Shown here: one piece after another, positions 1-64,000 of the stretch
Layout of the letters: every line of letters starts with the position of its first letter
How positions within the stretch are numbered: position 1 is the stretch's first letter
NCBI GenBank assembly: GCA_963713955.1
Contig: OY970216.1
Span: forward strand, 378,252 to 442,251
Direction: 5' to 3'
From: an uncultured bacterium
Lineage (GTDB): Bacteria > Patescibacteriota > Minisyncoccia > UBA6257 > GWB1-50-10
Length of the DNA stretch: 64,000 nt
Program-made: the position numbers and the translations under genes
Notes under the pieces: generated by a model
What the model was told of the DNA's origin: nothing
What the model saw: the letters and a program-made list of their open reading frames with translations, nothing else
Database searches by the model: none

Positions 1-378
1 GAGAAAGAATCACCCTCGAGATTTTCGGACCTGTCAAAGCTCGGCATAGAATTTGCGGAGACCGGCAGTCAAGCCACCGGCGCTCCGGCTGGAGGGGGCG
101 GGAGCCGCGGCGGGGAAAACGGCGGAAATGGCCGGCCCCAGAGGAGGCCGTTTCTTCAGAAATTCTCAAGAAGGCAGGAGGCAAGACCCTTCAATTCGAG
201 AAAACAGACGATCGTCGGGGGTGAGGATGTCGGTTTCGAGGACGGCGGCGGTTCCATTTCGCTCTCGGAGTTGAAAAATGACGGAGGGGACGGCAAGAAA
301 CACGATGAGAAAGAACCCGTTGACGTTGAAGATCTCAAGAAGTCTTTGGAAGAATCTCTAAAAAATCTCGGCTCGTGA
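1..378 (+). CDS. partial CDS: 3' end of a gene entering the window; Gly- and acidic-rich C-terminal tail, product unknown
   Basis: Frame 1 is open from nt 1 to the TGA at 376-378. It is absent from the ORF track because no start lies in the window, and the codon composition looks coding. Confidence 0.3.
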   Translation, partial: EKESPSRFSDLSKLGIEFAETGSQATGAPAGGGGSRGGENGGNGRPQRRPFLQKFSRRQEARPFNSRKQTIVGGEDVGFEDGGGSISLSELKNDGGDGKKHDEKEPVDVEDLKKSLEESLKNLGS

Positions 379-382
379 TTTC

Positions 383-949
383 TTAGACTCGCTCGATATA
401 TTGGCCGTTCTGGGTATTCACGCGCACGCTGTCTCCTTCTTCCACAAAGAGAGGGACGTTAACCTTCGCGCCGGTTTCGAGCGTTACCACTTTGGTTCCA
501 CCCTGTGCCGTATTGCCCTTTATGGCCGGCGGAGCTTCGGTGACTTTTAAGTCCATTTTGATGGGCAGTTCTACGTTTATTATTCTTTCGTTGAATCGGT
601 AGGCTGTGAGTTCCGTATTGACTTTCAGGAACTGCGCCGCCTGTCCCAGGATATCCTTACTCATTTGAAACCGGTTTTTAGGATTGCTCTTTTCATTGAA
701 CCAATACTCGCCCCGGTTCTCGTAGATGAATTGTACCGGCATTTTGTCTATTTCCGCTTCTTCAAATTCATCATTCTGGTGCGCCGTATATTCCTGCACT
801 TTCCCCGTGAGGAGATTTTTTATTTTGAGCTGGGCGACGGGTTTTCTCTGTTGCATTCTTATGAATGCGTAATCGAGAACCTCGAAAGGATCCCCGTCTT
901 TTGTGAACAAAGTTCCCACTTTGAGTTCGTTGTACGATAATCTTGCCAT
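383..949 (-). CDS. efp: translation elongation factor P
   Basis: 188 aa with an N-terminal KVGTLF..DG.P..VL and a KNLLTGK loop typical of EF-P. The length fits three OB-like domains. Confidence 0.9.
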   Translation of the reverse strand: MARLSYNELKVGTLFTKDGDPFEVLDYAFIRMQQRKPVAQLKIKNLLTGKVQEYTAHQNDEFEEAEIDKMPVQFIYENRGEYWFNEKSNPKNRFQMSKDILGQAAQFLKVNTELTAYRFNERIINVELPIKMDLKVTEAPPAIKGNTAQGGTKVVTLETGAKVNVPLFVEEGDSVRVNTQNGQYIERV

Positions 950-976
950 GTCGAGAAACTATCTTATAATACTCGC

Positions 977-2194
977 ATGTCGAAGTCAACGAGAAAAGTT
1001 TTTGTTGGGATGTCCGGCGGCGTGGATTCGTCCGCCGCGGCCCTTTTGCTTAAAAAACAGGGCTATGATGTTACGGGAGTTTACATGAAGGGCTACAACG
1101 TCGACGGGTGCGCGGAGCGCGACGCAGAGGACGCACGGCGGGTGGCCGAACACATCGGCGTCTCTTTTTATGTTTTTGATATGGAGCGCGAATACAAGGA
1201 AAGCGTGGTGGATTACATGGTCTCGGCGTACCGCGACGGGATCACGCCGAATCCGGACATCGTGTGCAACAAGGACATTAAATTCGGCCTGTTTCTCGAA
1301 AAAGCGCTCAGGATGGGCGCGGATTACATCGCGACCGGCCACTACGTGCGCCTCGCCTCCCCCTCCATTCCTCGCGGAACCGGTCGTCGCGATACTCCAG
1401 CGGTATCGCGCGACCTTGACTCTCGACGCGTTCGCTCCTTCGGAGACCGAGCCGACCGCGCCTCCGAGACATTCCGCTCGGAACAGAGCGGAAGGCTCGT
1501 AAATTATTATTTAATGGAGGCGAAGGATAAGAATAAAGATCAGAGCTACTTTCTCTGGACGCTGACGCAGGATCAGTTGAAACATTGTTTGTTTCCGATT
1601 GGCGATTACTTGAAAAGCGAAGTGCGGGAGATCGCGCGGAGAGCGGGACTTCCGACGGCGGAGAAAAAAGATTCGCAGGGAATCTGTTTTTTGGGACGAG
1701 TGGATTTGGAAGATTTCCTGAAGCAGTATCTGCCGGAGAAACCGGGTGACATCGTGACGACCGGGGGCGACGTTGTTGGGCAGCATGAAGGTATTTATTT
1801 CTATACGATTGGTCAGCGCCATCTCGGGGCGAACTTGAAAGTGAAAAACCCCGATCACAAGCCGTACTACGTCGCGGCGAAAGATTTGAAAACGAACACG
1901 CTCATCGTCGCGGAAGGGGACGACAACCCGGCGCTTTTCAAGAAAGAGATGGAATTGAGGCAGGTGAATTTCATCGATCGTGAGACACCTTCTCTAATTC
2001 GTGTGAATGGTGGAGTAAGAGTCCTGGCGCGAGTGAGATACCGCCAACCACTGACCAAGGCGGTGATATCAGGCGTGAAGGGAAGCAAGTGCATGCTGGT
2101 CTTCAAGGATCCGCAGAAGTTCGCTGCGCCGGGCCAGTCGGCCGTGTTCTATTCGAAAAAGGGTGAGCTCCTCGGCGGTGGGGTGATCGTCTAG
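977..2194 (+). CDS. mnmA: tRNA-specific 2-thiouridylase MnmA
   Basis: SGGVDSS PP-loop, CNKDIKF, ATGHY and KDQSYFL motifs. An extra ~45-aa Arg/Ser/Asp-rich insertion sits between ATGHYVR and KDQSYFL. Confidence 0.85.
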   Translation: MSKSTRKVFVGMSGGVDSSAAALLLKKQGYDVTGVYMKGYNVDGCAERDAEDARRVAEHIGVSFYVFDMEREYKESVVDYMVSAYRDGITPNPDIVCNKDIKFGLFLEKALRMGADYIATGHYVRLASPSIPRGTGRRDTPAVSRDLDSRRVRSFGDRADRASETFRSEQSGRLVNYYLMEAKDKNKDQSYFLWTLTQDQLKHCLFPIGDYLKSEVREIARRAGLPTAEKKDSQGICFLGRVDLEDFLKQYLPEKPGDIVTTGGDVVGQHEGIYFYTIGQRHLGANLKVKNPDHKPYYVAAKDLKTNTLIVAEGDDNPALFKKEMELRQVNFIDRETPSLIRVNGGVRVLARVRYRQPLTKAVISGVKGSKCMLVFKDPQKFAAPGQSAVFYSKKGELLGGGVIV

Positions 2195-2303
2195 TTATCC
2201 ACAGATTTATGGAGAGCGGGAATCCATATTTAGAGCGGGGGGCCTTACATTTCGGGGATAACTCTAACTTCGGAGAGCGGTACTAACCCTATAATTGAGG
2301 TAA

Positions 2304-3728
2304 GTGCCTGCTTACAACGTAATCTTCTTCGGCGTCATCTTTTTCATCGTCGGACTGTTTTTGGGAAGTCTCCGGGCGGGTTGGCTGATTTTAGGTGCGA
2401 CCCTCATCGGCGCGACCTTTTTCTTTCTTCTCTCTGCCTTTAAAAAAGACAAGAAGTTCATTTGTCTCGCCTTGCTCTCTCCCCTTATCTTCGCTGGCGC
2501 GTTTTATTACACCTTTTTCGACCTACATTTGAAGTCCAAGATCGTGAGTAATGGCGAGGAAGTGGTCATTACCGGGAGAGTAGTCGAGAAACCGTCCTCG
2601 AGTTACGGCGTCGCTTCGGTCGTCGTCGAAACGGATGACGGCGCGAAGCTGCTCTTGCGGCTGCCGAGATATCCGGAAGTGAAATACGGAGAGATCGTTT
2701 CATTTAGAGGAAAAATCGAGGAGCCGGCGAGCGACAGCCGCGGCAATTATTTGCTGAAAGAGGGAATCGTCGGCACTGCCGACTTTCCGGAAGTCGAATC
2801 GGTAGATTGGGGGAAGAAAGACTACAAGGCGTATCTTTTCGATTTGAGAGATAACATCGTCAGTACATTTCAGCGGTCGCTTCCCCCGAAGGAGGGAGCA
2901 TTCCTTTCGGGACTCCTCCTCGGCGAGACAAGCGGTTTTTCCGAAGATTTCAAGAACGACATGAAAGCGAGCGGGACGACTCATCTCGTCGCTCTGTCGG
3001 GTTACAATATCTCCCTCGTCGTCATGGGAGCGATGTTTTTATTTTCTTTTCTCCTGCCGCGCTTCTGGTCTTTCGTTCTGACTTCGATCTCCATATTCTT
3101 GTTCGTCGCGATGACCGGCGCAGAACCGTCCGTCGTCAGAGCGGCCATCATGGGATTTCTCGTCCTTCTCGCCAAGGGGAGCGGGCGGCTTTTCGATTCC
3201 CGGAACGTGGTGGTGCTGACGGCTCTCGTCATGCTTCTCTTGAATCCGCGCCTCCTTTTCTTCGACGTCGGTTTTGAACTTTCGTTTCTGGCATTTCTCG
3301 GCATCGTCTACTTGGAGCCTGCCTTGATTTCAGGTCTCGCGTTTTTTGAAAGGAAAGGATTCGCGCGCTGGCGAGAAAATCTGGCGACCACCTTTTCGGC
3401 TCAAGTTATGGTTCTACCGATTCTCCTCGGCAATTTCGGTTCTTTTTCGCCGGTATCGCTCATATCCAACGTTCTCCTCCTTGGGTTAGTACCGGGAACG
3501 ATGATGCTGGGGTTTGTTACCGCTTCGCTCGGATTTTTGTCGAAACACCTCGCGCAGGTCGGCGGTTGGGTTGTTCTGCCATTCTTGAAGTTTGAGACCG
3601 GAATCATAGAATTTTTCGGCGGGCTTGGCCTTTCGGTGTCGTTCGATTTCGGATGGATCCTTTTCGCGTTGTATTACCTGCTGATTTTGCTCTTTGTGGT
3701 ATGGCGAAAGAAAACTTGCCGGAATTAA
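2304..3728 (+). CDS. comEC: ComEC/Rec2 N-terminal (DUF4131-like + competence membrane domain)
   Basis: Multi-TM protein with the TGTTHLVALSGYNISLV competence-domain signature. The track start is a GTG. Confidence 0.65.
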   Translation: MPAYNVIFFGVIFFIVGLFLGSLRAGWLILGATLIGATFFFLLSAFKKDKKFICLALLSPLIFAGAFYYTFFDLHLKSKIVSNGEEVVITGRVVEKPSSSYGVASVVVETDDGAKLLLRLPRYPEVKYGEIVSFRGKIEEPASDSRGNYLLKEGIVGTADFPEVESVDWGKKDYKAYLFDLRDNIVSTFQRSLPPKEGAFLSGLLLGETSGFSEDFKNDMKASGTTHLVALSGYNISLVVMGAMFLFSFLLPRFWSFVLTSISIFLFVAMTGAEPSVVRAAIMGFLVLLAKGSGRLFDSRNVVVLTALVMLLLNPRLLFFDVGFELSFLAFLGIVYLEPALISGLAFFERKGFARWRENLATTFSAQVMVLPILLGNFGSFSPVSLISNVLLLGLVPGTMMLGFVTASLGFLSKHLAQVGGWVVLPFLKFETGIIEFFGGLGLSVSFDFGWILFALYYLLILLFVVWRKKTCRN

Positions 3729-4603
3729 GGTCGGTCGTACGTTTCTTGGACAACCGCTTTTTCAGGATACTGCCTTTCTTGTTGGTGTTTGCCGTTTTCG
3801 ATGTTTGTCTCTCGCGCTCGATCGGCGTTGCGGGGGAAACGCGGGCCGGCGAGTACTTTCTGCCCGTCGGCCAGGGAGACAGCGAACTTCTCGTTATGGA
3901 TTCCGGGGTCAAGATCTTGATCGACGGCGGCCCGGTTAATTCCCTCGTCGTGCAGAACCTGGATAAAATAATGGCCCCGCATGACAAATATATCGACGTG
4001 GTCATTTTGACGCATCCGGAACTGGATCACTTCGGAGGGCTTGCGGACGTTTTTAAGAGTTACCGGGTCGGCGCTTTTGCGTCTAATGGCCTCGGGGCTG
4101 GGACGGGTGCTTACGGGAATCTGGAAAACCTGATAGCGGTAAGCGGCGCGAAGACCGTGACGCTCGGCGCGGGGGATGCAGTCAAGAACGGGGGAAATTT
4201 AGTAAGAGTTTTATCTCCCCGTCCCGCTGAGATTGCCGATTCCTCCATAAACGACGCAGCTTTGGTTTTGGAAGTTACTTCCGGCGGAATCACTTCTCTT
4301 CTCGCGAGCGATATAAGTTCCAGTGTCGAAAGAAAAATAATCCCGTTCGTGGGGGAAGCGATTGACGTCCTGAAAGTCGCCCATCACGGTTCCAAGGATT
4401 CCTCTTCGGGTGAATTTTTGGCGGCGGTGAAGCCGGAGGTAGCCGTGATAGAGGTCGGGAAGAACTCTTACGGCCACCCCTCGCCCGAGGCGGTCGAGCG
4501 TCTTACCGGAGTTGTGGCGGCGTTATTCAGAACTGATGAGGCAGGGCTTTTGAAAATTTCCCGGAACGAAAACGGACGGCTTGAAGTGTTCAGGATGAAA
4601 TAG
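3701..4603 (+). CDS. comEC: ComEC C-terminal metallo-beta-lactamase domain (separate frame)
   Basis: HPELDHFGG and VAHHGS MBL motifs. The ORF overlaps the upstream comEC part in a different frame, and the start chosen is the internal ATG (MAKENL). Confidence 0.6.
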   Translation: MAKENLPELRSVVRFLDNRFFRILPFLLVFAVFDVCLSRSIGVAGETRAGEYFLPVGQGDSELLVMDSGVKILIDGGPVNSLVVQNLDKIMAPHDKYIDVVILTHPELDHFGGLADVFKSYRVGAFASNGLGAGTGAYGNLENLIAVSGAKTVTLGAGDAVKNGGNLVRVLSPRPAEIADSSINDAALVLEVTSGGITSLLASDISSSVERKIIPFVGEAIDVLKVAHHGSKDSSSGEFLAAVKPEVAVIEVGKNSYGHPSPEAVERLTGVVAALFRTDEAGLLKISRNENGRLEVFRMK

Positions 4604-4617
4604 TACAATGCAGCATA

Positions 4618-6027
4618 ATGACGAGAGCTTTATCAAGGGAAATAGCCGGGCTTGAGGGACAGGAGGCGGAGATGGCGGGGTGGATTGATACGCGCCGGGA
4701 TCACGGGAAGCTTATTTTCATCGATTTGAGGGACAGGAGCGGAATAACTCAGGTTGTCTTTACGCCAAAGGACGAGAAATTGCATTCTTTGGCCGAAAAA
4801 CTGCGTCCGGAATGGGTTATAAAAGTGAAAGGGACCGTCGGGAAGCGCCCGGCGGGAATGGAAAATCCCAAAATCCCGAGCGGCTACCATGAATTGCAAG
4901 CTGCCGCTTTAGAGATTATCGCAGAGGCAAAAACTCCTCCTTTTGATTTGAGCGGCGACGGGCGCGAAATCAACGAGGAAATACGAATGAAATATCGTTA
5001 CCTGGATTTGCGCCGGCCGCGGATGAGGAACAATCTCGCCGCACGCGCGAAGGTCAACAAATTCATCCGCGACTTTTTGACGGAAAGGGATTTCACGGAA
5101 GTGGAAACGCCAGTCATCGGCAAATCGACGCCCGAGGGTGCTCGGGACTATTTGATTCCAAGTCGTCTTTATCCGGGCGAATTCTACGCGCTTCCGCAAT
5201 CGCCCCAGCAGTACAAGCAGCTTTTGATGGTCGCGGGTCTCGAAAAATATTTCCAGATCGTCAGGTGTTTCCGCGACGAGGATACGCGGGGCGACCGGCA
5301 GCCCGAATTCACGCAGCTCGATCTCGAGATGAGTTTTATTTCCCAGGAGGAAGTTTTGGCACTCATCGAGGATCTCTATGCGAAGCTGGTGAAGGAACTA
5401 TATCCCGAAAAGAAGATCAAACAATTTCCGTTTCCGCGCCTGAACTATGCCGAGGTGATGGCGAAGTATAACTCGGACAAGCCGGACTTGCGGGACGACA
5501 AGAACAATCCGAATGAGCTCGCCTTCGCGTTCATCGTCAATTTCCCGATGTTCGAATGGAAAGAGACTGAAAAGCGCTGGGACGCCGTCCATCACCCCTT
5601 CACCATGCCGCAGGTCAAGGACGTCGACGATTTCTGGGTTCAGTTCAAGAAAGACCCGGCCTCCATTCCCGCCTTCCAATACGATTTCGTATTGAACGGC
5701 TATGAAATCGGCGGCGGTTCCATCCGGATTTACGATCCGAAACTCCTCACGGCCGTCTTCGAGGCGATGGGAAACGATCCGAAGGACATCCGGGAGAAAT
5801 TCGGCCACATGCTCGAGGCCTTTGAGTACGGCGTGCCGCCCCACGGGGGAATCGCGCCGGGAATCGACCGGTTCCTCATGATCATGCAAAACGAACCGAA
5901 CATCCGGGAGGTCATCGCGTTTCCGAAGACTGGGGACGGGAAGGATCTCATGATGCAAGCGCCGTCCGAGGTTTCGAAAGAGCAGCTGAAAGAATTACAC
6001 ATTAAAGTCGATCAAGAAAAGAAATAA
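4618..6027 (+). CDS. aspS: aspartyl-tRNA synthetase (short form without GAD insertion)
   Basis: QSPQQYKQLLM, FRDEDTRGDRQPEFTQLDLEMSF and GGGSIRI class IIb motifs. 469 aa. Confidence 0.85.
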   Translation: MTRALSREIAGLEGQEAEMAGWIDTRRDHGKLIFIDLRDRSGITQVVFTPKDEKLHSLAEKLRPEWVIKVKGTVGKRPAGMENPKIPSGYHELQAAALEIIAEAKTPPFDLSGDGREINEEIRMKYRYLDLRRPRMRNNLAARAKVNKFIRDFLTERDFTEVETPVIGKSTPEGARDYLIPSRLYPGEFYALPQSPQQYKQLLMVAGLEKYFQIVRCFRDEDTRGDRQPEFTQLDLEMSFISQEEVLALIEDLYAKLVKELYPEKKIKQFPFPRLNYAEVMAKYNSDKPDLRDDKNNPNELAFAFIVNFPMFEWKETEKRWDAVHHPFTMPQVKDVDDFWVQFKKDPASIPAFQYDFVLNGYEIGGGSIRIYDPKLLTAVFEAMGNDPKDIREKFGHMLEAFEYGVPPHGGIAPGIDRFLMIMQNEPNIREVIAFPKTGDGKDLMMQAPSEVSKEQLKELHIKVDQEKK

Positions 6028-6035
6028 CGAATACG

Positions 6036-7109
6036 ATGAAAGATTTCACGTTCCCTTTGTTCAAAACAAAGATTGGGGGGTCGCAAAAATTCATGCTCGA
6101 CGACCCGGTCGAACGCAAGAAGTATTTTGAGTTGAAAGCCGGACCCGAGATCGAGAAGATCAAGAACTATCTGGACCGGAAGAACACGTTCCTCGGGATC
6201 TTGCTCGGCAAGAAAAATTCCGGCAAAGGGACGTATTCGAAATTGTTCATGGAAGCGGTCGGGCCAGAGCACCTGCGGCACGTGTCGGTCGGCGACATCG
6301 TGCGGGACGCCCACGAAGATTTCGAGGATCCGGCGAAACGCGAAGAACTCACGAATTACCTCAAGGAGAAATACCGAGGGGCCATGCCGCTCGAGGAAGC
6401 GCTGAATTCGCTCTCGGGCCGGTCGACGTCGTCGCTCCTCCCGACAGAGCTTATCCTGACCCTCGTCGAAAGAGAAATAACGAAGAGCGAGCACAAGGCA
6501 ATCTTCGTCGACGGCTTTCCCCGCAACTTGGATCAGATTTCCTATTCGTTGTATTTCCGGGAGCTCATGGGGTACCGCGATGATCCCGATTTTTTCGTCT
6601 TCATCGATTTGCCGGAAGCGATCATCGACGAACGGATGAAATACCGCGTCATCTGTCCGATCTGTCACACGCCGCGGAATTTGAAACTCTTGCGCACCAA
6701 AAAGATAGAGTATGAACCGTCAGAAAACAAGTTTTATCTCATCTGCGACAATCCGGCCTGTGGAGGAAAGCGGATGGTCCCGAAAGAGGGGGACGAATTA
6801 GGCATTGAAGCCTTACGAGATCGGATCGAAGTCGACGAAGCGGTCATGAAGAATCTCCTGAGGCTGGAGGGAGTTCCGAAAATATACCTGAGAAACTCGA
6901 TACCGGTAGCGGTTGCAAGGGATTATACCGATGACTACGAGGTGACACCCGCGTATCGGTACGAATGGGACGCGGCGACGAAAAAGGTAAATGTCATCGA
7001 GGAACCGTGGGTAGTCAATGACGACGATGGGGTTCCATCCGTGAGTTTACTGCCGGCGCCGGTTGTTGTGTCATTCTTGCATCAAGTAGTCAAGGTGCTG
7101 GATTTGTAG
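6036..7109 (+). CDS. adenylate-kinase-like P-loop NMP kinase with Zn-ribbon LID insertion and terminal extensions
   Basis: GKKNSGKGT P-loop similar to the Adk GxPGxGKGT motif. CPICH...CDNPAC Cys4 LID. 357 aa. Confidence 0.45.
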   Translation: MKDFTFPLFKTKIGGSQKFMLDDPVERKKYFELKAGPEIEKIKNYLDRKNTFLGILLGKKNSGKGTYSKLFMEAVGPEHLRHVSVGDIVRDAHEDFEDPAKREELTNYLKEKYRGAMPLEEALNSLSGRSTSSLLPTELILTLVEREITKSEHKAIFVDGFPRNLDQISYSLYFRELMGYRDDPDFFVFIDLPEAIIDERMKYRVICPICHTPRNLKLLRTKKIEYEPSENKFYLICDNPACGGKRMVPKEGDELGIEALRDRIEVDEAVMKNLLRLEGVPKIYLRNSIPVAVARDYTDDYEVTPAYRYEWDAATKKVNVIEEPWVVNDDDGVPSVSLLPAPVVVSFLHQVVKVLDL

Positions 7110-7260
7110 AGGGTGGTATAATTGTAGTGTCCCGTTCGATGTGAATTCCGGATTATTTAATTTCATTGGGACTTCATACAGTATCAGGTTCGGCAGAGGA
7201 TCCTCACAAGGTTTCCTCGAAATGAGAGAAAATTTTGTGAGGATCTTCTTAAGGATCTGA

Positions 7261-8061
7261 TTGAGAAGACCCACCTGGATAAAACCGGGAATTATTCCAA
7301 GAACGGGATTTTTATTTTGCCCCGTGAAGAAAAAAATAATCATCGTTGTTTCCTTACTGTCCTTGTTCTTAATCGGCGTATTTTTAACTACCGGGCATTT
7401 TTTGCCGATACTTTTGGGATCAGCTTTGGTTGACAGCGTGAACCCATGCGCTCTTTCAGTTCTGATTTTAACCGTGGCTTTCCTTTTCAGTCTGGGCAGA
7501 AAACGATCACAGATCTTGAGCGCCGGTGCATCGTATATCTTCGGGATATTTGTGACGTACGTGGCTGTGGGACTCGGAATCTTGGGAGTTCTCTCCGTGT
7601 TCGGCATACCGGGATTCATTTCCAAGATTGTGGCCTTTGTTCTTTTGATATTCGGCGTCGTGGAAATATTGGACGCTCTTGTTCCTGCTTTTCCGATCAA
7701 ACTCAAAATTCCCAAAGTCACCCATCCGGCGATAGCGCACCTCATAGAAAAAAGTTCCGGGCCGGCTTCTTTCGTCTTAGGCGTTGCCGTCGGGCTCTTT
7801 GAGTTCCCTTGCACCGGAGGCCCTTATCTTTTCGTCTTGGGATTGCTTCACGATAAGGCGACTTACTTCAGCGGATTTTTGTATTTGATTCTTTATAACT
7901 TGGTTTTCGTGTTGCCCCTCGCCGTAGTTCTTGTCGTGGCGAGTAACCGCGAATTGTTTGAAAAGATGGCCGGATTGAAAAAGGAAAACGGCAAATTCGC
8001 CAAATTAGCCACCGGAGTTATAATGATACTATTGGCCGCCGTTATAATTTTCTTTTCATAA
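7261..8061 (+). CDS. CcdA/DsbD-family thiol-disulfide transporter (membrane)
   Basis: 6-TM protein with paired NPC(ALSVL) and FPC(TGGPY) motifs characteristic of CcdA/DsbD. The start is uncertain; a GTG at 7324 is possible. Confidence 0.55.
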   Translation: MRRPTWIKPGIIPRTGFLFCPVKKKIIIVVSLLSLFLIGVFLTTGHFLPILLGSALVDSVNPCALSVLILTVAFLFSLGRKRSQILSAGASYIFGIFVTYVAVGLGILGVLSVFGIPGFISKIVAFVLLIFGVVEILDALVPAFPIKLKIPKVTHPAIAHLIEKSSGPASFVLGVAVGLFEFPCTGGPYLFVLGLLHDKATYFSGFLYLILYNLVFVLPLAVVLVVASNRELFEKMAGLKKENGKFAKLATGVIMILLAAVIIFFS

Positions 8062-8069
8062 ATTAAGAA

Positions 8070-8573
8070 ATGGACGACGTAAATAAGAAAAAGTGGGAAG
8101 AGCTTTTGGAGAAGATAAAGAAAGCTCACTTGGAACATAAACTGGATCTCTCGACGGATGAGGATTTATCGATCGGCGTCATGAATTTGATCAGTTTGGA
8201 AGAACATTTCTTCTTTACTGCCGAGAAGACCAAAAAAGACGAGTATTTTGATTTGCTGGAAGAAGTAAGGAACGTCAGAAAAGATCTTCTGGAAAGACTC
8301 ATGCCTTTCAACGAAGGGGAAAGCTGGTGCATCTCAAAACATTTACTGGCCTCGACCATGCGCTTGATTGAGGTTGGTACCAAACTCGACTCAGCCGGGA
8401 GGAGAGAGGAAGCGAGGAGCGCGTACGACTCGGCTTTTAAGCTATATTCTCTCTTCTGGGCCTTGCGCTTGAAATTGATTGATATATCCAAGATAAAAAA
8501 AGCAAAGGAAGAAGGACGTCCGCTGGATTTTGAAAGTATCATGACAGAGCTCATCAACTGCTGTGAAGAATGA
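8070..8573 (+). CDS. hypothetical soluble protein
   Basis: 167-aa ORF lying between the two redox genes. No recognisable motif. Confidence 0.4.
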   Translation: MDDVNKKKWEELLEKIKKAHLEHKLDLSTDEDLSIGVMNLISLEEHFFFTAEKTKKDEYFDLLEEVRNVRKDLLERLMPFNEGESWCISKHLLASTMRLIEVGTKLDSAGRREEARSAYDSAFKLYSLFWALRLKLIDISKIKKAKEEGRPLDFESIMTELINCCEE

Positions 8574-8952
8574 GATGAAACTCAATAAAACAAAAACGTA
8601 CACAATCATTTTAGTGATATTTGTTGTCTTGATTGCTGCGGTGGCGGTATATTTCACCTTCAGGCCAAAAGCAAGCAACTCTTCGTTGAATTCTTTTGCC
8701 CAATGCTTGGCGCAAAAAGGTTTCACGATGTACGGCGCTTACTGGTGTCCGCACTGCCAGAACGAGAAAGCGTTGTTCGGCGATTCATTCAGGTACGTAA
8801 ATTACGTAGAGTGTACCGTGGAGACGCAGAAGTGCACCGCGGCCGGAATTGAAGGATTTCCGACTTGGATTACGCCCGATGGGCGAAAGCTGGTGGGAGA
8901 ACAGAGCTTGCAGGCCTTAAGCGCGGTGAGCGGCTGCGAACTGCCAAAATAG
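8563..8952 (+). CDS. membrane-anchored thioredoxin-like protein (VKOR-associated Trx-like type)
   Basis: N-terminal TM, WCPHCQ active site and FG...YVEC...C...GIEGFPTW, resembling the Trx-like domain fused to VKOR in other bacteria. Confidence 0.6.
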   Translation: MKNEMKLNKTKTYTIILVIFVVLIAAVAVYFTFRPKASNSSLNSFAQCLAQKGFTMYGAYWCPHCQNEKALFGDSFRYVNYVECTVETQKCTAAGIEGFPTWITPDGRKLVGEQSLQALSAVSGCELPK

Positions 8953-9053
8953 TTCGGGATTCAAGAGTTGAAGCTCGAAATTGGAATGCAAAGTTGTGAA
9001 TTTTAAGCTTCAGCCTTGTACTTTGCGTTTCGAGATATGAGTTTATAATCAGA

Positions 9054-10355
9054 ATGATGAGAGGGAAAATAAAAAACTTCGAGAAGCTGAGTGTGACGTT
9101 TGCGAGAAAACTCGCCTTGGAGATCGCCGAAACGGGGCTTCGGGCGATCGATACAGAAAAGTCCATTCAATCGCGAGTATCCTTGAGAGATAACGTCCTG
9201 AAAATAGACAGTGAGTCGTTCGACACTGGAGGCTTCCAGAGGATATTCGTTGTCGGCGTCGGGAAGTGCGCGCTTGAGGCGGGGAGAGCTCTCGAAGAAG
9301 TGCTTGGGGAAAGATTGGAAGGAGGGATCGTTCTCGACGTTCACAAGGGAAATTTGAACAAAATCAAGGCATACTCCGGCACGCATCCGTTCCCGACCGA
9401 AGTGAACGTCGACGTGACGAGCGAGATCATTCGCCTCCTTTCGTCTCTCACAGAAAGAGATTTCGTCATTTTCGTGATCTCCGGCGGCGGTTCAACGCTT
9501 CTCTGCCAGCCCAAAAATATGGTTTGCACAGAAGAGGCGGAAATATTGAAAACTCTCTTCGAAAAGGGAGCGACGATCCAGGAGATCAATACTATAAGAA
9601 AACATCTGTCGCTGGCCCGCGGCGGGCATCTGGCTCAATACGCGTATCCGGCGTCTTCGGTTGCCCTGATCTTCTCGGACGTTCCGGGAGATAATCCGGA
9701 ATTCATCGCCTCGGGCCCAACGGTGAAGGACGTGACGACGGTAGATGAAGCGAGAGCGATCATCGGTAAGTACGACCTTGAGAAAAGCACGGGTTTGAAA
9801 ATAGAGCCCTTGAAGACGCCGAAGGACGACAAATATTTCGAGAAGGTAAAGAATATTCTCTTTATTTCCAACGAAACCGCGCTTTCCGCCATGAAAATCG
9901 ACGCCGAGTCGCGGGGATTCCGGGTTAAGGTAGTGACGAGGGTTTTAAGCGGCGAAGCCAGGGATGTCGGAAAAAGGATCGCGGTTGATGTCATGGGATC
10001 GCCTGACAAAACGATTCGTCTTTACGGCGGCGAAACGACGGTGACCATAAAAAAGAAGGGGAGAGGCGGCCGTAACCAGGAGCTTATTTTGGGAGCTCTC
10101 GGGGAAATACGGGAAGAGACGCTCATCGTCTCTTTCGATTCCGACGGCCACGATAACGAGGGAGGATACGCGGGAGCTCTTTGTGATATAATGACAAGAG
10201 AGAAAGCCGAAAAGCTCGGTTTGAATCCTGAAAATTTTTTGGAGGAGAACGATTCGACGGAGTTTTTCGAAAAAGTCGGAGATTATTTGGAAATGGGAGA
10301 TACGGGATCGAACGTGTCGGATCTCATAATTGCCCTGAAGAGCAATGAGAATTAG
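9054..10355 (+). CDS. glycerate 2-kinase (MOFRL family)
   Basis: GVGKCA, ISGGGSTLL and SDVPGDNPEFIASGPT motifs of DUF4147/MOFRL glycerate kinases. Confidence 0.7.
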   Translation: MMRGKIKNFEKLSVTFARKLALEIAETGLRAIDTEKSIQSRVSLRDNVLKIDSESFDTGGFQRIFVVGVGKCALEAGRALEEVLGERLEGGIVLDVHKGNLNKIKAYSGTHPFPTEVNVDVTSEIIRLLSSLTERDFVIFVISGGGSTLLCQPKNMVCTEEAEILKTLFEKGATIQEINTIRKHLSLARGGHLAQYAYPASSVALIFSDVPGDNPEFIASGPTVKDVTTVDEARAIIGKYDLEKSTGLKIEPLKTPKDDKYFEKVKNILFISNETALSAMKIDAESRGFRVKVVTRVLSGEARDVGKRIAVDVMGSPDKTIRLYGGETTVTIKKKGRGGRNQELILGALGEIREETLIVSFDSDGHDNEGGYAGALCDIMTREKAEKLGLNPENFLEENDSTEFFEKVGDYLEMGDTGSNVSDLIIALKSNEN

Positions 10356-10387
10356 CGAGTGTTTCAAACATTAAACCACTCAAAATT

Positions 10388-12790
10388 ATGCCAATAAAAT
10401 CAAAAAAGTTCATTCTCTGGTACAAAGACATAACGATCAAGGATGTCCCTCTGGTCGGTGGCAAGAATGCCTCCCTCGGGGAAATGATCAAATACTTGGA
10501 GCCGCAGGGCGTGCGGGTTCCGAACGGATTCGTCGTAACGGCAGCGGCATACCGCTATTTCCTGAAAAAGACCGGGTTGGATAAGTTCATTCGGAAGACG
10601 CTTAAAGGCCTCGATACCAAGAATTTGAAAGACCTTGCGAAGCGTGGCGAAGAGGTGCGAGACGCGATCAAAAGCGCCAAGATGCCGTATGATTTGAAGC
10701 AGGCGATAACGCGGAACTACGTGCAGATGGAGAAGCGGTACGGCAGGAACACGGACGTGGCAGTCCGCTCTTCGGCGACGGCGGAAGATCTGCCGGGCGC
10801 GAGTTTCGCCGGCGAACACGAAACATACCTCAATATCCGGGGTGCCGACGAACTCCTTAAAGCAGTCCAGATTGATTTCGCGTCCCTCTTTACCGACCGG
10901 GCCATTTCGTACCGGGCCGACCGGGGATTTGACCACATGAAAGTGGCTCTTTCGGCCGGCGTAGAGAAAATGGTTCGCTCCGATCTCGGGTGTTCCGGCG
11001 TCATGTTCACCGTCGATACCGAGTCCGGTTTCAAGGATGTGGTTTTGATAAACGGCTCGTGGGGCTTGGGAGAGATGATCGTGCAGGGGGAAGTTACCCC
11101 CGACGAGTACTTGGTGTTCAAGCCGTCGCTCGCGCTCGGCAAGAAAGCGATCATAGACAAGAAACTCGGCGTCAAAAACCGGAAGATGATCTACTCGATC
11201 GGGCGGGGCATCAAGACGACAAAAATCGTCCTGACGAGCGACCGGGAGAAGAATTCATTCGTCCTTTCTGAAAAGGAAGTTCTGGAACTCGCGCGGTGGG
11301 GAGTTTTGATAGAAAAGCATTATTCGAAAAGAAGCGGCAAGTGGACGCCGATGGACATGGAATGGGCGAAAGACGGCAGGAGCGGCGAGCTTTACATCGT
11401 CCAATCGCGCCCGGAGACGGTCCAGGCGAGCCGCGATTTCTCGAAGATCAAGGAATACGAACGGATCGGAAGCGGTAGAGTACTGACTAAAGGATCTTCG
11501 GTCGGCTCGAAGATCGCGGTGGGCATTGCGCGGATCATTTTGAACGCGAAAAACATCGGGAGTTTCAAGGCGGGTGAAGTCCTCGTGACCGACATGACCG
11601 ACCCGGATTGGGAACCGATCATGAAAATCGCGTCGGCGATCGTCACAAACAAGGGCGGGAGAACGAGCCACGCCGCGATCGTTTCAAGGGAACTTGGCAT
11701 TCCCTGCGTCGTGGGAACCGAGAACGCGACACGTGTCATAAAAACCGGCGACGCGCTTACCGTCGATACGACTGGCACTGAAGGACTGGTCTTCAACGGC
11801 AACTTGAAGTTTAAGATTGAGGAACGCGATGTGCGGAAACTCCCCAAGCCGAAAGTGAAGATTATGGTCAATATCGCAACACCTGATTCGGCATTCGAGA
11901 AATCGTTCCTGCCGACCCAAGGTGTCGGACTCGCCCGGGAGGAATTCATCATCGCAGGCGACATCGGCGTTCATCCGATGGCGCTCATCGAATACGATAC
12001 AATTTCCAAAAAGAACAAGAAATTGGCGAAGGCGATCGATGGAAAGACGAAAGGCTGGAAGGACAAAAAGCAGTTCTACGTTGAGAAGCTCGCGTACGGC
12101 ATTGCGAAGATTGCTGCCGCCTTTTACCCGAAAGATGTCATCGTCCGGTTTTCCGATTTCAAAACCAATGAATACCGAGTGCTCCTGGGGGGCGAGGCGT
12201 ATGAACCGAAGGAAGAAAATCCGATGATCGGGTGGCGCGGAGCGTCGCGCTACTACCATCCCGCCTTCGCACCGGCATTTGCACTCGAGGTGAAGGCGAT
12301 AAAGAAAGTGCGCGACGAGATGGGGCTCACGAACGTGGTGCCGATGATCCCGTTCTGTCGGACCGCTGAAGAGGGAGAAAAAGTGGTGGAGATAATGGCG
12401 AAGAACGGACTGAAAAGGGGCAAGGATAAAAATTTGAGGATATACGTCATGTGTGAAATACCGTCGAACGTCATTTTGGCCGATAAGTTTCTGGATGTTT
12501 TCGACGGCATGTCGATCGGCTCGAACGATTTGACGCAGCTTACCGTCGGGATCGATCGGGACGGCAACGACCGGATCCGCGGGATCACGAACGAAAACGA
12601 CGAGTCCGTGAAGACGCTCATCCGGGACATCATAGGGGTTTGTAAAAAGAGAGGCAAATACATCGGCATCTGCGGTCAGGCGCCGTCGGATTATCCGGAG
12701 TTCGCTGCCTTCCTGATGAAAGAGGGAATCGAGAGCATTTCCCTGAATCCCGACACCGTGATCAAGACGATTTTGAAGATCAGCAGATGA
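10388..12790 (+). CDS. ppsA: phosphoenolpyruvate synthase (pyruvate, water dikinase)
   Basis: 800 aa. GGKNASLGEM ATP-grasp start, GGRTSHAAIVSRELGIPCVVG phosphohistidine domain, and a NDLTQL PEP-utilizer C-terminus. Confidence 0.9.
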   Translation: MPIKSKKFILWYKDITIKDVPLVGGKNASLGEMIKYLEPQGVRVPNGFVVTAAAYRYFLKKTGLDKFIRKTLKGLDTKNLKDLAKRGEEVRDAIKSAKMPYDLKQAITRNYVQMEKRYGRNTDVAVRSSATAEDLPGASFAGEHETYLNIRGADELLKAVQIDFASLFTDRAISYRADRGFDHMKVALSAGVEKMVRSDLGCSGVMFTVDTESGFKDVVLINGSWGLGEMIVQGEVTPDEYLVFKPSLALGKKAIIDKKLGVKNRKMIYSIGRGIKTTKIVLTSDREKNSFVLSEKEVLELARWGVLIEKHYSKRSGKWTPMDMEWAKDGRSGELYIVQSRPETVQASRDFSKIKEYERIGSGRVLTKGSSVGSKIAVGIARIILNAKNIGSFKAGEVLVTDMTDPDWEPIMKIASAIVTNKGGRTSHAAIVSRELGIPCVVGTENATRVIKTGDALTVDTTGTEGLVFNGNLKFKIEERDVRKLPKPKVKIMVNIATPDSAFEKSFLPTQGVGLAREEFIIAGDIGVHPMALIEYDTISKKNKKLAKAIDGKTKGWKDKKQFYVEKLAYGIAKIAAAFYPKDVIVRFSDFKTNEYRVLLGGEAYEPKEENPMIGWRGASRYYHPAFAPAFALEVKAIKKVRDEMGLTNVVPMIPFCRTAEEGEKVVEIMAKNGLKRGKDKNLRIYVMCEIPSNVILADKFLDVFDGMSIGSNDLTQLTVGIDRDGNDRIRGITNENDESVKTLIRDIIGVCKKRGKYIGICGQAPSDYPEFAAFLMKEGIESISLNPDTVIKTILKISR

Positions 12791-13332
12791 TCGTAAGGAA
12801 AGTGACGCAAGTTGGAGACCCGTCGATCCGACGGAAATCGAAGCCGGTCAGAAACTTGTTTTCGAAAGAAACAAGGAAAATAATCAGAGACTTAATTGAT
12901 TCAATGCCCGCCTATAATCTGATAGGCATGGCGGCGCCGCAGATAGGCAAGAATTCGAGAATTTTCGCCGTCGGAATAAGAAAGACAAAATACAGAACTC
13001 CCGAGGAAATGAGCGGATTGAGAATTTTCATAAATCCCAAAATAACCAGACTTTCCCGGAAAAAGATTTATATCTGGGAGGGATGCGGCAGCGTCGGTAA
13101 TTCCGGTGTTTTCGCGAGAGTCAGAAGGCCCGAAAGCTTGACGGTCACGGCTTTTGATGAAAAGGGCCGGAGGTTCAAGCTGAATGCCGGGGGATTGCTT
13201 TCCAGAGTCATACAGCATGAATTTGATCATCTGGAGGGCAGGATATTTTTGGATGGGGATTTTGATAAAAAGAGTTTGATGAGCAAAGATGAGTACTATT
13301 CGATGGTTATAAAATCAAGGCGTGACCGTTGA
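12787..13332 (+). CDS. def: peptide deformylase
   Basis: GMAAPQIG, EGCGSV and QHEFDHLEG, the three Def motifs. Confidence 0.85.
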   Translation: MIVRKVTQVGDPSIRRKSKPVRNLFSKETRKIIRDLIDSMPAYNLIGMAAPQIGKNSRIFAVGIRKTKYRTPEEMSGLRIFINPKITRLSRKKIYIWEGCGSVGNSGVFARVRRPESLTVTAFDEKGRRFKLNAGGLLSRVIQHEFDHLEGRIFLDGDFDKKSLMSKDEYYSMVIKSRRDR

Positions 13333-13342
13333 GGAGTAATAC

Positions 13343-15244
13343 ATGGCGAAGGAGACAACCGATAGGAAAGACAACTTAAGGTTGAGCATCGTCTTCAACG
13401 AAGCGCTGATCATCGTTTTTGTTTTGGCGCTTGTTTCGACGTGGGCTCGCCTCTTGTCAACCGTGGTGGGGAACGATATTCTAATCATCGTTTCGGTCAT
13501 CGGCGTCGTGCCCGTCGCGTGGAGTGCCGCGAAAGCGATCCGGAGGAAAAAAATAACCATAGATCTCTTGGCCTCGATCGCGCTCGCCTTCACGTTCATA
13601 AAAGGGGAGTGGCTGTCGGCTGCTTTCATCAACCTCATGCTCGCTTCGGCCCGGCTCTTCGACAAATTCACGGAAACTCGGACTCGACACGTCATTGAGC
13701 GCCTCATGAAGCTCCGGCCCGAGCGGGTGAAGGTAAAAATCGGCGACAAGTTCGAGGAAGTTCATATAGACAAAGTGAAGGTAGGCGATCTCGTGGTCAT
13801 CGAGTCCGGCGAGCGGGTTCCGGTCGACGGCGTGGTGATCCAGGGGCAGGCGAGCATCGATCAGTCGACCTTGACCGGCGAGAGCGAACACATAACCAAG
13901 AAAGAAGGCGATAAGGTTTACAGCTCGACTCTGAACGATTCCGGATCGCTCGTCGTGAGAGCCGAGAAAGTCGGGGCTGACACTACGCTCTCGAAAATCG
14001 TTTCCCTGGTCGACGAAGCGTCGAGGGCTAAAACGAACATCGAAAGGATAGCCGACCGGTTCAGTTCCTGGTATGTGTTTTTGACGCTCGTCGGATCGGG
14101 CGTCATTTATTTTTTCTCGCGCGATTTGAACGTGGTTTTGAGCGTCCTTTTGGTCACCTGCGCCGACGACATCGCCGTTGCGGTGCCTCTGGGGTTCACG
14201 ATAGCCATAGCCAAAGCCGGCCGCGAAGGAATCGTAGTCAAAGGTGCCGCCATATTTGAGAGGATCAAGAAACTCAAAACATTTGTCACTGACAAGACGG
14301 GTACGCTCACGAAAGGCCTCGCGAAAGTCGTCACGCCGTTCCGTTTCGGAGATATGTCCGAGGAAGAATTCTTGAAAATCGTCGGTACCTGCCAGATGAA
14401 TTCTCGGCATCCGGTGAGTTTGGCGATGCTCAGGTTTTTGAGCGAGAAGAAGATTTCTTATCCGGCGCCCGATGAGTTCAATGAAACGCCGGGAGACGGA
14501 ATCGCCGTGAAAAGAAACGGGAGGCAATTCGTCGCCGGGAAGCTGTCCTTTTTGGAAACCATGGGAATTCGCGCGACCGGTGAGCAGAAGAAAAAGATCA
14601 ATGAGTTTGAGGATAAAGGGTACAGCCTGACTGCCGTCGGATCGGAAGGAAAGCTTTTAGGTCTTATGGTCTTGGAGGACGAGGTGCGGCCGCTCGCGAG
14701 ATTGAGTGTTGCGGAAACGAGGAGACTCGGCGCCGAGCGCTGGATCATGCTCACGGGTGACAACGAGAAGGTGGCGAAAAAAGTCTCGGATGAAGTCGGC
14801 TTGGACGAATACCACGCCGATTTGAAGCCGGAGGACAAACTGGATTTGATAAAAAGCTTCAAAAAGAAATATCAAGGCGATCTTGCGATGATGGGAGACG
14901 GCGTGAATGACGCGGCCGCCTTGGCCCTGGCGGATGTTTCGATCGCCATGGGTGCGATTGGGTCGGACGCGGCGATCGAAGCTGCAGACATCGCCTTGAT
15001 GCACGACAGCGTAAAAAAGATCCCGGAACTCATGCTCTTGAGCAGTAAATCGATGAAAATTATTAACAACAACTTCTGGATCTGGGGGGTTACAAACGCT
15101 CTCGGTTTGATTCTCGTCTTCGGCGGCATTTTGGGTCCTACTGGCGCTGCGGCGTACAACTTCGTGACTGATTTCTTTCCCGTCATGAACGTTTTCGAGA
15201 TATATTTCCTCAACATTAAGCTCAAAGAAAAGATGTTACAATAA
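13343..15244 (+). CDS. P-type cation-transporting ATPase
   Basis: DKTGTLT phosphorylation site and GDGVNDAAALA hinge, with multiple TMs. There is no CPC motif, so specificity is unclear. Confidence 0.8.
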   Translation: MAKETTDRKDNLRLSIVFNEALIIVFVLALVSTWARLLSTVVGNDILIIVSVIGVVPVAWSAAKAIRRKKITIDLLASIALAFTFIKGEWLSAAFINLMLASARLFDKFTETRTRHVIERLMKLRPERVKVKIGDKFEEVHIDKVKVGDLVVIESGERVPVDGVVIQGQASIDQSTLTGESEHITKKEGDKVYSSTLNDSGSLVVRAEKVGADTTLSKIVSLVDEASRAKTNIERIADRFSSWYVFLTLVGSGVIYFFSRDLNVVLSVLLVTCADDIAVAVPLGFTIAIAKAGREGIVVKGAAIFERIKKLKTFVTDKTGTLTKGLAKVVTPFRFGDMSEEEFLKIVGTCQMNSRHPVSLAMLRFLSEKKISYPAPDEFNETPGDGIAVKRNGRQFVAGKLSFLETMGIRATGEQKKKINEFEDKGYSLTAVGSEGKLLGLMVLEDEVRPLARLSVAETRRLGAERWIMLTGDNEKVAKKVSDEVGLDEYHADLKPEDKLDLIKSFKKKYQGDLAMMGDGVNDAAALALADVSIAMGAIGSDAAIEAADIALMHDSVKKIPELMLLSSKSMKIINNNFWIWGVTNALGLILVFGGILGPTGAAAYNFVTDFFPVMNVFEIYFLNIKLKEKMLQ

Positions 15245-15248
15245 AATT

Positions 15249-16430
15249 ATGTCTCGCTTTTCCTTCACCCTCATCGAGCTCCTGGTCGTGATCGCGATCT
15301 TAGCCGTCCTTGCAACCGCCGTCGTCTTGGTCTTGAATCCCGCCCAGCTCTTAGCTCAAGGAAGAGATTCAACCAGGCTCTCTGATCTTTCAGCCCTGAA
15401 TAGTGCCTTATCCCTCTTCCAAGCAGATCAATATACCCAGTCCTTAGGGACTCCGAATACCCTCTACGTATCAGTCCCCGATACCACATCCACCTGTGCC
15501 AATCTGGGACTGTCTTCTCCTCCTATAGGATGGGCCTATCACTGTGTTCCTGCCTCTTCTTCCACCAAGGTAGACGGAACAGGCTGGATTCCCGTGAATC
15601 TCACCCTTATTTCATCAGGATCCCCTTTATCCAAGCTCCCCATAGATCCGACTAACACTTCGTCCTCGAACCTCTACTATGCCTATGTGATGAGCGGAAC
15701 AAATTACCAGTTAACTGCTCACATGGAGTCTCAGAAATATGTCTCCCAGGAAGCTGCTTCCGGAGGAGCCGATCTTGCGATGTACAAGATTGGTTCCAAC
15801 ATTAACATCGCTCCCTTCGTGGGAGGGCTCGTGGGATACTGGTCTTTTGACGAGGGAGGGGGAGCAACCACAACCCTGGATCAATCGGGTTTCGGATCGA
15901 ATGGCTCGTGGTCAGGAACTCAAACGGGGGGGTCCTACTATATAGCGGGTAAGATAGGATTCGCTGGGAATTTCAACGGGAGTGATGACAAGGTTACTGT
16001 TTCGGGAGTTGACCCACTCCTTAACGGATCTCAAGGAACTATTATGGCGTGGGCATATCCTAGCGCCAGTAGTAATGGAAACAACATTTTCGAATCGGTT
16101 GGTCCATCCAGTAACAGATTCTATTTGTCGTATGGTTCTACTTTTCAAGTGTATAGAGGTAACCCCTACACGCAAATAGTGTTAGGTGTTGGGGCACTGA
16201 ACACGTGGTATCATATAGCGCTTTCATGGAACGCGACAACTATGTACGGATATTTCAACGGGAACCTCGTGAACTCGGCAGGTTATACCAATACAAGTAG
16301 TTCGGGAGGGGGCTCCACAATCGGGTCCCAATCACCAGCTTATTTTGCTGGCGAGATTGATGATGTTAGGGTGTACAACCGCGCCCTCTCCGCCGCCGAG
16401 ATAGCCGCGATTTATAATGCACAGAAATAG
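15249..16430 (+). CDS. type IV pilin-like protein fused to LamG/concanavalin-A-like lectin domain (paralog 1)
   Basis: Class-III signal FTLIELLVVIAILAVLA with Glu+5. C-terminal IDDVRVYNRALSAAEI LamG signature. The 5' ~400 bp is near-identical to paralogs at 39290 and 46852. Confidence 0.7.
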   Translation: MSRFSFTLIELLVVIAILAVLATAVVLVLNPAQLLAQGRDSTRLSDLSALNSALSLFQADQYTQSLGTPNTLYVSVPDTTSTCANLGLSSPPIGWAYHCVPASSSTKVDGTGWIPVNLTLISSGSPLSKLPIDPTNTSSSNLYYAYVMSGTNYQLTAHMESQKYVSQEAASGGADLAMYKIGSNINIAPFVGGLVGYWSFDEGGGATTTLDQSGFGSNGSWSGTQTGGSYYIAGKIGFAGNFNGSDDKVTVSGVDPLLNGSQGTIMAWAYPSASSNGNNIFESVGPSSNRFYLSYGSTFQVYRGNPYTQIVLGVGALNTWYHIALSWNATTMYGYFNGNLVNSAGYTNTSSSGGGSTIGSQSPAYFAGEIDDVRVYNRALSAAEIAAIYNAQK

Positions 16431-16475
16431 AAGATAAAACCCCGCTGAAGCGAGGAAAAGATTATAATATTTCTT

Positions 16476-16931
16476 ATGTTTATGAGTATTTTGCAGAAAA
16501 AAGCTTTTCTGATTTTGCGGATCCTCTTGGGATGGGTATTCCTCTATGCCGGACTTTCGAAAATTTTCACCGCTGATTGGTCGGCGGCGGGATTCTTGCA
16601 CAGCGCGAAAACGTTTCTCGCGTTCTACAGCTGGCTTACAACTCCCGGCATTCTTCCGATTGTAAATTTCTTGAATGAATGGGGACTTACGCTCCTCGGC
16701 ATTTCCTTGATCCTCGGAATTTTCGTGCGTTGGAGTTCGATCGCAGGGATCATTCTCATGATTCTCTACTATTTTGCCGTTAATCAGTTCCCGTCGGTCG
16801 CGAGCGGTTTTCTTGTCGACGAACACGTGATCTATGCCGCGGGACTCTTATTGACGTATGCCTGGAATGCGGGGAGGATATGGGGATTAGACGAGGTAAT
16901 GGACAAAAAGGGTATGGGGGATGGGGATTAG
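16476..16931 (+). CDS. DoxX-family membrane protein
   Basis: 4-TM protein of 151 aa with a LLRILLGWVFLYAGLSK DoxX-like start. Confidence 0.55.
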   Translation: MFMSILQKKAFLILRILLGWVFLYAGLSKIFTADWSAAGFLHSAKTFLAFYSWLTTPGILPIVNFLNEWGLTLLGISLILGIFVRWSSIAGIILMILYYFAVNQFPSVASGFLVDEHVIYAAGLLLTYAWNAGRIWGLDEVMDKKGMGDGD

Positions 16932-16993
16932 GGTATAGAGCATAAAAAAACAAAACCTTGCAGCACAAAATGCCTTGGTTTAAGATTTAATTA

Positions 16994-18793
16994 ATGACGT
17001 CGAACGAAATCAGGGAAAAATTCCTCCAGTTCTTCAAGGAACGGGGACATACGGTGGTGCCTTCATCTTCGCTCATCCCCGATGATCCGTCGGTTCTCCT
17101 CACGACCGCCGGCATGCAGCAATTCAAGCCGTACTATTCGGAGCTTGACCCGATAACGACGACGCACCCCTCGATCGAGAGGCCGGTCGGGAAAAGCGCT
17201 GCCTCGATCCAGAAATCGTTCCGGACGTCGGATATCGACGAAGTGGGGGATGAAAGTCATCTCACGTTTTTCGAGATGCTCGGCAACTTCAGCTTCGGCG
17301 GATATTTCAAGGGAGAAGCCATCAAGTACGGCCATGAGTTCATCACTGGCAAGGATTGGATGGATCTCGATATCGACTTCGTGACTGTTTTCGATCCGGA
17401 GAAAGTGCCGGCGGACGACTGGCGGAAGGGTGTTCCGTTCGACAATGAATCATACGAGATTTGGAAGAAAATCGGTTTGCCGGAAGAGAAGATACGGCGT
17501 GACGGCGTGGACGTTTTTTGGGGGCCGACCGGAAACGAGGGCCCCTGCGGTCCGACGACGGAGATCTACGTCAAAAACGCCGCGGACATGCCGGTTGAAA
17601 TATGGAACATCGTCTTCAACGAATTTTACCGAGATAAGAACATGCGCCTTACCCCCTTGAAGACGCCGGGCGTGGATACGGGTATGGGTTTGGAGCGCCT
17701 CGCGATGGTTTCGCAGAAAGTTTCGAGCATTTTCGAAACGGATCTTTTCATTCCGCTCATCCAGGTTTTGGAACTGAACGACCGGGGGAACAAACTGAAC
17801 CAGAAGACGAAAAGGATCATGGCCGATCACGCGCGGGGCATCTCGTTCTTGATCGCCGACGGCGTCCGCCCCTCCAATAAAGAAGCCGGCTACGTTTTGC
17901 GACGCCTCTGCCGACGCTTCATCGTCAACGAGTATTTGAACGAGGGAGCGGAGCCGTATTTCGAAAGGTTGCTCCATGTCGTCATCGAGAACTACGGCCG
18001 GTTTTACGGCGAGCTCGATTACGATCTTGTCGATACGGTGTTCAACGAGGAAAAAACGAGGTTCATGAAGACGATAGAGAACGGCCTCCGGGAACTCGGG
18101 TCGATCGAGAAACTCGATGCGGCGTCGGCCTTCAAGCTATTTGAAAGCTTCGGGTTGCCGTATGAAGTCATCAAGGAACTGGGAGGAGAAAAAGCAAAAG
18201 CGCTCACGCGGGAGGGCTTTGAGGGAGAATTCGAGAAACACCGGGAAATATCACGCGCCGGCGTCGAGAAAAAATTCGGCGGCCACGGGCTCTTGCTCGA
18301 CACCGGCGAGCTCAAGGCCGGGAACGAAGAAGAACTCGCGAGGGTGATTCGGCTCCACACGGCGACGCACCTCATGCACCAGGCGCTCCGGGAAGTTCTG
18401 GGGAACAGTGTCCACCAGATGGGGTCGGACATAACGCCGGAACGGACGCGATTTGATTTTTCTTTCGAGAGGAAACTCAAGCCGGAAGAGATACGGAGGA
18501 TCGAGGAAAAGGTTAATGCGATTATCAAAGCCGATTATGACGTGAAATTCCAAGAAATGCCGAGGAGCGAGGCTGAAAAAACCGGCGCGCTCCATTTCTT
18601 CAAGGCGAAATATCCCGAACGGGTGAAGGTTTATTACGTAACGCCGAGGGGGAAAGGAATTCCTGAGGCGTGGAGCAAGGAATTCTGCGGCGGACCGCAT
18701 GTAACCCACACGGGAGAAATAGGCAAGTTGAGAGTGGTTAAAGAAGAAAGCGTGGCGGCGGGCGTGCGGAGAATAAGGGCCGTGGTCGATTGA
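16994..18793 (+). CDS. alaS: alanyl-tRNA synthetase (short form lacking C-Ala domain)
   Basis: N-terminal EIREKFLQFFKERGH...LLTTAGMQQFKPYY, HTATHLMHQALR and CGGPHV editing motifs. 599 aa. Confidence 0.8.
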   Translation: MTSNEIREKFLQFFKERGHTVVPSSSLIPDDPSVLLTTAGMQQFKPYYSELDPITTTHPSIERPVGKSAASIQKSFRTSDIDEVGDESHLTFFEMLGNFSFGGYFKGEAIKYGHEFITGKDWMDLDIDFVTVFDPEKVPADDWRKGVPFDNESYEIWKKIGLPEEKIRRDGVDVFWGPTGNEGPCGPTTEIYVKNAADMPVEIWNIVFNEFYRDKNMRLTPLKTPGVDTGMGLERLAMVSQKVSSIFETDLFIPLIQVLELNDRGNKLNQKTKRIMADHARGISFLIADGVRPSNKEAGYVLRRLCRRFIVNEYLNEGAEPYFERLLHVVIENYGRFYGELDYDLVDTVFNEEKTRFMKTIENGLRELGSIEKLDAASAFKLFESFGLPYEVIKELGGEKAKALTREGFEGEFEKHREISRAGVEKKFGGHGLLLDTGELKAGNEEELARVIRLHTATHLMHQALREVLGNSVHQMGSDITPERTRFDFSFERKLKPEEIRRIEEKVNAIIKADYDVKFQEMPRSEAEKTGALHFFKAKYPERVKVYYVTPRGKGIPEAWSKEFCGGPHVTHTGEIGKLRVVKEESVAAGVRRIRAVVD

Positions 18794-19920
18794 AACGAAT
18801 GAATCTCTCGGGATTTTTTAAAAAAATAAGAGGCGGCACCGAGAGATATTTGGTAGTCGAAGAGAAAGACAATTTCTTCGAAAAAACGATTGCCAGCGTC
18901 TGCCTGAGAGATAAGGAAATAAGGATTCTGAGACAGTCGGAAATTGCGAAGCTGAGGGAACTGAAGAAAAACGTCTTGCGGGGATTCGACAAGATCGTTT
19001 TCGCCCTTGATTCCGCCTCGGCGACGACCGTTCAGGATTCGGTGAGGGTAAAAACAGCTTCCCGTCTCAAACCGATCACCGAAACGGAACTCGAGGATAT
19101 TGTTTTCAAGGCCTTATGGGAATTTCTCAATAAGCAAAGAGTCTGGGTTTCCAAAAAACTCAACGTATCTGATGCCGCGCTCGTCTTGAACGACGTGCAG
19201 GTAAGGGGCGTTCGCCTCGATTCCCATAATCTCTTCAATCCGATAGGTTTCAAAGGAGACGAGCTGGAATTCATTTTCAAGGGAACGTTCGTGACGAAAC
19301 AGCTTTATCATGAAATACGCGAAGCGGCAAAGACGGTTCCCCTGTCGATCCTCGAGAAGGGGAGCGTCTTGCTCTCATTCCTCAACGGAGAAAAAGCCAC
19401 TCTGGCTTACGTCGGCGAGGAAAGAACGGAAATCTTTTTCAAGGAAGGTTCCCGGGAAGCGTTTGCCGAGGAGATAAACTGGGGGAGCGTGAAATTCAAG
19501 GAAAGAGTATCGGAGGAATTCGGATTGAATTACCAGGCGTCCGCGACGTTGGTGGAGGCCTATGCCCGGGGATCAGTCTCCCGCACCGTCGAAAGGCACT
19601 TCCGGAAGATAATCGCCGGGTGCTTCGGGGATTTTTTTGGAACAGCTCACCTCGGTGGAAAGCACGTCGTGTTTTATTTCGAATCACTCGCCTTGCCTCG
19701 GAACGTTTTTGGAAAAGAAGTGAAAGGCGACTTTTGCAGACTTGACGAAGAATTGGCAAGAAAGGATTTAAGAATAACGAGAGGCGGGAAGGGGGATTTT
19801 GATCTTTCTCGGCATCAGGATACCGCGGCACTTCTGGTTTATTCTTATGCGGATCAAAGGTACGATTTTCTGAACTCAATGCTCCGGCGGCGCGCCGGGT
19901 GGCTTGTTTCCAATTTTTAG
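18790..19920 (+). CDS. hypothetical protein, possibly actin-fold (FtsA/PilM-like)
   Basis: 376 aa. A weak LDSASATTV phosphate-1-like segment. No firm motif. Confidence 0.3.
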   Translation: MKRMNLSGFFKKIRGGTERYLVVEEKDNFFEKTIASVCLRDKEIRILRQSEIAKLRELKKNVLRGFDKIVFALDSASATTVQDSVRVKTASRLKPITETELEDIVFKALWEFLNKQRVWVSKKLNVSDAALVLNDVQVRGVRLDSHNLFNPIGFKGDELEFIFKGTFVTKQLYHEIREAAKTVPLSILEKGSVLLSFLNGEKATLAYVGEERTEIFFKEGSREAFAEEINWGSVKFKERVSEEFGLNYQASATLVEAYARGSVSRTVERHFRKIIAGCFGDFFGTAHLGGKHVVFYFESLALPRNVFGKEVKGDFCRLDEELARKDLRITRGGKGDFDLSRHQDTAALLVYSYADQRYDFLNSMLRRRAGWLVSNF

Positions 19921-19921
19921 T

Positions 19922-20050
19922 CCCTCACCCTTGGAAGATAAGCAATTGCTTAAAAGTGGATGGTGAGTGATAATTAACGATAATGGGAAAGTTATTAATC
20001 AGCGGTCGTGAAAAAATGGATTGCTCTCGAGCAATCTTTCAAGGGTGAGG
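19922..20050 (+). promoter_or_regulatory. long inverted-repeat intergenic element (family B) copy 1
   Basis: CCCTCACCCTT...AAGGGTGAGGG arms. The 3' arm abuts the ATG at 20052. TTGCTT -35-like box inside. Confidence 0.6.
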
Positions 20051-20051
20051 G

Positions 20052-21734
20052 ATGAAGACTGAAAAGAAGATTTTTCTTGAAAAAGACCAGGATGTCGACT
20101 CGGCGATAGATGAAATCGTCGAGACCTCGGCTACCAGGATAATATTGAATATACCCAAGAATTCCGTTTTGGGAATTTCGATCCATAACTTTCAGATATT
20201 GAAAAGGGAAGCCGAGACCGCGGGCAAGGAGATGGTTGTCGAGTCGGTGGACGAACATGTTCTCGAACTGGCCTCTCTCGCCAAAATAGCCGCCCTGAAT
20301 CCGGTTTTCAGGATCAAAGAAAGAGCGGTTGCCGACATCTTGCCGAAAGAGATGGATATCGGAGGGAGGAGAACGGAAGAAGAATCGGTTGGCGGAGAAA
20401 TAAGCGCCGAGAAGCCGCGGAGAGGCAAAAAAGAAAACGCCAAGAAAGACGCGAAGCGCGAAATTGAGGAGAGAGAGATAGACATATTTGAAGAGGAAAT
20501 CGAAAAATCCCCTCGCGAGCCGGAATACACTCCGTTGTTTGAAGCCAAGGAAAATCCGGAGGAGCCGGAAAAGCCGAGAAAAGAGAGGGGAAAGAGAAGA
20601 AAGAAACTGGTTTTTGCAGGAGTTCTTATCCTCATCTTCGCCGCTGCTTTCTTTGTTCTCACATATCTTCTGCCCCATGTCACCATACGACTCACCATAA
20701 AGAAAACCGCGTCGCCCTTTTCTTCCAGCGTTCTCGTAAGCACGGCGGTGGCGTCGTCTTCGTTTTCAACGAGCACGATTATTCTTCCCGGACAAATCAT
20801 TTCCGCTGCAGGCAACGTCAGTCTCCACTTCGCGAGCGGAACCGAAGAGCATGTGGAAACGAAAGCAAGCGGGATGCTCACGGTGTACAATTCGTATAGT
20901 TCGGCTCCGCAGGTTTTGGTCGCAACGACGCGCTTTGTTTCTCCCGGAGGGAAATTGTTCAGGTCTACGGAACGGATAACCGTTCCCGGAGCCAAAGCCG
21001 CGAGCGGAACCACGACGCCCGGTTCGGCCGGAGTGAACGTGGTTGCCGCCGAGGCCGGCGCGGATTACAACGTCGGACCTTCAACCGGCTGGACGATTCC
21101 GGGGTTCGAGGGAACCCCGCGCTACGATAAATTCTCCGCCGCGGCACTCGCGCCCATGACTGGCGGCTTCGTCGGCACGACGACCGTCCCCACGAAGAAC
21201 GACCTCGTAAGCGCTGAGGGAGAAATCGATCAGCAACTTGAAGGCGTTCTCCAGAGTAAAATTTCTCTTTTGGGTTCGGATAACTTAAAAATATTGCCAC
21301 AATCCCTTTCCTTTGCAACCACGAGCGAGCAAATGACGGATAGCAAGGACGGGCAAGGTTTCGACATTCTCGCCGAAGGCACTATCAAAGAGATCGGTTT
21401 CGACGAAAATATGATGAAGCAAGCGGTCCTGGATTCAGTGACTTCCGGCGGAAGCTCGGGTCTTCAGATAAGCGATTTCACCGTTTCCTATGGAACCTCG
21501 ACCCCCGATTTCTCAAGTGGCAAGATGTATTTCAGCGCTTCGGGGACGATTGCTTACGGACCGAACATCGATTTTGGAAAGGTTAAATCGGAAATACTTG
21601 GCAAGGGGGCCGATCAGCTGAAAGCGATCATCTTCGCGCTGCCGGGCCTCGAAGAAGCGAATGTTTCTTTCTGGCCCTTCTGGGTCAATACCGTGCCCAC
21701 CAATCCATCCAACGTCAACATCGAGGTGCAGTAA
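20052..21734 (+). CDS. hypothetical bitopic membrane protein with charged linker and large extracytoplasmic domain
   Basis: 560 aa. KRE-rich region, a single TM (LVFAGVLILIFAAAFFVL), then a Ser/Thr/Gly-rich domain. Confidence 0.45.
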   Translation: MKTEKKIFLEKDQDVDSAIDEIVETSATRIILNIPKNSVLGISIHNFQILKREAETAGKEMVVESVDEHVLELASLAKIAALNPVFRIKERAVADILPKEMDIGGRRTEEESVGGEISAEKPRRGKKENAKKDAKREIEEREIDIFEEEIEKSPREPEYTPLFEAKENPEEPEKPRKERGKRRKKLVFAGVLILIFAAAFFVLTYLLPHVTIRLTIKKTASPFSSSVLVSTAVASSSFSTSTIILPGQIISAAGNVSLHFASGTEEHVETKASGMLTVYNSYSSAPQVLVATTRFVSPGGKLFRSTERITVPGAKAASGTTTPGSAGVNVVAAEAGADYNVGPSTGWTIPGFEGTPRYDKFSAAALAPMTGGFVGTTTVPTKNDLVSAEGEIDQQLEGVLQSKISLLGSDNLKILPQSLSFATTSEQMTDSKDGQGFDILAEGTIKEIGFDENMMKQAVLDSVTSGGSSGLQISDFTVSYGTSTPDFSSGKMYFSASGTIAYGPNIDFGKVKSEILGKGADQLKAIIFALPGLEEANVSFWPFWVNTVPTNPSNVNIEVQ

Positions 21735-21788
21735 CGCGGGAGTACTGCCCCTTTCGTCAAAGCGCTTCGCTCTCGCGCCCTCAAACCA

Positions 21789-21817
21789 TTGACTTTATGG
21801 GGTGTTTTCTGTAGCAT
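21789..21817 (+). promoter_or_regulatory. sigma70-like promoter upstream of infA (TTGACT-N17-TAGCAT)
   Basis: Spacing and hexamers are near consensus. It lies in the gap after the 20052-21734 ORF. Confidence 0.4.
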
Positions 21818-21826
21818 ATACAATAC

Positions 21827-22057
21827 TTGATGAAAGACGGAGAGAAGTTGCTAAAAGTTGAAGGGATGGTGGTAGAGGCGCTGCCCGGATTGCTTTTTAG
21901 GGTCAAGTTACAATCTCCCGGAGGCGAGAAAGAGGTACTTGCACATCTCGCCGGCAAACTCAAGCTGCACAGGATCAGGGTCATACCCGGGGACCGGGTG
22001 CTCATGGAAATGGCCGGTAAGGGAGACGCAAGGGGCAGGATAGTGAGGAGACTATAA
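21827..22057 (+). CDS. infA: translation initiation factor IF-1
   Basis: S1-like GMVVEALPGLLFRVKL...RGRIVRRL. The track start is a TTG and the ATG is at 21830. Confidence 0.85.
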   Translation: MMKDGEKLLKVEGMVVEALPGLLFRVKLQSPGGEKEVLAHLAGKLKLHRIRVIPGDRVLMEMAGKGDARGRIVRRL

Positions 22058-22068
22058 AAAAATAAAAA

Positions 22069-22185
22069 ATGAAGGTAAGATCTTCGGTCAAAAAAATATG
22101 CATGAACTGCAAAGCCGTTAAACGCAACGGCAAGCTTTACGTCATATGTTCCAAAAATCCGAAACATAAGCAAAGACAGGGATGA
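22069..22185 (+). CDS. rpmJ: 50S ribosomal protein L36
   Basis: [38 protein letters not shown], 38 aa and not in the ORF track. The stop overlaps the rpsM ATG. Confidence 0.85.
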
Positions 22186-22565
22186 GAGTAGCCGGAGTCA
22201 ACATACCCGATGATAAAAAGGTCCAGTTTGCGCTGGCCTACATTTATGGCGTTGGCCCTTCTCTCGCCGGCAAGATCGTGGCTGAAACGAAAGTGAACCC
22301 GGCGAAGCGGGCGAAAGACTTGACGCCGGAAGAAGTCAACAAAATCCAATCAATCATAGAGAAGCGTTACAAAGTCGAGGGGGAGTTAAGGCAAGCCATA
22401 CGACAGAATATTTCGCGCTTGAAGGACATCAAGTGCTACCGGGGAATGCGGCATTTGAGAAAGTTGCCCGTGAGGGGTCAGAGAACGAAAACTAATTCGA
22501 GAACGGTACGAGGCAACGTAAGGCATACGGCCGGAAGCGGCAAGAGGAAAGTGGAACTGAAATAA
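22182..22565 (+). CDS. rpsM: 30S ribosomal protein S13
   Basis: MRVAGVNIP...ALAYIYGVG start and a basic C-terminus. Confidence 0.9.
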
Positions 22566-22566
22566 T

Positions 22567-22698
22567 CCCTCACCCTTCAAAGATTGCTTCGCTTAAAAAA
22601 CATTTGATACAATATGAAATTCATGATTGATACAAATATACGGAGAAATAATGCAAACTTCAGAGTCGTGAAGTTTATTAATCTTTAAAGGGTGAGGG
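22567..22698 (+). promoter_or_regulatory. long inverted-repeat intergenic element (family B) copy 2, between rpsM and rpsK, enclosing promoter TTGCTT-N18-TACAAT (22584-22613)
   Basis: 19-bp arms CCCTCACCCTTCAAAGATT / AATCTTTAAAGGGTGAGGG. The 3' arm abuts the rpsK ATG. Confidence 0.65.
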
Positions 22699-23151
22699 AT
22701 GGGGAAGAAAAAAGTAATACAAAAATCCAAAGAAGAGACGACGGGAGAGAGCAAGGGAGCGGGGAAACCGGTTTCCCGGGAATCTTCTTCGCCGGTGAGA
22801 CAAAAACTCAGCGAGGGAAAGATTTACATCCAGTCCACCTATAACAATACAATGATATCCGTTACCGACCGCGCGGGGAACGTCGTTACCTGGATGTCAG
22901 CCGGATCGCTTGGTTTTTCCGGACCGAAGAAAGCGACGCCGTTCGCCGCTTCCAAGGTGGCGGAAGCGATAGCGCAGAAGATAGAAAAGTCAGGACCCTC
23001 GACGGTGGAAATATACGTCCGCGGCGTGGGTTCCGGAAGAGATTCGGCGATCCGATCATTTGCCGCCAAGGGTTTCAACATAACGGCGATAAAGGACGTC
23101 ACGCCGATTCCGCATAACGGCCCCAAGCCGCCGAAAACCAGAAGGGTGTAA
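22699..23151 (+). CDS. rpsK: 30S ribosomal protein S11
   Basis: IYIQSTYNNTMISVTD...PFAA...ITDVTPIPHNG. Confidence 0.9.
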   Translation: MGKKKVIQKSKEETTGESKGAGKPVSRESSSPVRQKLSEGKIYIQSTYNNTMISVTDRAGNVVTWMSAGSLGFSGPKKATPFAASKVAEAIAQKIEKSGPSTVEIYVRGVGSGRDSAIRSFAAKGFNITAIKDVTPIPHNGPKPPKTRRV

Positions 23152-23158
23152 ATAAGGA

Positions 23159-23761
23159 ATGAAAAACGTAAAAGAAAAAAAAGAACGAGCGCTCGGCATC
23201 AAGCTTTTCCTCAAAGCAGAGCGATGCAATTCTCCGAAATGTGCGACGGTAAGAAAGCCGTATGGCCCCGGAATGCACGGTCAGAAAAGAAAAAGGCCTA
23301 TTTCCGATTTCGGCAGGCAGCTTAAGGAAAAACAAAAGATGCAGTTAATCTACGGTTTGAACAACAGGCAAGTGAGAGCGCTTTTCAGGGATTATTCGCC
23401 CGAGAAGATATTTTCCGCCCTTGAAAGGAGACTGGACAGGGTGGTATATTATCTTGGTTTCGCTCCTTCCCTGAGGGTAGGAAGGCAAATCGTTTCCCAC
23501 GGTCACATCCTCGTGAACGGCAAAAAAGTGACGATCCCCTCGTTTCGGGTGAAAACAGGAGACAAGATTACGGTGAGACCGGAATCGAGGAAGAGCAAGC
23601 TGTTTGAGGAATTGTCGGAAAAATTGAAACAAAAAGAACTTCCCGCGTGGCTTACCTTGAAAGGGGAGGAATTCACCGGTGAGTGCGTGGCAATGCCGGA
23701 TTTCAAAGGGATTCAACTGCCCTTCGATATAAGCCTGGTCGGCGAGTTTTATTCCCGGTGA
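23159..23761 (+). CDS. rpsD: 30S ribosomal protein S4
   Basis: LQLIYGLNNRQVRALF and an S4 domain, with an N-terminal Cys-containing segment. Confidence 0.9.
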   Translation: MKNVKEKKERALGIKLFLKAERCNSPKCATVRKPYGPGMHGQKRKRPISDFGRQLKEKQKMQLIYGLNNRQVRALFRDYSPEKIFSALERRLDRVVYYLGFAPSLRVGRQIVSHGHILVNGKKVTIPSFRVKTGDKITVRPESRKSKLFEELSEKLKQKELPAWLTLKGEEFTGECVAMPDFKGIQLPFDISLVGEFYSR

Positions 23762-23762
23762 G

Positions 23763-23892
23763 TACAACTGCGATAAGATTAAATCAGTGTTTAAAGTTAA
23801 TTAAAAGTTGAAACATATGATATTAAGTAAAGGTCATCAAGGGGAATAAATGTGGTTTTGATTTAATCAAATACTGCAATCGCAGTTGTACT
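23763..23892 (+). promoter_or_regulatory. long imperfect hairpin in rpsD-rpoA intergenic region
   Basis: GTACAACTGCGAT..GATTAAATCA paired with TGATTTAATC..ATCGCAGTTGTAC, giving ~23 bp of stem around a ~75-nt loop. Confidence 0.5.
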
Positions 23893-23957
23893 ACTGGGTA
23901 TTCGAGATAGTATATGGGAACAAAAACGTCGATTTTTAAATTGTTAGCGAACACTTC

Positions 23958-24707
23958 ATGAAGTACACTCATCTCAGCGAAACAGTGTCGGTGAAAACGA
24001 TTTCGGAAAAAGAAAATGTCGGAGTTTTTCACGTCGAAGGGTTGTATACGGGCTACGGCGTTACGCTCGGGAACGCATTGAGGCGCGTTCTTTTGTCTTC
24101 TCTGCCGGGAGCGGCCATAACCCAGGTGAAAATCAGGAATGTCGATCATGAATTCTCGACCTTGCCCGGCATGGCCGAAGACATCGTGGAATTCTCCCTC
24201 AATCTTAAAAAAGTCAGGTTTTATTTCACGGCCGATGAGCCGCAAACGCTGAAATTGCTTTCCAAGGGGGAGGGAGAAATAAAAGCGAGCGACATCGAGG
24301 GGAATGCCTTCGTTCGCGTATTGAACGGGGATCTGCGCTTGGCGACTCTCACGAGGAAAAACGCCGAACTGGACGCGGAACTCACCGTGGAGAAAGGATT
24401 GGGATACGTCGTGGCTGAATCGCGGAGAATGGAGAGGCTGTCAGTCGGGACCGTCGTCCTCGACGCCATATTTTCGCCGGTGGTGAAAGTTTCGTTTGAA
24501 GTCGAAAACATGCGCGTCGGCGATCGGACGGATTTCAATCGGCTGAAGCTTGAGATAGAAACCGACGGATCGATAAGTCCCTCGGAAGCTCTCCATAAAG
24601 CGGCGAACGTTTTGAAGGACCATTTCGATAAAGTTACGGCTGTTGAAATCGTGCCGGCCGAAATGCCGTCGCCAAGCGAGGGGAAATCACCGAAGAGGAA
24701 GAAATGA
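23958..24707 (+). CDS. rpoA: DNA-directed RNA polymerase alpha subunit, N-terminal domain only (no alpha-CTD)
   Basis: VEGLYTGYGVTLGNALRRVLLSSLPGAA. 249 aa ending in a Lys-rich tail. Confidence 0.85.
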   Translation: MKYTHLSETVSVKTISEKENVGVFHVEGLYTGYGVTLGNALRRVLLSSLPGAAITQVKIRNVDHEFSTLPGMAEDIVEFSLNLKKVRFYFTADEPQTLKLLSKGEGEIKASDIEGNAFVRVLNGDLRLATLTRKNAELDAELTVEKGLGYVVAESRRMERLSVGTVVLDAIFSPVVKVSFEVENMRVGDRTDFNRLKLEIETDGSISPSEALHKAANVLKDHFDKVTAVEIVPAEMPSPSEGKSPKRKK

Positions 24708-25054
24708 GGCATTTGCACAAAGGCAGAAAATTCGGTCTGAAGAAAGGAAGAAGAAGGGCGTTTTTGCGCATCCTGGCCAATAATTTGATAAGCCGCGGGC
24801 GCATTACGACGACGGAAGCGAGGGCAAAAGAAATAAAAACAGTCGTCGAGCGGTACGTCACCTACGGCAAGAAGCAGAATTTAGCCGGTCTTAAGCTTCT
24901 TTTGAAATACCTGCCGAAGAAATCTGCTTACAAGGTTTATCACGAACTGGCTCCCCGCTACGCCGAAAGGAAAGGCGGCTATTTGAGGGTTCTCAAGATG
25001 GCATCGCGGAGAAAAAACGACGGTTCGAAGATGGCAAGGATTGAGTTTGTATAA
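24704..25054 (+). CDS. rplQ: 50S ribosomal protein L17
   Basis: MRHLHKGRKFG...RITTTEARAKE. Confidence 0.9.
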   Translation: MRHLHKGRKFGLKKGRRRAFLRILANNLISRGRITTTEARAKEIKTVVERYVTYGKKQNLAGLKLLLKYLPKKSAYKVYHELAPRYAERKGGYLRVLKMASRRKNDGSKMARIEFV

Positions 25055-25058
25055 GAGT

Positions 25059-25403
25059 ATGACGGAACACGTAATTGACGCAAAAAACAAGAGACTCGGC
25101 AGATTAGCGTCGGAAATAGCCGTTATTCTGCAGGGGAAAGACAAACCGAGCTATAACCCGCGGCTTGAAGGAAACGAGGTTGTGAGGGTAAAGAACGTTT
25201 CAGGTTTGGTTCTGACCGGAAGCAAAGAGAAAACGAAAATTTATTACAAGCATACCGGCCCCCTGGGACACCTCAAGGAGAATAAGTACGCGGACGTGTT
25301 CAACAAGAATCCTGCCTGGGTTTTGAGACACGCGGTGCGCCTTATGCTTCCCAAAAACAAATTGGCCGCCAAAAGGTTGAAAAGATTGATTATAGAAAAA
25401 TAA
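25059..25403 (+). CDS. rplM: 50S ribosomal protein L13
   Basis: KRLGRLASEIAVILQGK. The start taken is the internal ATG (MTEHV); the track start at 25041 overlaps rplQ. Confidence 0.85.
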   Translation: MTEHVIDAKNKRLGRLASEIAVILQGKDKPSYNPRLEGNEVVRVKNVSGLVLTGSKEKTKIYYKHTGPLGHLKENKYADVFNKNPAWVLRHAVRLMLPKNKLAAKRLKRLIIEK

Positions 25404-25405
25404 CG

Positions 25406-25873
25406 TTGCAGAGTATGCCTCCCAAGAAAACAAAAGTTTCGGAAAAAGCGGAGAAGAAAATCCAAGCCAAGGAAAAATATACTGAAGCCGTCGGCAGAAG
25501 AAAAACGGCTGTGGCGAGAGTGAGGATATTTGCTAAGAGAGCTGAAAAAGACGGCGACGTGGAAATAACGATCAACGGGAAAAATCTCGCTGAATACTTT
25601 CCGGTTAAAAAGAACCAGAATGTTTCGAGAGCTCCTTTTAAGGCTCTGTCTCTCAAGGAGTATTCGGGCGCAGTCAAAGTCATGGGAGGGGGAGTCAACG
25701 CCCAAGCGGAAGCCATCCGGTTGGGCTTTGCGAGAGCCTTGGTTGCATTGAATCCGTTGTGGAGATCTCCTCTCAAGTCTTTGGGTTATTTGAAAAGAGA
25801 CCCGCGGATGGTGGAGCGGAAGAAATTCGGTTCCCGCAAGGCGAGAAGGCCCCAACAATGGCGTAAGAGATAA
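25406..25873 (+). CDS. rpsI: 30S ribosomal protein S9
   Basis: GGGVNAQAEAIRLGFARAL...KARRPQQWRKR C-terminus. Confidence 0.9.
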   Translation: MQSMPPKKTKVSEKAEKKIQAKEKYTEAVGRRKTAVARVRIFAKRAEKDGDVEITINGKNLAEYFPVKKNQNVSRAPFKALSLKEYSGAVKVMGGGVNAQAEAIRLGFARALVALNPLWRSPLKSLGYLKRDPRMVERKKFGSRKARRPQQWRKR

Positions 25874-25878
25874 GAAAA

Positions 25879-25900
25879 GCCCCGCTCAAGCGGGGTTTTC
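25879..25900 (+). terminator. rho-independent terminator after rpsI
   Basis: GCCCCGC-tcaa-GCGGGG stem followed by TTTT. Confidence 0.7.
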
Positions 25901-26066
25901 TCTTACGCTATTGTTGGGATAGAAGGGGTCGGGGAGGAACGGGAAATGAGTTCCTCCCCGTGTAGGAAGCTATGAGAAACCGAGGGTTTCTCAGGAGCGA
26001 GTTGCTGCATAGCGACTCGCGACGCAGCATTGGCGGAAGTCGTTTTCTCCACTGCTGGGATCTGCT

Positions 26067-26255
26067 AAAAACTATTCAGCCTCCTCGCTAAAACCCTCGG
26101 TTATCAAAATCCTCCTCGCTCTTCGTCGGAATTATCCGCAAAATATCGAACTCGACCTAAAGGGACTCAAACAGCGATATTTTGCTCATTCCTTCCTCAT
26201 TGCTCGGGGATTTTGAAACAATCTCGAACAAACCGCTCAAAAGCTGAATAGTTTT
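26067..26255 (+). repeat. palindromic intergenic repeat, copy R1
   Basis: Bounded by AAAACTATTCAGC/GCTGAATAGTTTT inverted repeats. The inner stem is GCAAAATATCG...CGATATTTTGC. It shares CTCCTCGCT...TCGTCGGAAT and GCTCATTCCTTCCTCA..GCTCGGGGATTTTGA blocks with 6 other copies. Confidence 0.8.
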
Positions 26256-26270
26256 CATCGGAGTGCTTTT

Positions 26271-26300
26271 CAAAAGTTTGAATCCTCCCCTGTGCACTAA
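26271..26300 (+). repeat. degenerate copy l of conserved module
   Basis: CAAAAGTTTGAATCCTCCCCTGTGCACTAAA. Confidence 0.5.
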
Positions 26301-26303
26301 AGG

Positions 26304-26750
26304 CTAAACAAGAAGTTCAGCAAATATCTTATCGATATCTTTGAGGGTTTTATACATCTTAACAGAAAGATGAGGATTGCCTGCAATCATAGCGGAAAGT
26401 CTTCTTCCTTCCTGCTCTCGATAGAGGCACAAAATTCTCTTTTGTAAACTTTCTGCTATACCAAGCTCGTATCCTACCCCCAGACTCGCCGTGGTTACTT
26501 CGGCAACAACAATGTCGGATCCGGTGAGCCATTGAACATCTCTTGAGTAAATATCCTTATCGGATAGCTGTGCTTCCCCATAGCTACTTAGTTCCTTATT
26601 TCCAATGTGTTCCGTGGCTACTGTTCCAAAGGCAGAAAGCTTCTTTATGATCTCCAAATAAAGCTCCTTATCATCACGACCACCACGGATTGATCCCGCG
26701 AAGTATATCTTCATAAGGGGAATTATAAGCTTAAAATGCTGATTTTCCAA
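26304..26750 (-). CDS. 2'-deoxynucleoside 5'-phosphate N-hydrolase (DNPH1/Rcl-like, nucleoside 2-deoxyribosyltransferase fold)
   Basis: IYFAGSIRGGR...GTVATEHI...DIVVAEVTTASLGVGYELG...KRILCLY matches the DNPH1 family signature. TTG start. Confidence 0.7.
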   Translation of the reverse strand: MENQHFKLIIPLMKIYFAGSIRGGRDDKELYLEIIKKLSAFGTVATEHIGNKELSSYGEAQLSDKDIYSRDVQWLTGSDIVVAEVTTASLGVGYELGIAESLQKRILCLYREQEGRRLSAMIAGNPHLSVKMYKTLKDIDKIFAELLV

Positions 26751-26754
26751 CTAG

Positions 26755-26780
26755 AATCGTTCGAACATCGTCCACTACTG
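26755..26780 (+). repeat. conserved module copy a
   Basis: AATCGTTCGAACATCGTCCACTACTG, starting 5 bp beyond the DNPH1 start and lying upstream of the NTase gene. Confidence 0.8.
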
Positions 26781-26864
26781 TGCTGTGCGGTGTACTAGAA
26801 TAATGTGGAATGATCAAGGACGATCTGATTATCCATATTTCCAGAAACGATTTATACTTTAGAT

Positions 26865-27596
26865 ATGGAGGTAACAATCCCCGATTTTATTTCAAAAGAG
26901 ATAACCAAAATCAGAAGAGCCGAAGCCATATTGCTTACTGGATCACGAGTATTGGGAAAAGCTGGGGAAAACGCCGACTGGGACTTTTTTATTATTCTTA
27001 AGAACGGAACGCCGCGATGGCGTAAGACCTGGAAGGTGAAAAACACTTGGATAGAAATATTTTGCAATGATAAAAAGCAAATACTGAAAGAGTTTAGGGA
27101 GGATTTGGAAGAGGGCAAGGGCGTAACAACCTATATGTTTGCAACGGGTATTGTTATATCTGACCACAAGAATGTCTTGCATAATCTTGTTCGAATAGCG
27201 AAAAAGAATTGGGAGAGGGGACCAAATAAGTTAAAGCTTATAAAGAAGACATGGATTGATCTTGATATAAGCACATACCTGCAAGATATTGAGGACTGTA
27301 TCTATGATGATAATCCCGCTCATCTTATTTTCAATCATGCCGCGAACGAATTCGTAAATTATGACTACCGCCTGAGAAATATATGGATGCCACGACCTAA
27401 AGATAGACTTGAGGATATGAAAAAAAGATCTCCTGCAATTTATAAATTAATTCAGGAAATAAATTCCACCCAGAATTGGAAACTGAAAGCTAGAAAAGTA
27501 ATAGAATTGGGAGAATTGATTGGATCTCGGAATAACCTAAAACTCACAGGAGAAGCATATATACCCGCAAAAAAGTTGGCAATACGCAGGAAGTAA
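26865..27596 (+). CDS. pol-beta-superfamily nucleotidyltransferase (aminoglycoside/KNTase-like architecture)
   Basis: LTGSRVLGKAGENADWDFFIIL is the GS-x9-13-DxD NTase motif. A ~150-aa helical C-terminal half follows. Confidence 0.55.
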   Translation: MEVTIPDFISKEITKIRRAEAILLTGSRVLGKAGENADWDFFIILKNGTPRWRKTWKVKNTWIEIFCNDKKQILKEFREDLEEGKGVTTYMFATGIVISDHKNVLHNLVRIAKKNWERGPNKLKLIKKTWIDLDISTYLQDIEDCIYDDNPAHLIFNHAANEFVNYDYRLRNIWMPRPKDRLEDMKKRSPAIYKLIQEINSTQNWKLKARKVIELGELIGSRNNLKLTGEAYIPAKKLAIRRK

Positions 27597-27636
27597 TTCC
27601 TACCAGCACGATGTTCAATAGTTTAAAGTGTTAGCC

Positions 27637-27664
27637 AAAATCGTTCGAACATCGTCCACTACTG
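27637..27664 (+). repeat. conserved module copy b (5' part; interrupted by IS1595)
   Basis: AAAATCGTTCGAACATCGTCCACTACTG. The 3' part (CCGTGCACTACAAATTGACA) resumes at 28511-28530, after the IS. Confidence 0.8.
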
Positions 27665-28520
27665 TGCAGGGTATCCCTAGTCAATTGGCGCAAAGGTTAA
27701 CGACTTTTTGAGGTAGTTCCTGGGGTTTTGAAACAATTCCGGTGAGGAAAATCTGACGGAAAATTCCCTCACGTAGTCAGGCATCTTCTCCGCGGTCACG
27801 TGATGGTACATTCTCCTCACGAATGTCCTGAAGTTCCCGAACATCCCCTCGATCTCGGAGGTCTTCCCGAACTCCCATTTAGCATGGATGTCCCGTTCGT
27901 GTCTCACTGGCCACCATCTCTCGATGCCCCGGTATATGGCTGCCCCATCGGTATGGAGCCTCGCCCTCGGCTTCACGTACTCCATGAGGAACCGAACCGC
28001 TTCTGCTCGGTCAACCGACTTCTCGGGCAAAACCACGTACGCGACCTTTCTCGAGCGCTCCTCTTTCCCCATGATGAGTGACCAGCCCTTGCCGTATGCC
28101 TCATCGAGCTGCACGATCCGTGAGAGAATATCATGGTTTTGAGGCAGGTGTTCCCGGAAGCGGTCGTACCAGCGACGGATGGCCATCTCGGAAAGCCCCG
28201 AGAGGTTCATGGCTTGAACAACGGGTATCTTTTCGCACCACGCCCAGAGGATGAGCCACCACGTCTCAAGCGGGAGCTTCAGATCGCTTAACCAGGTGTA
28301 TGAGAGGAGGGTGAACCTTCTCCGACATCGGGGGCACCAGTACCGATCCTTCTCCTTCCAGACATCCCGGTACCGACAGCGGGGACAGTACACATTCTTG
28401 CCAAAGAGCGTTCTCCGGAGAAACTTCCTGATCTGGGCTTCCGACGGTATTTGATTCAATTGGTACATATCCTTCATGGTATGCGATATGCGCCAACATG
28501 ATTAGAGTACCCGTGCACTA
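27663..28520 (-). mobile_element. IS1595-family insertion sequence (~860 bp) inserted into a copy of the conserved 45-bp module
   Basis: Imperfect terminal IRs TGTGCAGGGTATCCCTAGTCAAT (left) and ATGATTAGAGTACCCGTGCAC (right, reverse complement). GTGCA is repeated at both junctions. Confidence 0.65.
27677..28477 (-). CDS. IS1595-family (ISXO2-like) DDE transposase
   Basis: N-terminal CPRC...CPRC zinc ribbon and an HTDGAAIY DDE segment. 266 aa. Confidence 0.8.
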   Translation of the reverse strand: MKDMYQLNQIPSEAQIRKFLRRTLFGKNVYCPRCRYRDVWKEKDRYWCPRCRRRFTLLSYTWLSDLKLPLETWWLILWAWCEKIPVVQAMNLSGLSEMAIRRWYDRFREHLPQNHDILSRIVQLDEAYGKGWSLIMGKEERSRKVAYVVLPEKSVDRAEAVRFLMEYVKPRARLHTDGAAIYRGIERWWPVRHERDIHAKWEFGKTSEIEGMFGNFRTFVRRMYHHVTAEKMPDYVREFSVRFSSPELFQNPRNYLKKSLTFAPID

Positions 28521-28530
28521 CAAATTGACA
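28511..28530 (+). repeat. 3' part of interrupted module copy b, carrying the TTGACA -35
   Basis: GTGCACTACAAATTGACA, compared with the consensus GTGCACTAAAATTGACA. Confidence 0.65.
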
Positions 28531-28598
28531 AAAAACATAGAAGTGTGTTATTGTGCTTTTGATTAAAACAGTTCATTCACTTATAAATAGGAGCTATC

Positions 28599-28949
28599 AT
28601 GAACCTCTTTCTTAGCGTCAGTCTTGTTGCGATACTCATTGGATTCGTTTGTGAATACTGGTATTCACACAGAAAGCTTGCATGGCGTATCTGGACTCCG
28701 ATTACCTTCAGTGTAGTAACTCTCCTTGCAGGGTTGACCTCTGTGGTATGTATGACCCTGGGAGTACTTACCAATACCGAATGGAATGCTGTCTCCGGAG
28801 CCGTTATCGTGATTTCCCAAATGAACTTTATGTGGTTTATTTTTATCACGATTTCAACAACGCTTCTCCTTTCCTTTGCGATACTTTCCATGTCAGATGT
28901 GTGGCTCTGGAAAATCAAACATAGGGTTACCAGACGACTACCAATATGA
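28599..28949 (+). CDS. small integral membrane protein (cassette cargo)
   Basis: 116 aa with 3-4 TMs, preceded by a TTGACA -35 that belongs to the interrupted module. Confidence 0.35.
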   Translation: MNLFLSVSLVAILIGFVCEYWYSHRKLAWRIWTPITFSVVTLLAGLTSVVCMTLGVLTNTEWNAVSGAVIVISQMNFMWFIFITISTTLLLSFAILSMSDVWLWKIKHRVTRRLPI

Positions 28950-29096
28950 GATATACGAATCCCTCGACAACTCGTAAACTATCCACTCCGTTAGATAGGC
29001 AATCCACTAACGGAGTTTCCCTTTATAATACAATATATTTCGAAACTTCTATTCCTATACCAAAGTTGATAGACTCATTTTTCGGAAATCTGTCCT

Positions 29097-29124
29097 AAAA
29101 TCGTTCGAACATCGTCCACTCCTG
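29097..29124 (+). repeat. conserved module copy c (exact 28-mer) plus hairpin
   Basis: AAAATCGTTCGAACATCGTCCACTCCTG, then a CGCTGCGCAGTGTGG stem and an extended -10 TGATATAAT at 29152-29160. Confidence 0.85.
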
Positions 29125-29202
29125 CGCTGCGCAGTGTGGGCAAAGAAAAAATGATATAATTCTTGAAAGGCCGATGTGCTTAATTAATCTCATTATAAAA
29201 AC

Positions 29203-29355
29203 ATGGTAAGAGGAAACTTCATTGGCGCGGCGATTGTCGCAATAATCTACACGGTCTATATTTTATGGAATCCGCTTCCACGAACCACAGAAATAATATT
29301 ATTAGTGGTTCTTAATGCTTTAACTATCGTATTGATGGCTTTTGCATTCAGATAA
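29203..29355 (+). CDS. small membrane protein (50 aa), cassette cargo
   Basis: MVRGNFIGAAIVAIIYTVYILWNPLPRTTEIILLVVLNALTIVLMAFAFR. Preceded by module copy c and an extended -10. It is below the ORF-track length cutoff. Confidence 0.3.
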   Translation: MVRGNFIGAAIVAIIYTVYILWNPLPRTTEIILLVVLNALTIVLMAFAFR

Positions 29356-29408
29356 AAAGTTGAATCTCTCAGAGAATCGAGCTGCCGGTTTTAAGCGCGG
29401 CTCAAACA

Positions 29409-29427
29409 CCGTCCACTCCTGTACACC
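29409..29427 (+). repeat. partial (3' half) copy d of conserved module
   Basis: CCGTCCACTCCTGTACACC with the 5' half replaced. It lies just upstream of IS3 copy 1. Confidence 0.6.
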
Positions 29428-29583
29428 AACTTGCCTAAAACTGCACATTTACCTCACTTACCAGAGGGGATTTTTTGTGCTATGATATCGTCAAACATCA
29501 TGAAGAAGTTGGCCTTGTTTGATATTGACTGTTCCGGATAGGAAAATTTAGACACAAAGGTCGGAACAAATTACCATTGTGTC

Positions 29584-29847
29584 ATGGCTAACAAAAAAGG
29601 ATATCGGGTAGCGAAAGAGGTAAAAGCGGAGATTGTCCGCCGCGTGAAGGAAGAAGGCGTCTCCGTCGCAGAAGCGGCAAAAGATGCAGGCGTCCACGAG
29701 ACAACCGTGTATGGATGGCTCGGCGCCGGTGCCACGAGCGCTCCCTCCTGGGGAGAAATCAATCGCCTAAAGAAACAGAATCAGGAACTCTTCGAAGTGA
29801 TCGGTGAACTCACGATCAAGCTGTCCCAGACCCAAAAAAAGAATTGA
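29584..29847 (+). CDS. IS3 transposase OrfA (HTH)
   Basis: 87-aa HTH/leucine-zipper OrfA ending at AAAAAAAG. Confidence 0.8.
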   Translation: MANKKGYRVAKEVKAEIVRRVKEEGVSVAEAAKDAGVHETTVYGWLGAGATSAPSWGEINRLKKQNQELFEVIGELTIKLSQTQKKN

Positions 29848-30626
29848 GCAGGGAAAGGAACGTATCCGCCCTGGCTCGCGCCATGGGTGTCTCGCGCTCA
29901 TCGCTCTATTACGTCGCAACGCAGGACAAGAAGGATTGGGCATTAAAGGTCCGGACGGAGGAGGTGCTTCACGAGCATCCCTCATACGGCTCACGCCGAC
30001 TGGCGATTGCGCTCGGCATCGGCAGACCGAGAGCGCAACGGGTCATGCGGATTTACGGCATCAAGCCCTACCGCAGGCATGGGAGAAAATACAGGAAATC
30101 CAAGGCGGAACGGCACTTCCCGAACCTCCTCCTCGGCATTATGCCATCATATGCGAACCATGTCTGGGCGACGGATTTCACGGAGCTTGTCTTTCACGGG
30201 AAGAAGCTGTACGTATCAACGATCCTTAACCTGTTTACGAGGCAACTGATGGGCGTTCATGTGGCGACCCGGAAGGGATCGACGCTCACCATCCAAACTC
30301 TGGCGAACGCGCTCTTCCATTGCCCGCGACCCGTGATCTTCCATTCTGACAACGGGAGGGAATACGAAGCGAAGGCGTTCATCGCTATGCTTGAGCGCTA
30401 CGGCATCACCATCTCCCGCTCACGCCCCGGATCGCCGTGGGAGAACGGATACCAAGAATCTTTCTACGGAAAATTCAAAATGGATCTTGGCGATCCTAAT
30501 CGGTTCAGATCCTTAGGGGAACTTGTGGCGGAGATCTACCGAACGCTTTGGGAGTACAACCATACAAGAATCCACTCCGCTCTCAGGATGCCGCCTTCGG
30601 TGTTTGCAGAGAAGATAGCAGTGTGA
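29844..30626 (+). CDS. IS3 transposase OrfB (DDE integrase core), -1 frame
   Basis: HSDNGREYEAK, WENGYQESFYGKFK and NHTRIHSAL integrase-core motifs. Frame -1 relative to orfA. Confidence 0.8.
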   Translation: MSRERNVSALARAMGVSRSSLYYVATQDKKDWALKVRTEEVLHEHPSYGSRRLAIALGIGRPRAQRVMRIYGIKPYRRHGRKYRKSKAERHFPNLLLGIMPSYANHVWATDFTELVFHGKKLYVSTILNLFTRQLMGVHVATRKGSTLTIQTLANALFHCPRPVIFHSDNGREYEAKAFIAMLERYGITISRSRPGSPWENGYQESFYGKFKMDLGDPNRFRSLGELVAEIYRTLWEYNHTRIHSALRMPPSVFAEKIAV

Positions 30627-30969
30627 GAGAATGAAAAAACGACGAGAAAACTTGTCGAGTGACTGTCTAAAGAAACCTATCCATCACACCGGCCCAATCA
30701 GTACGAAATAAGAAGTATTTCAAGTCCGACAAGATGGGTCACCGCCACTTGTGGTCAAAGACCCAATGGGTTGAGTTTCTAAAAAACTACTATAAGATCA
30801 AAGAAGCAAGAGTGGTTAGAGCGATTCGAAAAGATGACCTGGTTATAGCTCTTACTAAAAAGTAGATATTATTTTAACTAATCGGAATTTGTCCCTTCCG
30901 TCATTTTCTCCCACTGGCCTGACCCCCATATATTAGACACAAAGGTCGAAGTCAATATACCCTTGTGTC

Positions 30970-31227
30970 ATGAAGAAAACATATCGCACTGCTCCCGAGG
31001 TGAAGGAGCAGATATTGAAGAGAATCAAGGAGGAAGGGATCCCGGTCGTCCAGGCCGCCAAGGAACACGGTCTGAATCCCGCCACCATATACAACTGGCT
31101 GGGAAGGGGCGTGAAAGGCACCCCCACGATCGGTGAACTCGTCCGCCTCAAGCGCCAGAACGAAGAGCTCCTCGCCCTCGTGGGCGAGCTCACCCTGGCC
31201 TCCTCACGCACTCAAAAAAAGCGTTGA
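30970..31227 (+). CDS. IS3 transposase OrfA
   Basis: 85 aa, identical to the 61072-61329 product. Confidence 0.8.
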   Translation: MKKTYRTAPEVKEQILKRIKEEGIPVVQAAKEHGLNPATIYNWLGRGVKGTPTIGELVRLKRQNEELLALVGELTLASSRTQKKR

Positions 31228-32033
31228 TCAAAAAGCAGAAGAAGACGAAGTGGGAACTTGCCCGTGAACTCGGCCTCTCCCGCGCCTCCCTCTACTATGT
31301 CTCGAAACAATCGCCCAAGGATTGGTCGCTCAAGGAAAGGATCATATCAGTCTTGAGAGACCATCCTTCATACGGCTTCAGAAGAGTGGCTTTGGAGCTC
31401 AAGATCAACAAAAAAAGAGCCCAACGGGTGATGAGGCTCTTCGGGATGAAGGCATATCGGAGAAGGGGCAGAAGGCCAAGGAAAACGGGCTTCTCGAGTA
31501 TCCTGTATCCCAATCTCCTTCAGAAGAACTTCCCCAAAGGATTGAACGATATCTGGGTGGCGGACTTCACGTACATCCCGTACCAAGGGAAGTTCCTGTA
31601 TCTCGCCACCGTGATGGATTTGTTTGCGAGGGAGATCGTGGGCTGGGCCGTGATGAATACCCACTCGGTGCCTCTGGTCCTCCAGGCACTCTTCTCCGCG
31701 GCGGAACATCATCCGAGACCCAACATCTTCCACTCGGACAACGGAAGGGAGTATGGCTCAAGGATCTTCACCGGAGCTCTTTTGAACCTCGGCGTCAGGA
31801 TATCGAGATCGAGGAAGTCATCGCCATGGGAGAACGGCTACCAGGAGTCCTTCTACTCCCAGTTCAAGGTGGATCTGGGCGATCCGGAGAGGTTCAAATC
31901 GCTGGGAGAGCTGGTCTACGAGATCCATCGCCTGGTCTGGGACTACAACCACCGGAGAATCCACTCCGCCCTCAGGATGCCGCCTGCACTGTTCTCGAAT
32001 CGCTACCAGAAACTTGTCGAAAAAGTGTCTTAA
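31224..32033 (+). CDS. IS3 transposase OrfB (-1 frame)
   Basis: HSDNGREYGSR...WENGYQESFYSQFK...NHRRIHSAL. Identical to the 61326-62135 product. Confidence 0.8.
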   Translation: MIKKQKKTKWELARELGLSRASLYYVSKQSPKDWSLKERIISVLRDHPSYGFRRVALELKINKKRAQRVMRLFGMKAYRRRGRRPRKTGFSSILYPNLLQKNFPKGLNDIWVADFTYIPYQGKFLYLATVMDLFAREIVGWAVMNTHSVPLVLQALFSAAEHHPRPNIFHSDNGREYGSRIFTGALLNLGVRISRSRKSSPWENGYQESFYSQFKVDLGDPERFKSLGELVYEIHRLVWDYNHRRIHSALRMPPALFSNRYQKLVEKVS

Positions 32034-32078
32034 CTTTGGGGGTCTTTACAATCAGATAGAAAAAGAATCCTTAATGCG

Positions 32079-32381
32079 GTGAGAAGAAGTAAATCTAAAA
32101 GGATAATCATTACGCACGGCACTTATACGTTGCCGGACACCGCGAGATATCTGAAAGCAAATCTAAAAAGTTCAAGTAAGATAATCATCTTCGTGTGCTC
32201 GATGATTCCGCTCGTTGGATTTACTCCGACAGATGCGGGATTCAATATTGGCTATGCGATGGCGAAAACACAGGACTTATCAGAAGGGATCTATGTTTGT
32301 ATGAATGGGAGAATCTTCGCTCCGGAAGAAGTAGTAAAGATCCTTTCCGAGGGGAGATTCGGGTCAATATTCACGAAGTAA
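32079..32381 (+). pseudogene. L-asparaginase-like C-terminal fragment, probably truncated by IS3 copy 2
   Basis: IIITHGTYTLPDTARYL...VCMNGRIFAPEEVVK resembles the asparaginase THGTDT and C-terminal segment. The ORF begins 29 bp after the IS right end and has no N-terminal domain. Confidence 0.4.
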
Positions 32382-32421
32382 AACATACTCTTTATTGCTG
32401 TTTACCTTCTGGAGATTAGCT

Positions 32422-32449
32422 AAAATCGTTCGAACATCGTCCACTCCTG
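32422..32449 (+). repeat. conserved module copy e (exact 28-mer)
   Basis: AAAATCGTTCGAACATCGTCCACTCCTG followed by ACAAAATTGACA (-35 at 32456-32461). Confidence 0.85.
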
Positions 32450-32553
32450 ACAAAATTGACAAATGCTAAATAAAGTGCTATTCTTTTAATAGTTCCTGTT
32501 CGTATGAATAGGTCGTCTCGAAAGAGACAAGAGAACCTCATCTCCACCCTTTC

Positions 32554-32898
32554 ATGGAGATGAGAACATTCACAAGAAGTAATAAAATGCCGGAGGTTAG
32601 TATGGCTAAAGAAAAAATTGAAGCCTTGCCTCAAGTGGGACTGACTCCCGCGCAGTTGATTCTGAAGCTGTATGACTATGTAATCCTCAACTGCAAGAAG
32701 CAGAGCACTTCCAAGGTAAATGCTGGGTTAACGCAATTGATTGCAGCATTAAATTTCGATTACAGGGAAGTTGCTCTTGGACTCTTCCGCTTATACAGAT
32801 ATTGTCAGGACAAGTCGAGGAAAGGTGATTTTAAAGAGGTAGAGAGCATCATAGGTGAGCTCCGCGCTACATGGGCGGAAGCATTCAAGTTATCTTAG
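32554..32898 (+). CDS. FliS-like four-helix protein (flagellar export chaperone family resemblance)
   Basis: LTPAQLILKLYDYVILNCKK...NFDYREVALGLFRLYRYCQDKSRKGDFKEV...LRATWAEAF follows the FliS pattern. The likely start is 32608 (MAKEK). Confidence 0.4.
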   Translation: MEMRTFTRSNKMPEVSMAKEKIEALPQVGLTPAQLILKLYDYVILNCKKQSTSKVNAGLTQLIAALNFDYREVALGLFRLYRYCQDKSRKGDFKEVESIIGELRATWAEAFKLS

Positions 32899-32990
32899 GA
32901 GACAGAGGAAGCAATGTTTCTTGTCTCTATTCTTGGGGGTGGGTCCTACGACTTGCTCCCTCGATTTTTTATAGCTACCCAGAGCTGTTC

Positions 32991-33013
32991 AAAAATCGTT
33001 CACTACTGGGCAC
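32991..33013 (+). repeat. module copy f with internal 11-bp deletion
   Basis: AAAAATCGTT-CACTACTGGGCAC: lacks CGAACATCGTC, exactly between the ATCGTTC/ATCGTCC direct repeats. Followed by TAAAATTGACT. Confidence 0.7.
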
Positions 33014-33018
33014 TAAAA

Positions 33019-33047
33019 TTGACTAGCAACTGGATGTGATTCATAAT
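33019..33047 (+). promoter_or_regulatory. sigma70-like promoter TTGACT-N17-CATAAT driven from module copy f
   Basis: Consensus-like -35 and -10 with 17-bp spacing, 85 bp upstream of the ORF at 33133. Confidence 0.5.
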
Positions 33048-33132
33048 ACTAGCCTGAAGTAGTACTGGGTTTTTATTTCAATTTAGATAAACAACTCATT
33101 TCACAAAACCATAAGGAAAGGAGAATAACGAG

Positions 33133-33546
33133 ATGGGTATAGCATTAACTTTACTCCTGCCTTCAAAGCGTTACAGCAGTAGAGTGTTGAAGCAGCCAGA
33201 TGTTTACTGCCCCGACCGCTTGGAGATGACAAAGGACAACGGAATCTTCGGCCAGTTGATAAAAATATCACACCCGCGGAATGACGGTTCAGGCATTCCC
33301 CTAAAACCCAGCATAAAGTCCCACCCTCTACCCAGTAAGCTGAGGGTTGCCTACTTAACCGAGGATGAAGATGGCGGTCTTCTTTCCACCAGGAAGGATG
33401 GATACCACGAGCCAATGAGGTTTGTGTATGCCAAAGATTTTGCACTTCTCGAGATGCCAGGCAACGCGAGTGATGTCAACAAAGCCATTGTTGCATTCAC
33501 TAAAGCAATGCCCCCCGATACACCACTCTTCTTGTTCTGGCATTAG
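33133..33546 (+). CDS. hypothetical protein (cassette cargo)
   Basis: 137-aa ORF downstream of the module copy f promoter (TTGACT-N17-CATAAT). Confidence 0.3.
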   Translation: MGIALTLLLPSKRYSSRVLKQPDVYCPDRLEMTKDNGIFGQLIKISHPRNDGSGIPLKPSIKSHPLPSKLRVAYLTEDEDGGLLSTRKDGYHEPMRFVYAKDFALLEMPGNASDVNKAIVAFTKAMPPDTPLFLFWH

Positions 33547-33624
33547 TGATGCACAGGCACATGTTCTTATTTCCAGATTTTTGTACAATACCCGTCACAA
33601 GTCCAATGTGGCGGGCCTTTCTTT

Positions 33625-33652
33625 CAAAACCGTTCGAACATCGTCCACTGTG
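33625..33652 (+). repeat. conserved module copy g (terminal copy of island 1)
   Basis: CAAAACCGTTCGAACATCGTCCACTGTG. Confidence 0.75.
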
Positions 33653-33718
33653 GCAGTTTTCTTTCATCTTTACACGAACAAGAATCACTTGTCTTTTGAG
33701 CGAGTTGTTCGAGGCTGT

Positions 33719-33857
33719 TAAAAAATCCCCGAGCGATGAGGAAGGAATGAGCACAATAGCGAATGTTTGAATCCCGCTGGTTTCATTAATGAAACCAAGG
33801 TTGAGTTCGCTATTGTGCGACTTTATTTCGATGAAGAGCGAGGAGGATTTTAGCAAC
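33719..33857 (-). repeat. palindromic intergenic repeat, copy R2 (inverted relative to R1)
   Basis: Reverse complement of the GCTCATTCCTTCCTCATCGCTCGGGGATTTT block. Inner stem GCACAATAGCG...CGCTATTGTGC with a GGTTTCATTAATGAAACC insert shared with copy R6. Confidence 0.8.
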
Positions 33858-33900
33858 CGAGAATTGCAGCGAAGAAGATAAGTGGTTCTTGTTCTTGCTC

Positions 33901-35220
33901 TTATTTCAAGGTGACCTCGAAGAGGGAACCGCTTTTCAGGAAATAGAGTTGATCCCCCGACAAGGAGACCGCCGAGACGCCGCTGTCTATTTTGTACTGG
34001 TTTTGGGGCATCCGCTCGTCGAGTTCGCTCAGGACGAGGTTTCCGCCCTCCAGGATCACGCCGTAGTTTGGAGCGTAGGGGATCCAGATGAAATCGGAAA
34101 CCGGATAGTCGGTTTTCACGCTCCAGAAAGTTCCTTTTTGCACTTGATAATCGGATCGGTAATCGTTCACGGCGAGCATCGACAAACTTCCGTTGTCGGC
34201 GACGAGCGCTAATCTGTCGTCGTCGGGAGAAACGTAGATTTCACGAACCGTCGGCAAGAGAGTTTCCAAAGAAGTCGTCGTCTGGTTTGATCGGTCGTAT
34301 TCGTAGAGCTTGTGCGCGATGTCCGTGAGGAAGAGCGTGCTGCCGAGAGAAGTGGTCTTGATATCGGACATATCTTTTATCCCAGTTGCAAGGGTTATTT
34401 GAGTTCTCAAAAAAAGATTCGCCGAAAATATGTTACCGTTCTCCTCCGCGACGAATATTTCGTTGCCTTTGGCGTAGGAGTATTGGTTGTCGGGCAAGGA
34501 ATACAATTTTTGGCTTGCTCCGCTCGAGATGTTGATGGCGTATACCGCTTTGTTGCCGATGGCTATGACGCTGTTTTGGTCGAAGGGATGATAAGACCAG
34601 TATTTTATCGAAGCCCCCGCGGGTAGCTCGACGTCCGCGTATCGGGGCGCGTTCGCGAGATCCATGACGTAATAGTCTTTCGCGTCGCCGGTGACGATGA
34701 TGCTCCGCCGTTCGCTGCTCAAAACCACTGAACTCCCTTTTACTTTCTGATCTCCCAGAAGGAGGGTGCCGGTGGCGTCTTTGATGACGAGGCCGTTGCC
34801 GGTGAGCCAGAAGGCGGAAGCATTGTACTCTGATATTTTTTTCGCGCTCCAATTTACGGGCCAGAGAATAATTTGCGAGGCCGCGGTCACGACGCCCGGC
34901 TCAATTTGCAAGTTTTTCTCCCACGGCGAGTAACCGGGGTACGTTACCGTGACGTCGTACGAGCCGGGGAGCAGGTTGTCGAAGAAAGCCCCGCTCGAAA
35001 AGAAGTTCCCGATGACGTTCGAGTAGTCCCGGACCACCCCGTCTATTTCGATCTGCGATCCCGAGGGGGTGAAGTCTAGGTACATGCCGCCGGTCCTCGC
35101 GAACTGGAACGTCTTGTAGTTGAACGAAAGCCCTTGGGCGGAAATCACAAGATAAGCGCCTCCGAAGAGAAAAACGAAAATGAAGAGATAAAAGAAGAAT
35201 TTCCTGGCTTTTAAATTCAC
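33901..35220 (-). CDS. hypothetical membrane-anchored protein with beta-rich (propeller/PEGA-like) ectodomain
   Basis: 439 aa with an N-terminal TM. Repeated Y..D/N..G segments. No catalytic motif. Confidence 0.45.
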   Translation of the reverse strand: MNLKARKFFFYLFIFVFLFGGAYLVISAQGLSFNYKTFQFARTGGMYLDFTPSGSQIEIDGVVRDYSNVIGNFFSSGAFFDNLLPGSYDVTVTYPGYSPWEKNLQIEPGVVTAASQIILWPVNWSAKKISEYNASAFWLTGNGLVIKDATGTLLLGDQKVKGSSVVLSSERRSIIVTGDAKDYYVMDLANAPRYADVELPAGASIKYWSYHPFDQNSVIAIGNKAVYAINISSGASQKLYSLPDNQYSYAKGNEIFVAEENGNIFSANLFLRTQITLATGIKDMSDIKTTSLGSTLFLTDIAHKLYEYDRSNQTTTSLETLLPTVREIYVSPDDDRLALVADNGSLSMLAVNDYRSDYQVQKGTFWSVKTDYPVSDFIWIPYAPNYGVILEGGNLVLSELDERMPQNQYKIDSGVSAVSLSGDQLYFLKSGSLFEVTLK

Positions 35221-35221
35221 C

Positions 35222-35356
35222 CCTCACCCTTCGAGGATTGTTTTGTTGCAACCCCCGATTGTTAAAAGCGCCCTTTTTTTGGAGGCTGTTTTCATGTTTT
35301 TTGATTATGTATCATAATACGCCGGATGGCAATTGCTTATCCTCGAAGGGTGAGGG
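35222..35356 (+). promoter_or_regulatory. long inverted-repeat intergenic element (family B) copy 3, divergent region upstream of murA
   Basis: 18-bp perfect arms CCCTCACCCTTCGAGGAT / ATCCTCGAAGGGTGAGGG. Confidence 0.65.
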
Positions 35357-35382
35357 ATAATACGGAGTAAGGCAAAATTCCA

Positions 35383-36693
35383 ATGTCGGAATCAGACGGA
35401 AAATTCGTGGTTGAGGGCGGCAGACCCCTCAAGGGCACGGTAAGGCTCGCCGGTGCCAAAAATGCCGCGACCAAGATGCTGGTGGCTTCGCTCTTGACCG
35501 ACGAGGAATGCGTTTTAGAAAACTTCCCGGAGATCGGCGATACGGGGGTTGTCCTGGAACTTTGCCGGATTTTGGGAAGTGATATCTCAGCCGAAGGTTC
35601 CGTGGTCAAAATAAAAACTCCGGAGATAACACGCACCAAAGTCGAAACACTAAGCCGGAGGAACAGGATCCCCATCCTTGCCTTGGGCCCGCTTTTGACA
35701 CGGAAGGGGGTCGGGGAGGTGCCGATGGTCGGCGGGGATAAGATAGGTCCGCGCCCGGTTGATATGCACGTGGAAGCTTTAAAATCTCTCGGCGCCGAGA
35801 TAGAAGCTACCGAGAAATCTTATCAAGCGAAAGCTCCCCACGGCCTCAAAGGCACCGAAATAACGTTCCGATATCCTTCCGTCGGCGCGACCGAGCAGGT
35901 TTTGATGGCAGCGGTTCTCGCAAGAGGGAAGACGATTATGCGGAACGCCGCCGTCGAACCGGAACTAATCGATTTGATAAAAGTTCTCCAGAAGATGGGT
36001 GCCATCATCGAGCTTGGCACGAACCGGGTGATTTCCATTTACGGCGTTGAAAGGCTCCGCGGGTTCAAACATAAAATACTTGGCGACCGGAACGAAGCCG
36101 TCTCGTTCGCTTGTCTCGCCGTCGCGACGGGAGGGAGAATTTTCGTGGAGGGCGCGGAACAGGAACATCTCATTACGTTCTTGAACAACTTGAGGAGGGT
36201 CGGCGGCGAATACGAAGTCGCCGAAAACGGGATATGGTTCTGGCGGGAGCGGAAACTTACGGGGCTGAAGGTCGAGACTGATACCCATCCCGGATTCATG
36301 ACCGACTGGCAGCAACCGTTCACCGTTCTTCTCACGCAAAGCGACGGAGCTTCCGTGGTTCACGAGACGGTCTACGAAGACCGATTCGGATACACCAAGG
36401 ACTTGAATTTAATGGGGGCAAATATTAGAGTAGTGAATGAATGTTTGGGTGATCTGCCGTGCCGCTTTAAGGATTCCCTCTCACCCCACAGCGCCGTGAT
36501 CTCGGGACCGACCAAGCTTCACGGCGCCGAGCTCACCGTGCCCGACCTCCGTGCCGGCATAGCTCACTTGATCGGAGCCTTAGTCGCCGAAGGAAAGTCG
36601 ACCATCAAAGGCATTTCGGAGATAGACCGGGGATACGAGAAGATAGATGAGAGATTGAGAAATCTCGGCGCGGACATAAAGAGAATTCAATAA
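35383..36693 (+). CDS. murA: UDP-N-acetylglucosamine 1-carboxyvinyltransferase
   Basis: KNAATKMLVASLLTDEECVLENFPEIGD and the EPT two-domain length (436 aa). Confidence 0.9.
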   Translation: MSESDGKFVVEGGRPLKGTVRLAGAKNAATKMLVASLLTDEECVLENFPEIGDTGVVLELCRILGSDISAEGSVVKIKTPEITRTKVETLSRRNRIPILALGPLLTRKGVGEVPMVGGDKIGPRPVDMHVEALKSLGAEIEATEKSYQAKAPHGLKGTEITFRYPSVGATEQVLMAAVLARGKTIMRNAAVEPELIDLIKVLQKMGAIIELGTNRVISIYGVERLRGFKHKILGDRNEAVSFACLAVATGGRIFVEGAEQEHLITFLNNLRRVGGEYEVAENGIWFWRERKLTGLKVETDTHPGFMTDWQQPFTVLLTQSDGASVVHETVYEDRFGYTKDLNLMGANIRVVNECLGDLPCRFKDSLSPHSAVISGPTKLHGAELTVPDLRAGIAHLIGALVAEGKSTIKGISEIDRGYEKIDERLRNLGADIKRIQ

Positions 36694-36696
36694 TTT

Positions 36697-37704
36697 ATGT
36701 TTACCAGGAAAATTGGAATAGACTTGGGAACGACGAATACGCTGGTCTTTTTGCCAAAGAAGGGGATCGTCATCAACGAACCGACGGTCGTGGCCTTGAG
36801 CAAACCTTCGAACACCGTTTTGGCCGTCGGATCCGAGGCCAAAGAAATGGTCGGCCGGACGCCGGACGACATCGTAACCTACCGGCCGCTCAAAGACGGC
36901 GTGATCGCCGAATATTACATCACTGAATCGATGCTCAAGTATTTCATCCGGAAGAGCGTCGGTTCCTTTAATGTTTGGCGACCCGATGTGGTCGTTTCGG
37001 TTCCGGCGGGCATCACGTCAACGGAATACCGTGCCGTCATCAATGCCGCCAAGGAAGCCGGCGCCAAAGAAACCTACCCGGTCAAGGAACCAATCCTCGC
37101 CGCTCTCGGGGCGGGCATTCCGATCCATTCCGCCGAAGGGAATATGATCGTGAACATCGGCGGAGGGACGACTGAGGTGGCGGTCATCTCTCTCGGGGGA
37201 ATTGTCACGTGGCACAGTCTTCGGGTTGCCGGCAACAAGTTTGATCAGTCGATCAGCGATTACATAAAGAAGAAATACAATCTGGCGATCGGGGAGACGT
37301 CTGCCGAAAACATCAAGATAAGCATAGGAACGGCATTGCCCTCGAAGAATAAAATCGAAATGAAAGTGAGAGGAAGAGATCTCGGATCGGGACTGCCCAA
37401 GGATCTCCTCATCAATTCGAATGAAATAGCCGAGGCGATCAATCAGTATCTCGTTGAGATCATGAGCGCCGTCCAGGCGGTTTTTAACGTGACGCCGCCG
37501 GAGCTCACGGCCGACATCATGGAAAAGGGAATCATTCTCTCGGGAGGCAGTGCTCAGCTCCGCGACCTCGAGGAGTTTTTCAAGAGATCGCTTGGCGTTT
37601 CCGCATACGTCGCCGAAAATCCCATTCTCTGCGTGGCGAAAGGCACCGCGATGGTCTTAAGTCACCTCGACGTCTACAAGCGAACGTTGCTCAACAAGAG
37701 ATAA
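36697..37704 (+). CDS. mreB: rod shape-determining protein MreB
   Basis: IGIDLGTTNTLVF...EPTVVAL and GGGTTEVAVISLGG actin-fold motifs. Confidence 0.85.
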   Translation: MFTRKIGIDLGTTNTLVFLPKKGIVINEPTVVALSKPSNTVLAVGSEAKEMVGRTPDDIVTYRPLKDGVIAEYYITESMLKYFIRKSVGSFNVWRPDVVVSVPAGITSTEYRAVINAAKEAGAKETYPVKEPILAALGAGIPIHSAEGNMIVNIGGGTTEVAVISLGGIVTWHSLRVAGNKFDQSISDYIKKKYNLAIGETSAENIKISIGTALPSKNKIEMKVRGRDLGSGLPKDLLINSNEIAEAINQYLVEIMSAVQAVFNVTPPELTADIMEKGIILSGGSAQLRDLEEFFKRSLGVSAYVAENPILCVAKGTAMVLSHLDVYKRTLLNKR

Positions 37705-37716
37705 ATCCCTGTTTGT

Positions 37717-38490
37717 ATGCTTTTTGGTTACGACGACAAAGTTGAACTCTTCAAGAAACTCATCAAGGAAGACAACCTGACCCACGCCTATCTTTTTTAC
37801 GGCGAGCGGGAAATCGGGAAAGCGACGTTCGCGAAGTTCCTCGCCTCTCTTTTAGAGGGGAGGAATTCTTGGGATGACCAGGTAACGCTCATTGATGCGA
37901 TCGTCGTCCGCGCCGATGACGGGAAGACGCTCGGCATAGACGACGTCTCGAGGATACGCGAGTTTCTTTTTCAAAAGCCGATTCTCTCCGCGCGGAGGAC
38001 GGTTGTCGTGGACGGGGCGGAAGATTTGACCCGCGAAGCCCAGGGAGCACTCTTGAAGATCGTCGAAGAGCCGCCCGCGTCGTCGCTTATTCTCTTCGTA
38101 GCTTCCGATAAGAGAGATCTTTTTGATGCGCTTCTTTCGCGGGTCGAGAAGGTGTATTTCCCGACCCTAGCCGCGGAAACGATCAAAGAAGGGCTCGTAA
38201 AATTCGTGAAAGTTGACAGTGCGAAAGCCGAGAGAATATCGAAAATTTCATTTGGCCGGTTCGGTCGGGCCGTCAAGCTCGCGGAGAGTGGGGCAGCACG
38301 GGCGGGCGAAGGAGACGTCGAAGGTGTACTTGACGAGAAAATTCTGGATCTCTATGCGGGAGGCGTTCAGAGAAACCACAAAACGCTCGTATGGCTCTTG
38401 AGGAGGCAGGTGTTCGTGAAGCGGTATAAGAGATATAATTTAAACATGAAACTCCAGAGAAAGGTCATCGATATGGCTTTGAGGAAATGA
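37717..38490 (+). CDS. holB: DNA polymerase III delta'-like AAA+ clamp-loader subunit (short)
   Basis: HAYLFYGEREIGKATFAKFLA Walker A. 257 aa. Confidence 0.55.
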   Translation: MLFGYDDKVELFKKLIKEDNLTHAYLFYGEREIGKATFAKFLASLLEGRNSWDDQVTLIDAIVVRADDGKTLGIDDVSRIREFLFQKPILSARRTVVVDGAEDLTREAQGALLKIVEEPPASSLILFVASDKRDLFDALLSRVEKVYFPTLAAETIKEGLVKFVKVDSAKAERISKISFGRFGRAVKLAESGAARAGEGDVEGVLDEKILDLYAGGVQRNHKTLVWLLRRQVFVKRYKRYNLNMKLQRKVIDMALRK

Positions 38491-38496
38491 GCTGGT

Positions 38497-39048
38497 ATGG
38501 AAGGACAAGTTGAAATAGTAAAAAAAGAAGGGGAGACAATCATGGGCAGTCTGAAAAAAGCGTATTCCGGCGTACGGGCCTCGCGGCCGAATACGGCTCT
38601 CGTCGAGGATTTGAAAGTCGAGTACTATGGGCAAGTGATGCCCGTGAAGCAGCTCGGCACCGTGGGCGTCCGACCGCCCCGGGAGATCGACATACAAGTG
38701 TGGGATCAAAACGCGGTTCCCCTGGTTGTGAAAGCTATCGAATCGTCTTCCTTGAACCTTTCGGCGAATGTCACCGGCAATTCGATACGGATCAATCTTC
38801 CGGAATTGAGTCGCGAACGGAGGGAGGAACTCACGAAATACGTGAAGAAGATAACCGAAGAACATCGGATACAACTGAGGCATTTGCGCGACGAGGCGAA
38901 CAAGAAAGTCCAGTCGTCTTTCGACACTGGCGAAATAGCCGAGGATCAGAAATTCAAGCTGAAGGAGAGCATCCAGAAAGAAGTTGACAAGATCAACGAG
39001 GAAGTGGAAAAGCTTTTGGAAAATAAGATCAGGGAAATAGAGGAGTGA
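38497..39048 (+). CDS. frr: ribosome recycling factor
   Basis: VKAIESSSLNLSANVTGNSIRINLPELSRERREEL...RHLRDEANK. Confidence 0.85.
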   Translation: MEGQVEIVKKEGETIMGSLKKAYSGVRASRPNTALVEDLKVEYYGQVMPVKQLGTVGVRPPREIDIQVWDQNAVPLVVKAIESSSLNLSANVTGNSIRINLPELSRERREELTKYVKKITEEHRIQLRHLRDEANKKVQSSFDTGEIAEDQKFKLKESIQKEVDKINEEVEKLLENKIREIEE

Positions 39049-39087
39049 GGGGGAAATCTTTTGCTTTCTCGTTGAAAGCGCTCCGAT

Positions 39088-39235
39088 CTCTAAAATCCTC
39101 CTCGCTTCTCGTCGGAATCAAGCCGCAAAATATCGAACTCAACCTCGTCCGCCAGCTGGCGGAGGCGGATTCGGGATTCAAACATGCGATATTTTGCTCA
39201 TTCCTTCCTCAGGGCTCGGGGATTTTGACGAGATC
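39088..39235 (+). repeat. palindromic intergenic repeat, copy R3
   Basis: AAAATCCTCCTCGCTTCTCGTCGGAAT head. GCAAAATATCG...CGATATTTTGC stem. GCTCATTCCTTCCTCAGGGCTCGGGGATTTTGA tail. Confidence 0.8.
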
Positions 39236-39271
39236 TTCGCGAAACTAACTCAAAAGCAAAAGATTTTCCTG

Positions 39272-39280
39272 TGTTATAAT
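39272..39280 (+). promoter_or_regulatory. extended -10 (TGTTATAAT) upstream of pilin paralog 2
   Basis: TGnTATAAT consensus 10 bp before the ATG at 39290. Confidence 0.4.
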
Positions 39281-39289
39281 AAGAAAACA

Positions 39290-40513
39290 ATGACCTCTCG
39301 CCAATCTTTCACCCTGATTGAGCTCCTCGTAGTCATCGCGATCTTGGCGATCCTCGCGACCGCCGTCGTCCTCGTCTTGAATCCTGCCCAGCTTCTTGCC
39401 CAGGGAAGAGATTCCACGAGACTCTCTGATCTTTCCGCTCTGAACAGCGCCCTCTCCTTATTTCAGGCTGATGCCTATACCCAATCCTTAGGGACTCCTA
39501 ACACAGTCTATATATCAATCCCTGATTCATCATCCACCTGTGGGGACCTGGACCTGCCTGCCTTAGGAGGAGGCTGGGCCTATCACTGTGTTCCAAGCTC
39601 TTCCTCAACAAGAGTAGACGGAACAGGCTGGATTCCCGTGAATCTCACCCTTATTTCATCAGGATCCCCTTTATCCAAGCTCCCCATAGACCCCGTGAAT
39701 ACCACAAGCACTGGACTCTACTATACCTACGTATCAGGAGGCTCCTATGCCTTATCCAGTGCCTTGGAATCACAGAAGTACCTTGTATCCACCGCAGCAA
39801 CAGATAATGGCTATGATCCAGGAAGATACGAAACAGGTTCTGACCTTTCCCTTATTGGAAGAAGTGAAGGATTGGTAGGATGGTGGCCCCTCGATGGAGA
39901 CCCAGGGGACAGGAGCGGGAATGGGAATGGGGGGACGCCGATTAACAATCCCGCGTGGACTACGGGGAAGATAAATCAAGCCATTAGTCTTAACGGATCA
40001 AACAATAACTTGGGGAATTACCTCAATATCCCAAGTGTGAGCAATCTCAATATAACTAACTCAGTTACCCTTGCGGCATGGGTTAACAGAAATACTAGCG
40101 GCGCGGATTTACAGGGGGTAATAACGAAATCTAGTCCTGCAACGAGAGCCTACAGCCTCACAACCCAATATAATACCCCAACGTATCAAGTACAGTTGGC
40201 GATCAACGGCACGTTTTGTCCCTACATTGCTCCCACCAATTATAACCAATGGCATTACGTTGCCGGCGTTTACGACGGGACAAATGAAAACGTTTACTAT
40301 GACGGTGTTTTGGTCCAGACGTGTCCTAAAACCGGTTCGATTAACGTCACGAGCGATCCTCTTTATATTGGACTTTACAATTATGCTATCGGCACTGAAG
40401 GTTCGTCTTGGTATGGATATCGCCCCTTCGGCGGCCTGATCGATGATGCCCGTGTCTATAATCGCGCCCTCTCAGCAGCTGAGATCCAAGCTATCTACAA
40501 CGCACAGAAATAG
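39290..40513 (+). CDS. type IV pilin-like/LamG fusion (paralog 2)
   Basis: MTSRQS|FTLIELLVV signal and a LamG C-terminus (IDDARVYNRALSAAEIQAIYNAQK). The ORF-track start at 39194 runs through repeat R3 and is rejected. Confidence 0.7.
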   Translation: MTSRQSFTLIELLVVIAILAILATAVVLVLNPAQLLAQGRDSTRLSDLSALNSALSLFQADAYTQSLGTPNTVYISIPDSSSTCGDLDLPALGGGWAYHCVPSSSSTRVDGTGWIPVNLTLISSGSPLSKLPIDPVNTTSTGLYYTYVSGGSYALSSALESQKYLVSTAATDNGYDPGRYETGSDLSLIGRSEGLVGWWPLDGDPGDRSGNGNGGTPINNPAWTTGKINQAISLNGSNNNLGNYLNIPSVSNLNITNSVTLAAWVNRNTSGADLQGVITKSSPATRAYSLTTQYNTPTYQVQLAINGTFCPYIAPTNYNQWHYVAGVYDGTNENVYYDGVLVQTCPKTGSINVTSDPLYIGLYNYAIGTEGSSWYGYRPFGGLIDDARVYNRALSAAEIQAIYNAQK

Positions 40514-40677
40514 GAAGTAAAGCACCAAATCTCAAGCTCCAAATCCCAAATAATGACCGAAATTCCAAAGAGCGTGTTTAGAATTTGATATTTTGAATTT
40601 ATTTGTTATTTGGAATTTGGATTTTGGGATTTCATCTCACTTGTTACTAGTTACTGATTGTTTGTATAATCTAAAGG

Positions 40678-41727
40678 ATGGAGATAGTGCTCGTCATTTT
40701 GGGTCTCGGCATACTGATTTTAGGCCATGAGTTCGGCCATTTTTCGGTTGCGCGGATCTTGAAAATGAAAGTCGAGGAATTCGGCATAGGGTTCCCCCCG
40801 AAGCTTTTCGGCAAGAAAGCCAAGTCCGGAATTGTCTACAGCGTGAACGCTCTCCCGTTCGGCGGATTTGTAAAGCTGTACGGAGAGGATGATAACAAGA
40901 GCGGTGACCCTGAAGCGTTTCTCAATAAACCTTTTCGCAAGAAAGCGTTTGTTGTCCTTGCGGGCGTCATCGCGAATTTCATCCTTGGATGGCTCCTCCT
41001 GAGCGTCGTTTTGATCGCGGGGACGCCGGAGCACCTAATGATCGCAAGCGTCGAGAATAATTCTCCTGCCGCCGAAGCGGGGCTCAAAGAAGGCGATATC
41101 GTAAAACAGATCACTATGGGTGGCAAGTCGCTTTCCGATCCAATCATCGACAACGATTTCGTGAATCTCGTGAAAGGTTCGAGTGAAGCGGCCGTCTCGC
41201 TCAGCATTCTCCGCGGCACGCAAAGTTTCAACGTGGCGTTGGATAAGAGGTTGAGTCCGCCGCCGGGACAAGGGGCCATCGGCATAGGCTTAGTCGATAT
41301 CGGCGCGGCGCCGGAGCCGTTCTTCAAGAGTTTCTCTGATGCCGCTTTAGAAACGGTTAATTTTTCCTGGCTCATTTTGAGCGGACTCTGGACGCTTCTC
41401 ACAGGGCTTTTCACGAATCCAAGCGTCATAAAGGGAGTGGCGGGGCCCGTTGGCATCGTGGCCTTAGCGTCAGAGGCTTCTGCGATCGGCTTTGCATACC
41501 TGGTCCAGCTTCTCGCGCTCATATCTATAAACTTAGCGGTCCTGAACCTCATTCCGTTCCCGGCATTGGATGGCGGGAGATTCCTCGTTTTCCTCATTGA
41601 GAAAATCAGGGGCAAGAAGATTTCTTCGAAGATCCAACTTGCCGTGAACGGGATCGGGTTCGCGGCGCTCGTGCTCCTCATGATCTTCGTCACGTTTAAC
41701 GATGTCAGAAACCTCATCGTCCACTGA
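40678..41727 (+). CDS. rseP: site-2 (RIP) zinc metalloprotease RseP
   Basis: HEFGHF HExxH in TM1, a PDZ segment, and a LDGG motif. Confidence 0.85.
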   Translation: MEIVLVILGLGILILGHEFGHFSVARILKMKVEEFGIGFPPKLFGKKAKSGIVYSVNALPFGGFVKLYGEDDNKSGDPEAFLNKPFRKKAFVVLAGVIANFILGWLLLSVVLIAGTPEHLMIASVENNSPAAEAGLKEGDIVKQITMGGKSLSDPIIDNDFVNLVKGSSEAAVSLSILRGTQSFNVALDKRLSPPPGQGAIGIGLVDIGAAPEPFFKSFSDAALETVNFSWLILSGLWTLLTGLFTNPSVIKGVAGPVGIVALASEASAIGFAYLVQLLALISINLAVLNLIPFPALDGGRFLVFLIEKIRGKKISSKIQLAVNGIGFAALVLLMIFVTFNDVRNLIVH

Positions 41728-41771
41728 GCGCAGCTACGAAATACGAAAAGGTACGAATATACGAAAAACTA

Positions 41772-42773
41772 ATGGAAGAACATAAAAACAAGAAGAAGAG
41801 GGTGGCGGTCTTGGTCGGCGGTCCTTCGCACGAACACGAGGTATCCTTGAATACCGGTCGGAACGTTCTGAAAAATCTGCCGAAGGACAAGTACGAGGGA
41901 AAAGAAATACTCATAACGCGGGAGGGCAAATGGCCCATTCCCCCTGAAAGACTCTCGGCGGATTATGATCTTGCTTTCATAGCCATGCACGGGCCCTACG
42001 GCGAAGACGGGACAATACAGAGAATTTTGGAAGAAATCGGCTTGCCGTACACTGGTTCCAATGTGACGACGAGCGCCCTCGGCATGAACAAATTCCTTTC
42101 CTTGGGAATATTCAAAGCTGCGGGTCTCAATGTTCCGCCGACACTCTATTTCTCGAGAAGCCACTGGATGAGCGACAAAAATGACGTCCTCATGAAGATT
42201 CTGCACCACTTGAAAAAGCCCTGGGTTTTGAAACCGAACGCCTCGGGTTCCAGCGTGGGAGTCAAGATCGTCGAGGAGAGAGGAGAGCTTGAGACGTCTC
42301 TCAATTTCCTGTTTCAGGAGTTTAGGGATCTGGTAGCGCAGGAATTCATAGAGGGGAAGGAAGTCACTTGCGGTGTCCTCGATTACGGCGAGCCGGAGAC
42401 GGCTTTCCCGCTCTTGCCGACCGAGATCATCCCGATCAAGAGGAAGTTTTTCGACTACACGGCGAAGTATGATGCGGAGTCTCACGAGGAAATAACGCCG
42501 GCGAGGATCCCGGCACCTTATTTGAAAGAAGTGAGGCGAATAGCCCTCTTCGTGCATAAGCTCGTGAATTGCAGGCATTTCTCGAGGACGGACATGATTA
42601 TCGGGAAGGATCGCAAGATTTACGTCCTGGAAGTGAATACCATCCCCGGACTCACCGAAACGAGTCTCGTGCCGCAGGAAGCGGAAGCGTACGGTATCCC
42701 GTTCCCGAAGTTCTTGGACATCATTCTGGAATCCACCTCGAAGCAATCTTCAAAAAAGAAGATTAGCCTTTAG
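41772..42773 (+). CDS. ddl: D-alanine--D-alanine ligase
   Basis: VAVLVGGPSHEHEVSLNTG N-terminus and an ATP-grasp C-terminus. Confidence 0.85.
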   Translation: MEEHKNKKKRVAVLVGGPSHEHEVSLNTGRNVLKNLPKDKYEGKEILITREGKWPIPPERLSADYDLAFIAMHGPYGEDGTIQRILEEIGLPYTGSNVTTSALGMNKFLSLGIFKAAGLNVPPTLYFSRSHWMSDKNDVLMKILHHLKKPWVLKPNASGSSVGVKIVEERGELETSLNFLFQEFRDLVAQEFIEGKEVTCGVLDYGEPETAFPLLPTEIIPIKRKFFDYTAKYDAESHEEITPARIPAPYLKEVRRIALFVHKLVNCRHFSRTDMIIGKDRKIYVLEVNTIPGLTETSLVPQEAEAYGIPFPKFLDIILESTSKQSSKKKISL

Positions 42774-42877
42774 TATTCTCTGGCGAGCATATATATTCCG
42801 TAAGCTTCTTCGAAGCACATATACTCGCGGTGTGGGTATGGAGCAGGCAAAGGATATGAAAGTGCTCTCGAACGATT

Positions 42878-43027
42878 CTGCCGGAAGGCGTTTCAAAATC
42901 CCCGAACGATGAGGAGAGAATAAGCAAAATATCGCTGTTTGAGTCCCTTCAGGTCGAGTTCGATATTTTGCGGATAATTCCGACGAAGCGGTCGGAGGAT
43001 TTTAATGCCTGGAGGTTTAAGTGAGAG
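42878..43027 (-). repeat. palindromic intergenic repeat, copy R4 (reverse orientation)
   Basis: TTCAAAATCCCCGAACGATGAGGAGAGAATAAGCAAAATATCG...CGATATTTTGC...CGACGAAGCGGTCGGAGGATTTT. Confidence 0.8.
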
Positions 43028-43080
43028 AGTGCTTTCATATCCTTTGCCAATGGGAATGTTCTTTGATAGAATTCATTGAA

Positions 43081-44334
43081 ATGCGGCAGTCGGAATTACT
43101 CTTCAAAACGCAGAAAACGTACCCCAAGGACGAAGTGGCGGTGAACGCCCAGCTCCTCATAAAAGCAAATTTCGTCCATAAGCTCATGGCGGGCGTTTAT
43201 TCTTACCTCCCTCTCGGTTTTAGAGTCAGGGAAAAGATAATGAAAATTGTGAGGGAGGAAATGGACGCTCTCGGCGCCGCCGAGATGCTTATGCCTTCGC
43301 TCCATCCGAAGTCGGCGTGGGAAGCGAGCGGCCGGTGGGAAGGCTTGTCGAAGATCATGTACCAGTTTCAGGACAATTCCGGGCGGGACGTGGGGCTCGG
43401 AGCGACCCATGAAGAAATCGTGGCGCTCCTCGCGCAGGGCCTCTTGGATTCCTACGCGGATCTCCCGAAGTACGTGTATCAAATTCAAACCAAGTTCCGC
43501 GACGAACCTCGGGCGAAATCGGGAATTCTCCGCGGGCGGGAGTTTACCATGAAAGACATGTACAGTTTCCACGCGGACGAAGCGTCGCTTGGAGATTTTT
43601 ATGAAAAATCGAAGAGGGCGTATTTGAACGTTTACGAGCGGTGCGGACTCCGGGCGTACGTGACGGAAGCCTCGGGAGGGGATTTTTCCAAAAGCTATTC
43701 GCACGAGTTCATGGTGGAAACGCCGGCGGGCGAAGACGAAACGTATCTCTGCCGCCTCTGCGGTTTCGCGCGGAACAAGGAAATCGCCGATTTCAAGAAA
43801 GGCGACCGGTGCCCCTCGTGCCAGAGCGGGGTCCTGGAAAAGGTGAAAACCGTCGAGGTAGGGAACATTTTCAAGCTGGGCACCAAGTATTCGGAAGCCG
43901 CTGGCTTGAATTTCAGGGACAAGAAAGGAAATCTGAAGCCTGTCGTCATGGGATCGTACGGCATCGGGATTGAACGGCTCATGGGAACCGTCGTTGAAGT
44001 TCACCACGACGAAAAAGGTATTATCTGGCCCTTTGAAATAGCGCCTTATAAAACCCATCTGTTGATTATCGGTGAGCCAAATGAGGAACTTCAAAAATTC
44101 GCCGATGACGTATACAATGAGCTTTGCGGGGGAGGAATAGGAACTCTCTACGACGATCGGGTGAAAATCTCGGCAGGAGAAAAATTTTACGACGCCGATT
44201 TGATCGGCATTCCCTGGAGAATTGTCGTGAGCGACAAAATGATGGTTCAGAAGAAGGTAGAAGTCAAAAGGAGGAATGAAAAGGATTCGAAAGTTCTCGC
44301 GGTGAAGGAGTTTATTAAGGGTTTGCAGCCATGA
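43081..44334 (+). CDS. proS: prolyl-tRNA synthetase (short form, Zn-ribbon insertion)
   Basis: Motif 2 FRDEPRAKSGILRGREFTMKDMYSFH and the class II core. The start is the ATG after repeat R4; the track start at 43021 lies inside the repeat. Confidence 0.85.
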   Translation: MRQSELLFKTQKTYPKDEVAVNAQLLIKANFVHKLMAGVYSYLPLGFRVREKIMKIVREEMDALGAAEMLMPSLHPKSAWEASGRWEGLSKIMYQFQDNSGRDVGLGATHEEIVALLAQGLLDSYADLPKYVYQIQTKFRDEPRAKSGILRGREFTMKDMYSFHADEASLGDFYEKSKRAYLNVYERCGLRAYVTEASGGDFSKSYSHEFMVETPAGEDETYLCRLCGFARNKEIADFKKGDRCPSCQSGVLEKVKTVEVGNIFKLGTKYSEAAGLNFRDKKGNLKPVVMGSYGIGIERLMGTVVEVHHDEKGIIWPFEIAPYKTHLLIIGEPNEELQKFADDVYNELCGGGIGTLYDDRVKISAGEKFYDADLIGIPWRIVVSDKMMVQKKVEVKRRNEKDSKVLAVKEFIKGLQP

Positions 44335-45359
44335 TAATAAAAAAAGTGATAGGCGTTGATCTCGGAACCGATACGACCCAGGTATACTTGAAGGGCGTCG
44401 GCATTGTCGTGAACGAACCCTCGATCGTCGCCTTCAACAATCGGACAAACCGGATCGTGGCGGTAGGGTGGGAAGCAAAACGGATGCTCTCCCGCACTCC
44501 CTCCCATGTGACGGCGCTCCGGCCCATCACGAACGGGATCATAGCCGATTTCGACATGGCGAAGGAAATGATCCAGCGGTTTCTGAGAACCAAAATGCTC
44601 CCTTGGTCGTGGTTCACGGAAACGATCGTGAGCGTTCCGACCAACTTGACCGAAGTCGAGCGGAAATCGGTCGAAGATTTGTTCAAGGAGGTCGGCGTGA
44701 GCAAGGTGTATCTCGTCGAAGAGCCTATCGCCGCCGCCTTGGGGAGCGGACTCGACATCATGAAACCCACGGCGCATCTCGTCGTCGACGTGGGAGCCGG
44801 CACTACCGACATGGCCATCATTTCGTTGAATGGCATCGTCGTTTCCAAAAGACTGAAAATTGCCGGCGATTATTTCAATCAGGAAATCATGAAGGGAGTT
44901 AAGGATGAATTGAAGCTTTATATCGGCGAGCCGACGGCTGAGGAAATAAAAATGGCCGTTGGTTCGGCAGTCCCGCAGGCCGAGAAGCTCGACGTCAGCA
45001 TTCGCGGCAGGGACGCGGTAAGCGGGCTTCCCCGCGAGACCCTCGTGAGGGACACCCAAGTCCGTTATTGGCTTGCCAAGTCTCTCAAAATGATCGTTGA
45101 AACGCTTAAGGAACTCATAGATATAACGCCGCCGGAGCTCGCCGGTGACATTTACCGGAACGGCATAGACGTCTGCGGCGGCGGCAGTGCTCTCCGCGGC
45201 ATAAACCAGATGTTTGAGAAGGAAATAGGCGTCAACGTCCACGTGGTTGACGAACCGCTTCTCTGCGTCGCGCGGGGAGTGGGCCTCATCGCCGAGAACG
45301 CTTCTTTTTACGGCAACGTTCTTGAAAGCTTTTCCTCTCCTTCGTCCATCAAGCTATGA
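44331..45359 (+). CDS. mreB: MreB paralog (second actin-like rod-shape protein)
   Basis: IGVDLGTDTTQVY...EPSIVAF and DVGAGTTDMAIISLNG motifs. 342 aa. Confidence 0.8.
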   Translation: MIIKKVIGVDLGTDTTQVYLKGVGIVVNEPSIVAFNNRTNRIVAVGWEAKRMLSRTPSHVTALRPITNGIIADFDMAKEMIQRFLRTKMLPWSWFTETIVSVPTNLTEVERKSVEDLFKEVGVSKVYLVEEPIAAALGSGLDIMKPTAHLVVDVGAGTTDMAIISLNGIVVSKRLKIAGDYFNQEIMKGVKDELKLYIGEPTAEEIKMAVGSAVPQAEKLDVSIRGRDAVSGLPRETLVRDTQVRYWLAKSLKMIVETLKELIDITPPELAGDIYRNGIDVCGGGSALRGINQMFEKEIGVNVHVVDEPLLCVARGVGLIAENASFYGNVLESFSSPSSIKL

Positions 45360-46057
45360 ACGTTTTCAAGATTTCAGTCGTGGCTCTCGTCGTTCTCGTG
45401 ATTGCCGCGGCGTTTTTCTTTTTCCGGCAGGGGATAGCGGCTTTTTTTGAAAATCTCAGGATGGCGTTCGCGGGAAGCGTGAACGGAGATCTGAGTTACC
45501 GGAGCCTTTTGGATTTCAGACTTTCGCGGGAAAATTCCCTTCTCTCGGGTGCATCTTCGTCTGGGCCTGCTCCTTCCTCGACGATCGATGGATTCCATTA
45601 CCTCGACGCGAATGTCTTTTCCGATTATCCCTTCAATAACTATTCGCTCGTCGCCGTAAACGCTGGCGAGATCGAGGGCCTCAAGGAAGGGATGCCGGTT
45701 TTGGCCGCTCCCGGCGTGCTTCTCGGCAAGATAGTTTCCGTCGGGCCCCACAAGTCGGCGATTCAGACTTTTTTCGATCCTTCTTGGAAGAGCTCGGTTT
45801 TCGTGGGTACTGCCGGGACGAGAGGTCTTTTGGACGGCGGCGCTTCTCCCTCGGTGGATTTCATACCTAAAAACTCGACGACAACCGCGGGCATGGAGAT
45901 ATTCAACGCGGACAGCTCATATCCGCTTAACCTCCTCGTGGGGAGCGTGGATTCCGTCCAAGGCGTCAATAGCGATTTGTGGCTCCAAGCCAAGGTACGA
46001 GTGCCGTTCGATCTCTCGTCCTTGAACGATGTCATGGTAATCACCGATTTTCGATGA
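45356..46057 (+). CDS. mreC: rod shape-determining protein MreC (probable)
   Basis: N-terminal TM plus a beta-rich periplasmic domain, positioned after mreB. Confidence 0.5.
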   Translation: MNVFKISVVALVVLVIAAAFFFFRQGIAAFFENLRMAFAGSVNGDLSYRSLLDFRLSRENSLLSGASSSGPAPSSTIDGFHYLDANVFSDYPFNNYSLVAVNAGEIEGLKEGMPVLAAPGVLLGKIVSVGPHKSAIQTFFDPSWKSSVFVGTAGTRGLLDGGASPSVDFIPKNSTTTAGMEIFNADSSYPLNLLVGSVDSVQGVNSDLWLQAKVRVPFDLSSLNDVMVITDFR

Positions 46058-46521
46058 AGGAGGTTTATAAACCGCTCCTTTTTTTACTCCTCATTGCCGC
46101 TGCGGCTTTTGTTTTTGCATACCGTCTTCTTGCGATCGGAGGCATCAATCCCAATCTGCCCCTCATCGTTTTTTCACTGCTTGCGAGCGCCCCCGCGACC
46201 AGAAAGATGAATTTCTGGGAGTTTTTGCTTTTAGTCGTTTTATTCTCCGGTCTGCTTCTCCTCGTTTCCGATCTCTGGACGGCGGAAATCGCGGTGTTCT
46301 CGGCACTCCTCGTCGGCGCGTTTTACGCAAGTCGTTTTCTGACCGGTACTTGGCTTTACGATTTCTTGATAATGCAGGCGGCGATGAGCCTCGTTTTCTA
46401 CGGTTTGTCGGCCCTCATCCTGAGGGCACCTCTCGTTTCGGGTTTCATTTTTTATGAAATAGTTTACGATACGCTGCTCTCGTTGGCCGCCTACCCGCTT
46501 TTGCGGAAACTGGCACGGTGA
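46054..46521 (+). CDS. mreD: rod shape-determining protein MreD (probable)
   Basis: Polytopic membrane protein of 155 aa after mreC. Start at the internal ATG (MKEVYKP). Confidence 0.4.
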   Translation: MKEVYKPLLFLLLIAAAAFVFAYRLLAIGGINPNLPLIVFSLLASAPATRKMNFWEFLLLVVLFSGLLLLVSDLWTAEIAVFSALLVGAFYASRFLTGTWLYDFLIMQAAMSLVFYGLSALILRAPLVSGFIFYEIVYDTLLSLAAYPLLRKLAR

Positions 46522-46524
46522 GGG

Positions 46525-46810
46525 ACGAAGCAACCTCAAGCCCCTTCTCGCTAAAACCTCCGGATGCAAAAATTCTCCTCGCTCATCCTGGGAAACCGGC
46601 GAAATTTATCAAACTCAACCTAAAGGGATTCAGACAATGATAAATTTCTGTTTCCTCACGTCTTCGCTCAGGAATTTTTATGCATCCTCCGGCAAATCGC
46701 TCAAAGGGACTTGAGGTTGCTTCTTTGTGCAAGAATATTATGGGAAGATTCATTTTGCTAAAACTCGGGGATTTTGAGACGCCTTCCGGAAAAGCGTTCG
46801 AGAGGGTTTT
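46525..46810 (+). repeat. palindromic intergenic repeat, copy R5 (largest copy)
   Basis: Nested IRs CAACCTCAAGCCCC/GGGACTTGAGGTTG and CCGGATGCAAAAATT/AATTTTTATGCATCCTCCGG. The inner stem GAAATTTATCA...TGATAAATTTC covaries with other copies. Confidence 0.8.
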
Positions 46811-46851
46811 GGGTTACTTCTTTCTTTTTGTTTTAGAGTATAATTGAATAC

Positions 46852-48183
46852 ATGAATCCCGGAAGCAGAGTAAGCTTTACCCTGATCGAGCTCCTGGTCG
46901 TGACCCCGATACGAAAGGCGTTCCACGCCTTCATACGGGGTAAATCGCCATCCTCTTCTCCCAGAGCTTCTTTTACCTTGATTGAATTGCTTGTGGTGAT
47001 TGCAATCCTCGCCGTCTTAGCCACCGCCGTCGTCTTGGTCTTGAACCCTGCCCAGCTATTGGCCCAGGGAAGAGATTCAACTCGTTTGTCTGATCTTTCA
47101 GCCCTGAATAGTGCCCTCTCCCTCTTCCAAGCAGATCAATATACCCAGTCCTTAGGGACTCCAAATACCCTCTATATATCCGTTCCCGATACCACGTCCA
47201 CCTGTGCCAATCTGGGACTGTCTTCTCCTCCTATAGGATGGGCCTATCACTGTGTTCCAAGCTCTTCCTCAACAAGAGTAGACGGAACAGGCTGGATTCC
47301 CGTGAATCTTACCCTCCTATCATCAGGATCCCCTTTATCCAAGCTCCCGATAGACCCCGTGAATACCACAAGCACAGGATTCTACTATACCTACGTATCA
47401 GGAGGCTCCTATGCCTTATCCAGTGCCTTGGAATCACAGAAATACCTCAGTTCTACTGCATCCCAGGACCAAGGCTATGATCCTGGGAAGTATGAGATCG
47501 GTTCTGACCTATCCCTTATTGGAAGGAGTGAGGGATTAGTAGGATGGTGGCCTTTGGATGGGAGTCCCAATGATCAGAGCGGAAACAACAACAATGGGAC
47601 GTGGTTTGGTTCCATGATCGGAGGTTCTTACTATACGGGAGGGAAGATCAATCAGGCCGGGAACTTCAATGGGACGGATGACTACGTGAGTGTGGGGAAT
47701 TCACCAATTTTTGATATGGGTACAGGAAATATGACCATTAGCGCCTGGTTGAGTTCTTACACAGATCCTAGCAATTATGGTAATGTTGTTGGCAAGATAA
47801 GCTGGAACGGAGTTCTTGGTTACGGTATTGTAAATGCCTATGATACTGGCACCAACTGTGTTATGGGGTATATGGCGAAGAACGGCATCAGCGATCGTGT
47901 GGTAAACGATTCAACTGCCTATTGCCCATCGTCTGGGTCCTGGCACCTTTATACCACCGTGTTTAATCGCGTGTCTAACACGTTAGCTCTCTATGTTGAT
48001 GGGAGTTTGGTGAATAGTAAGAGTATTGCCGGTTATTCCGGCGTCGGCTTTACGAACACAGCTGCTGTTACGATCGGCGTCTATGATAATAATTACCTAA
48101 AATCGAATATCGACGATGTCCGCATCTACAACCGCACCCTCTCCGCCGCGGAGATTCAAGCTATCTACAACGCCCAGAAGTAA
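46852..48183 (+). CDS. type IV pilin-like/LamG fusion (paralog 3) with duplicated N-terminal FTLIELLVV segment
   Basis: MNPGSRVS FTLIELLVV TPIRKAFHAFIRGKSPSSSPRAS FTLIELLVVIAILAVLA. The 5' ~650 bp is near-identical to paralog 2. LamG C-terminus. Confidence 0.65.
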   Translation: MNPGSRVSFTLIELLVVTPIRKAFHAFIRGKSPSSSPRASFTLIELLVVIAILAVLATAVVLVLNPAQLLAQGRDSTRLSDLSALNSALSLFQADQYTQSLGTPNTLYISVPDTTSTCANLGLSSPPIGWAYHCVPSSSSTRVDGTGWIPVNLTLLSSGSPLSKLPIDPVNTTSTGFYYTYVSGGSYALSSALESQKYLSSTASQDQGYDPGKYEIGSDLSLIGRSEGLVGWWPLDGSPNDQSGNNNNGTWFGSMIGGSYYTGGKINQAGNFNGTDDYVSVGNSPIFDMGTGNMTISAWLSSYTDPSNYGNVVGKISWNGVLGYGIVNAYDTGTNCVMGYMAKNGISDRVVNDSTAYCPSSGSWHLYTTVFNRVSNTLALYVDGSLVNSKSIAGYSGVGFTNTAAVTIGVYDNNYLKSNIDDVRIYNRTLSAAEIQAIYNAQK

Positions 48184-48261
48184 GGCAGGGGGAATACTGC
48201 AAAGTTTACGCTCAAGCTTGATCTTTGCGAAAATAAGGACTTGCGATGTTCTTATTTTTAT

Positions 48262-48482
48262 GAAAGGGAGGAAACCGAGCCCCTCTCGAGCGATTTGCCG
48301 GAAGGCGTTTCAAAATCCCCGAGCGATGAGGAAGGAATGAGCACAATAGCGAATGTTTGAATCCCGCTGGTTTCATTAATGAAACCAAGGTTGAGTTCGA
48401 TATTGTGCGATGCAATTCCGACGAAGCGGTCGGAGGATTTTGACGCCTGGAGGTTTAAGTGAGAGGGGGCTCGGTTTCCTCT
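48262..48482 (-). repeat. palindromic intergenic repeat, copy R6
   Basis: Bounded by a GGAAACCGAGCCCCTCTC / GAGAGGGGGCTCGGTTTCC 18-bp IR. Inner stem GCACAATAGCG...CGATATTGTGC with a GGTTTCATTAATGAAACC insert. Confidence 0.8.
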
Positions 48483-48513
48483 GGTGGGGTTGTGGGGGTA
48501 AAATGAATAAGTC

Positions 48514-50373
48514 ATGAAAGATGATCTGAATTTAAGTGACGTTTTGACTGACAAATACGCGGAAGAGGATTTTCTTGAAGTGCCCTTGGCCGACAAGGCA
48601 TTCCGCTATTTTTTCTTGGTCGTAGGGTTTTCCTTCCTCGTCATTATGGGACGCGTTTTCTTCATCGGGGTTTTGAACAGCGGTTTTTACGAGAACAAAG
48701 CCGCGGCCAACGTGAGCGATTTGAGTGTCGAGGTGGCTCCCCGCGGCATCGTGAACGACACCTTCGGTAATCCGCTCGTCACGAACGTCCCGTCGTTCAA
48801 TGTCTTTGTTGCACCGGCCGATTTACCGAAGGATGACGCGTCAAAGATGGAAATCATTCGGGAAACGAGCCAAATACTGGGACTCAATGCAACGAGCGTT
48901 GTATCGGAGCTCGTTGGGAAAACATTCGCTCCCAACGACGAGATTGCCTTGAAGGATGACATCAATCACGACGAGTTGATACAATTGGCCTCTCAAAACT
49001 TGCCAGGAATCAAGATATTGCCCTCCTTCAAGATGGTGGACACAACGCCTCTCAAGTTTTCGCATCTCATCGGGTATTCATCTTTGGCTACGGCTGACGA
49101 CATAAAAGCAAACCCCGATCTCACGCCCAATGACAGTGTGGGGAAAACCGGTCTTGAGAGTTACTACGACAGCTATCTCCGAGGGAGCGACGGGAAAAAG
49201 GTTTTCCTGACGGATGCTGCCGGAAAGGTGAAGGGCGAAAATGTGGTCAAAAATCCGGTGCAGGGTGACACGTTGAATACCTACATAGATTCGGGACTCC
49301 AGAACTACTTCTACGACAGTTTACAGAAGGAACTCAACGCCCTCGGCAGGAACGTGGGAGCCGGGATCGCCATGAACCCGCAAAACGGTCATATTCTGGC
49401 GCTTTTTGATATCCCTGGATATGATCCGAACAACGTCGCAGATTATTTAAACGCCCCTTACCAGCCGCTGTTCAATCGGGCTATTTCGGGTCTTTACAGT
49501 CCCGGCTCGACGATCAAACCGCTCGTGGCCGTGGGGGCTCTCGCCTCGGGAACCTTGGATCCGAACCACGAAATATTCTCGCCGGGGTACCTCTACGTTC
49601 CAAACCCCTACGACCCGTCGCACCCCACCAAGTTCTTGGATTGGCAGTATCAAGGCTGGGTTGATCTCTCTTCGGCTCTCGCGAAATCGAGCGACGTCTA
49701 CTTCTACGAAGTGGGGGGCGGCTTCGGTGACCAGAAAGGTTTGGGGATTACGCGCCTCAAGGAGTGGTGGCAAAAGTTTCTTCTCGACGGGGAAACGGGA
49801 ATAGATTTGCCGGGCGAGCAAAGCGGCTTTCTCCCCGATCCGGCGTGGAAAGAAAAAACGAAACATTCCATTTGGACGATCGGTGACACGTACAACGTTT
49901 CAATCGGGCAGGGAGATCTCGTCATAACGCCGATAGAGCTCTTGAACTACGTGAGCGCGATCGCGAACGGCGGGAGATTCTATAAGCCGGAAGTCATGAG
50001 AAATATCGTGGACCAGAACGGCAACGTCGTCATCGAAAACAAACCGCAGGTTTTGAGCGACCTGAGTTCCGAAATCGGGAAATATCTGCCCCTCGTTCAG
50101 GGGGGAATGATCGACGGCGTTTCGAAGCCCTACGGCACGGCATACCTGCTCCATGACTTGCCGATTTCCGTTGCCGCGAAGACGGGCTCGGCTCAGGTTA
50201 AAAACAATGCGGAAACGAACGCGTTCTTCGTGGGCTACGCTCCTGCCGAGAACCCGGAGATCGCGATCGTGATTCTCGTCGAAAACGCCAAGGAGGGGAG
50301 TTTAAACGTCGTACCGGTAGCGCGGGACGTGTTTTTGTGGTATTATGAAAATCGTATAGCGAACCAAAAATAG
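48514..50373 (+). CDS. mrdA: penicillin-binding protein 2 (class B transpeptidase)
   Basis: SPGSTIKP (SxxK) and KTGSAQ (KTG) motifs, with an N-terminal TM. 619 aa. Confidence 0.85.
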   Translation: MKDDLNLSDVLTDKYAEEDFLEVPLADKAFRYFFLVVGFSFLVIMGRVFFIGVLNSGFYENKAAANVSDLSVEVAPRGIVNDTFGNPLVTNVPSFNVFVAPADLPKDDASKMEIIRETSQILGLNATSVVSELVGKTFAPNDEIALKDDINHDELIQLASQNLPGIKILPSFKMVDTTPLKFSHLIGYSSLATADDIKANPDLTPNDSVGKTGLESYYDSYLRGSDGKKVFLTDAAGKVKGENVVKNPVQGDTLNTYIDSGLQNYFYDSLQKELNALGRNVGAGIAMNPQNGHILALFDIPGYDPNNVADYLNAPYQPLFNRAISGLYSPGSTIKPLVAVGALASGTLDPNHEIFSPGYLYVPNPYDPSHPTKFLDWQYQGWVDLSSALAKSSDVYFYEVGGGFGDQKGLGITRLKEWWQKFLLDGETGIDLPGEQSGFLPDPAWKEKTKHSIWTIGDTYNVSIGQGDLVITPIELLNYVSAIANGGRFYKPEVMRNIVDQNGNVVIENKPQVLSDLSSEIGKYLPLVQGGMIDGVSKPYGTAYLLHDLPISVAAKTGSAQVKNNAETNAFFVGYAPAENPEIAIVILVENAKEGSLNVVPVARDVFLWYYENRIANQK

Positions 50374-50393
50374 TCGATCAGAAAAGAATAATT

Positions 50394-50855
50394 ATGGCTA
50401 AGAACTATTTAACGAAGGAGCGGTACGAGGAATTGAAACGCGAGCTTGACAGCCTCAAAATGGCAGGCCGCCAGTCGGTCGGAGAGCGGCTGCGGCATGC
50501 CAAGGAGCTTGGGGATCTCTCGGAGAATGCTGAGTACCAAGCCGTGCGGGAAGAGCAGAACCTTCTTGAGAAAAGAATAGCCGACCTGGAGGATTTGCTG
50601 GAAGACTCCTCGATCATCAGCAAATCCGAAGGCAGTGCCACGGTTAAAGTTGGATCCAACGTCAGCCTGAAGAAAGGGGAAAAAGAAGAGGTGGTATACA
50701 CCGTCGTCGGTTCGAGCGAGACGGATCCCGGAAGAGGTCTCATATCTAATGTTTCCCCCTTGGGAAGAGAGCTTTTGGGCAAAAAGGCGGGCGAGGCAGT
50801 CACGATTGATACGCCGAAGGGGAAGGTGGAATACACGATTCTAAAAATAGGCTAG
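50394..50855 (+). CDS. greA: transcription elongation factor GreA
   Basis: LTKERYEELKRELDSL coiled coil, LGDLSENAEYQAVREEQ, and a C-terminal FKBP-like domain. Confidence 0.85.
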   Translation: MAKNYLTKERYEELKRELDSLKMAGRQSVGERLRHAKELGDLSENAEYQAVREEQNLLEKRIADLEDLLEDSSIISKSEGSATVKVGSNVSLKKGEKEEVVYTVVGSSETDPGRGLISNVSPLGRELLGKKAGEAVTIDTPKGKVEYTILKIG

Positions 50856-50876
50856 CTACGAAATTGTAGAAAATTC

Positions 50877-52322
50877 ATGCTCGACGATATCATTGAAGAG
50901 AGAAAACAAAAACTCGAAAAGTGGAGGGCATTCGCCGATCCGTACCCACCGAGAGTGAAGAGGGATGCCGGCATCGGGACGATCCTTGGGAGTTTTTCGA
51001 AACTCGAAAAAGACGGAAAGAGAATCTCTGTTGCGGGGAGAGTGATGAGTGTGCGGGATCAGGGAAATATCATCTTCGCGGACATCCGGGATGAATCGGG
51101 TGGCATCCAGGCGGTTTTGAGCAAAAAAGAGACCAAGAATTTTTCGACGGTCAAAACATCCCTCGATGCCGGCGATTTCATTTCAGTTTCCGGCACTTTC
51201 TTTAAGACTAAGAAAGGCGAAAAAAGCATCCTCGCCAAAGAAATGCTCATCGTCGCGAAGAGCTTGCGGCCGATCCCCAAGGAATGGTTCGGGTTGGAGG
51301 ACATCGAGACGAAGCTCCGGAAGCGATATCTCGATTCGATCGTGAACCCCGAGATCAAGGAACTCTTCAAGAAGAAGAATCTGTTCTGGAGAACAGTTAG
51401 GGATTTTCTCATGGACGAAGGTTTTTTGGAAGTTGAGAATCCCGTTTTGGAAACAGTGCCGGGCGGGGCGGAAGCAGAGCCGTTCGTGACCCACCATAAC
51501 GCCCTCGATGAAGATTTCTATTTGAGGATCTCACTTGAGTTGCCCTTGAAGAAAATGCTCGTCGGCGGTTTCGAGAGGGTTTTCGAGCTCGGCCGCATTT
51601 TCAGGAACGAAGGCATCGACCGGGAGCACTTGCAAGATTATACGCAAATGGAATGCTATTGGGCCTACGCCGATTACAACGACATGATGAGACTTACGGA
51701 AAAGCTTTATAAAAAGATCGTGAAAAGTTTATGTCCCGGGATGAAATCGAAATCGGGGAACTCGATCATCAATTGGGGTGCGCAATGGAAAAAATACGAG
51801 TACTTCGACTTGTTCAAAAAGTATGCCGGCATGGATTTGAAGACCGCCTCTCTTGAGACGTTGCGGGAGAAAGCGAGAACATTGAAACTCGCTCCCGAAA
51901 GAGGAGCGGGGCGGGGGAAACTCATCGATCTCATTTACAAGAAAGCAGTGCGGCCGCGTCTCACGGAGCCTTCGTTCTTGATAAATCCGCCGGTTGAAAT
52001 AGAGCCGCTTGCGAAGCGGATTCCGGGCGACCCGTCGAGAGTTGAGCGTTTCCAGATCATGGCCGCGGGGACGGAGTTAGGCAAAGGTTTTTCCGAACTG
52101 AACGATCCTATTGATCAAAAGAAGAGATTTGAAGAGCAAGCAGCGTTGCGGGAGAAGGGTGATCGGGAAGCACAAATGATGAATGAGGATTTCGTCGAGG
52201 CTTTGGAATACGGCATGCCGCCGGCGGCAGGCTTCGGAATGTCCGAGCGGGTATTTGCGGTTCTCATGAATGTATCCATCCGAGAAGCCGTTTACTTCCC
52301 TTTGATGCGCAGGGATAAATAA
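50877..52322 (+). CDS. lysS: lysyl-tRNA synthetase (class II)
   Basis: ISVAGRVMSVRDQGNIIFADIRD OB domain, FLEVENPVLETVPGGAEAEPF motif 1, and GMPPAAGFGMSERVF motif 3. Confidence 0.9.
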   Translation: MLDDIIEERKQKLEKWRAFADPYPPRVKRDAGIGTILGSFSKLEKDGKRISVAGRVMSVRDQGNIIFADIRDESGGIQAVLSKKETKNFSTVKTSLDAGDFISVSGTFFKTKKGEKSILAKEMLIVAKSLRPIPKEWFGLEDIETKLRKRYLDSIVNPEIKELFKKKNLFWRTVRDFLMDEGFLEVENPVLETVPGGAEAEPFVTHHNALDEDFYLRISLELPLKKMLVGGFERVFELGRIFRNEGIDREHLQDYTQMECYWAYADYNDMMRLTEKLYKKIVKSLCPGMKSKSGNSIINWGAQWKKYEYFDLFKKYAGMDLKTASLETLREKARTLKLAPERGAGRGKLIDLIYKKAVRPRLTEPSFLINPPVEIEPLAKRIPGDPSRVERFQIMAAGTELGKGFSELNDPIDQKKRFEEQAALREKGDREAQMMNEDFVEALEYGMPPAAGFGMSERVFAVLMNVSIREAVYFPLMRRDK

Positions 52323-52330
52323 ATCAAGAT

Positions 52331-53596
52331 ATGTTGGACGTAAATTTAATCAGGAATGATCCTGAAAAAGTAAAAGAAGGCGTTCAGAGGAAGAAGATCG
52401 ATCCGAAACTCGTCGACAAGTTTTTGCGCCTGGACGAGGAATGGAGAACTAAGACGAAAGCCCTGGACGATTTGAGTGCCGAACAAAACGCCGTGAGCCG
52501 CGAGATGAGCCGGAATCAAGCGCAAGATTTGCTGAGTAAAGCCCAGCTTTTGAAACAAAGGATAAGCGATATTGAATCGGAACGCGACGTTCTCTCTTCC
52601 AAGAGGAATGATATTTTGAATAAGTTGCCGAATTTGCCATTTTCGGACGTTCCCGTCGGGAAAGACGAGACCGAAAACCGCGTCGTGAAGGAAGTGGGGA
52701 AGAAAAGGAGTTTCAAATTCAAGCCGAAGGATTATCTTTCTCTCGCGGAGAAGTTGGGTATCATAAATGTCAAGAAAGCGGCCGAGATAGCCGGCTCCCG
52801 GTTCGGTTATCTCATGGGCGACGCGGCGCTCCTGGAGTTCGGAATCGTGCAGTTGGCTTTCGAGACGCTCATAAAAGAGAAATTCGTTCCGGTCGTTCCG
52901 CCGGTCATGATTTCCCCTCAAGTTTACGGGGAAATGGGACGTTTGGCGGCCGATCAGAAAGAGGACAAATATTTCATTCCCAAAGACGAGCTTTATCTCG
53001 TCGGGAGCGCCGAGCACACCCTGGGACCCTTGGGGAGAGGAGAAATTTTCGAAGAGTCGACTCTTCCGAAGCGATATGTCGGGTTTTCCACTTGTTTCAG
53101 GAGAGAAGCCGGGTCTTACGGCAAGGACACGAAAGGAATTCTGAGAGTTCACCAGTTTGACAAGGTGGAAATGTATTCGTTTGTGAAACCGGAAGATTCG
53201 GAAAAAGAACACAAATTCTTGTTGAATATGCAGGAAAAGTTGGTTCGTGCCCTGGAACTCCCTTATCGGGTAATGGAGATATGCACGGGCGATATGGGAT
53301 GGACTGATGCCAGGCAGTTTGATATCAATACCTGGATGCCCGGCCAAGGAGAAGACGGCGAATATCGGGAGACTCATTCCTGCTCCAATACCACGGATTT
53401 TCAGACAAGAGGGATAAACGCAAAATATAAAGATAAAGCGGGGAAGAAGGAATTTTTGCATGCGCTGAACGCCACCGCTTTTGCAATCGGGAGAATTCTG
53501 ATAGCCATTATCGAGAATTATCAAACGGCGGAGGGGAACGTGGAAGTTCCGAAAGCTTTGAGGGAATATCTGGGCAAGGATGAGATAAAAATCTGA
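52331..53596 (+). CDS. serS: seryl-tRNA synthetase
   Basis: MLDVNLIRNDPEKVKEG start and FRREAGSYGKDTKGILRVHQFDKVEMYSF motif 2. Confidence 0.9.
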   Translation: MLDVNLIRNDPEKVKEGVQRKKIDPKLVDKFLRLDEEWRTKTKALDDLSAEQNAVSREMSRNQAQDLLSKAQLLKQRISDIESERDVLSSKRNDILNKLPNLPFSDVPVGKDETENRVVKEVGKKRSFKFKPKDYLSLAEKLGIINVKKAAEIAGSRFGYLMGDAALLEFGIVQLAFETLIKEKFVPVVPPVMISPQVYGEMGRLAADQKEDKYFIPKDELYLVGSAEHTLGPLGRGEIFEESTLPKRYVGFSTCFRREAGSYGKDTKGILRVHQFDKVEMYSFVKPEDSEKEHKFLLNMQEKLVRALELPYRVMEICTGDMGWTDARQFDINTWMPGQGEDGEYRETHSCSNTTDFQTRGINAKYKDKAGKKEFLHALNATAFAIGRILIAIIENYQTAEGNVEVPKALREYLGKDEIKI

Positions 53597-53622
53597 GATG
53601 AGTCGAAGAGAGAACCGGCGAT

Positions 53623-54255
53623 TTGAGTATGATTTTCAAAATAGCAAAGTTCATAGCCGGGGTTTTGATTTTGGCCGCCGTCGTCTATTTCGGTTACGTT
53701 TTCTATGAAAAATGGTATTCCTCCGGAGGGTTGAACGGCGTCGTTTCCAGTGCTGAGGAAAAGGCATCAGGGACTCTCAATGGGGCAAAAAATACGGTTG
53801 TTTCGGGACTGCAGTCGGTTCTCGCGAAGAACGCTTCCGACGTGGCAAAGTGGGCCGGCGATCAGATGTATTCTTTGGGAAAAAGTATCGCGGGTACCTC
53901 CTCTCTTTCCGGTGTTTCAAGCACTGAAACAGTGGGAACGAATTCTATTCCGTTTTTCAACAATCAAGTCATTGCGGCGCCTTCATCGAGCGAGAGCTCG
54001 TCCAGCGTGCCGCCGCCGACGGTTTCGATCATGACCGGCCTGAATCAGCAAATTTCCCTTTCCTTGGTTTCAGACGGCACTTACGAGGTAAACTGGGGCG
54101 ACGGCGTCGTTGAAGACGGCACCGGCAAGGGTTTGGATACCATAACGGTCATCGCGCACAGCTGGAGCAAGGCGGGGGATTATCCCGTCCAAGTGAAGAC
54201 GACCCAAGCGGGACAGACTTCTTCTTACTCGTTTCCGATAAGGGTGTTAGAATGA
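53623..54255 (+). CDS. hypothetical secreted/anchored protein with Ser-rich linker and PKD-like C-terminal segment
   Basis: N-terminal TM, an SSSESSSSVPPP linker, and YEVNWGDGVVEDGTG...HSWSKAGDYPVQV. Confidence 0.4.
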   Translation: MSMIFKIAKFIAGVLILAAVVYFGYVFYEKWYSSGGLNGVVSSAEEKASGTLNGAKNTVVSGLQSVLAKNASDVAKWAGDQMYSLGKSIAGTSSLSGVSSTETVGTNSIPFFNNQVIAAPSSSESSSSVPPPTVSIMTGLNQQISLSLVSDGTYEVNWGDGVVEDGTGKGLDTITVIAHSWSKAGDYPVQVKTTQAGQTSSYSFPIRVLE

Positions 54256-54261
54256 ATTTCG

Positions 54262-55068
54262 ATGGATGTTTTTCGGGATTACAAATTCCAAGGTGCCAAG
54301 AGGAGTAAGAAAAGGAGAGTGAAATTTTGGATGCTGCTTTCGCTCGCCGCGTTTCTGGCGCTTCTCGTGATTTTTTTCATCAAGCTGGTTTTGGAGTGGC
54401 GGGTTTTCGACGTTTCCGGCATCAGCGTTTCTAATCCTACCTCTGTGCCCAATGCGGAGATAATAAATTCCGTGAGAAACTTGATGCTCCGGAGCAGGAC
54501 GAAAGCTCTTGTCGGCCCTCGGAACATGTTGTTTTGGGGAATAGGCGCGAAGCCATCCAGCTTGGAAGATTTACCGGCAGTCAAGAGCGTCGATATATCT
54601 TCAAATTTGATGAAGAGAACGGTTTCCATAAGCGTGGTGCCGAGAACGCCAGCGGGGGTCATCTGTGAAGCGACCAGCACCGTTTGCTTTGTTTTTGACG
54701 AGAGCGGGATCATTTTTTCTCCGTCGCCGGACGTTGAAGGGTCCTTGATCCTCAAAGTGAATGATTTTACCGGGCGATATCTCATGCCCGGCGAGAATGT
54801 TCTTTCTGATCCCGATTGGTTCCAGAATTTCATGGCGGTGGTCAATACTCTGAAAAGCAAGGGTTTTGCGATTTCGGAGATCGACTTCAACGATCTTTCC
54901 CTTCGAGAGTGGCAGGTTAGTCTGATCGACGGCCCCGTATTTTATTTCAGTTTCGGCTTCGTCCCGGATGATTTTTCTTCCATCTTGGCCAATCTTTCCA
55001 TGCGCATGGATTTCAAGAGAGCGTCGTACGTCGATTTTAGGGTGCCGGATAGAATCTACTACAAATAG
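54262..55068 (+). CDS. FtsQ/DivIB-like bitopic protein (tentative)
   Basis: Basic N-terminus, a single TM, then a POTRA-like VFDVSGISVSNPTSVPNAEIINSV. Confidence 0.35.
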   Translation: MDVFRDYKFQGAKRSKKRRVKFWMLLSLAAFLALLVIFFIKLVLEWRVFDVSGISVSNPTSVPNAEIINSVRNLMLRSRTKALVGPRNMLFWGIGAKPSSLEDLPAVKSVDISSNLMKRTVSISVVPRTPAGVICEATSTVCFVFDESGIIFSPSPDVEGSLILKVNDFTGRYLMPGENVLSDPDWFQNFMAVVNTLKSKGFAISEIDFNDLSLREWQVSLIDGPVFYFSFGFVPDDFSSILANLSMRMDFKRASYVDFRVPDRIYYK

Positions 55069-55101
55069 GGGATAGGGAATAGAATATAGTATAATAAAGA
55101 C

Positions 55102-55875
55102 ATGAAAAAAGGATTTTCTCTCATTGAGATGCTCATCTACATTGCCGTCTTTTCCATAGTCTCAGTTTTTTTGATCGCCATCCTTACCACGTTCACGAGG
55201 ATTGAGGTGAGGCAGACCGCCGTGAACGATGTGAACGGCCAGATAAGTTTTGTCTCGAATGTCGTGCAGCAGCTGGTGCAGAATTCGAGCCTGGTTAACA
55301 TGACCGATGGAGTTACAACCTCGACCTTGAATTTAAGAACGGCGTCGTCGTCGCAAGATCCGACTCTCGTTTACGCGAGCGGTACTGCTCTCTACTTAGA
55401 GCAGGGTTCGGCCGCGTCTGTGGCCCTGACCAATGCGAACGTTAACGTGACCAATTTTTCGGTGACTCCCTACGAAAATCCCGGCGGTGCGACCGTGGTC
55501 CAGATGAATTTGTCTCTAACCTACAACAACCCCAATCCGGCGAGCCAGTTTGCCCAATCGATGCAAATCGCGGTCGCGAAAACTTCCGCTGCGACGTTCG
55601 ATTCTTCTCTCTATCCAGCGAGTTCAACGAGCTTGAATTTTGGTTCGGCCGTGAATCCTTGGGGGAACGGATACTTCAGCGGGAACCTCAACGTTTCCGG
55701 CGAAGTATTCTCGGGTACCGGAGTTTCGGGAGCGACGGCCCTCAAGGCAAACGGTAACGTCGGCTTTTCGAATTCCAGCCAAGGCTTGATACTCATGGCT
55801 CCCGGCGGAACCTGCTTTTTGGTGAGTGTAAATGCCTCGGGGACGCTCTCGACCGTGACCGCCGCTTGCCCGTAG
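55102..55875 (+). CDS. type IV pilin/pseudopilin (canonical Gly at -1)
   Basis: MKKG|FSLIEMLIYIAVFSIVSVFLIAIL prepilin N-methylation motif. Confidence 0.6.
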   Translation: MKKGFSLIEMLIYIAVFSIVSVFLIAILTTFTRIEVRQTAVNDVNGQISFVSNVVQQLVQNSSLVNMTDGVTTSTLNLRTASSSQDPTLVYASGTALYLEQGSAASVALTNANVNVTNFSVTPYENPGGATVVQMNLSLTYNNPNPASQFAQSMQIAVAKTSAATFDSSLYPASSTSLNFGSAVNPWGNGYFSGNLNVSGEVFSGTGVSGATALKANGNVGFSNSSQGLILMAPGGTCFLVSVNASGTLSTVTAACP

Positions 55876-56028
55876 GGGTCTCGCCGGACACACTTGCTCA
55901 GGCAGTCTCCGGGGCGACGCCCAAGTCTTAGCCTTCGCGAGCGTATCCGGCTCGCCTTTTGGTTGCTTTGGTCGCCGTCCGCCAGCTAGTGGACTCGAAA
56001 CCATACCTGCCCTGCCTCGCCGGCAGGC

Positions 56029-56072
56029 GGGGCTCGGGGATTTTGAAACAACCTCGAACAAATTCACTCAAG
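56029..56072 (+). repeat. partial tail copy (R7) of the palindromic repeat family
   Basis: GCTCGGGGATTTTGAAACAACCTCGAACAAATTCACTCAAGGG matches the R1 tail. Confidence 0.6.
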
Positions 56073-56118
56073 GGTATTCCCATTCCCTTGCGTTGTACAT
56101 TTGATGTAGAATTTCCAT

Positions 56119-57870
56119 ATGCCTTCCGAAAAGAGGGTGTGCCAAAACTGCAAGAAAGAATTCACGGTCGAGCCGGATGATTTCGGTTTCTACGAAAAAA
56201 TGCGGGTGCCGCCACCCACTTTTTGCCCGGAGTGTCGGATGATTCGGCGCATGAGTTGGCGTAATGAGAATGCTCTTTATCGTCGCAAGTGTGATCTCTG
56301 CGAGAAAACGATCATTACGATGTATGCGCCCGAATCTCCTTTTCAAGTGTATTGCCATGAGTGTTGGACGTCTGATCGCTGGGACGGAAAGGATTACGGC
56401 GGGGAGTGTGATTGGAGCAAGCCTTTTTTCGTTCAATTTCGGAGCCTTCTCGAGAAAGTTCCGCTTGTCTTGGCTGATATCAAGGGGACGATGGTGAACA
56501 GTGAGTATGGGAACTATAACGGCAGCTGTAAGAACTGCTATATGTGCTTTTCGAGCATCTTGAGCGAAGATTCTTTATATTGCACTTCTTCCCAGGAGCT
56601 AAAACAATGTCTGGATTCTATTTATCTCCAAAACGGAGAGTTGTGCTACGAAGCGATTGACAGTGAAAAAAACTACCGGTGTTCGTTTATAGAAAAAACG
56701 AAGGAAAGCACCGACTCTTCCTTTCTTTCCGGCTGCTCGAATGTGTCGCATTGCTTCATGAGTGCTAATTTGAGGAACAAGAATTATGTGTTCAGGAACG
56801 AGCAGTTGGCTGCCGAAGAGTACGCGGCTAGAATGGATAAAATCGACTTCGGGGGTTTCATCGCCATAGAGAAACTCAAGGGAGAATTCACCGAGCTCAA
56901 GAAATCGGCGCTCTGCAAATATGCAGAGATGAAAAACTCGGTAGATGCCACGGGCAACAACATCACGAATTCGAAGCACGTTCGCTATTCTTTCACCGTT
57001 GACGAATCGGAAAACGTGAAATACAGCATAAGGGCTCTCAAGGGCTGTCGGGATGTATACGATTGCCAAGGCATCGTCTCCGGAGAACTTGCCTGTGAAG
57101 GATCGGGGTGCGGATTCTCTTCGCAGAATGCTCTTTTTTCCTTTTCCTTTGACGTATGCAAGGACATTCAGTATTGTGCTATGTGCCGTGACTGCTCGGA
57201 TTGCTTCGGATGCGTCGGCCTCAAGAACCAGAGTTATTGCATTTTCAACAGGCAATGTTCAAAAGAGGAATATCAAAAGCTGGTTCCCAAAATCATCGAC
57301 CACATGGGTGCGATGCCATACGTGGATTCGAAGGGAAGAGCGTACAAATACGGGGAGTTTTTCCCTCAGGACCTTTCCCTTTTTGCCTACAACGAGACCC
57401 TTGCTCAAGATTATTTTCCGCTGGATAAAGAAACCGCCGAGGCACGGGGGTATCGCTGGAGGGAAGAGGGGAAAAGAGAATATTCCGTTACCCTCCATCC
57501 GAAAGATATCCCCGATCGGATAAAAGACGTCGATGACTCGATACTGGGTGAAGTCATCGGCTGTGAACATGCGGATTCAAAGAACGTATGCAACGAACGA
57601 TGTTCAACGGCTTTCAAGCTCGCCCCTCAGGAACTCCAGTTCTATAGACAGTGCAATATCCCGATTCCTCATCTTTGCCCAAACTGCCGTTACGCCATCC
57701 GCCTCAAGCAAAGAAATCCGCTCAAACTTTGGCATCGCACTTGCATGTGTAACCTCAAGACCCACACCCACGGAGCAGAGAAATGTCTTAATGAATTTGA
57801 AACCAGTTACGCTCCCGACCGCCCCGAGATCGTGTATTGTGAAAATTGTTATAATAGTGAAGTAGCATGA
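56119..57870 (+). CDS. large Cys-rich protein with repeated zinc-ribbon-like modules
   Basis: 583 aa with ~45 Cys. F-Y-x5-P-x-P-x2-C-P-x-C-R-x3-R modules at the N-terminus (FGFYEKMRVPPPTFCPECRMIRR) and the C-terminus (QFYRQCNIPIPHLCPNCRYAIRL). Confidence 0.5.
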   Translation: MPSEKRVCQNCKKEFTVEPDDFGFYEKMRVPPPTFCPECRMIRRMSWRNENALYRRKCDLCEKTIITMYAPESPFQVYCHECWTSDRWDGKDYGGECDWSKPFFVQFRSLLEKVPLVLADIKGTMVNSEYGNYNGSCKNCYMCFSSILSEDSLYCTSSQELKQCLDSIYLQNGELCYEAIDSEKNYRCSFIEKTKESTDSSFLSGCSNVSHCFMSANLRNKNYVFRNEQLAAEEYAARMDKIDFGGFIAIEKLKGEFTELKKSALCKYAEMKNSVDATGNNITNSKHVRYSFTVDESENVKYSIRALKGCRDVYDCQGIVSGELACEGSGCGFSSQNALFSFSFDVCKDIQYCAMCRDCSDCFGCVGLKNQSYCIFNRQCSKEEYQKLVPKIIDHMGAMPYVDSKGRAYKYGEFFPQDLSLFAYNETLAQDYFPLDKETAEARGYRWREEGKREYSVTLHPKDIPDRIKDVDDSILGEVIGCEHADSKNVCNERCSTAFKLAPQELQFYRQCNIPIPHLCPNCRYAIRLKQRNPLKLWHRTCMCNLKTHTHGAEKCLNEFETSYAPDRPEIVYCENCYNSEVA

Positions 57871-57947
57871 CGACAGTTTTCATCCTGAGCGGAATCGAAG
57901 GACGAGCAGTGCTACAACGCCGAGGTGGCGTAAGGAATTATCTCCGA

Positions 57948-57975
57948 AAGTTCGAATTCTCTCCTGTGCACTAAA
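57948..57975 (+). repeat. degenerate copy k of conserved module
   Basis: AAAGTTCGAATTCTCTCCTGTGCACTAAA. Confidence 0.55.
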
Positions 57976-57981
57976 TGTTTT

Positions 57982-57990
57982 TGGTATAAT
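57982..57990 (+). promoter_or_regulatory. extended -10 (TGGTATAAT) after module copy k
   Basis: TGnTATAAT 10 bp before the ORF at 58001. Confidence 0.4.
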
Positions 57991-58000
57991 TAAAATACTG

Positions 58001-58204
58001 ATGATCGCATTAATAAGAAGATATAAAAAAGCGTTCATTGACGGCACCTTGATTGCTCTTCTAATACTGATTACGGTCATCTTCGGCGGGAAAAGTAAGA
58101 CAAGCGATCAACAAGCACAACTTGAGGCAGCATTGCAATCAGCTGTCTCAAGTAGCGTTGTGAATTCATCGACTGTTACTAATCAGTCATCTGCTGCCAA
58201 GTAA
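58001..58204 (+). CDS. small TM protein, hypothetical
   Basis: 67 aa with a single TM. Confidence 0.25.
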   Translation: MIALIRRYKKAFIDGTLIALLILITVIFGGKSKTSDQQAQLEAALQSAVSSSVVNSSTVTNQSSAAK

Positions 58205-58217
58205 TAACAAGCATGAA

Positions 58218-58898
58218 ATGCCAGTTGCCGAGGATCTATATAAAAAGATTAAGGGGGTAATATACGATTTGGACGGGACTATTATCTCAACTCAAAACTT
58301 GCACGAAAATGCTTGGCTTTCCACCGCTAATAAATTTGGGATAAAACTTACAAGAAGAAAGTTACTAGATCAGCGCGGTATATCCGATAAAGCCTTCGCC
58401 TCGGCTGTTTTTACAGGTGACAAAAAGAAATTGATTGACGATTTTGTGAACGCAAAAAGAGAATATGTGAGTGAGAATATAGATCAGATCAGTGTTTTCC
58501 CAGATGGGATGAAAGCGTTGGATGAATTAACCAAGAGGAACTTTAGGGTTTGGATTAGTACTTCCTCCGGAAAAAATTTTGTTAAGAAAATACTGGATAT
58601 CTTTCCGGAGTTAAAGAAATATGGAATTGTTTGGCGGGAGATGTATCTAGGAGAAAAGCCATCGCCAGAAATCTTGGACCTAACAGTCAAAAAGATGGGT
58701 TTGAAAAAAAGTGAAGTTATTTATGTAGGAGATGCTCTCAATGATTATGAAACGAGTGTTAATGGGGGTGTAAAGTTTGTATACTTCTGCCCTAAGGAAA
58801 ACAGTAAGGATTCCAGAATTCCCCAAAACATTCCAGTAATTTCTAATCACGAGGAGATTATGATATATTTGGAGGATATTAATAAAGATGGCAATTAG
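58218..58898 (+). CDS. HAD-superfamily hydrolase (beta-phosphoglucomutase/phosphatase-like)
   Basis: DLDGTIISTQ motif I and a GDALNDYE motif IV region. Confidence 0.7.
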   Translation: MPVAEDLYKKIKGVIYDLDGTIISTQNLHENAWLSTANKFGIKLTRRKLLDQRGISDKAFASAVFTGDKKKLIDDFVNAKREYVSENIDQISVFPDGMKALDELTKRNFRVWISTSSGKNFVKKILDIFPELKKYGIVWREMYLGEKPSPEILDLTVKKMGLKKSEVIYVGDALNDYETSVNGGVKFVYFCPKENSKDSRIPQNIPVISNHEEIMIYLEDINKDGN

Positions 58899-59274
58899 CG
58901 GTTGGATTTTAACATTCGGCATATCCGCATTTGGAGGATATGTTTTTCAGAACCTTTTCTCTGGAGAATATGAGGGCCATAGAGTTGAACGATCACTGCA
59001 CTTTCAGGTTCGGGGATATTATGTCCATATTCATCATTGGATCTACTCCACCTTGATAATCATAATTCTCATTTGTCTGAACGAGGTTAACCCTATTATT
59101 TTGGGCGTGCTCTCGGGTTTTATTATTCAAGGATTGACCTACCGTGATCGTTTCATAGTGGCTTATCCTAAAGATAAGTTTCACGAAATCTATGACAAGT
59201 GGAAACCGAAAGATGAACATTATAAAAAACCGTTTATTAATAAATTATTGGGGCTGAAAAGATCTGGAGCATAG
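58888..59274 (+). CDS. small membrane protein, hypothetical
   Basis: 128 aa with 3 TMs. Its stop abuts module copy h. Confidence 0.35.
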   Translation: MAISGWILTFGISAFGGYVFQNLFSGEYEGHRVERSLHFQVRGYYVHIHHWIYSTLIIIILICLNEVNPIILGVLSGFIIQGLTYRDRFIVAYPKDKFHEIYDKWKPKDEHYKKPFINKLLGLKRSGA

Positions 59275-59306
59275 AATTGTTCGAACATCGTCCACTCCTG
59301 TGCACC
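59275..59306 (+). repeat. conserved module copy h
   Basis: GAATTGTTCGAACATCGTCCACTCCTGTGCAC. Confidence 0.8.
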
Positions 59307-59327
59307 AAGACTATCTTCAGTCGGTTA

Positions 59328-59732
59328 CTATTCAGTTTTCGTCGTTTCGATATCCATGACAACATCGTGGATGCGCGTTATAGTTCCAAGAAGCTGCTCC
59401 TTAATTCCCTCCAAAGCTTTTAAAAGAGTTGCTCGTTTGTATTCGTCCTCTGTTAGACTGACTAGAATAGGATTAGGGGCACCACTGAATAGGGGACTTT
59501 CGGTCGGCTTTTTCTCCCGGCTGAATCTTTTTGCAATGGGCATGCCAGCAACCTCCTTTTCCAATTCTTCGATGATGCGGATGGCCTCATTGAGTTTAGC
59601 CCGTTCGGCCAATTCTTCAGCTCTCAATTTTGCCGCTTTGAAAACGGGGTCAGTTGGTTCCCATTGCGGCACTCCCTCTATTTTGTTCACGTTTTCAAAA
59701 CCAGGGGATTCCGGCTTTATTTTCTCGCTCAT
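59328..59732 (-). CDS. hypothetical protein
   Basis: 134 aa, charged and helical. No motif. Confidence 0.4.
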   Translation of the reverse strand: MSEKIKPESPGFENVNKIEGVPQWEPTDPVFKAAKLRAEELAERAKLNEAIRIIEELEKEVAGMPIAKRFSREKKPTESPLFSGAPNPILVSLTEDEYKRATLLKALEGIKEQLLGTITRIHDVVMDIETTKTE

Positions 59733-59766
59733 AGAAGAAACATATCACATTTTGGCATATCCGGTC

Positions 59767-59794
59767 AAAATCGTTCGAACATCGTCCACTCCTG
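59767..59794 (+). repeat. conserved module copy i (exact 28-mer)
   Basis: AAAATCGTTCGAACATCGTCCACTCCTG, followed by a GAGTATGTACTC palindrome and TATAAT at 59854-59859. Confidence 0.85.
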
Positions 59795-59866
59795 CGTACC
59801 AAGGTTGAGTATGTACTCAAGTATACCCACCTTACGAGGCGGACTTTTTACTATATAATCATACCG

Positions 59867-60601
59867 ATGGCTACTAAAGAAGTGCGAATTTTCAAAGATG
59901 CGGAGGGATTAAGCGAGTTCGCGGCGGAGATGTTTATTGAGCTATGTAACAACGCAGTTTCAGTGAAAAACCGGTTCTCGGTTGCGCTTTCAGGAGGCAC
60001 TACGCCTCGGCGACTGTATGAATTACTCTCGGGAGATAAATTCAAGGATAAAGTTGATTGGAGCAAAATCCATATTTTCTTTGGTGATGAGCGGTTTGTT
60101 CCCTCAGATGATCCACAAAGTAATTTCCGCATGACGCGAGAGACACTCCTCAGTAAAGTTCCCATTCCAATCGACAACATTCATGCAATAGCCACTGAAA
60201 GTATTAGTCCAGAGGAAGCAGCGAAGAAATATTCAACCGAAATGGAATTGTTTTTCAATAACAAGTTGCCAGTTTTTGATTTGATACTTCTTGGCGTGGG
60301 ATCGGACGGGCACGTCGCGTCGCTCTTCCCTGGGAGCACGGTGGACACCAAGGTTATAAGAAAATCCATGGCCGTCATTACCAATGCACCCAAGCCGCCT
60401 TCAACACGTTTATCTTTGACCTTAGAGGCAATCAATTCGTCTCTCAATGTGATTATGTTAGTTGCCGGGAAAGACAAAGCTGACGTCGTACGAAAAGTCA
60501 TCAATGACAAAACCCAAGAGAAGCTTGTTCTCGCAACACAAATTAAGCCTCAAAAAAGTATCACTTGGATTTTAGACAAGGCAGCAGCAGAATTTGTCTA
60601 G
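59867..60601 (+). CDS. pgl: 6-phosphogluconolactonase
   Basis: FSVALSGGTTPRRLYELL and GVGSDGHVASLFPG motifs of the Pgl/NagB family. Confidence 0.8.
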   Translation: MATKEVRIFKDAEGLSEFAAEMFIELCNNAVSVKNRFSVALSGGTTPRRLYELLSGDKFKDKVDWSKIHIFFGDERFVPSDDPQSNFRMTRETLLSKVPIPIDNIHAIATESISPEEAAKKYSTEMELFFNNKLPVFDLILLGVGSDGHVASLFPGSTVDTKVIRKSMAVITNAPKPPSTRLSLTLEAINSSLNVIMLVAGKDKADVVRKVINDKTQEKLVLATQIKPQKSITWILDKAAAEFV

Positions 60602-60635
60602 GAAAAAAGTTCGAACGTCCTCTACTCGGGTACTG
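60602..60635 (+). repeat. degenerate module copy j
   Basis: GAAAAAAGTTCGAACGTCCTCTACTC, then the GAGTATATACTCAAGTATACCCACC box shared with copy i. Confidence 0.55.
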
Positions 60636-60655
60636 TTTGAGTATATACTCAAGTA

Positions 60656-60681
60656 TACCCACCAAGGAGGTGGGTGTTTTT
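60656..60681 (+). terminator. rho-independent terminator-like hairpin
   Basis: CCCACC-aagga-GGTGGG followed by TGTTTTTG. Confidence 0.5.
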
Positions 60682-60768
60682 GTTAGGTAGAATGGGCTAA
60701 ACGGATTTTTGACTGAAAATCGTGGAGGGTTTAATATCTCTCTAGGATTATTTTCAACCAATTTATAG

Positions 60769-61038
60769 GTGAATGTCATGGCTGATCATTCTGATTATCT
60801 AATGAGAGAGGATTACTGCCGCCATATTTGTCACAAACCAGGACGTCGTTTCGTGTTCCATCTGATGCCATGTTGCAAAAAATGTGAACATTGCGGCCGT
60901 CAAATCAAAAAAGAAAGACACTCTGACCATGAGGAGAGGTGCAGAGACAGAAGAGTAAGGGTGGTGAAACTTGAAGGACAACTTCTCTACAAAGCGGATT
61001 ATTCGGATGTCTACTTTGGCCTGACCCCCATATATTAG
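60769..61038 (+). CDS. small Cys/His-rich protein; 3' end runs into IS3 copy 3 (possibly truncated)
   Basis: 89 aa with CRHICH...CCKKCEHCG. The last ~7 codons lie inside the IS left end. Confidence 0.3.
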   Translation: MNVMADHSDYLMREDYCRHICHKPGRRFVFHLMPCCKKCEHCGRQIKKERHSDHEERCRDRRVRVVKLEGQLLYKADYSDVYFGLTPIY

Positions 61039-61071
61039 ACACAAAGGTCGAAGTCAATATACCCTTGTGTC

Positions 61072-61329
61072 ATGAAGAAAACATATCGCACCGCTCCCGA
61101 GGTGAAGGAGCAGATATTGAAGAGAATCAAGGAGGAAGGGATCCCGGTCGTCCAGGCCGCCAAGGAACACGGTCTGAATCCCGCCACCATATACAACTGG
61201 CTGGGAAGGGGCGTGAAAGGCACCCCCACGATCGGTGAACTCGTCCGCCTCAAGCGCCAGAACGAAGAGCTCCTCGCCCTCGTGGGCGAGCTCACCCTGG
61301 CCTCCTCACGCACTCAAAAAAAGCGTTGA
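61072..61329 (+). CDS. IS3 transposase OrfA
   Basis: Identical to the 30970-31227 product. Confidence 0.8.
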   Translation: MKKTYRTAPEVKEQILKRIKEEGIPVVQAAKEHGLNPATIYNWLGRGVKGTPTIGELVRLKRQNEELLALVGELTLASSRTQKKR

Positions 61330-62135
61330 TCAAAAAGCAGAAGAAGACGAAGTGGGAACTTGCCCGTGAACTCGGCCTCTCCCGCGCCTCCCTCTACTAT
61401 GTCTCGAAACAATCGCCCAAGGATTGGTCGCTCAAGGAAAGGATCATATCAGTCTTGAGAGACCATCCTTCATACGGCTTCAGAAGAGTGGCTTTGGAGC
61501 TCAAGATCAACAAAAAAAGAGCCCAACGGGTGATGAGGCTCTTCGGGATGAAGGCATATCGGAGAAGGGGCAGAAGGCCAAGGAAAACGGGCTTCTCGAG
61601 TATCCTGTATCCCAATCTCCTTCAGAAGAACTTCCCCAAAGGATTGAACGATATCTGGGTGGCGGACTTCACGTACATCCCGTACCAAGGGAAGTTCCTG
61701 TATCTCGCCACCGTGATGGATTTGTTTGCGAGGGAGATCGTGGGCTGGGCCGTGATGAATACCCACTCGGTGCCTCTGGTCCTCCAGGCACTCTTCTCCG
61801 CGGCGGAACATCATCCGAGACCCAACATCTTCCACTCGGACAACGGAAGGGAGTATGGCTCAAGGATCTTCACCGGAGCTCTTTTGAACCTCGGCGTCAG
61901 GATATCGAGATCGAGGAAGTCATCGCCATGGGAGAACGGCTACCAGGAGTCCTTCTACTCCCAGTTCAAGGTGGATCTGGGCGATCCGGAGAGGTTCAAA
62001 TCGCTGGGAGAGCTGGTCTACGAGATCCATCGCCTGGTCTGGGACTACAACCACCGGAGAATCCACTCCGCCCTCAGGATGCCGCCTGCACTGTTCTCGA
62101 ATCGCTACCAGAAACTTGTCGAAAAAGTGTCTTAA
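61326..62135 (+). CDS. IS3 transposase OrfB (-1 frame)
   Basis: Identical to the 31224-32033 product. Confidence 0.8.
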   Translation: MIKKQKKTKWELARELGLSRASLYYVSKQSPKDWSLKERIISVLRDHPSYGFRRVALELKINKKRAQRVMRLFGMKAYRRRGRRPRKTGFSSILYPNLLQKNFPKGLNDIWVADFTYIPYQGKFLYLATVMDLFAREIVGWAVMNTHSVPLVLQALFSAAEHHPRPNIFHSDNGREYGSRIFTGALLNLGVRISRSRKSSPWENGYQESFYSQFKVDLGDPERFKSLGELVYEIHRLVWDYNHRRIHSALRMPPALFSNRYQKLVEKVS

Positions 62136-62161
62136 CTTTGGGGGTCTTTACACAGAAAAAT

Positions 62162-64000
62162 TGCTCGACCTCATAGATCTAATCCCCGACATCAGCGAGG
62201 GAGAGAAAGAAAAAATATCGGAAGACATCTTTGGTGAAAAGGATAAGTTTGATTTTCTGGAGCGTATTACTAAGCTGTTACGGGCTGATGTCCCTAGCAG
62301 GGTTTTCTATGATTTTATCGCACAGTCAGAAAGGTTTTCCAATAAGACCCCAGAACAATTAGAGGCTTATATAATCATCAGTCAAAGGATAGTTGGCTCT
62401 CCCTCTCAAGAAATAATCCGCATGAAGGATCAGCTGATCGAGCAGATTTTAGCTACCGACAATCCAGCAGAATCATATAGGAAAATTGAAGATATATTCA
62501 TAAAAAATAATCTTCCGACCATCGGGAAAATTTACAAGATCTTCGAGGAACTTTACCCGCCGAAGATTTTAGCAACAAGAATCCGTAATAATGCCAGCCC
62601 GATATTGAGGCATGAGGGGAACAGAGGAAAATACTATATCGTTTATCAAGATCTCCTGCGGACGCACGTCGAATCAGCCAACCGTTCCTTGAGACAGTAT
62701 ATAGAGGTGCTCTTGGATGGAGAAAGCATCCTAGCGGAAGCTGAAGAGAAAGGGTTTGATTCTTTGGATGTGGATAAACGGACTGAACTTGATTATTTTT
62801 TTGGTAAACTCAACACTCTTTTCCTTAACTCGAGCTTGGGTGGGAATGAAAGCTCTCCTCTGAAAGATAATCTTTCACTCCAGGAGAAATACCGCGGTTT
62901 AAGAGAAAGTCTCCTAGCTAGGAGTGGTCAGACTGTGACTAACAGAATCGGGGAGATGTTTCTGAGGCCGATTGAATTAGAAAGCTTAGCGGACGTTTTA
63001 GCCGAAATGAAGAAAGCTAAAACCGCTGCTCACGCACGCGGACTTGAGTTAGCTCGGAATGCTACGGATGAAAAGCTGGATTTACGCGAAGGTGATCTCC
63101 TAAAGGGCGTTAATGATCAGTATATATCAAATATTCTTCAGAACGGCTCGGTAGCCAAGGAATTTCTTGGAGCTAGCGCCGATTCGGACAGTACACCTCT
63201 CGATACGGACGTGAGCATGGTTCTAGAAGGCGACCTGACCGATGGATTCCGTGGGGCAGTGGGAAAATCCTTAGCAACTAGTTACGGTGATTTGTTGTTT
63301 GCCGTGAGAGATAGGGGTCAGTTTCAAAAGACAACTCAGGAGGGGGAGATCGACAGAGTTCCTGGTAAGCTCGAATTATTTTCCACCTTAGGAGGAAGGC
63401 ATTACGGCATACGTACTGGCTTTCCTTCGACGGAGATAGACTTCATGGTAGTCAAAGGAGATCTTATGGGAGATTCTCGGAGATGCGGGAAGATTTTCTA
63501 TGAAATCGCGCAGAACGGCTATTACATTCCAATAACCGACATAGAGGGCAAGATCATATTCACTCCGGAAATGTATGCTGAGTACAGAGCGACATTCAAT
63601 GGCCTTGACCGTTATGATGGCGAGCCGCTCGAATTTGTTCTTTTGAAGGAGGGCGACGAAAACTTCGAGCGTATAGATGAAATCGCCAAGAATTTAGACA
63701 AAAATGCCGAGAAAGTCCACTCGTTGTCGAATAACATAAGAAATACCGTTGAGAAGGTCTTATCGGAAAGTGGGATCAATGTTAAATCTCAATATGATAC
63801 GAGTATCATCGGTGCGGAGTTGCTGGATATCGGATCGACAGGGAGGCATACCAATATGCCAGGAGATTTTGATTTCGATTTCACCTTGAAGCTGGACGCG
63901 GGCGATTTTGGGCGCTCAGCAGAGATTGCGGATCGCATAAAAAAAGAATTGAGCATAGGGAAGGACGAGTCGCACCAAGAACCAGGCGGCTATTATCAGT
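62162..64000 (+). CDS. large ORF open at both ends (>=612 aa) with pol-beta-type nucleotidyltransferase motif near C-terminal part; 5' end abuts IS3 copy 3 (probably disrupted)
   Basis: Manual translation of frame 2 from 62162 to the window end has no stop. IGSTGRHTNMPGDFDFDF fits GS-x9-DxD. The first Met is ~95 codons in. Not listed in the ORF track. Confidence 0.5.

Follow-up and report, generated by a model that had tools for sequence, protein, structure and literature searches.

Arrays of unrelated genes between direct copies of a 33-bp site in an uncultured Patescibacteria bacterium

Background

Behind rpsI, this stretch of DNA holds a run of genes that are functionally unrelated, and one and the same short sequence keeps returning between them. 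What is this sequence, and how did these genes come to stand between its copies? Below, the window is the whole stretch of 64,000 nucleotides that was analysed. The host is an uncultured candidate-phyla-radiation (Patescibacteria) bacterium.

An earlier description, made without database searches (the sequence-only reading), took the region to be an accessory island, with the repeat as an operator-plus-promoter module. The first part of this holds up, as set out below, and the second does not.

The repeat and its copies

What is conserved is a 33-mer with sharp limits, AAAATCGTTCGAACATCGTCCACTCCTGTGCAC, which we call F. Over 34 instances, conservation is 1.4-2.0 bits inside these 33 nt and about 0 outside, and the block ends on the right with ...GTGCAC(TA). 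A related but shorter 22-mer, S, opens both islands.

The repeat is genuine and occurs far more often than chance would allow. Allowing up to three mismatches, its 28-mer matches six times in the window, where shuffled sequences lead one to expect 0. The matches are at 29097, 32422 and 59767 (exact), 27637 (one mismatch), and 26753 and 59273 (two each). A 16-nt core is found 12 times against 0.64 expected; ten of these matches are motif copies, and two fall within IS3 transposase genes (31719, 61821). Together with the two S sites, this means there are 12 copies in the window. All 12 are on the plus strand, at distances of 297-3325 bp with genes in between. Eight are in island 1, four in island 2, and none elsewhere in the window.

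The sequence-only reading had counted at least nine copies between the rpsI terminator and the gene at 33901, three of them exact 28-mers. Eight are there, of which two are exact (29097, 32422). The third exact copy is in a second island at 57950-60636, which that reading had overlooked. The weaker copies of island 1 are the short variant at 26276 and degenerate ones at 29402, 32981 and 33626.

F contains ATCGT twice, 11 bp apart, as read from the sequence. Its dyad symmetry is slight, the best found by inspection being GTCCAC-TCCT-GTGCAC. Within 100 nt of 35 instances, inverted partners of the core were no more common than in shuffled controls; only the copy at 27637 has a 9-bp one. Folding gave z-scores from -2.4 to +1.6 and no structure in common.

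Island 1

Island 1 starts with the 22-nt S site GTTTGAATCCTCCCCTGTGCAC (26276-26297), which resembles tRNA positions 53-73. Next comes a reversed cassette gene for a 136-aa nucleoside 2-deoxyribosyltransferase-like protein (26304-26714, minus strand; Pfam Nuc_deoxyrib_tr). Its promoter-like site (26750-26722) abuts the left edge of a full 33-mer F (26753-26785). From here on, features are on the plus strand unless stated otherwise. A gene for a 243-aa pol-beta-type nucleotidyltransferase (26865-27596, by Pfam) is followed by an F site that has been interrupted: its left 32 nt (27637-27668) are separated from the remainder, GTGCACTACAAATTGACA at 28513-28530, by an IS1595-family element (27669-28512, minus strand). 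GTGCA can be read on both sides of this element, which is a secondary insertion and not part of the cassette system.

The next cassette encodes a 116-aa membrane protein with no Pfam match (28599-28949; promoter-like site 28525-28554) and leads to an F with the exact 28-mer (29097-29129). After this are a gene for a 50-aa membrane protein, of a family widespread in Patescibacteria (29203-29355), and a degenerate F, TCAAACACCGTCCACTCCTGTACAC (29402-29431). Two IS3-family elements then occupy 29546-32059, one at about 29546-30672 and the other at about 30918-32059; a 43-aa ORF separates them. Both are secondary insertions. The second has truncated an asparaginase gene, of which a fragment is left as a cassette remnant (32079-32381, Pfam positions 80-164 only).

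The F at 32422-32449 retains the exact 28-mer but has its right end replaced, and TTGACA-17-TATTCT follows at 32456. The FliS-like cassette gene (32554-32898, Pfam FliS) is succeeded by a terminator-like hairpin (32935-32960), just before a degenerate F (32981-33015) with promoter-like TTGACT-17-CATAAT after it at 33019. The last cassette gene (33133-33546) is an orphan. Its 137-aa protein has no homologue but itself among 5.8 billion proteins. Another terminator-like hairpin (33591-33615) lies 3' of this gene, and the final F (33626-33649) is intact up to ...CGTCCACT and divergent afterwards (GTGGCAG).

Pfam agrees with the cargo as first named (Nuc_deoxyrib_tr, pol-beta NTase, FliS, asparaginase fragment), and also with the three IS elements, one IS1595 and two IS3.

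Island 2

Island 2 also opens with an S site, GTTCGAATTCTCTCCTGTGCAC (57950-57971). A three-gene unit follows at 58001-59274, consisting of a 67-aa ORF, a HAD hydrolase (226 aa) and a 128-aa membrane protein, and its final stop codon overlaps the F at 59273-59305 (plus strand, as are the other sites here). Then there is a reversed gene for a 134-aa protein with no Pfam match (59328-59732, minus strand). This gene has a promoter-like site (59768-59739) whose -35 runs into the left edge of the F at 59767-59799. Directly after this F comes TTGAGTATGTACTCAAGTATACCCACC, which recurs after the degenerate last F (60605-60636). Between the two is a plus-strand gene for a 244-aa 6-phosphogluconolactonase (pgl) of the Glucosamine_iso family (59867-60601). 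The F at 60605 and the next 45 nt or so repeat 59767-59845 in direct orientation over about 75 nt, and the two copies flank the pgl cassette. A repeat that continues beyond F like this fits homologous as well as site-specific recombination.

It had been claimed that the motif sits upstream of each gene and again after its stop. The layout of motif, gene and motif is indeed there, but two genes (26304-26714 and 59328-59732) lie on the opposite strand.

Islands as acquired DNA

The GC content of the two islands (26.3-33.7 kb and 57.9-60.6 kb) is 41.1%, against 50.6% for the core. In three related genomes, whose S9 proteins are 74%, 72% and 68% identical to that of the window, the gene order rpsI, 442-aa gene, murA, mreB is kept. 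At the position of island 1 these genomes have 740, 496-650 and 50 nt, versus 8,027 nt in the window, and none has the motif at the corresponding locus. These empty sites strengthen the view of an accessory island in which one conserved sequence brackets genes that are unrelated to each other.

A check proposed earlier was whether the 28-mer is simply a genome-wide element of core genes. No core promoter of the window has F, nor does it occur in about 110 kb of sequence from related genomes. Neither F nor S has a match in two further 10-kb stretches of the same genome (L029, L035).

The islands must also be told apart from another repeat. R1 and R2 had been described as inverted copies that bound island 1. 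They are a genuine inverted pair, but they belong to a dispersed palindromic family with at least seven copies in the window. Since one copy of this family follows rpsI in relatives without the island, R1 and R2 are not island boundaries. The family predates island 1.

The same arrays in other uncultured genomes

Same-strand arrays of F are also found on contigs from peat, lake and groundwater (L005, L007/L011, L010, L012, L013, L015, L017; two to five copies each). Their units measure 300-950 bp and mostly hold one gene, with unrelated or orphan cargo. The adjoining core genes differ, for example rplK or rpsF. About 30% of genes are reversed (roughly 9 of 29), and genes abut the sites tightly in either orientation. 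S is the first site in four of five cases (window 26276, window 57950, L013 158 and L007 13879); in the exception, L005, an S-like site is downstream of the F sites.

Homology between contigs stops at the motif. L015 and L017 have an upstream flank and an identical F in common, followed by unrelated cassettes, and are mosaics of identical and diverged blocks. L010 and L017 have only a hairpin plus F in common. L007 also has the 50-aa gene unit of island 1 between F sites, inverted and with unrelated spacers, so that what the genomes have in common is the gene, and not the gene plus its site. F itself is nearly identical between genomes whose common protein-coding gene is only about 65-76% identical.

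These arrays support the cassette-like arrangement that had been suspected. The same layout recurs in a few other uncultured bacteria, which suggests a system for gene capture, though not a classical integron.

Could the repeats instead be leftover att sites? Larger integrative elements with a tRNA 3' end as their target may have inserted in tandem, then decayed and lost their integrases, and the arrays would then be fossils and not an active cassette system. S does have the layout of tRNA positions 53-73 (GTTCGAATCC, T-stem 3' strand, acceptor-stem 3' strand, discriminator base), and in L008 its search pattern also matched a genuine tRNA-Asn at the 3' end. Island 1 shows decay as well, with its IS elements and truncated asparaginase gene. 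Yet ARAGORN found no tRNA or tmRNA gene in the window or at any array, there is no Rfam match nearby, and F by inspection cannot form a T-arm. Random decay would not yield such uniformly short, mostly single-gene and tightly packed units in several genomes, nor does it sit well with an F that has stayed nearly identical where the common protein-coding gene diverged. We consider relict att sites quite improbable.

Promoters and regulation

Each unit carries its own promoter, as predicted from sequence. Promoter-like -35 boxes lie 6-10 nt to the right of F at 28525, 32456 and 33019, and for reversed genes the promoter-like sites abut or overlap the left edge of F (26750, 59768). The proposed operator-plus-promoter module fails on several points. 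The conserved block ends at GTGCAC(TA), and a TTGACA extension follows just three of the 12 copies, the same 28525, 32456 and 33019 (10/12 promoter matches). The -10 boxes are, by eye, a variable 41-59 nt from the motif start. As this distance varies and some 30% of genes are reversed, F is not a promoter module. A sigma-70 promoter/operator regulon is rejected likewise: spacing is variable, orientation is not tied to the gene, and the site is missing from core promoters and relatives.

A different regulatory role is that of an operator or insulator, by which a dedicated DNA-binding protein would silence or isolate acquired transcription units. F would owe its conservation to being read by this protein over all 33 bp, and the arrays would arise by other means. 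F occupies precisely the gap from one unit's terminator to the next unit's promoter, with -35 boxes close to its edges in both orientations, and the doubled ATCGT fits too. Against this stand the variable distance to the -10 box, an F in L014 that ends 15 nt upstream of a start codon, and the absence of F from core promoters and related genomes. The arrays yielded no candidate regulator, and the S sites, the insertion of the islands and the break in homology at F go unexplained. We think this role unlikely.

How the arrays may have been built

At roughly even chances, we favour the explanation that both islands are mobile-gene cassette arrays built by recombination at double-stranded 33-bp F sites, with integron-like logic but not an integron. 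It draws on the observed number, strand and edges of the copies, on their restriction to two low-GC islands, on the absence of island 1 and its motif from syntenic relatives, and on other uncultured genomes, in which arrays are built alike, cargo is unrelated and contig homology stops at the site.

A cassette would mostly be one self-contained transcription unit, with its own promoter and usually one ORF (two also have a terminator-like hairpin), sitting between direct copies of double-stranded F, AAAATCGTTCGAACATCGTCCACTCCTG with TGCAC to the right of the junction. S would be the related 22-bp founding site of each island, resembling a tRNA 3' end. A putative site-specific recombinase, encoded outside the window, may join a circular or incoming F-bearing cassette to a resident S or F, each insertion adding one gene and one site copy. 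The crossover would mostly fall near CCTG|TGCAC. This process would resemble tandem accretion at an att site, or integron cassette capture.

Neither the 64-kb window nor the 10 kb on its left was found to encode a tyrosine or serine recombinase, and none turned up next to the arrays of L007, L013, L014 and L015. For window ORFs of at least 70 aa (64 kb of an 805-kb genome), no Phage_integrase-type family is among the Pfam matches listed. This agrees with the first reading, which had noted no attC features (F has neither fold nor inverted partner) and no recombinase in the window.

Some observations count against the favoured explanation. By inspection, F shows hardly any of the dyad symmetry that a core site for a tyrosine or serine recombinase would have. 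The lack of such an enzyme in the DNA covered, the opposite orientations of the 50-aa gene unit, the pgl repeat that continues beyond F and the S-like site downstream of F in L005 are further points, and in the one strain of this genome that was covered no presence/absence polymorphism of single cassettes was seen.

Homologous recombination would need no dedicated recombinase. F could be portable homology, possibly spread by gene conversion, with RecA-dependent swapping or addition of cassettes after natural transformation. The window encodes ComEC (the 'Competence' family) and type IV pilin-like proteins, no recombinase appears among its listed Pfam matches, the flanks of the pgl cassette are homologous over about 75 nt, beyond F itself, and L015 and L017 are mosaics. 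But 33 bp lies at the lower limit for RecA-dependent exchange. Such exchange accounts for swaps between existing F sites, and not for an F flanking every new gene; sharp block edges and a distinct S site opening the arrays are left without explanation. We would not expect this to be the answer, though it has some chance.

A bolder form of recombination at F is a novel Patescibacteria gene-capture system, which inserts whole units in either orientation between direct 33-bp sites, with S founding arrays at several loci and a non-integron recombinase working on unfolded DNA. We put this forward tentatively, as possible but somewhat short of probable.

Comparison with known systems

REP/MITE-type repeats are palindromic or have terminal inverted repeats, are intergenic and occur in both orientations. 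R1 and R2 fit this class; F is asymmetric, in one orientation and confined to islands, and so is ruled out.

CRISPR arrays share several traits with these: direct repeats of similar length (33 bp here) that are sharply delimited, end copies that have degenerated, and inserts that vary. Their repeats and spacers alternate at regular intervals, with spacers of 26-72 bp, and they have cas genes, whereas the inserts here are whole genes at irregular spacing (297-3325 bp). No Cas family is among the Pfam matches listed for the window.

The pdif (XerC/XerD) modules of Acinetobacter plasmids have sites of about 28 bp, with inverted 11-bp arms around a 6-bp spacer, and the modules are flanked by oppositely oriented sites. 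Here too, short sites stand on either side of small modules of unrelated genes. F, by inspection, lacks arms that are inverted repeats of each other, and its copies are all direct, so Xer/pdif modules are rejected.

Tandem att-site accretion is known from cis-mobilizable elements of streptococcal ICEs and from SCC composite islands. As there, every inserted unit lies between direct repeats of a single att identity block, the units have no integrase of their own, S is like a tRNA 3' end, and low-GC islands are absent from relatives. Unlike there, units are mostly single genes of 0.3-0.9 kb and not kilobase-scale elements, there is no intact tRNA, tmRNA or other target gene at the array edge, and no array examined has an integrase-bearing element. 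Tycheposon-type islands, which have repeated partial tRNA ends (bioRxiv 10.1101/2020.12.28.424599), belong with this group.

Integrons differ in their sites. An attC is an imperfect palindrome of 55-140 nt (R''-L''...L'-R') that folds as a single strand, while F is an asymmetric 33 bp without fold or inverted partner. Integrons also have an IntI-type tyrosine recombinase next to the array, with attI and Pc; here no such recombinase is among the Pfam matches listed for the window, or beside the arrays in L007, L013, L014 and L015. An integron cassette is one, usually promoterless, co-oriented ORF plus its site; most units here do have one ORF, but promoter-like sites lie inside them and about 9 of 29 genes are reversed. 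This genome also has at least two arrays, at unrelated loci. The likeness is to sedentary chromosomal integrons and CALIN: mostly single, unrelated or orphan genes, mostly co-oriented, with a site-like repeat after each that is nearly identical within the array. The first site is different, S having the positional role of attI, and the TGCAC to the right of the F junction recurs in the manner of TTRRRY, which is part of the next cassette.

A 33-bp repeat in two islands

The window holds 12 copies of one motif, all 12 on the plus strand and all confined to two islands, where the GC content is 41.1% versus 50.6% in the core. The sequence-only reading had described island 1 (26.3-33.7 kb) as carrying at least nine copies of a 28-mer, AAAATCGTTCGAACATCGTCCACTCCTG. 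The repetition itself stands: at 3 mismatches or fewer the 28-mer has 6 matches in the window, against 0 in 100 shuffles. A 16-nt core has 12 matches where 0.64 are expected; 10 of these are motif copies, and 2 lie within IS3 transposase genes. The tally for island 1 needs correcting, to four good copies (26753, 27637, 29097 and 32422), three degenerate ones (29402, 32981 and 33626) and one short variant (26276). A second island (57950-60636), which that reading overlooked, holds four further copies: a short variant at 57950, good copies at 59273 and 59767, and a degenerate one at 60605.

The alignment combines 34 instances found in the window or in public contigs. In it, information content goes from about 0 to 1.4-2.0 bits at positions -4 to +17, runs at about 0.6-1.5 bits to about +26, and is about 0 by about +30. 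What is conserved is therefore a 33-mer with sharp edges, AAAATCGTTCGAACATCGTCCACTCCTGTGCAC, here called F. By inspection its dyad is weak (GTCCAC-TCCT-GTGCAC).

Some copies have more in common on their left. The block CGTAATGGTTCAATAGCTTGGAAT is found some 15-20 nt upstream of F in the window (27608-27625) and in contigs L004 (200-240), L006 (127-165) and L013 (902-935). A hairpin, CCAAATCTAAG...CTTAGATTTGG, is common to another subset (L010, L017, and L007 at 10740-10793). F sites may therefore come in subfamilies with longer left arms.

A shorter related site

Site S (GTTYGAATYCTNYCCTGYGCAC, 22 nt) shares with F a left-hand GTTCGAA and a right-hand CCTGYGCAC. It is the first site in both window islands and in the arrays of L013 and L007; the one in L005 comes downstream of F sites. 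Its layout matches tRNA positions 53-73, and in contig L008 the search pattern for S also matched a genuine tRNA-Asn at its 3’ end. F, by inspection, is unable to form a T-arm. No tRNA, tmRNA or other Rfam family was found at or near the sites.

F copies could also be fossil att sites from decayed integrative elements, which is a rival to the cassette reading set out below.

Insertion of island 1

Three relatives (S9 protein identity 74%, 72% and 68%) keep the order rpsI, a 442-aa CarboxypepD_reg-like gene on the minus strand, murA, mreB, holB and frr. Where island 1 would be they have 740, 496-650 and 50 nt, versus 8,027 nt in the window, and neither F nor S was found at these three loci. Because the gene order is kept with so little sequence in between, and without these sites, island 1 is an insertion.

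The inverted repeats R1 (26067-26255) and R2 (33719-33857) had been taken as the borders of this island. They turn out to belong to a dispersed family, about 140-200 bp long and internally palindromic, that occurs in many intergenic regions, with at least seven window copies (26061-26262, 33693-33890, 39090-39228, 42886-43025, 46543-46705, 48288-48443 and 56032-56071). A repeat of this type already follows rpsI in two island-less relatives (L022, 7380-7570; L025, 10680-10890). Since the element itself is palindromic, calling R2 an inverted copy is uninformative. The family has no Rfam match, and is a candidate for a MITE-like element or a structured RNA.

Of four IS copies in the window, three are located within the arrays or next to them. 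Two IS3 copies, at about 61020-62160 and at about 30918-32059, look nearly identical. The former seemingly splits a long ORF that runs from 60769 to 61038, resumes at 62160 and continues past 64000.

Where the copies part

Contigs L015 and L017 agree in their upstream flank and through an identical F as far as GCGCTAT, after which the sequences are unrelated. L010 and L017 have only the hairpin and F in common. Across copies, similarity most often stops after ...CCACTCCTG, TGCAC(TA) is kept in about 60% of them, and in the final F of island 1 the match is lost beyond CCACT. These observations suggest a junction near the step from CCTG to TGCAC. An IS1595-family element (27669-28512) sits inside the F copy at 27637, the remainder of which, GTGCACTACAAATTGACA, resumes at 28513; GTGCA is present on both sides. 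Its insertion point, CTGTGCA before and GTGCAC after the element, is near the suggested junction.

With such a junction, each cassette would have the 28-mer at its 3’ end, and TGCAC would begin the following one. On the cassette reading, which is the best supported, gene-cassette arrays would be assembled by recombination at a double-stranded 33-bp site, and founded on a site resembling a tRNA 3’ end. We give this account about an even chance.

There are complications for recombination at F: the weak dyad, an inverted 50-aa unit and its F-less relatives, which are described under cargo, and the pgl cassette. The latter lies between direct repeats of about 75 nt, which reach beyond F. The palindrome-containing TTGAGTATRTACTCAAGTATACCCACC, then a hairpin and a T-run, comes after two successive F copies (at 59795-59845 and 60627-60690) and so flanks the 6-phosphogluconolactonase gene on both sides. 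A rival explanation makes F a bare homology anchor, used in RecA-mediated exchange in a naturally competent organism.

Promoters and transcription units

The sequence-only reading saw F as a portable operator-plus-promoter module. That reading is rejected. A good TTGACA-17-TAxxxT follows F at a constant offset in three copies (28525, 32456 and 33019), so the promoter extension is limited to these. For other copies the best -10 box, by inspection, lies 41-59 nt from the F start, and in L014 a start codon follows the end of F after 15 nt. Of 29 genes, about 9 run in reverse; their promoter-like sites touch or overlap the following F at its left edge (26750 and 59768). Terminator-like hairpins precede F at 32935 and 33591. 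Judging from these features, each unit seems to be a transcription unit in its own right, with F in between. That F is an operator or insulator for acquired genes is a further rival to the cassette reading.

Coding roles for F were rejected: neither a plus-strand C-terminal peptide (KIVRTSSTPVH, then a stop) nor a minus-strand mini-ORF with a ribosome-binding site (MFERF, then a stop) has frames and stops that are conserved among copies. By inspection, ECF and sigma-54 promoters, Ter, dif, parS and uptake sequences are unfit in spacing, symmetry or distribution.

Cargo and neighbouring genes

Pfam agrees with the cargo genes and three IS elements claimed for island 1. In the public contigs, one array’s cargo is unrelated to another’s (NUDIX, GrpB, NDT-like, HD-domain, inositol monophosphatase, and many proteins without a Pfam match). 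Among the cargo as a whole are enzymes acting in nucleotide salvage or on sugar phosphates, along with small membrane proteins and orphans. There were no PADLOC hits to anti-phage defence genes.

The only cargo gene common to arrays encodes a 50-aa two-helix membrane protein (29203-29355). The window and L007 copies of its unit (promoter, 5’ UTR and ORF) have 86% identity, but they are in opposite orientation relative to the flanking F and have unrelated spacers. The protein has 757 homologues, the best 120 of which are 70-100% identical; the family is widespread in Patescibacteria (named members are Staskawiczbacteria and Minisyncoccia), and has no annotation and no conserved gene neighbourhood. 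F is absent from two other loci of the family, L032 (10001-10156) and L033 (3424-3576); in L032 the promoter and 5’-UTR sequence is still recognisable.

Directly upstream of island 2 lies a cysteine-rich zinc-ribbon protein of about 585 aa without a Pfam match (56119-57870). A homologue in L013 (3393-5171) is found 1.3 kb downstream of the array there, with a similar zinc-ribbon ORF next to it (5186 onwards).

A TraG/VirD4-type coupling-protein homologue (TrwB_AAD_bind, T4SS-DNA_transf; L035, 1081-2820) adjoins efp, immediately to the left of the window. In combination with the ComEC and pilin-like genes that the window carries, it suggests machinery for DNA uptake or transfer.

Distribution

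The window is part of an 804,691-bp contig from a Patescibacteria (CPR) bacterium. Beyond the window, two 10-kb stretches of this genome have no match to F or S. The 20-nt core of F has matches in only 4 of 185,579 species-representative genomes; two of the four, actinobacterial MAGs, are consistent with the roughly one chance match expected. It is also found in 13 metagenome contigs, whose names suggest peat, bog-lake and groundwater samples. Viral contigs have no match to it, and among phages, plasmids and IMG/VR the motif has partial matches at chance level only. Public contigs carry same-strand F arrays of 2-5 copies at intervals of 300-950 bp, most intervals containing a single gene. The core gene beside the array varies, from rpsI (window) to rplK (L013) and rpsF (L007). 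No strain polymorphism was seen, as searches with the cassette NTase, S9, IS3 OrfA, the IS1595 transposase and EF-P led back to one and the same strain; named S9 homologues are mostly Patescibacteria or Jorgensenbacteria.

Contig Ga0326728_10024157 (L014, 58% GC) has a near-perfect lone F at 9018-9055, 15 nt upstream of an alpha/beta-hydrolase gene. Its GC and gene content (dipeptidase, 2-hydroxyacid dehydrogenase) are unlike CPR, and this F may represent cassette transfer beyond the lineage. The AT-rich MAG contig JAUXUB010000013.1 has one F copy. It also has a repeated block, GGATAATCTTATCCACA ... TATAATAAAAG, at about 4130-4070, 2870-2800 and 1080-1020, which precedes several pilin-like genes starting MRN.KGFASI.

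Comparison with known systems

CPR bacteria have tiny genomes, and their gene acquisition is little understood. The F arrays are a candidate gene-capture system of these bacteria. If true, this would be modular gene capture in CPR with an integron-like outcome, achieved through another type of site and, presumably, by another enzyme. The 33-mer is a practical metagenome probe for such islands and for a candidate recombinase. A literature search for the F sequence and for cassette systems in this phylum found nothing relevant.

The cassette-array-like layout noted from the sequence is upheld by the unrelated cargo between F copies and by the same-strand arrays in other contigs, and its logic is integron-like. 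The lack of attC features is likewise confirmed; unlike attC, F has no inverted partner and its copies have no common fold. The F system also shows several arrays per genome. As had been noted, no recombinase was found in the window, only IS3 and IS1595 transposases. The window, the 10 kb to its left and the surroundings of the other arrays examined yielded neither IntI nor any other recombinase of the tyrosine or serine type. Membership of the integron class thus fails for the F arrays. Their closest analogues are integrons and att-site accretion, and they are a member of neither.

Follow-up and report, generated by a model that had tools for sequence, protein, structure and literature searches.

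Few DDE insertion sequences have a precise, sequence-anchored target. IS1397 and ISKpn1 insert into REP palindromes, members of the IS1111 group into integron attC sites, and IS911 and IS30 beside sequences similar to their own ends. The Ty3 and Ty1 retrotransposons choose sites at, or immediately upstream of, RNA polymerase III promoters. We know of no DDE insertion sequence that homes to the -35 hexamer of a promoter, and our literature searches yielded no report of -35-directed insertion. The IS1595 family, reportedly the subject of an account by Siguier, Gagnevin and Chandler in 2009, comprises the ISfinder subgroups ISPna2, IS1016, IS1595, ISSod11, ISNwi1, ISH4 and ISNha5. Its target duplication is 8 bp (PMC10045372, PMC7835479, PMC12561309), and its characterised members include ISEc69 (PMC7835479) and ISApl4 (IS1016 subgroup; PMC12561309). 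ISEc69 makes A/T-rich 8-bp duplications, and its 23 mapped insertions all lay inside genes (PMC7835479). The 8-bp duplications of ISApl4 are A/T-rich as well, with no stated relation to promoters (PMC12561309).

Here we describe an IS1595-family element, and the clade to which it belongs, starting from one copy in a stretch of 64,000 nucleotides (hereafter the window; features are listed in the table). Like other members of the family, the element encodes one DDE transposase, which has a zinc ribbon at its N terminus; its terminal inverted repeats are short and imperfect, its length is below 1 kb and its duplication is 8 bp (8-9 bp in its sister copies). Unlike those of ISEc69 and ISApl4, the duplications of the clade are not A/T-rich (e.g. 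ACCGACGC, GTGGGAGC) and lie at a fixed 4 nt upstream of TTGAC(A). The clade shares with IS1397/ISKpn1, IS1111, IS911 and IS30 an apparent homing to a short, recurrent non-coding motif that avoids gene disruption; it differs from them in that the motif is a generic -35 hexamer, the transposase is of another family and either end of the element can face the motif. In positioning there is a parallel with Ty3 and Ty1, since in both cases the insertion is placed by a promoter and the transcription unit is left intact. Those, however, are eukaryotic retroelements tethered by transcription factors, whereas the clade has no known tethering factor. Targeting anchored on the -35 hexamer appears to be new and undescribed.

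Features of the insertion locus (positions in the window)
Feature	Position	Strand	Basis or remark
RNA polymerase alpha subunit gene	23958-24707		
Upstream nucleotidyltransferase gene	26865..27596	+	Stop codon 40 nt before module
Left part of module copy b: conserved 28-mer and TGTGCA, 844 bp from its promoter	27637..27668	+	
Left GTGCA, read as truncated left copy of GTGCACTA	27664..27668	+	Sequence; expected length from relatives
Complete IS1595-family insertion sequence	27669..28512	-	Ends by alignment with 32 related or identical elements
Right inverted repeat, inward reading, GGGTATCCCTAGTCAATTGGCGCAAA	27669..27694	+	
Transposase gene, 266 aa (263 aa if the start is Met4, ATG at 28468)	27677..28477	-	Profile matches
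Left inverted repeat, transposase sense, GGGTACTCTAATCATGTTGGCGCATA	28487..28512	-	
Right copy of predicted 8-bp duplication GTGCACTA	28513..28520	+	Clade rule; opening 5 bases identical to 27664-27668
Intact sigma-70-type promoter, TTGACA-18 nt-TATTGT, TG before -10	28525..28554	+	Motif scan; 12 nt past IS end
Downstream gene, 116-aa membrane-like orphan protein	28599..28949	+	AGGAG 5 nt before ATG

Ends, transposase and sister copies of the element

For end mapping, we took the homolog contig L001 and 40 metagenomic loci encoding relatives, and compared what lies beyond the gene in each. Aligning the window copy with 32 elements, related or identical, gave ends of the form GGGTA...TACCC and a full length of 844 bp (window 27669-28512), with the transposase on the minus strand. 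The DNA beyond these ends differs in every copy, among the 32 relatives and sister copies. The conserved border is 5'-GGGTA(A/C)TCTAA...TTGGCGCA on the 5' side of the transposase and ...GCGCCAATTGACTAGGnATACCC-3' on its 3' side. In an alignment of six end sequences (the two ends of the window copy and the left ends of four related copies), GGGTA and TTGGCGCA were invariant and similarity was gone outside GGGTA. The terminal repeats, which are conserved in relatives, agree at 16 of 26 positions without gaps (GGGTACTCTAATCATGTTGGCGCATA versus GGGTATCCCTAGTCAATTGGCGCAAA), a match reached by 11 of 100,000 shuffles. The G+C content is ≈ 57% inside the element versus ≈ 38% in the flanks.

These ends refine the original prediction, whose quoted sequence strings were all present where it had placed them. 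The element that it proposed is real, as are the inverted repeats; its limits (27663-28520) were 6 and 8 bases too wide, and its repeats were drawn 5 to 6 bases too far out. GTGCA, which it had included in the terminal repeats, is flanking DNA and lies outside GGGTA. The earlier alignment of the repeats needed an indel because this flank was taken in.

Assignment to the IS1595 family, also proposed originally, was borne out by two profiles that scored above their curated cut-offs: Pfam DDE_Tnp_IS1595 (PF12762; 41.6 bits, cut-off 27) and NCBIfam NF033547 'IS1595 family transposase' (77.2 bits, cut-off 75). The IS1595 zinc-ribbon model, Pfam PF12760, scored 23.2 bits, just below its cut-off of 25.4, and is present in many of the transposase homologs according to precomputed annotation. 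Judged by these matches, the element is a member of the family. In alignments of 16-17 homologs (58-82% identity), four cysteines were invariant (C31-P-x-C34 and C48-x-x-C51), as were D125 (LDEAY), D177 (TDG), E210 (SEIEG) and R217, at +7. The transposase has an N-terminal zinc ribbon, CPRC...CPRC, and a D-D-E core, with D125, D177 and E210 as the catalytic triad, followed by the basic R217; the triad is assigned by conservation. Met4 is invariant across homologs and Met1 is variable; therefore, translation may start at 28468.

The homolog search returned 1266 transposases (E <= 1e-5), nearly all of them metagenomic. Many are encoded on contigs of 0.9-1.2 kb, as expected because assemblers isolate repeated elements. 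Identity to annotated IS1595-family transposases on plasmids is ≈ 25%, and a search of viral contigs for relatives of the element found none. The GGG... ends, the D-D-E-R motif and the small size presumably recall the IS1016 group of the family. The element is a divergent new member of a known family, and as an insertion sequence it is ordinary.

The cluster of the transposase at 90% has five members, two of which pointed to additional loci from the same ENA sample. At one (L050), the copy is 100% identical over 844 bp and is flanked by a clean 8-bp duplication, ACCGACGC. At the other (L051), the copy is 99.9% identical (one mismatch), the gene is frameshifted and the duplication, TTATCAAAG, is 9 bp and again clean. 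Because copies this similar occupy two other loci with clean duplications, the element has evidently been active recently; the copy in the window is intact.

Register of insertion relative to -35 hexamers

We assembled 33 elements with 58 distinct flanks, each read outward from the junction with offsets counted from 0. The pentamer TTGAC was found at the exact offset of 12 in 17 of the 58 flanks (shuffled flanks: mean 0.06, maximum 2), and at other offsets it occurred 6 times in total. When TGGAC was allowed as well (T[TG]GAC), the number at offset 12 rose to 22 of 58. All 15 insertions validated by a duplication (15/15) had TTGAC or a near-variant (TGGAC, TTGTA) there, on one side. The register is therefore duplication + 3 nt + N + TTGAC, such that the duplication ends 4 bases before TTGAC(A). 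In L051, where the duplication is 9 bp, the 3-nt gap to NTTGAC is unchanged; therefore, the fixed cut is the one nearer the hexamer. The hexamer lies beside the left end of the IS in ≈ 10 validated cases and beside the right end in ≈ 6, so the orientation of the IS is free. The rule is kept down to ≈ 50% transposase identity (L029, L031, L033, L034).

A TAnnnT box follows 15-19 nt downstream of the hexamer in 15 of 20 cases, mostly at 17 nt, and in several of these 20 sequences a ribosome-binding site and a start codon lie further on. By these features, the target sites are predicted promoters that read away from the IS. The pattern suggests that the clade selects DNA just upstream of sigma-70 -35 hexamers in a fixed register. 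We consider it probable that the clade, which is widespread and known mostly from metagenomes (transposases 50-100% identical to that of the window), is promoter-homing and that it reads TTGAC(A), or something bound there, in a fixed register and from either end; the mode in which the transposase would read TTGAC is one that we infer. Part of the rule could reflect selection among surviving insertions, though selection would give no single-base register.

The window copy fits the rule perfectly. Its right flank begins with GTGCACTA-CAA-ATTGACA, and TTGACA starts at 28525, 12 nt past the IS end. Since the window copy obeys the clade rule, the rule explains its landing in the module.

We also considered mimicry, in which the target hexamer would resemble a hexamer inside the IS ends. 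A GTCAAT does occur in the right repeat, 11 nt from the tip, in the closest relatives only; relatives with GGGTAATGTAACCC ends have no such hexamer and still target TTGACA. The idea was rejected.

The interrupted module, its promoter and the footprint

The window contains nine copies of a module with a conserved 28-mer, and the IS interrupts one of them, copy b. As originally predicted, removal of the IS restores an extended consensus of 28-mer + TGTGCAC + AAATTGACA. Taking out the IS and one GTGCA yields CCACTACTGTGCACTACAAATTGACA, in which 22 of 25 aligned positions equal the copy at 32982 (CACTACTGGGCACTA-AAATTGACT); the reconstructed empty site of copy b reads ...CGTCCACTACTGTGCACTACAAATTGACAAAAAAC..., and the TGTGCACYAA of the rebuilt sequence is common to four other copies. 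To find an empty-site allele, we looked up exact matches to the transposase, the membrane protein and the nucleotidyltransferase; the only contigs returned (L048 and L049) carry the same insertion. As no empty site was retrieved, the ancestral state was derived from the paralogous module copies.

The further claim that the 28-mer, TGCAC and the -35 box are one ancestral unit held in part. TG(T/C/G)(G/A)(C/T)AC(C/T)AA follows the 28-mer in 5 of the 9 copies (b, 32982, 29395, 59274 and 59768), which is in its favour. Against it, a strong -35/-10 pair follows in only 3 of 9, namely b, 32423 and 32982, where the promoter-like sites score higher than any others on the plus strand of the region.

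Several identities for the module were tried and rejected. The module region is like an integron cassette array in having one short ORF per interval, almost all in one orientation, with a conserved repeat between them. Integron attC sites, however, are imperfect palindromes forming a hairpin with R''/L'' and L'/R' boxes (R' = GTTRRRY), which the module lacks: the nine copies have no shared hairpin (single-strand DNA folding z-scores of -2.2 to +1.1) and no GTTRRRY box at a fixed place. Also in contrast to integron arrays, several module copies lie among ordinary housekeeping-type genes. No tyrosine recombinase or integron integrase (intI) was found among the 16 ORFs scanned within and close to the two module regions. 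A known RNA or a tRNA fragment was likewise rejected (no Rfam match, and no tRNA in the window), as was an end of the neighbouring IS3-like elements, whose repeats lie elsewhere (29536/30682 and 30915/32050). A scan of genome contigs for the 19-mer CGTTCGAACATCGTCCACT gave 6 single matches, the source genome not being among the contigs hit: three were intergenic in MAGs of uncultured bacteria, and three were chance-like matches in high-G+C coding DNA.

The original prediction held that the insertion had probably split the promoter bordering copy b on its 3' side. This is not the case, for the IS ends at 28512 and both hexamers, TTGACA (28525) and TATTGT (ending at 28554), are found to its right. 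The insertion has instead cut off the conserved 28-mer from this promoter. Should the 28-mer be a regulatory site, the downstream gene would now be uncoupled from it; any effect of the IS on expression of that gene is conjectural. The 116-aa membrane protein encoded there has no Pfam family, and a homolog search returned only the protein itself. A hybrid promoter for the transposase, made up of TTGTCA in the flank and TACTCT in the IS end, was unsupported by the promoter scan.

The best named homologs of the RNA polymerase alpha subunit encoded in the window are from Patescibacteria (Parcubacteria, Jorgensenbacteria, Minisyncoccia and Paceibacterota), which places the window in a CPR bacterium; its source contig measures 804,691 bp. 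This host subunit is without the C-terminal domain that reads upstream promoter DNA. Therefore, the position of the insertion may be nearly free of cost in its Patescibacteria host.

At the junctions, the window reads ...CCACTACTGTGCA-IS-GTGCACTACAAATTGACA..., and the part repeated on the two sides is GTGCA only (5 bp; 27664-27668 and 28513-28517). Over 8 bp, the left flank reads ACTGTGCA versus GTGCACTA on the right, so that this copy has no 8-bp duplication. The last bases of the left flank are ...ACT-GTGCA, in which GTGCA equals GTGCACTA minus its final three bases, CTA. The short GTGCA-like target duplication proposed originally is thus a real repeat; it is not the normal footprint of the element, which as a type duplicates 8 bp (L050) or 9 bp (L051), and 8 bp in 13 relatives. 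In those 13 relatives the direct repeats, perfect or 7/8, lie directly outside GGGTA...CCC. The footprint of the window copy is anomalous, and the simplest and most likely cause is that the left copy of GTGCACTA has lost CTA. Roughly half of the relatives from metagenomes are without a duplication; given these, rearrangement or chimeric assembly across an IS of this clade is common.

Competing accounts and meaning of the insertion

The best explanation as a whole is a promoter-anchored IS1595-family insertion that left the core promoter intact and later lost CTA, to which we assign a probability of about 0.85. The IS would have transposed into the intergenic region between the nucleotidyltransferase gene and the small membrane-protein gene of a Patescibacteria (CPR) genome. 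Its staggered cut would be set to leave 4 bases between the end of the 8-bp duplication and TTGAC(A), with either IS end able to face the promoter. Here, GTGCACTA-CAA-ATTGACA would have been the target, at the promoter on the 3' border of module copy b, and that promoter, rather than the repeated module, would be the cause of the landing. Both the gene and its core promoter (-35 and -10) remain intact, and the 28-mer is now 844 bp away. Finally, a 3-bp loss (CTA) at the left junction would have left a copy that reads GTGCA; the order of events at this junction is our presumption.

Two other accounts of the 5-bp repeat were weighed. Under all three, the ancestral sequence is ...CGTCCACTACTGTGCACTACAAATTGACA.... 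The account given originally has an IS at ≈ 27663-28520 with repeats beginning at GTGCA, a genuine 5-bp GTGCA duplication and a split downstream promoter. It draws on the GTGCA on both sides of the element and on the return of the module consensus when one GTGCA is removed. We hold it to be distinctly unlikely: similarity ends at GGGTA in the 32 relatives and sister copies, with outside DNA that always differs; the same element gives 8- and 9-bp duplications elsewhere in the sample; a 5-bp duplication here breaks the fixed 3+1-nt distance to TTGAC, being misplaced by 3 nt; and both promoter hexamers are to the right of the IS. Alternatively, the IS may have inserted separately into two different module copies, and homologous recombination between the two IS copies deleted the interval; no true duplication would then be left, and GTGCA would only reflect the likeness of the module copies. 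The element is multi-copy, the region is rich in IS elements, and missing duplications of ISApl4 mark rearrangements (PMC12561309). Among the related copies from metagenomes, about half show no duplication, and in three pairs (L013/L014, L003/L004 and L017/L028) one flank is common to both members and the other is not, all of which speaks for recombination. This account, however, requires a second insertion in the same orientation and an unobserved module variant with a spacer 3 nt shorter (ACTGTGCA+NNN+NTTGAC), and the joined flanks match copy 32982 almost perfectly. A single 3-bp loss is simpler, and we regard recombination as unlikely.

The landing within a module copy would also follow if the IS targeted the 28-mer itself, much as IS1111-type elements target attC and IS1397 targets REP. 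The 28-mer, however, is present at 0 of the 32 other insertion sites, which include two of the identical element, and therefore the IS does not target the module. The sites share TTGAC at a fixed distance instead, and the window's remaining eight copies of the module are unoccupied, which leaves this account hardly credible. Very improbable, too, is an assembly artefact in which the assembler merged several copies of the IS and stitched unrelated flanks together. A Logan short-read contig from a third assembly (L048) does break 31 nt inside the IS, as is typical of a repeat, but it contains the left junction. Both junctions recur in L049, an ENA contig of a second assembly that has 99.99% identity to window 16865-30905 and the same gene order over 14 kb. 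Since the junctions are found in further assemblies, they are not an artefact of one assembly. Moreover, the flanks are complementary, together making up one module.

Under the promoter-anchored reading, the IS marks the promoter at the edge of the module; it does not mark the module as a target of mobile elements. For annotation the gain is modest: a further IS whose ends are now exact and whose footprint is corrected, and a downstream promoter shown to be intact. The sole part that goes beyond the ordinary is the fixed register of the clade to -35 boxes, a position that destroys neither a gene nor a core promoter. If the rule is a specificity of the enzyme, the transposase would be a compact protein able to position DNA at a set distance from promoters, and its insertions would be a natural promoter marker for uncultured organisms. 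It would also show how an IS can multiply in the very small, gene-dense genomes of CPR bacteria without killing genes.

Insertion sequences inside and outside the module array

The array of the module, a repeated intergenic 28-mer, forms a hot spot of IS insertion. Besides the 844-bp IS1595-family IS that interrupts one module copy, the window carries three IS3-family insertion sequences with rve-domain transposases (see the table). The second and third of these are one element, with a single mismatch between them, and no 3-bp duplications were evident in the flanks of these two copies.

Relatives of the IS1595-family element were compared in metagenomic contigs. In the pairs L013/L014, L003/L004 and L017/L028, one IS flank was common and the other was different. 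In L001, L013 and L025, both sides of the IS carried a TTGAC-like box at the usual spacing, 12 nt from the IS junction, and no duplication was present. Recombination between two IS copies that each lie next to a promoter would be expected to leave this pattern, as would chimeric assembly spanning the repeat. A third copy of the window's IS in the same sample, on contig L051, differed by one base, and its transposase gene was broken up, leaving one ORF of 77 aa and another of 177 aa. The 116-aa membrane-like protein encoded downstream of the IS in the window matched only itself among 5.8 billion clustered proteins.

Positions of the features discussed (window coordinates unless a contig is named)
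Feature	Strand	Position	Remarks
Module copies		26754, 29098, 32423, 33627, 59768	
Module copies, variants		27638, 29395, 32982, 59274	
Module 19-mer core		L043 5144-5162; L044 2109-2127; L047 175-193	
Terminator-like hairpins		32935-32960; 33591-33615	
Gene next to first module copy	-	26304-26750	
IS3-family insertion sequences		29530-30690; 30915-32050; 61017-62152	
Third copy of IS1595-family IS		L051 281-1124	
Membrane-like protein gene		28599-28949	116 aa
~135-nt repeat	+	26106-26216; 39090-39228; 46543-46696	
~135-nt repeat	-	33722-33853; 42893-43004; 48310-48441	
~135-nt repeat, partial copy		56032-56062	
Three paralogous genes		15249-16430; 39194-40513; 46852-48183	
RNA polymerase alpha subunit gene		23958-24707	249 aa; matches N-terminal domain families only

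Surroundings and possible coding of the module

Module copies 32982 and 33627 each have a terminator-like hairpin with a T run immediately upstream, which places both between such a hairpin and a promoter. The 19-mer core of the module was also found once per contig, in intergenic DNA, in three MAG contigs of uncultured bacteria, and therefore the motif exists outside the genome of the window as well. The match in L043 extends past the 19-mer with CACTGTGGC, identical to copy 33627.

On the - strand, five of the nine module copies read AGGAG, 6 nt, ATG TTC GAA CGR TTY and a stop (MFERF*). The differences between copies in this reading include synonymous changes (CGA/CGG and TTT/TTC), and both TAG and TGA occur as the stop. 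Module copy 26754 is directly upstream of the sole - strand gene of the array. Read in this way, the module may be a mini-ORF, or else the reading may be a coincidence.

The ~135-nt repeat and the three paralogous genes

Copies of the ~135-nt repeat were 70-95% identical to one another and present in both orientations. Repeats in opposite orientation flank the module array (26.1-33.9 kb), and opposed pairs also enclose two prepilin-type/LamG-like gene blocks (39.1-43.0 and 46.5-48.4 kb). A search of Rfam gave no match for the repeat, which might be a leader or might represent repeats of invertible segments. By-eye reading of the repeat sequences indicated that the common N-terminus of the three paralogs resembles FTLIELLVVIAI, a prepilin-type cleavage/methylation motif, and that DNA for a C-terminal motif resembling IDDVRVYNRALSAAEI is common to all three.

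The RNA polymerase alpha subunit

The next gene after that of the alpha subunit encodes ribosomal protein L17 and begins at 24704, which leaves the alpha subunit without space for a C-terminal domain. All 120 of the best homologs were 243-271 aa long, and the named ones belonged to Patescibacteria. The alpha C-terminal domain, which reads DNA upstream of -35 boxes, seems to be absent from the lineage.

Follow-up and report, generated by a model that had tools for sequence, protein, structure and literature searches.

Integrons, tandem integrative elements and CIMEs at tRNA genes, staphylococcal SCC composite islands and Xer-dependent gene modules are the described systems closest to the locus analyzed here, which lies in a 64,000-nt stretch of DNA from an uncultured member of the Patescibacteria (hereafter the window). 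These bacteria have tiny genomes and depend on hosts, and their acquisition of accessory functions is poorly understood. The window contains two islands in which genes are separated by copies of a short repeat, and we found no description of this repeat in the literature (full-text search with its 15-nt core GTTCGAACATCGTCC and topic searches).

As in integrons, the arrays are made of mostly single-gene units with unrelated functions, each ending in a conserved recombination-type repeat that points in the same direction. Most arrays have on their left edge a distinct first site (termed V below) that is reminiscent of attI, and the arrays, which have no adjacent integrase gene, resemble the attC clusters lacking integrase known as CALINs. 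In contrast to attC, the site is linear and 33 nt long, has neither an R''/L''-L'/R' hairpin nor a GTTRRRY core, and is derived from tRNA-Leu; there is no adjacent IntI, and many units have their own promoter. The resemblance to a co-oriented array of single-ORF cassettes is mixed: every site points the same way and one ORF per unit is the rule, yet ∼30% of the ORFs are reversed and many have a −10 box of their own. The system looks integron-like in its working and is not an integron, as it has no attC hairpin and no IntI.

Tandem elements at tRNA genes and CIMEs are likewise successive units, several of them integrase-less, bounded by direct repeats of a tRNA 3' part, and the direct repeats found here do correspond to the 3' part of a tRNA. 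Here, however, the units span 0.3–1.4 kb and are mostly single genes, no intact tRNA anchors them, no integrase-bearing element is present, and the common site carries a 5-nt insertion. In SCC composite islands, too, units are arrayed between short direct integration-site repeats (ISS), and some units have no recombinase of their own, but SCC units are kilobases long, inserted at rlmH (orfX) and moved in trans by the large serine recombinase Ccr, none of which was found here. Xer-dependent modules (pdif modules, and IMEX arrays at dif) are recombinase-less as well and use ∼28-nt sites and a housekeeping enzyme. Their dif-type sites consist of two inverted ∼11-bp arms with a 6–8-bp spacer and pdif sites are inverted, whereas the sites here are all direct repeats with no dyad symmetry beyond GTTCGAAC.

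A linear repeat separates genes in two islands

A sequence-only reading of the window had noted a 28-mer that recurs in two accessory islands. We find the 28-mer to be the core of a 33-nt linear repeat, the C site (aAAATCGTTCGAACATCGTCCACTCCTGYGCAC). The window contains 13 copies of the repeat, 13/13 on the + strand and confined to two low-GC islands (cassette GC 0.38–0.45); the core genes, which occupy ∼50 kb at a GC of ∼0.505, contain none. A search with the 28-mer of copy h at ≤3 mismatches returned 4 matches where 0.00 are expected, and a degenerate 19-mer returned 11 where 1.1 are expected; chance is therefore no explanation for the copies. The repeat comes in two length forms, C (33 nt) and V (∼22 nt), with C having 5 extra nt (CATCG) after the T-loop and a nearly invariant left arm, AAAATC. 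Conservation is limited to ∼33 nt with a sharp left edge, and the flanks are unrelated. Conserved hairpin, coding frame, Rfam match and tRNA match are all absent from this linear site, which thus fits a protein-binding site in double-stranded DNA.

In island 2, a short variant (k), two canonical sites (h and i) and a degenerate site (j) delimit a three-gene unit, a reverse-strand ORF and the pgl gene:

57950..57973, + strand: copy k, V-type site GTTCGAATTCTCTCCTGTGCAC, without the 5-nt CATCG and the AAAATC arm; left edge of island 2
57976..59271, + strand: unit 1 (GC 0.376), with a 67-aa ORF, a HAD phosphatase gene and a 128-aa membrane ORF
58001–58204, + strand: 67-aa ORF of unit 1
58218–58898, + strand: HAD phosphatase (PF13419, 1e-25)
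58888–59274, + strand: 128-aa membrane ORF of unit 1
59273..59305, + strand: copy h, canonical C site (nhmmer E 6.8e-11)
59328..59732, − strand: unit 2, 134-aa ORF with no Pfam match
59767..59799, + strand: copy i, canonical C site (nhmmer E 4.4e-11)
59805..59831, + strand: box copy 1, 16-nt near-palindrome TTGAGTATGTACTCAAGTATACCCACC
59867..60601, + strand: unit 3, pgl (6-phosphogluconolactonase; PF01182, 3e-71), cassette GC 0.438
60603..60634, + strand: copy j, degenerate C site AAAAAAGTTCGAACGTCCTCTACTCGGGTAC (nhmmer E 2.8e-4), beginning 1 nt past the pgl stop codon
60637..60680, + strand: box copy 2, perfect 16-nt palindrome TTGAGTATATACTCAA

The four copies lie where they had been placed, and the genes said to lie between them (a small ORF, a HAD phosphatase, a membrane protein, an opposite-strand ORF and pgl) are confirmed. 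Copy i had been described as exact and the others as degenerate. With the 28-mer of h as the query, h is the exact copy and i differs at 2 positions; the 22-nt core is matched fully by i and with 1 mismatch by h. The term degenerate suits j, which agrees with i in 22/33 aligned columns, but not k, which represents a distinct class 5 nt shorter, with a second member at 26276 on the left edge of island 1. Copy k has 2 mismatches to the V consensus, and ARAGORN detects no intact tRNA at this position. A promoter-like box (TGGTATAAT) directly follows k, the left edge of h contains the TAG stop codon of the 128-aa ORF, and the left edge of i forms part of the −35 element (TTGACC) in a promoter-like site of the 134-aa ORF.

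Island 1 has the same organization:

26276..26297, + strand: V-type site GTTTGAATCCTCCCCTGTGCAC, left edge of island 1
26304–26750, − strand: deoxyribosyltransferase gene, with the V site at 26276 to its left and the first C site to its right
26753..33653, + strand: C-site array, with sites at 26753, 27637, 29097, 29398, 32422, 32981 and 33626

The sites at 29398 and 32981 are degenerate. The array separates a nucleotidyltransferase gene; an IS1595-like transposase gene with a 116-aa membrane ORF; a 50-aa membrane ORF; two IS3 copies with an asparaginase fragment; a FliS-like ORF; and a 137-aa ORF. The proposal that island 2 is built from the same module as island 1 agrees with these maps, in which one module recurs with a same-strand repeat at each module boundary.

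The repeat forms arrays on other patescibacterial contigs

Independent metagenomes (peat, Hainich groundwater and Trout Bog) contain contigs with arrays of the same 33-mer, each of 2–5 sites. These contigs belong to uncultured Patescibacteria, with sites spaced ∼290–960 bp apart in one orientation per contig. Together with the 13 copies in the window, this amounts to ∼30 consecutive same-orientation calls, for which the chance probability is near 1e-9. The segments between sites mostly hold one ORF, and their functions are unrelated (e.g. NUDIX, GrpB, HD, HAD). Several unit ORFs start 13–20 nt past a site behind a TGnTATAAT box and stop ≤2 nt from the next site, many units have their own −10 box, and ∼30% of the unit ORFs are oriented against the sites. 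Gene content is almost wholly different between arrays. The site itself varies little: genomes in which a common core gene retains only ∼65% DNA identity still have nearly the same sequence at the site.

The repeat is derived from the 3' end of tRNA-Leu

The V site corresponds to the last 22 nt of tRNA-Leu genes, from the T-loop to the 3' end, and tRNA 3' ends are a classic source of attachment sites. The V pattern GTTCGARTCCTNTCCYGYGCAC matches tRNA-Leu 3' ends in a viral collection and on contig L029. It matched seven viral contigs; in 4/7 the match is the 3' end of a tRNA-Leu gene called by ARAGORN, and the remaining 3/7 contain the same 3' half with no called tRNA gene. The V sites of four arrays (window 26276, window 57950, L017 158 and L010 13879) have only GTTCGAATCCTNTCCYGYGCAC in common, with unrelated flanks. 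V is the left-most site in 4/4 arrays with a visible left edge; contig L007, on the other hand, has a V site 95 nt rightward of its last C site. ARAGORN calls no intact tRNA in L010, L017 or the window, and therefore none beside the V sites there, so that the common arrangement in which an array follows a tRNA gene does not apply; the 5' strand of the T-stem is absent upstream of every V. The 5-nt insertion of the C form would disrupt a tRNA if incorporated.

Known site types and a search for the recombinase

Several other identities for the repeat were considered and rejected. Folding of 40 copies gave no consistent hairpin and the core reads GTTCGAA rather than GTTRRRY, which speaks against attC. 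In diverged copies, apparent base pairs around TTCGAA fall in different columns and hence define no consistent stem. Symmetric half-sites in the style of a large serine recombinase would need a TTCGAA-like mirror motif to the right of the site, which is lacking, and for a Xer/dif-type site the only dyads in the consensus are GTTCGAAC and GYGCRC, 20 bp apart and with unrelated arms. No Rfam family scores at the gathering threshold (relaxed E-values return noise), and the window has no tRNA or tmRNA. As a coding or leader-peptide element the repeat fares no better: a stop triplet is found at −5 in 19/41 copies and rarely terminates a long ORF, and a reverse-strand 'SD-ATG-MFERF' reading is unsupported because its SD-like part is the variable part. 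A REP/BIME or MITE identity finds no hairpin or inverted repeat, with copies in two islands and on one strand only. The 18-mer is absent from IMG/VR, and phage and plasmid collections gave no significant matches, which speaks against a phage, plasmid or viral origin.

We found no tyrosine or serine recombinase among the ∼45 larger ORFs of the window scanned against Pfam, which include the ORFs flanking both islands, nor in the precomputed Pfam annotation of contig L041, which covers window 2.2–15.2 kb. There is likewise none on any array-bearing contig, and no unit contains an integrase. A large serine recombinase gene on contig L002 lies ∼1 kb from a 19-mer match, which we treat as a chance match: the context is non-patescibacterial (TonB-dependent receptor, LacI, MFS, GH9), the match is confined to the 19-mer, and ∼4 chance matches are expected. 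This recombinase lacks close relatives, and the source contig encodes none.

A model of serial cassette insertion and its alternatives

The explanation we favor, with about even confidence, is that the repeat is a recombination (attachment) site rather than a gene or an RNA, and that the arrays were left by serial site-specific insertion of small integrase-less cassettes. Small circular DNA units, each with one gene or short operon and one C site, would recombine with a V or C site that the chromosome already contains. We infer that the crossover would fall within the shared tRNA-derived right part (TCC NNN CC YGYGCAC), so that each inserted unit would end up with the resident site to its left and a C site to its right, and repeated insertion would yield V - unit - C - unit - C arrays in a single orientation. 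The recombinase would not be carried by the units but act in trans, as in an integron or when integrase-less elements accrete at the att site of a tRNA gene. The mobile units of island 2 would then be the 67-aa ORF with the HAD phosphatase and membrane genes, the 134-aa reverse-strand ORF, and pgl. In favor of this model are the confinement of the sites to islands, their uniform orientation in the window and in the other arrays, the mostly single-ORF units, the near-invariance of the site, its tRNA-Leu origin and the left-most V sites. Against it count that no recombinase was found among the ORFs and contigs scanned, that the V sites of the window, L010 and L017 have no intact tRNA beside them, the right-hand V site on L007, the ∼30% of unit ORFs that are reversed, the failure to find an empty-site or pgl-less variant among the relatives searched, and the shared 50-aa membrane-protein gene described next.

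The 33-mer could instead be a small non-autonomous repeat in its own right (REP/MITE-like or a tRNA-derived mini-element) that spreads into intergenic DNA of recently acquired regions, with its orientation set by replication and the genes never mobile as units. The 50-aa membrane-protein gene of island 1 (window 29137–29359) argues for this: it is 86% identical to a gene on L010 that has the opposite orientation relative to its flanking sites. Homology of the L010 copy ends ∼70–75 nt short of the sites on both sides, and that of the window copy begins within ∼10 nt of the left C site and ends ∼40 nt before the right one, an arrangement that a strict one-site-per-cassette model does not predict. 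Site orientation moreover tracks core-gene/replication direction in the window, L017 and L010, single copies exist (e.g. on L018, between two hydrolase genes of a 58% GC contig), and no array is linked to a recombinase. We nevertheless regard a self-spreading repeat as unlikely: hairpin, terminal inverted repeat and target-site duplication are all absent, copies are found in the two islands only and not in ∼50 kb of intergenic DNA among the core genes of the window, and random spread would not give the regular one-site-per-gene pattern with tightly packed ORFs. Nor is any transposase known that moves a 33-nt unit without a hairpin.

Two further explanations appear quite improbable to us. If the repeat were a regulatory or insulating DNA signal, bound by a protein that blocks read-through or controls accessory-gene promoters and kept in the direction of transcription, one could understand why many copies directly follow a + strand stop codon and lie 3–7 nt upstream of the extended −10 box of a leaderless gene, why every copy follows the prevailing direction of transcription, and why the palindrome box at i and j is operator-like, with j upstream of the pgl terminator. 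But the distance from site to next promoter or start codon ranges from 13 to >130 nt, the + orientation is kept beside reverse-strand genes and between convergent genes, core promoters and terminators have no site, and the tRNA-Leu 3' end origin and the two length forms are left unexplained. The repeats may, with as small a probability, be portable homology anchors, such that homologous recombination between 33-nt linkers after natural DNA uptake swaps or inserts genes with no dedicated recombinase. Genes for ComEC and several type IV pilin-like proteins are present in the window, the nearly identical sites are of ∼30 nt, close to the minimal length for RecA-dependent recombination, the i and j units have ∼85 nt in common, and a recombinase was not found. 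A neutral 33-nt linker, however, would not stay near-invariant across lineages so diverged in their core gene; the sharp left edge, V/C dimorphism and tRNA origin are typical of protein-recognised att sites; and homologous recombination, which would not impose a single orientation, would produce inversions and deletions as well.

Extending cassette insertion at att-like sites beyond this locus, we tentatively, and with less than even confidence, propose a gene-capture system of the Patescibacteria (CPR) not previously described. At pseudo-tRNA-Leu landing pads, a putative trans-acting recombinase would stack single-gene cassettes through a linear tRNA-derived 33-bp site. The result would be a functional counterpart of the integron that differs in site chemistry and is common to peat, groundwater and lake lineages. 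If this is true, cassette stacking would explain the spread of single metabolic genes such as those for pgl, HAD phosphatases, NUDIX hydrolases and nucleotide-salvage enzymes among otherwise dissimilar lineages, the 33-mer would provide a simple sequence tag for this flexible gene pool in metagenomes, and there would be, besides the integron, a second and structurally distinct solution to the same problem.

The pgl unit and the right edge of island 2

The sequence-only reading had also pointed to a motif shared by copies i and j, GAGTAT(G/A)TACTCAAGTATACCCACC, and this occurs exactly twice in the window (59807 and 60639) against 0 expected. Alignment of the i and j flanks reveals an imperfect duplicate of ∼85 nt (65/89 aligned columns identical) that includes the palindrome box, which in the window is found only at these two copies. 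Box copy 1 is followed by a decayed hairpin with T-run and then by the pgl −10 box (TATAAT); box copy 2 overlaps an intrinsic-terminator-like hairpin (60655–60677 plus T-run), probably the pgl terminator. A shared operator, or a portion of the pgl terminator region, would be an equally good reading of the box. Because the similarity of the left and right pgl junctions extends past the site (box and hairpin, ∼85 nt), it suggests that the recombining partners shared a longer block of this size.

The suggestion that pgl was inserted or excised as a cassette is supported in that pgl is one unit flanked by imperfect direct repeats, but we found no evidence of actual insertion or excision. A pgl-less variant of the locus did not turn up in the searchable data, where look-ups with exact proteins returned only contigs of the same strain (L022, L027 and L028). 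The closest relatives of the flanking Cys-rich protein (62% identical) have a different gene order and are without the motif, and no empty-site variant was found among the relatives searched. The best named relatives of pgl are non-patescibacterial, with 41–47% identity. Its closest homolog (58%) is on L029, ∼1.5 kb downstream of a tRNA-Leu-like 3' end; this contig starts inside that 3' end and has a C-like repeat ∼190 nt downstream.

To the right of island 2 lie a long ORF and an insertion sequence:

60769..64000, + strand: long low-GC ORF (GC 0.43–0.44), continuing beyond the window end and interrupted by IS3 copy 3
61017..62152, + strand: IS3-family copy 3, with orfA (HTH_Tnp_1) and orfB (rve) and ends TGGCCTGACCCCC...GGGGGTCTTTACA

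The element has orfA (HTH) and orfB (rve/DDE) in overlapping frames and TG...CA terminal inverted repeats (TGGCCTGACCCCC / TGTAAAGACCCCC), as in the IS3 family, and differs from copy 2 (30915–32050) by one mismatch. It had been placed immediately downstream, at the island edge; it is indeed downstream, ∼350 nt from the j box, but sits inside the long ORF and not at a module boundary. Removal of IS3 copy 3 together with 1 or 4 nt restores the frame of the long ORF, and the element is a separate, unrelated insertion into this large neighboring ORF.

A direct repeat in two low-GC islands

The source genome of the window belongs to the Patescibacteria (Parcubacteria type); relatives of the Cys-rich protein encoded to the left of island 2, at ≤62% identity, are annotated as Patescibacteria, Paceibacteria and Jorgensenbacteria. 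This large protein (56119-57870, multiple CxxC motifs) is widespread in Parcubacteria, lacks a Pfam family and occurs as four tandem paralogs in the related contig L023 (771-7871). Core genes of the window lie nearly all on the + strand and have a GC content of ~0.505. Two stretches are lower in GC: island 1, at 26.3-33.7 kb, and island 2, which begins at 57.9 kb and reaches at least 60.7 kb.

The 28-mer repeat claimed by the sequence-only reading is real, with a chance expectation of essentially zero, and occupies the center of a more extended repeat. Aligning 40 copies, taken from both the window and related contigs, yields the 33-nt consensus aAAATCGTTCGAACATCGTCCACTCCTGYGCAC(TA), termed the C site, in which conservation sets in abruptly at the left A-run and fades rightward past approximately +29; the flanks are unrelated. 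Copies in the window, the C sites located by profile search, are on the + strand in every case, and core regions contain none.

Repeat copies in the window
26276, + strand, short (V) form, left edge of island 1
26753, + strand, strong C copy
27637, + strand, strong C copy
29097, + strand, strong C copy
29398, + strand, degenerate C copy
32422, + strand, strong C copy
32981, + strand, degenerate C copy
33626, + strand, strong C copy
57950, + strand, short (V) form, copy k
59273, + strand, strong C copy, copy h
59767, + strand, strong C copy, copy i
60603, + strand, degenerate C copy, copy j

The gene content between the island 2 copies is as previously described: a 67-aa ORF, a HAD phosphatase and a membrane ORF; a 134-aa reverse-strand ORF; and pgl. 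The same reading took all copies except i to be degenerate, which holds for j, but h is a strong copy and k a distinct short form.

The short form and a tRNA-Leu 3' end

Copy k reads GTTCGAATTCTCTCCTGTGCAC and lacks both the five central bases CATCG and the AAAATC left arm. Besides the V copy at 26276, contigs L017 and L010 supply two more, each at the left edge of an array; in contig L007, V is positioned just right of a C, counter to this leftmost order. When read as tRNA from G53, V comprises the T-loop TTCGAAT, the 3' strand of the T-stem, the acceptor 3' strand CCYGYGC and the discriminator A. A degenerate V pattern matched seven contigs in the viral collection, four matches being the last 22 nt of ARAGORN-called tRNA-Leu genes and three the same 3' half with no called gene; an example among the matches is GCGCGGG...GTTCGAGTCCTGTCCCGCGCACCA in contig L039. 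Contig L029, which bears the closest pgl homolog (58% identity), begins within a tRNA 3' end of this kind, whose T-stem GGAGG/CCTCT is intact, and carries a C-like repeat ∼190 nt downstream of it. The C site aligns to the same tRNA-Leu end, given a 5-nt insertion after GTTCGAA. No intact tRNA surrounds the V sites of the window, L010 and L017, which are devoid of a tRNA body.

Both the window (25914-26032, downstream of rpsI) and L029 (92-205) contain a conserved non-coding element, apparently structured, with three hairpins; in each genome it is flanked by a terminator upstream and, on its other side, by a V- or C-like site. Ten of its 25 predicted pairs keep pairing via changes on both sides, in an alignment of two sequences only, and the sole Rfam signal is a sub-threshold ylbH-leader (31.9 bits; cut-off 50).

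Repeat arrays on other contigs

Scanning the metagenome collection for exact 19-mer matches yielded 15 contigs, which derive from SPRUCE-type peat samples, Hainich groundwater and Trout Bog. The majority have ∼47-54% GC and 2-5 sites each, in a single orientation and spaced ∼290-960 bp apart; in the window, L017 and L010 this orientation is that of the core genes alongside. Between two sites there is usually a single ORF, such as a NUDIX, GrpB or HD-domain protein or a small membrane protein. Several of these ORFs end ≤2 nt from the next site and start 13-20 nt past a site behind a TGnTATAAT box, and are thus leaderless. Cassette contents differ almost wholly from array to array, and the site is nearly identical between genomes whose common Cys-rich gene shows only ∼65% DNA identity. 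A scan of GTDB representatives gave six single matches, about the number expected by chance; judged from flank similarity, those in L003 and L006 appear real and the other four appear to be chance matches.

A solitary, full-length C site (35-nt match, 97% identity) lies between two divergent α/β-hydrolase genes in contig L018 (9022-9053), which has 58% GC and also encodes enolase and M19 dipeptidase. The repeat thus extends beyond low-GC arrays, perhaps beyond one lineage.

The pgl unit

pgl is bounded by copies i and j, and the 25-mer that these junctions were said to share occurs exactly twice in the window. Their similarity spans ∼85 nt (65 of 89 aligned columns identical) and is uneven: 22 of 33 columns in the site compared with 27 of 28 in the palindrome-containing box, TTGAGTAT(G/A)TACTCAAGTATACCCACC. 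Immediately 3' of pgl, the box at j coincides in part with a good terminator-like hairpin; the matching hairpin at i is decayed, and the + strand offers it nothing to terminate. The junctions have the look of a direct duplication, in imperfect form, on either side of an inserted segment, which accords with the duplication proposed around pgl and would place recombination in or near the box. Alternatively, the 16-nt palindrome could be an operator common to pgl and the gene that follows. Named pgl relatives come from Acidobacteria, Elusimicrobia, Nitrospirae and similar groups (41-47% identity), consistent with a foreign origin.

Candidate attachment sites

The site has no conserved hairpin, which excludes both an integron attC and a REP element; its consensus lacks the dyad symmetry of Xer/dif- or lox-type sites, it matches no Rfam family and it falls in no consistent reading frame. 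Searches of phage, plasmid and viral collections did not recover it, and a literature search by site sequence returned no report of it.

The repeats are most likely attachment sites of a site-specific recombinase, which fit better than any other class because the sequence is tRNA-derived, occurs in two length forms and in strictly direct orientation, is restricted to low-GC accessory regions and is present once per small unit; from this we infer mobility. In the simplest scheme, crossover would occur in the common right part, TCC NNN CC YGYGCAC. Recombination between a resident V and the C site of a circular unit would leave V to the left of the unit and C to its right, and further insertions would lengthen the array. 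Such insertions would produce the order V-unit-C-unit-C, as in four arrays, and the scheme would also account for the strong conservation of the C left arm, as the predicted cassette-borne binding site. The system would be integron-like in function; integrase-less elements accreting at a tRNA att site are formally closer to it.

Neither the window ORFs scanned against Pfam, nor the L041 annotation, nor any array contig yielded a recombinase gene. The only lead, a large serine recombinase in L002, was discarded, as its host genome is not from Patescibacteria and the 19-mer match there has no extension. Another weak point of the scheme is a 50-aa membrane-protein gene that, together with its TGATATAAT promoter, is 86% identical in DNA in the window (29137-29359) and in L010 (12529-12756), although the core genes of these two genomes have diverged much further; it is inverted relative to the flanking sites. 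Homology ends ∼70-75 nt before the sites on both sides in L010; in the window it begins within ∼10 nt of the left C and stops ∼40 nt before the right C. This pattern fits better with partly separate histories of sites and genes. Searches for close relatives, in which empty sites might be seen, turned up none. The elements are best described as tRNA-Leu-derived, attachment-type repeats bounding small, putatively mobile gene cassettes in Patescibacteria, and the modular reading put forward earlier is partly supported.

The window also encodes ComEC and several pilin-like proteins (2304-3728, 15249-16430, 39194-40513, 46852-48183, 55102-55875), the latter with an N-terminal methylation motif and, in three, a Laminin_G_3 domain. 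This DNA-uptake-type toolkit bears on how cassettes might arrive. In two independent Logan assemblies of the same strain, the contig starts at approximately 2190, between mnmA (977-2194) and ComEC.

IS elements

IS3 copies in the window
29547-30700, IS3 copy 1
30915-32050, IS3 copy 2
61017-62152, IS3 copy 3

Copies 2 and 3 differ by one base, and the copy 1 transposase shares ∼55% protein identity with both. Copy 3 had been placed at the edge of island 2, but no module boundary lies there: it interrupts a long ORF starting at 60769, whose frame is open again to the window end if the element plus 1 or 4 nt is taken out. This ORF has a GC content of 0.43-0.44, and island 2 may therefore extend past the window. 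IS3 copy 3 is unnecessary to account for the repeats.

At its left end, copy 1 shares 89% identity with the terminal part of the peat contig L007 (2321-2426), adjoining another repeat array. Directly 3' of copy 2, a 100-aa fragment (32079-32381) matches only the middle of an asparaginase N-terminal domain and is probably a gene cut short by this element. An IS1595-like transposase gene (zinc ribbon and DDE_Tnp_IS1595; 27677-28477, reverse strand) lies within one repeat-bounded unit of island 1.
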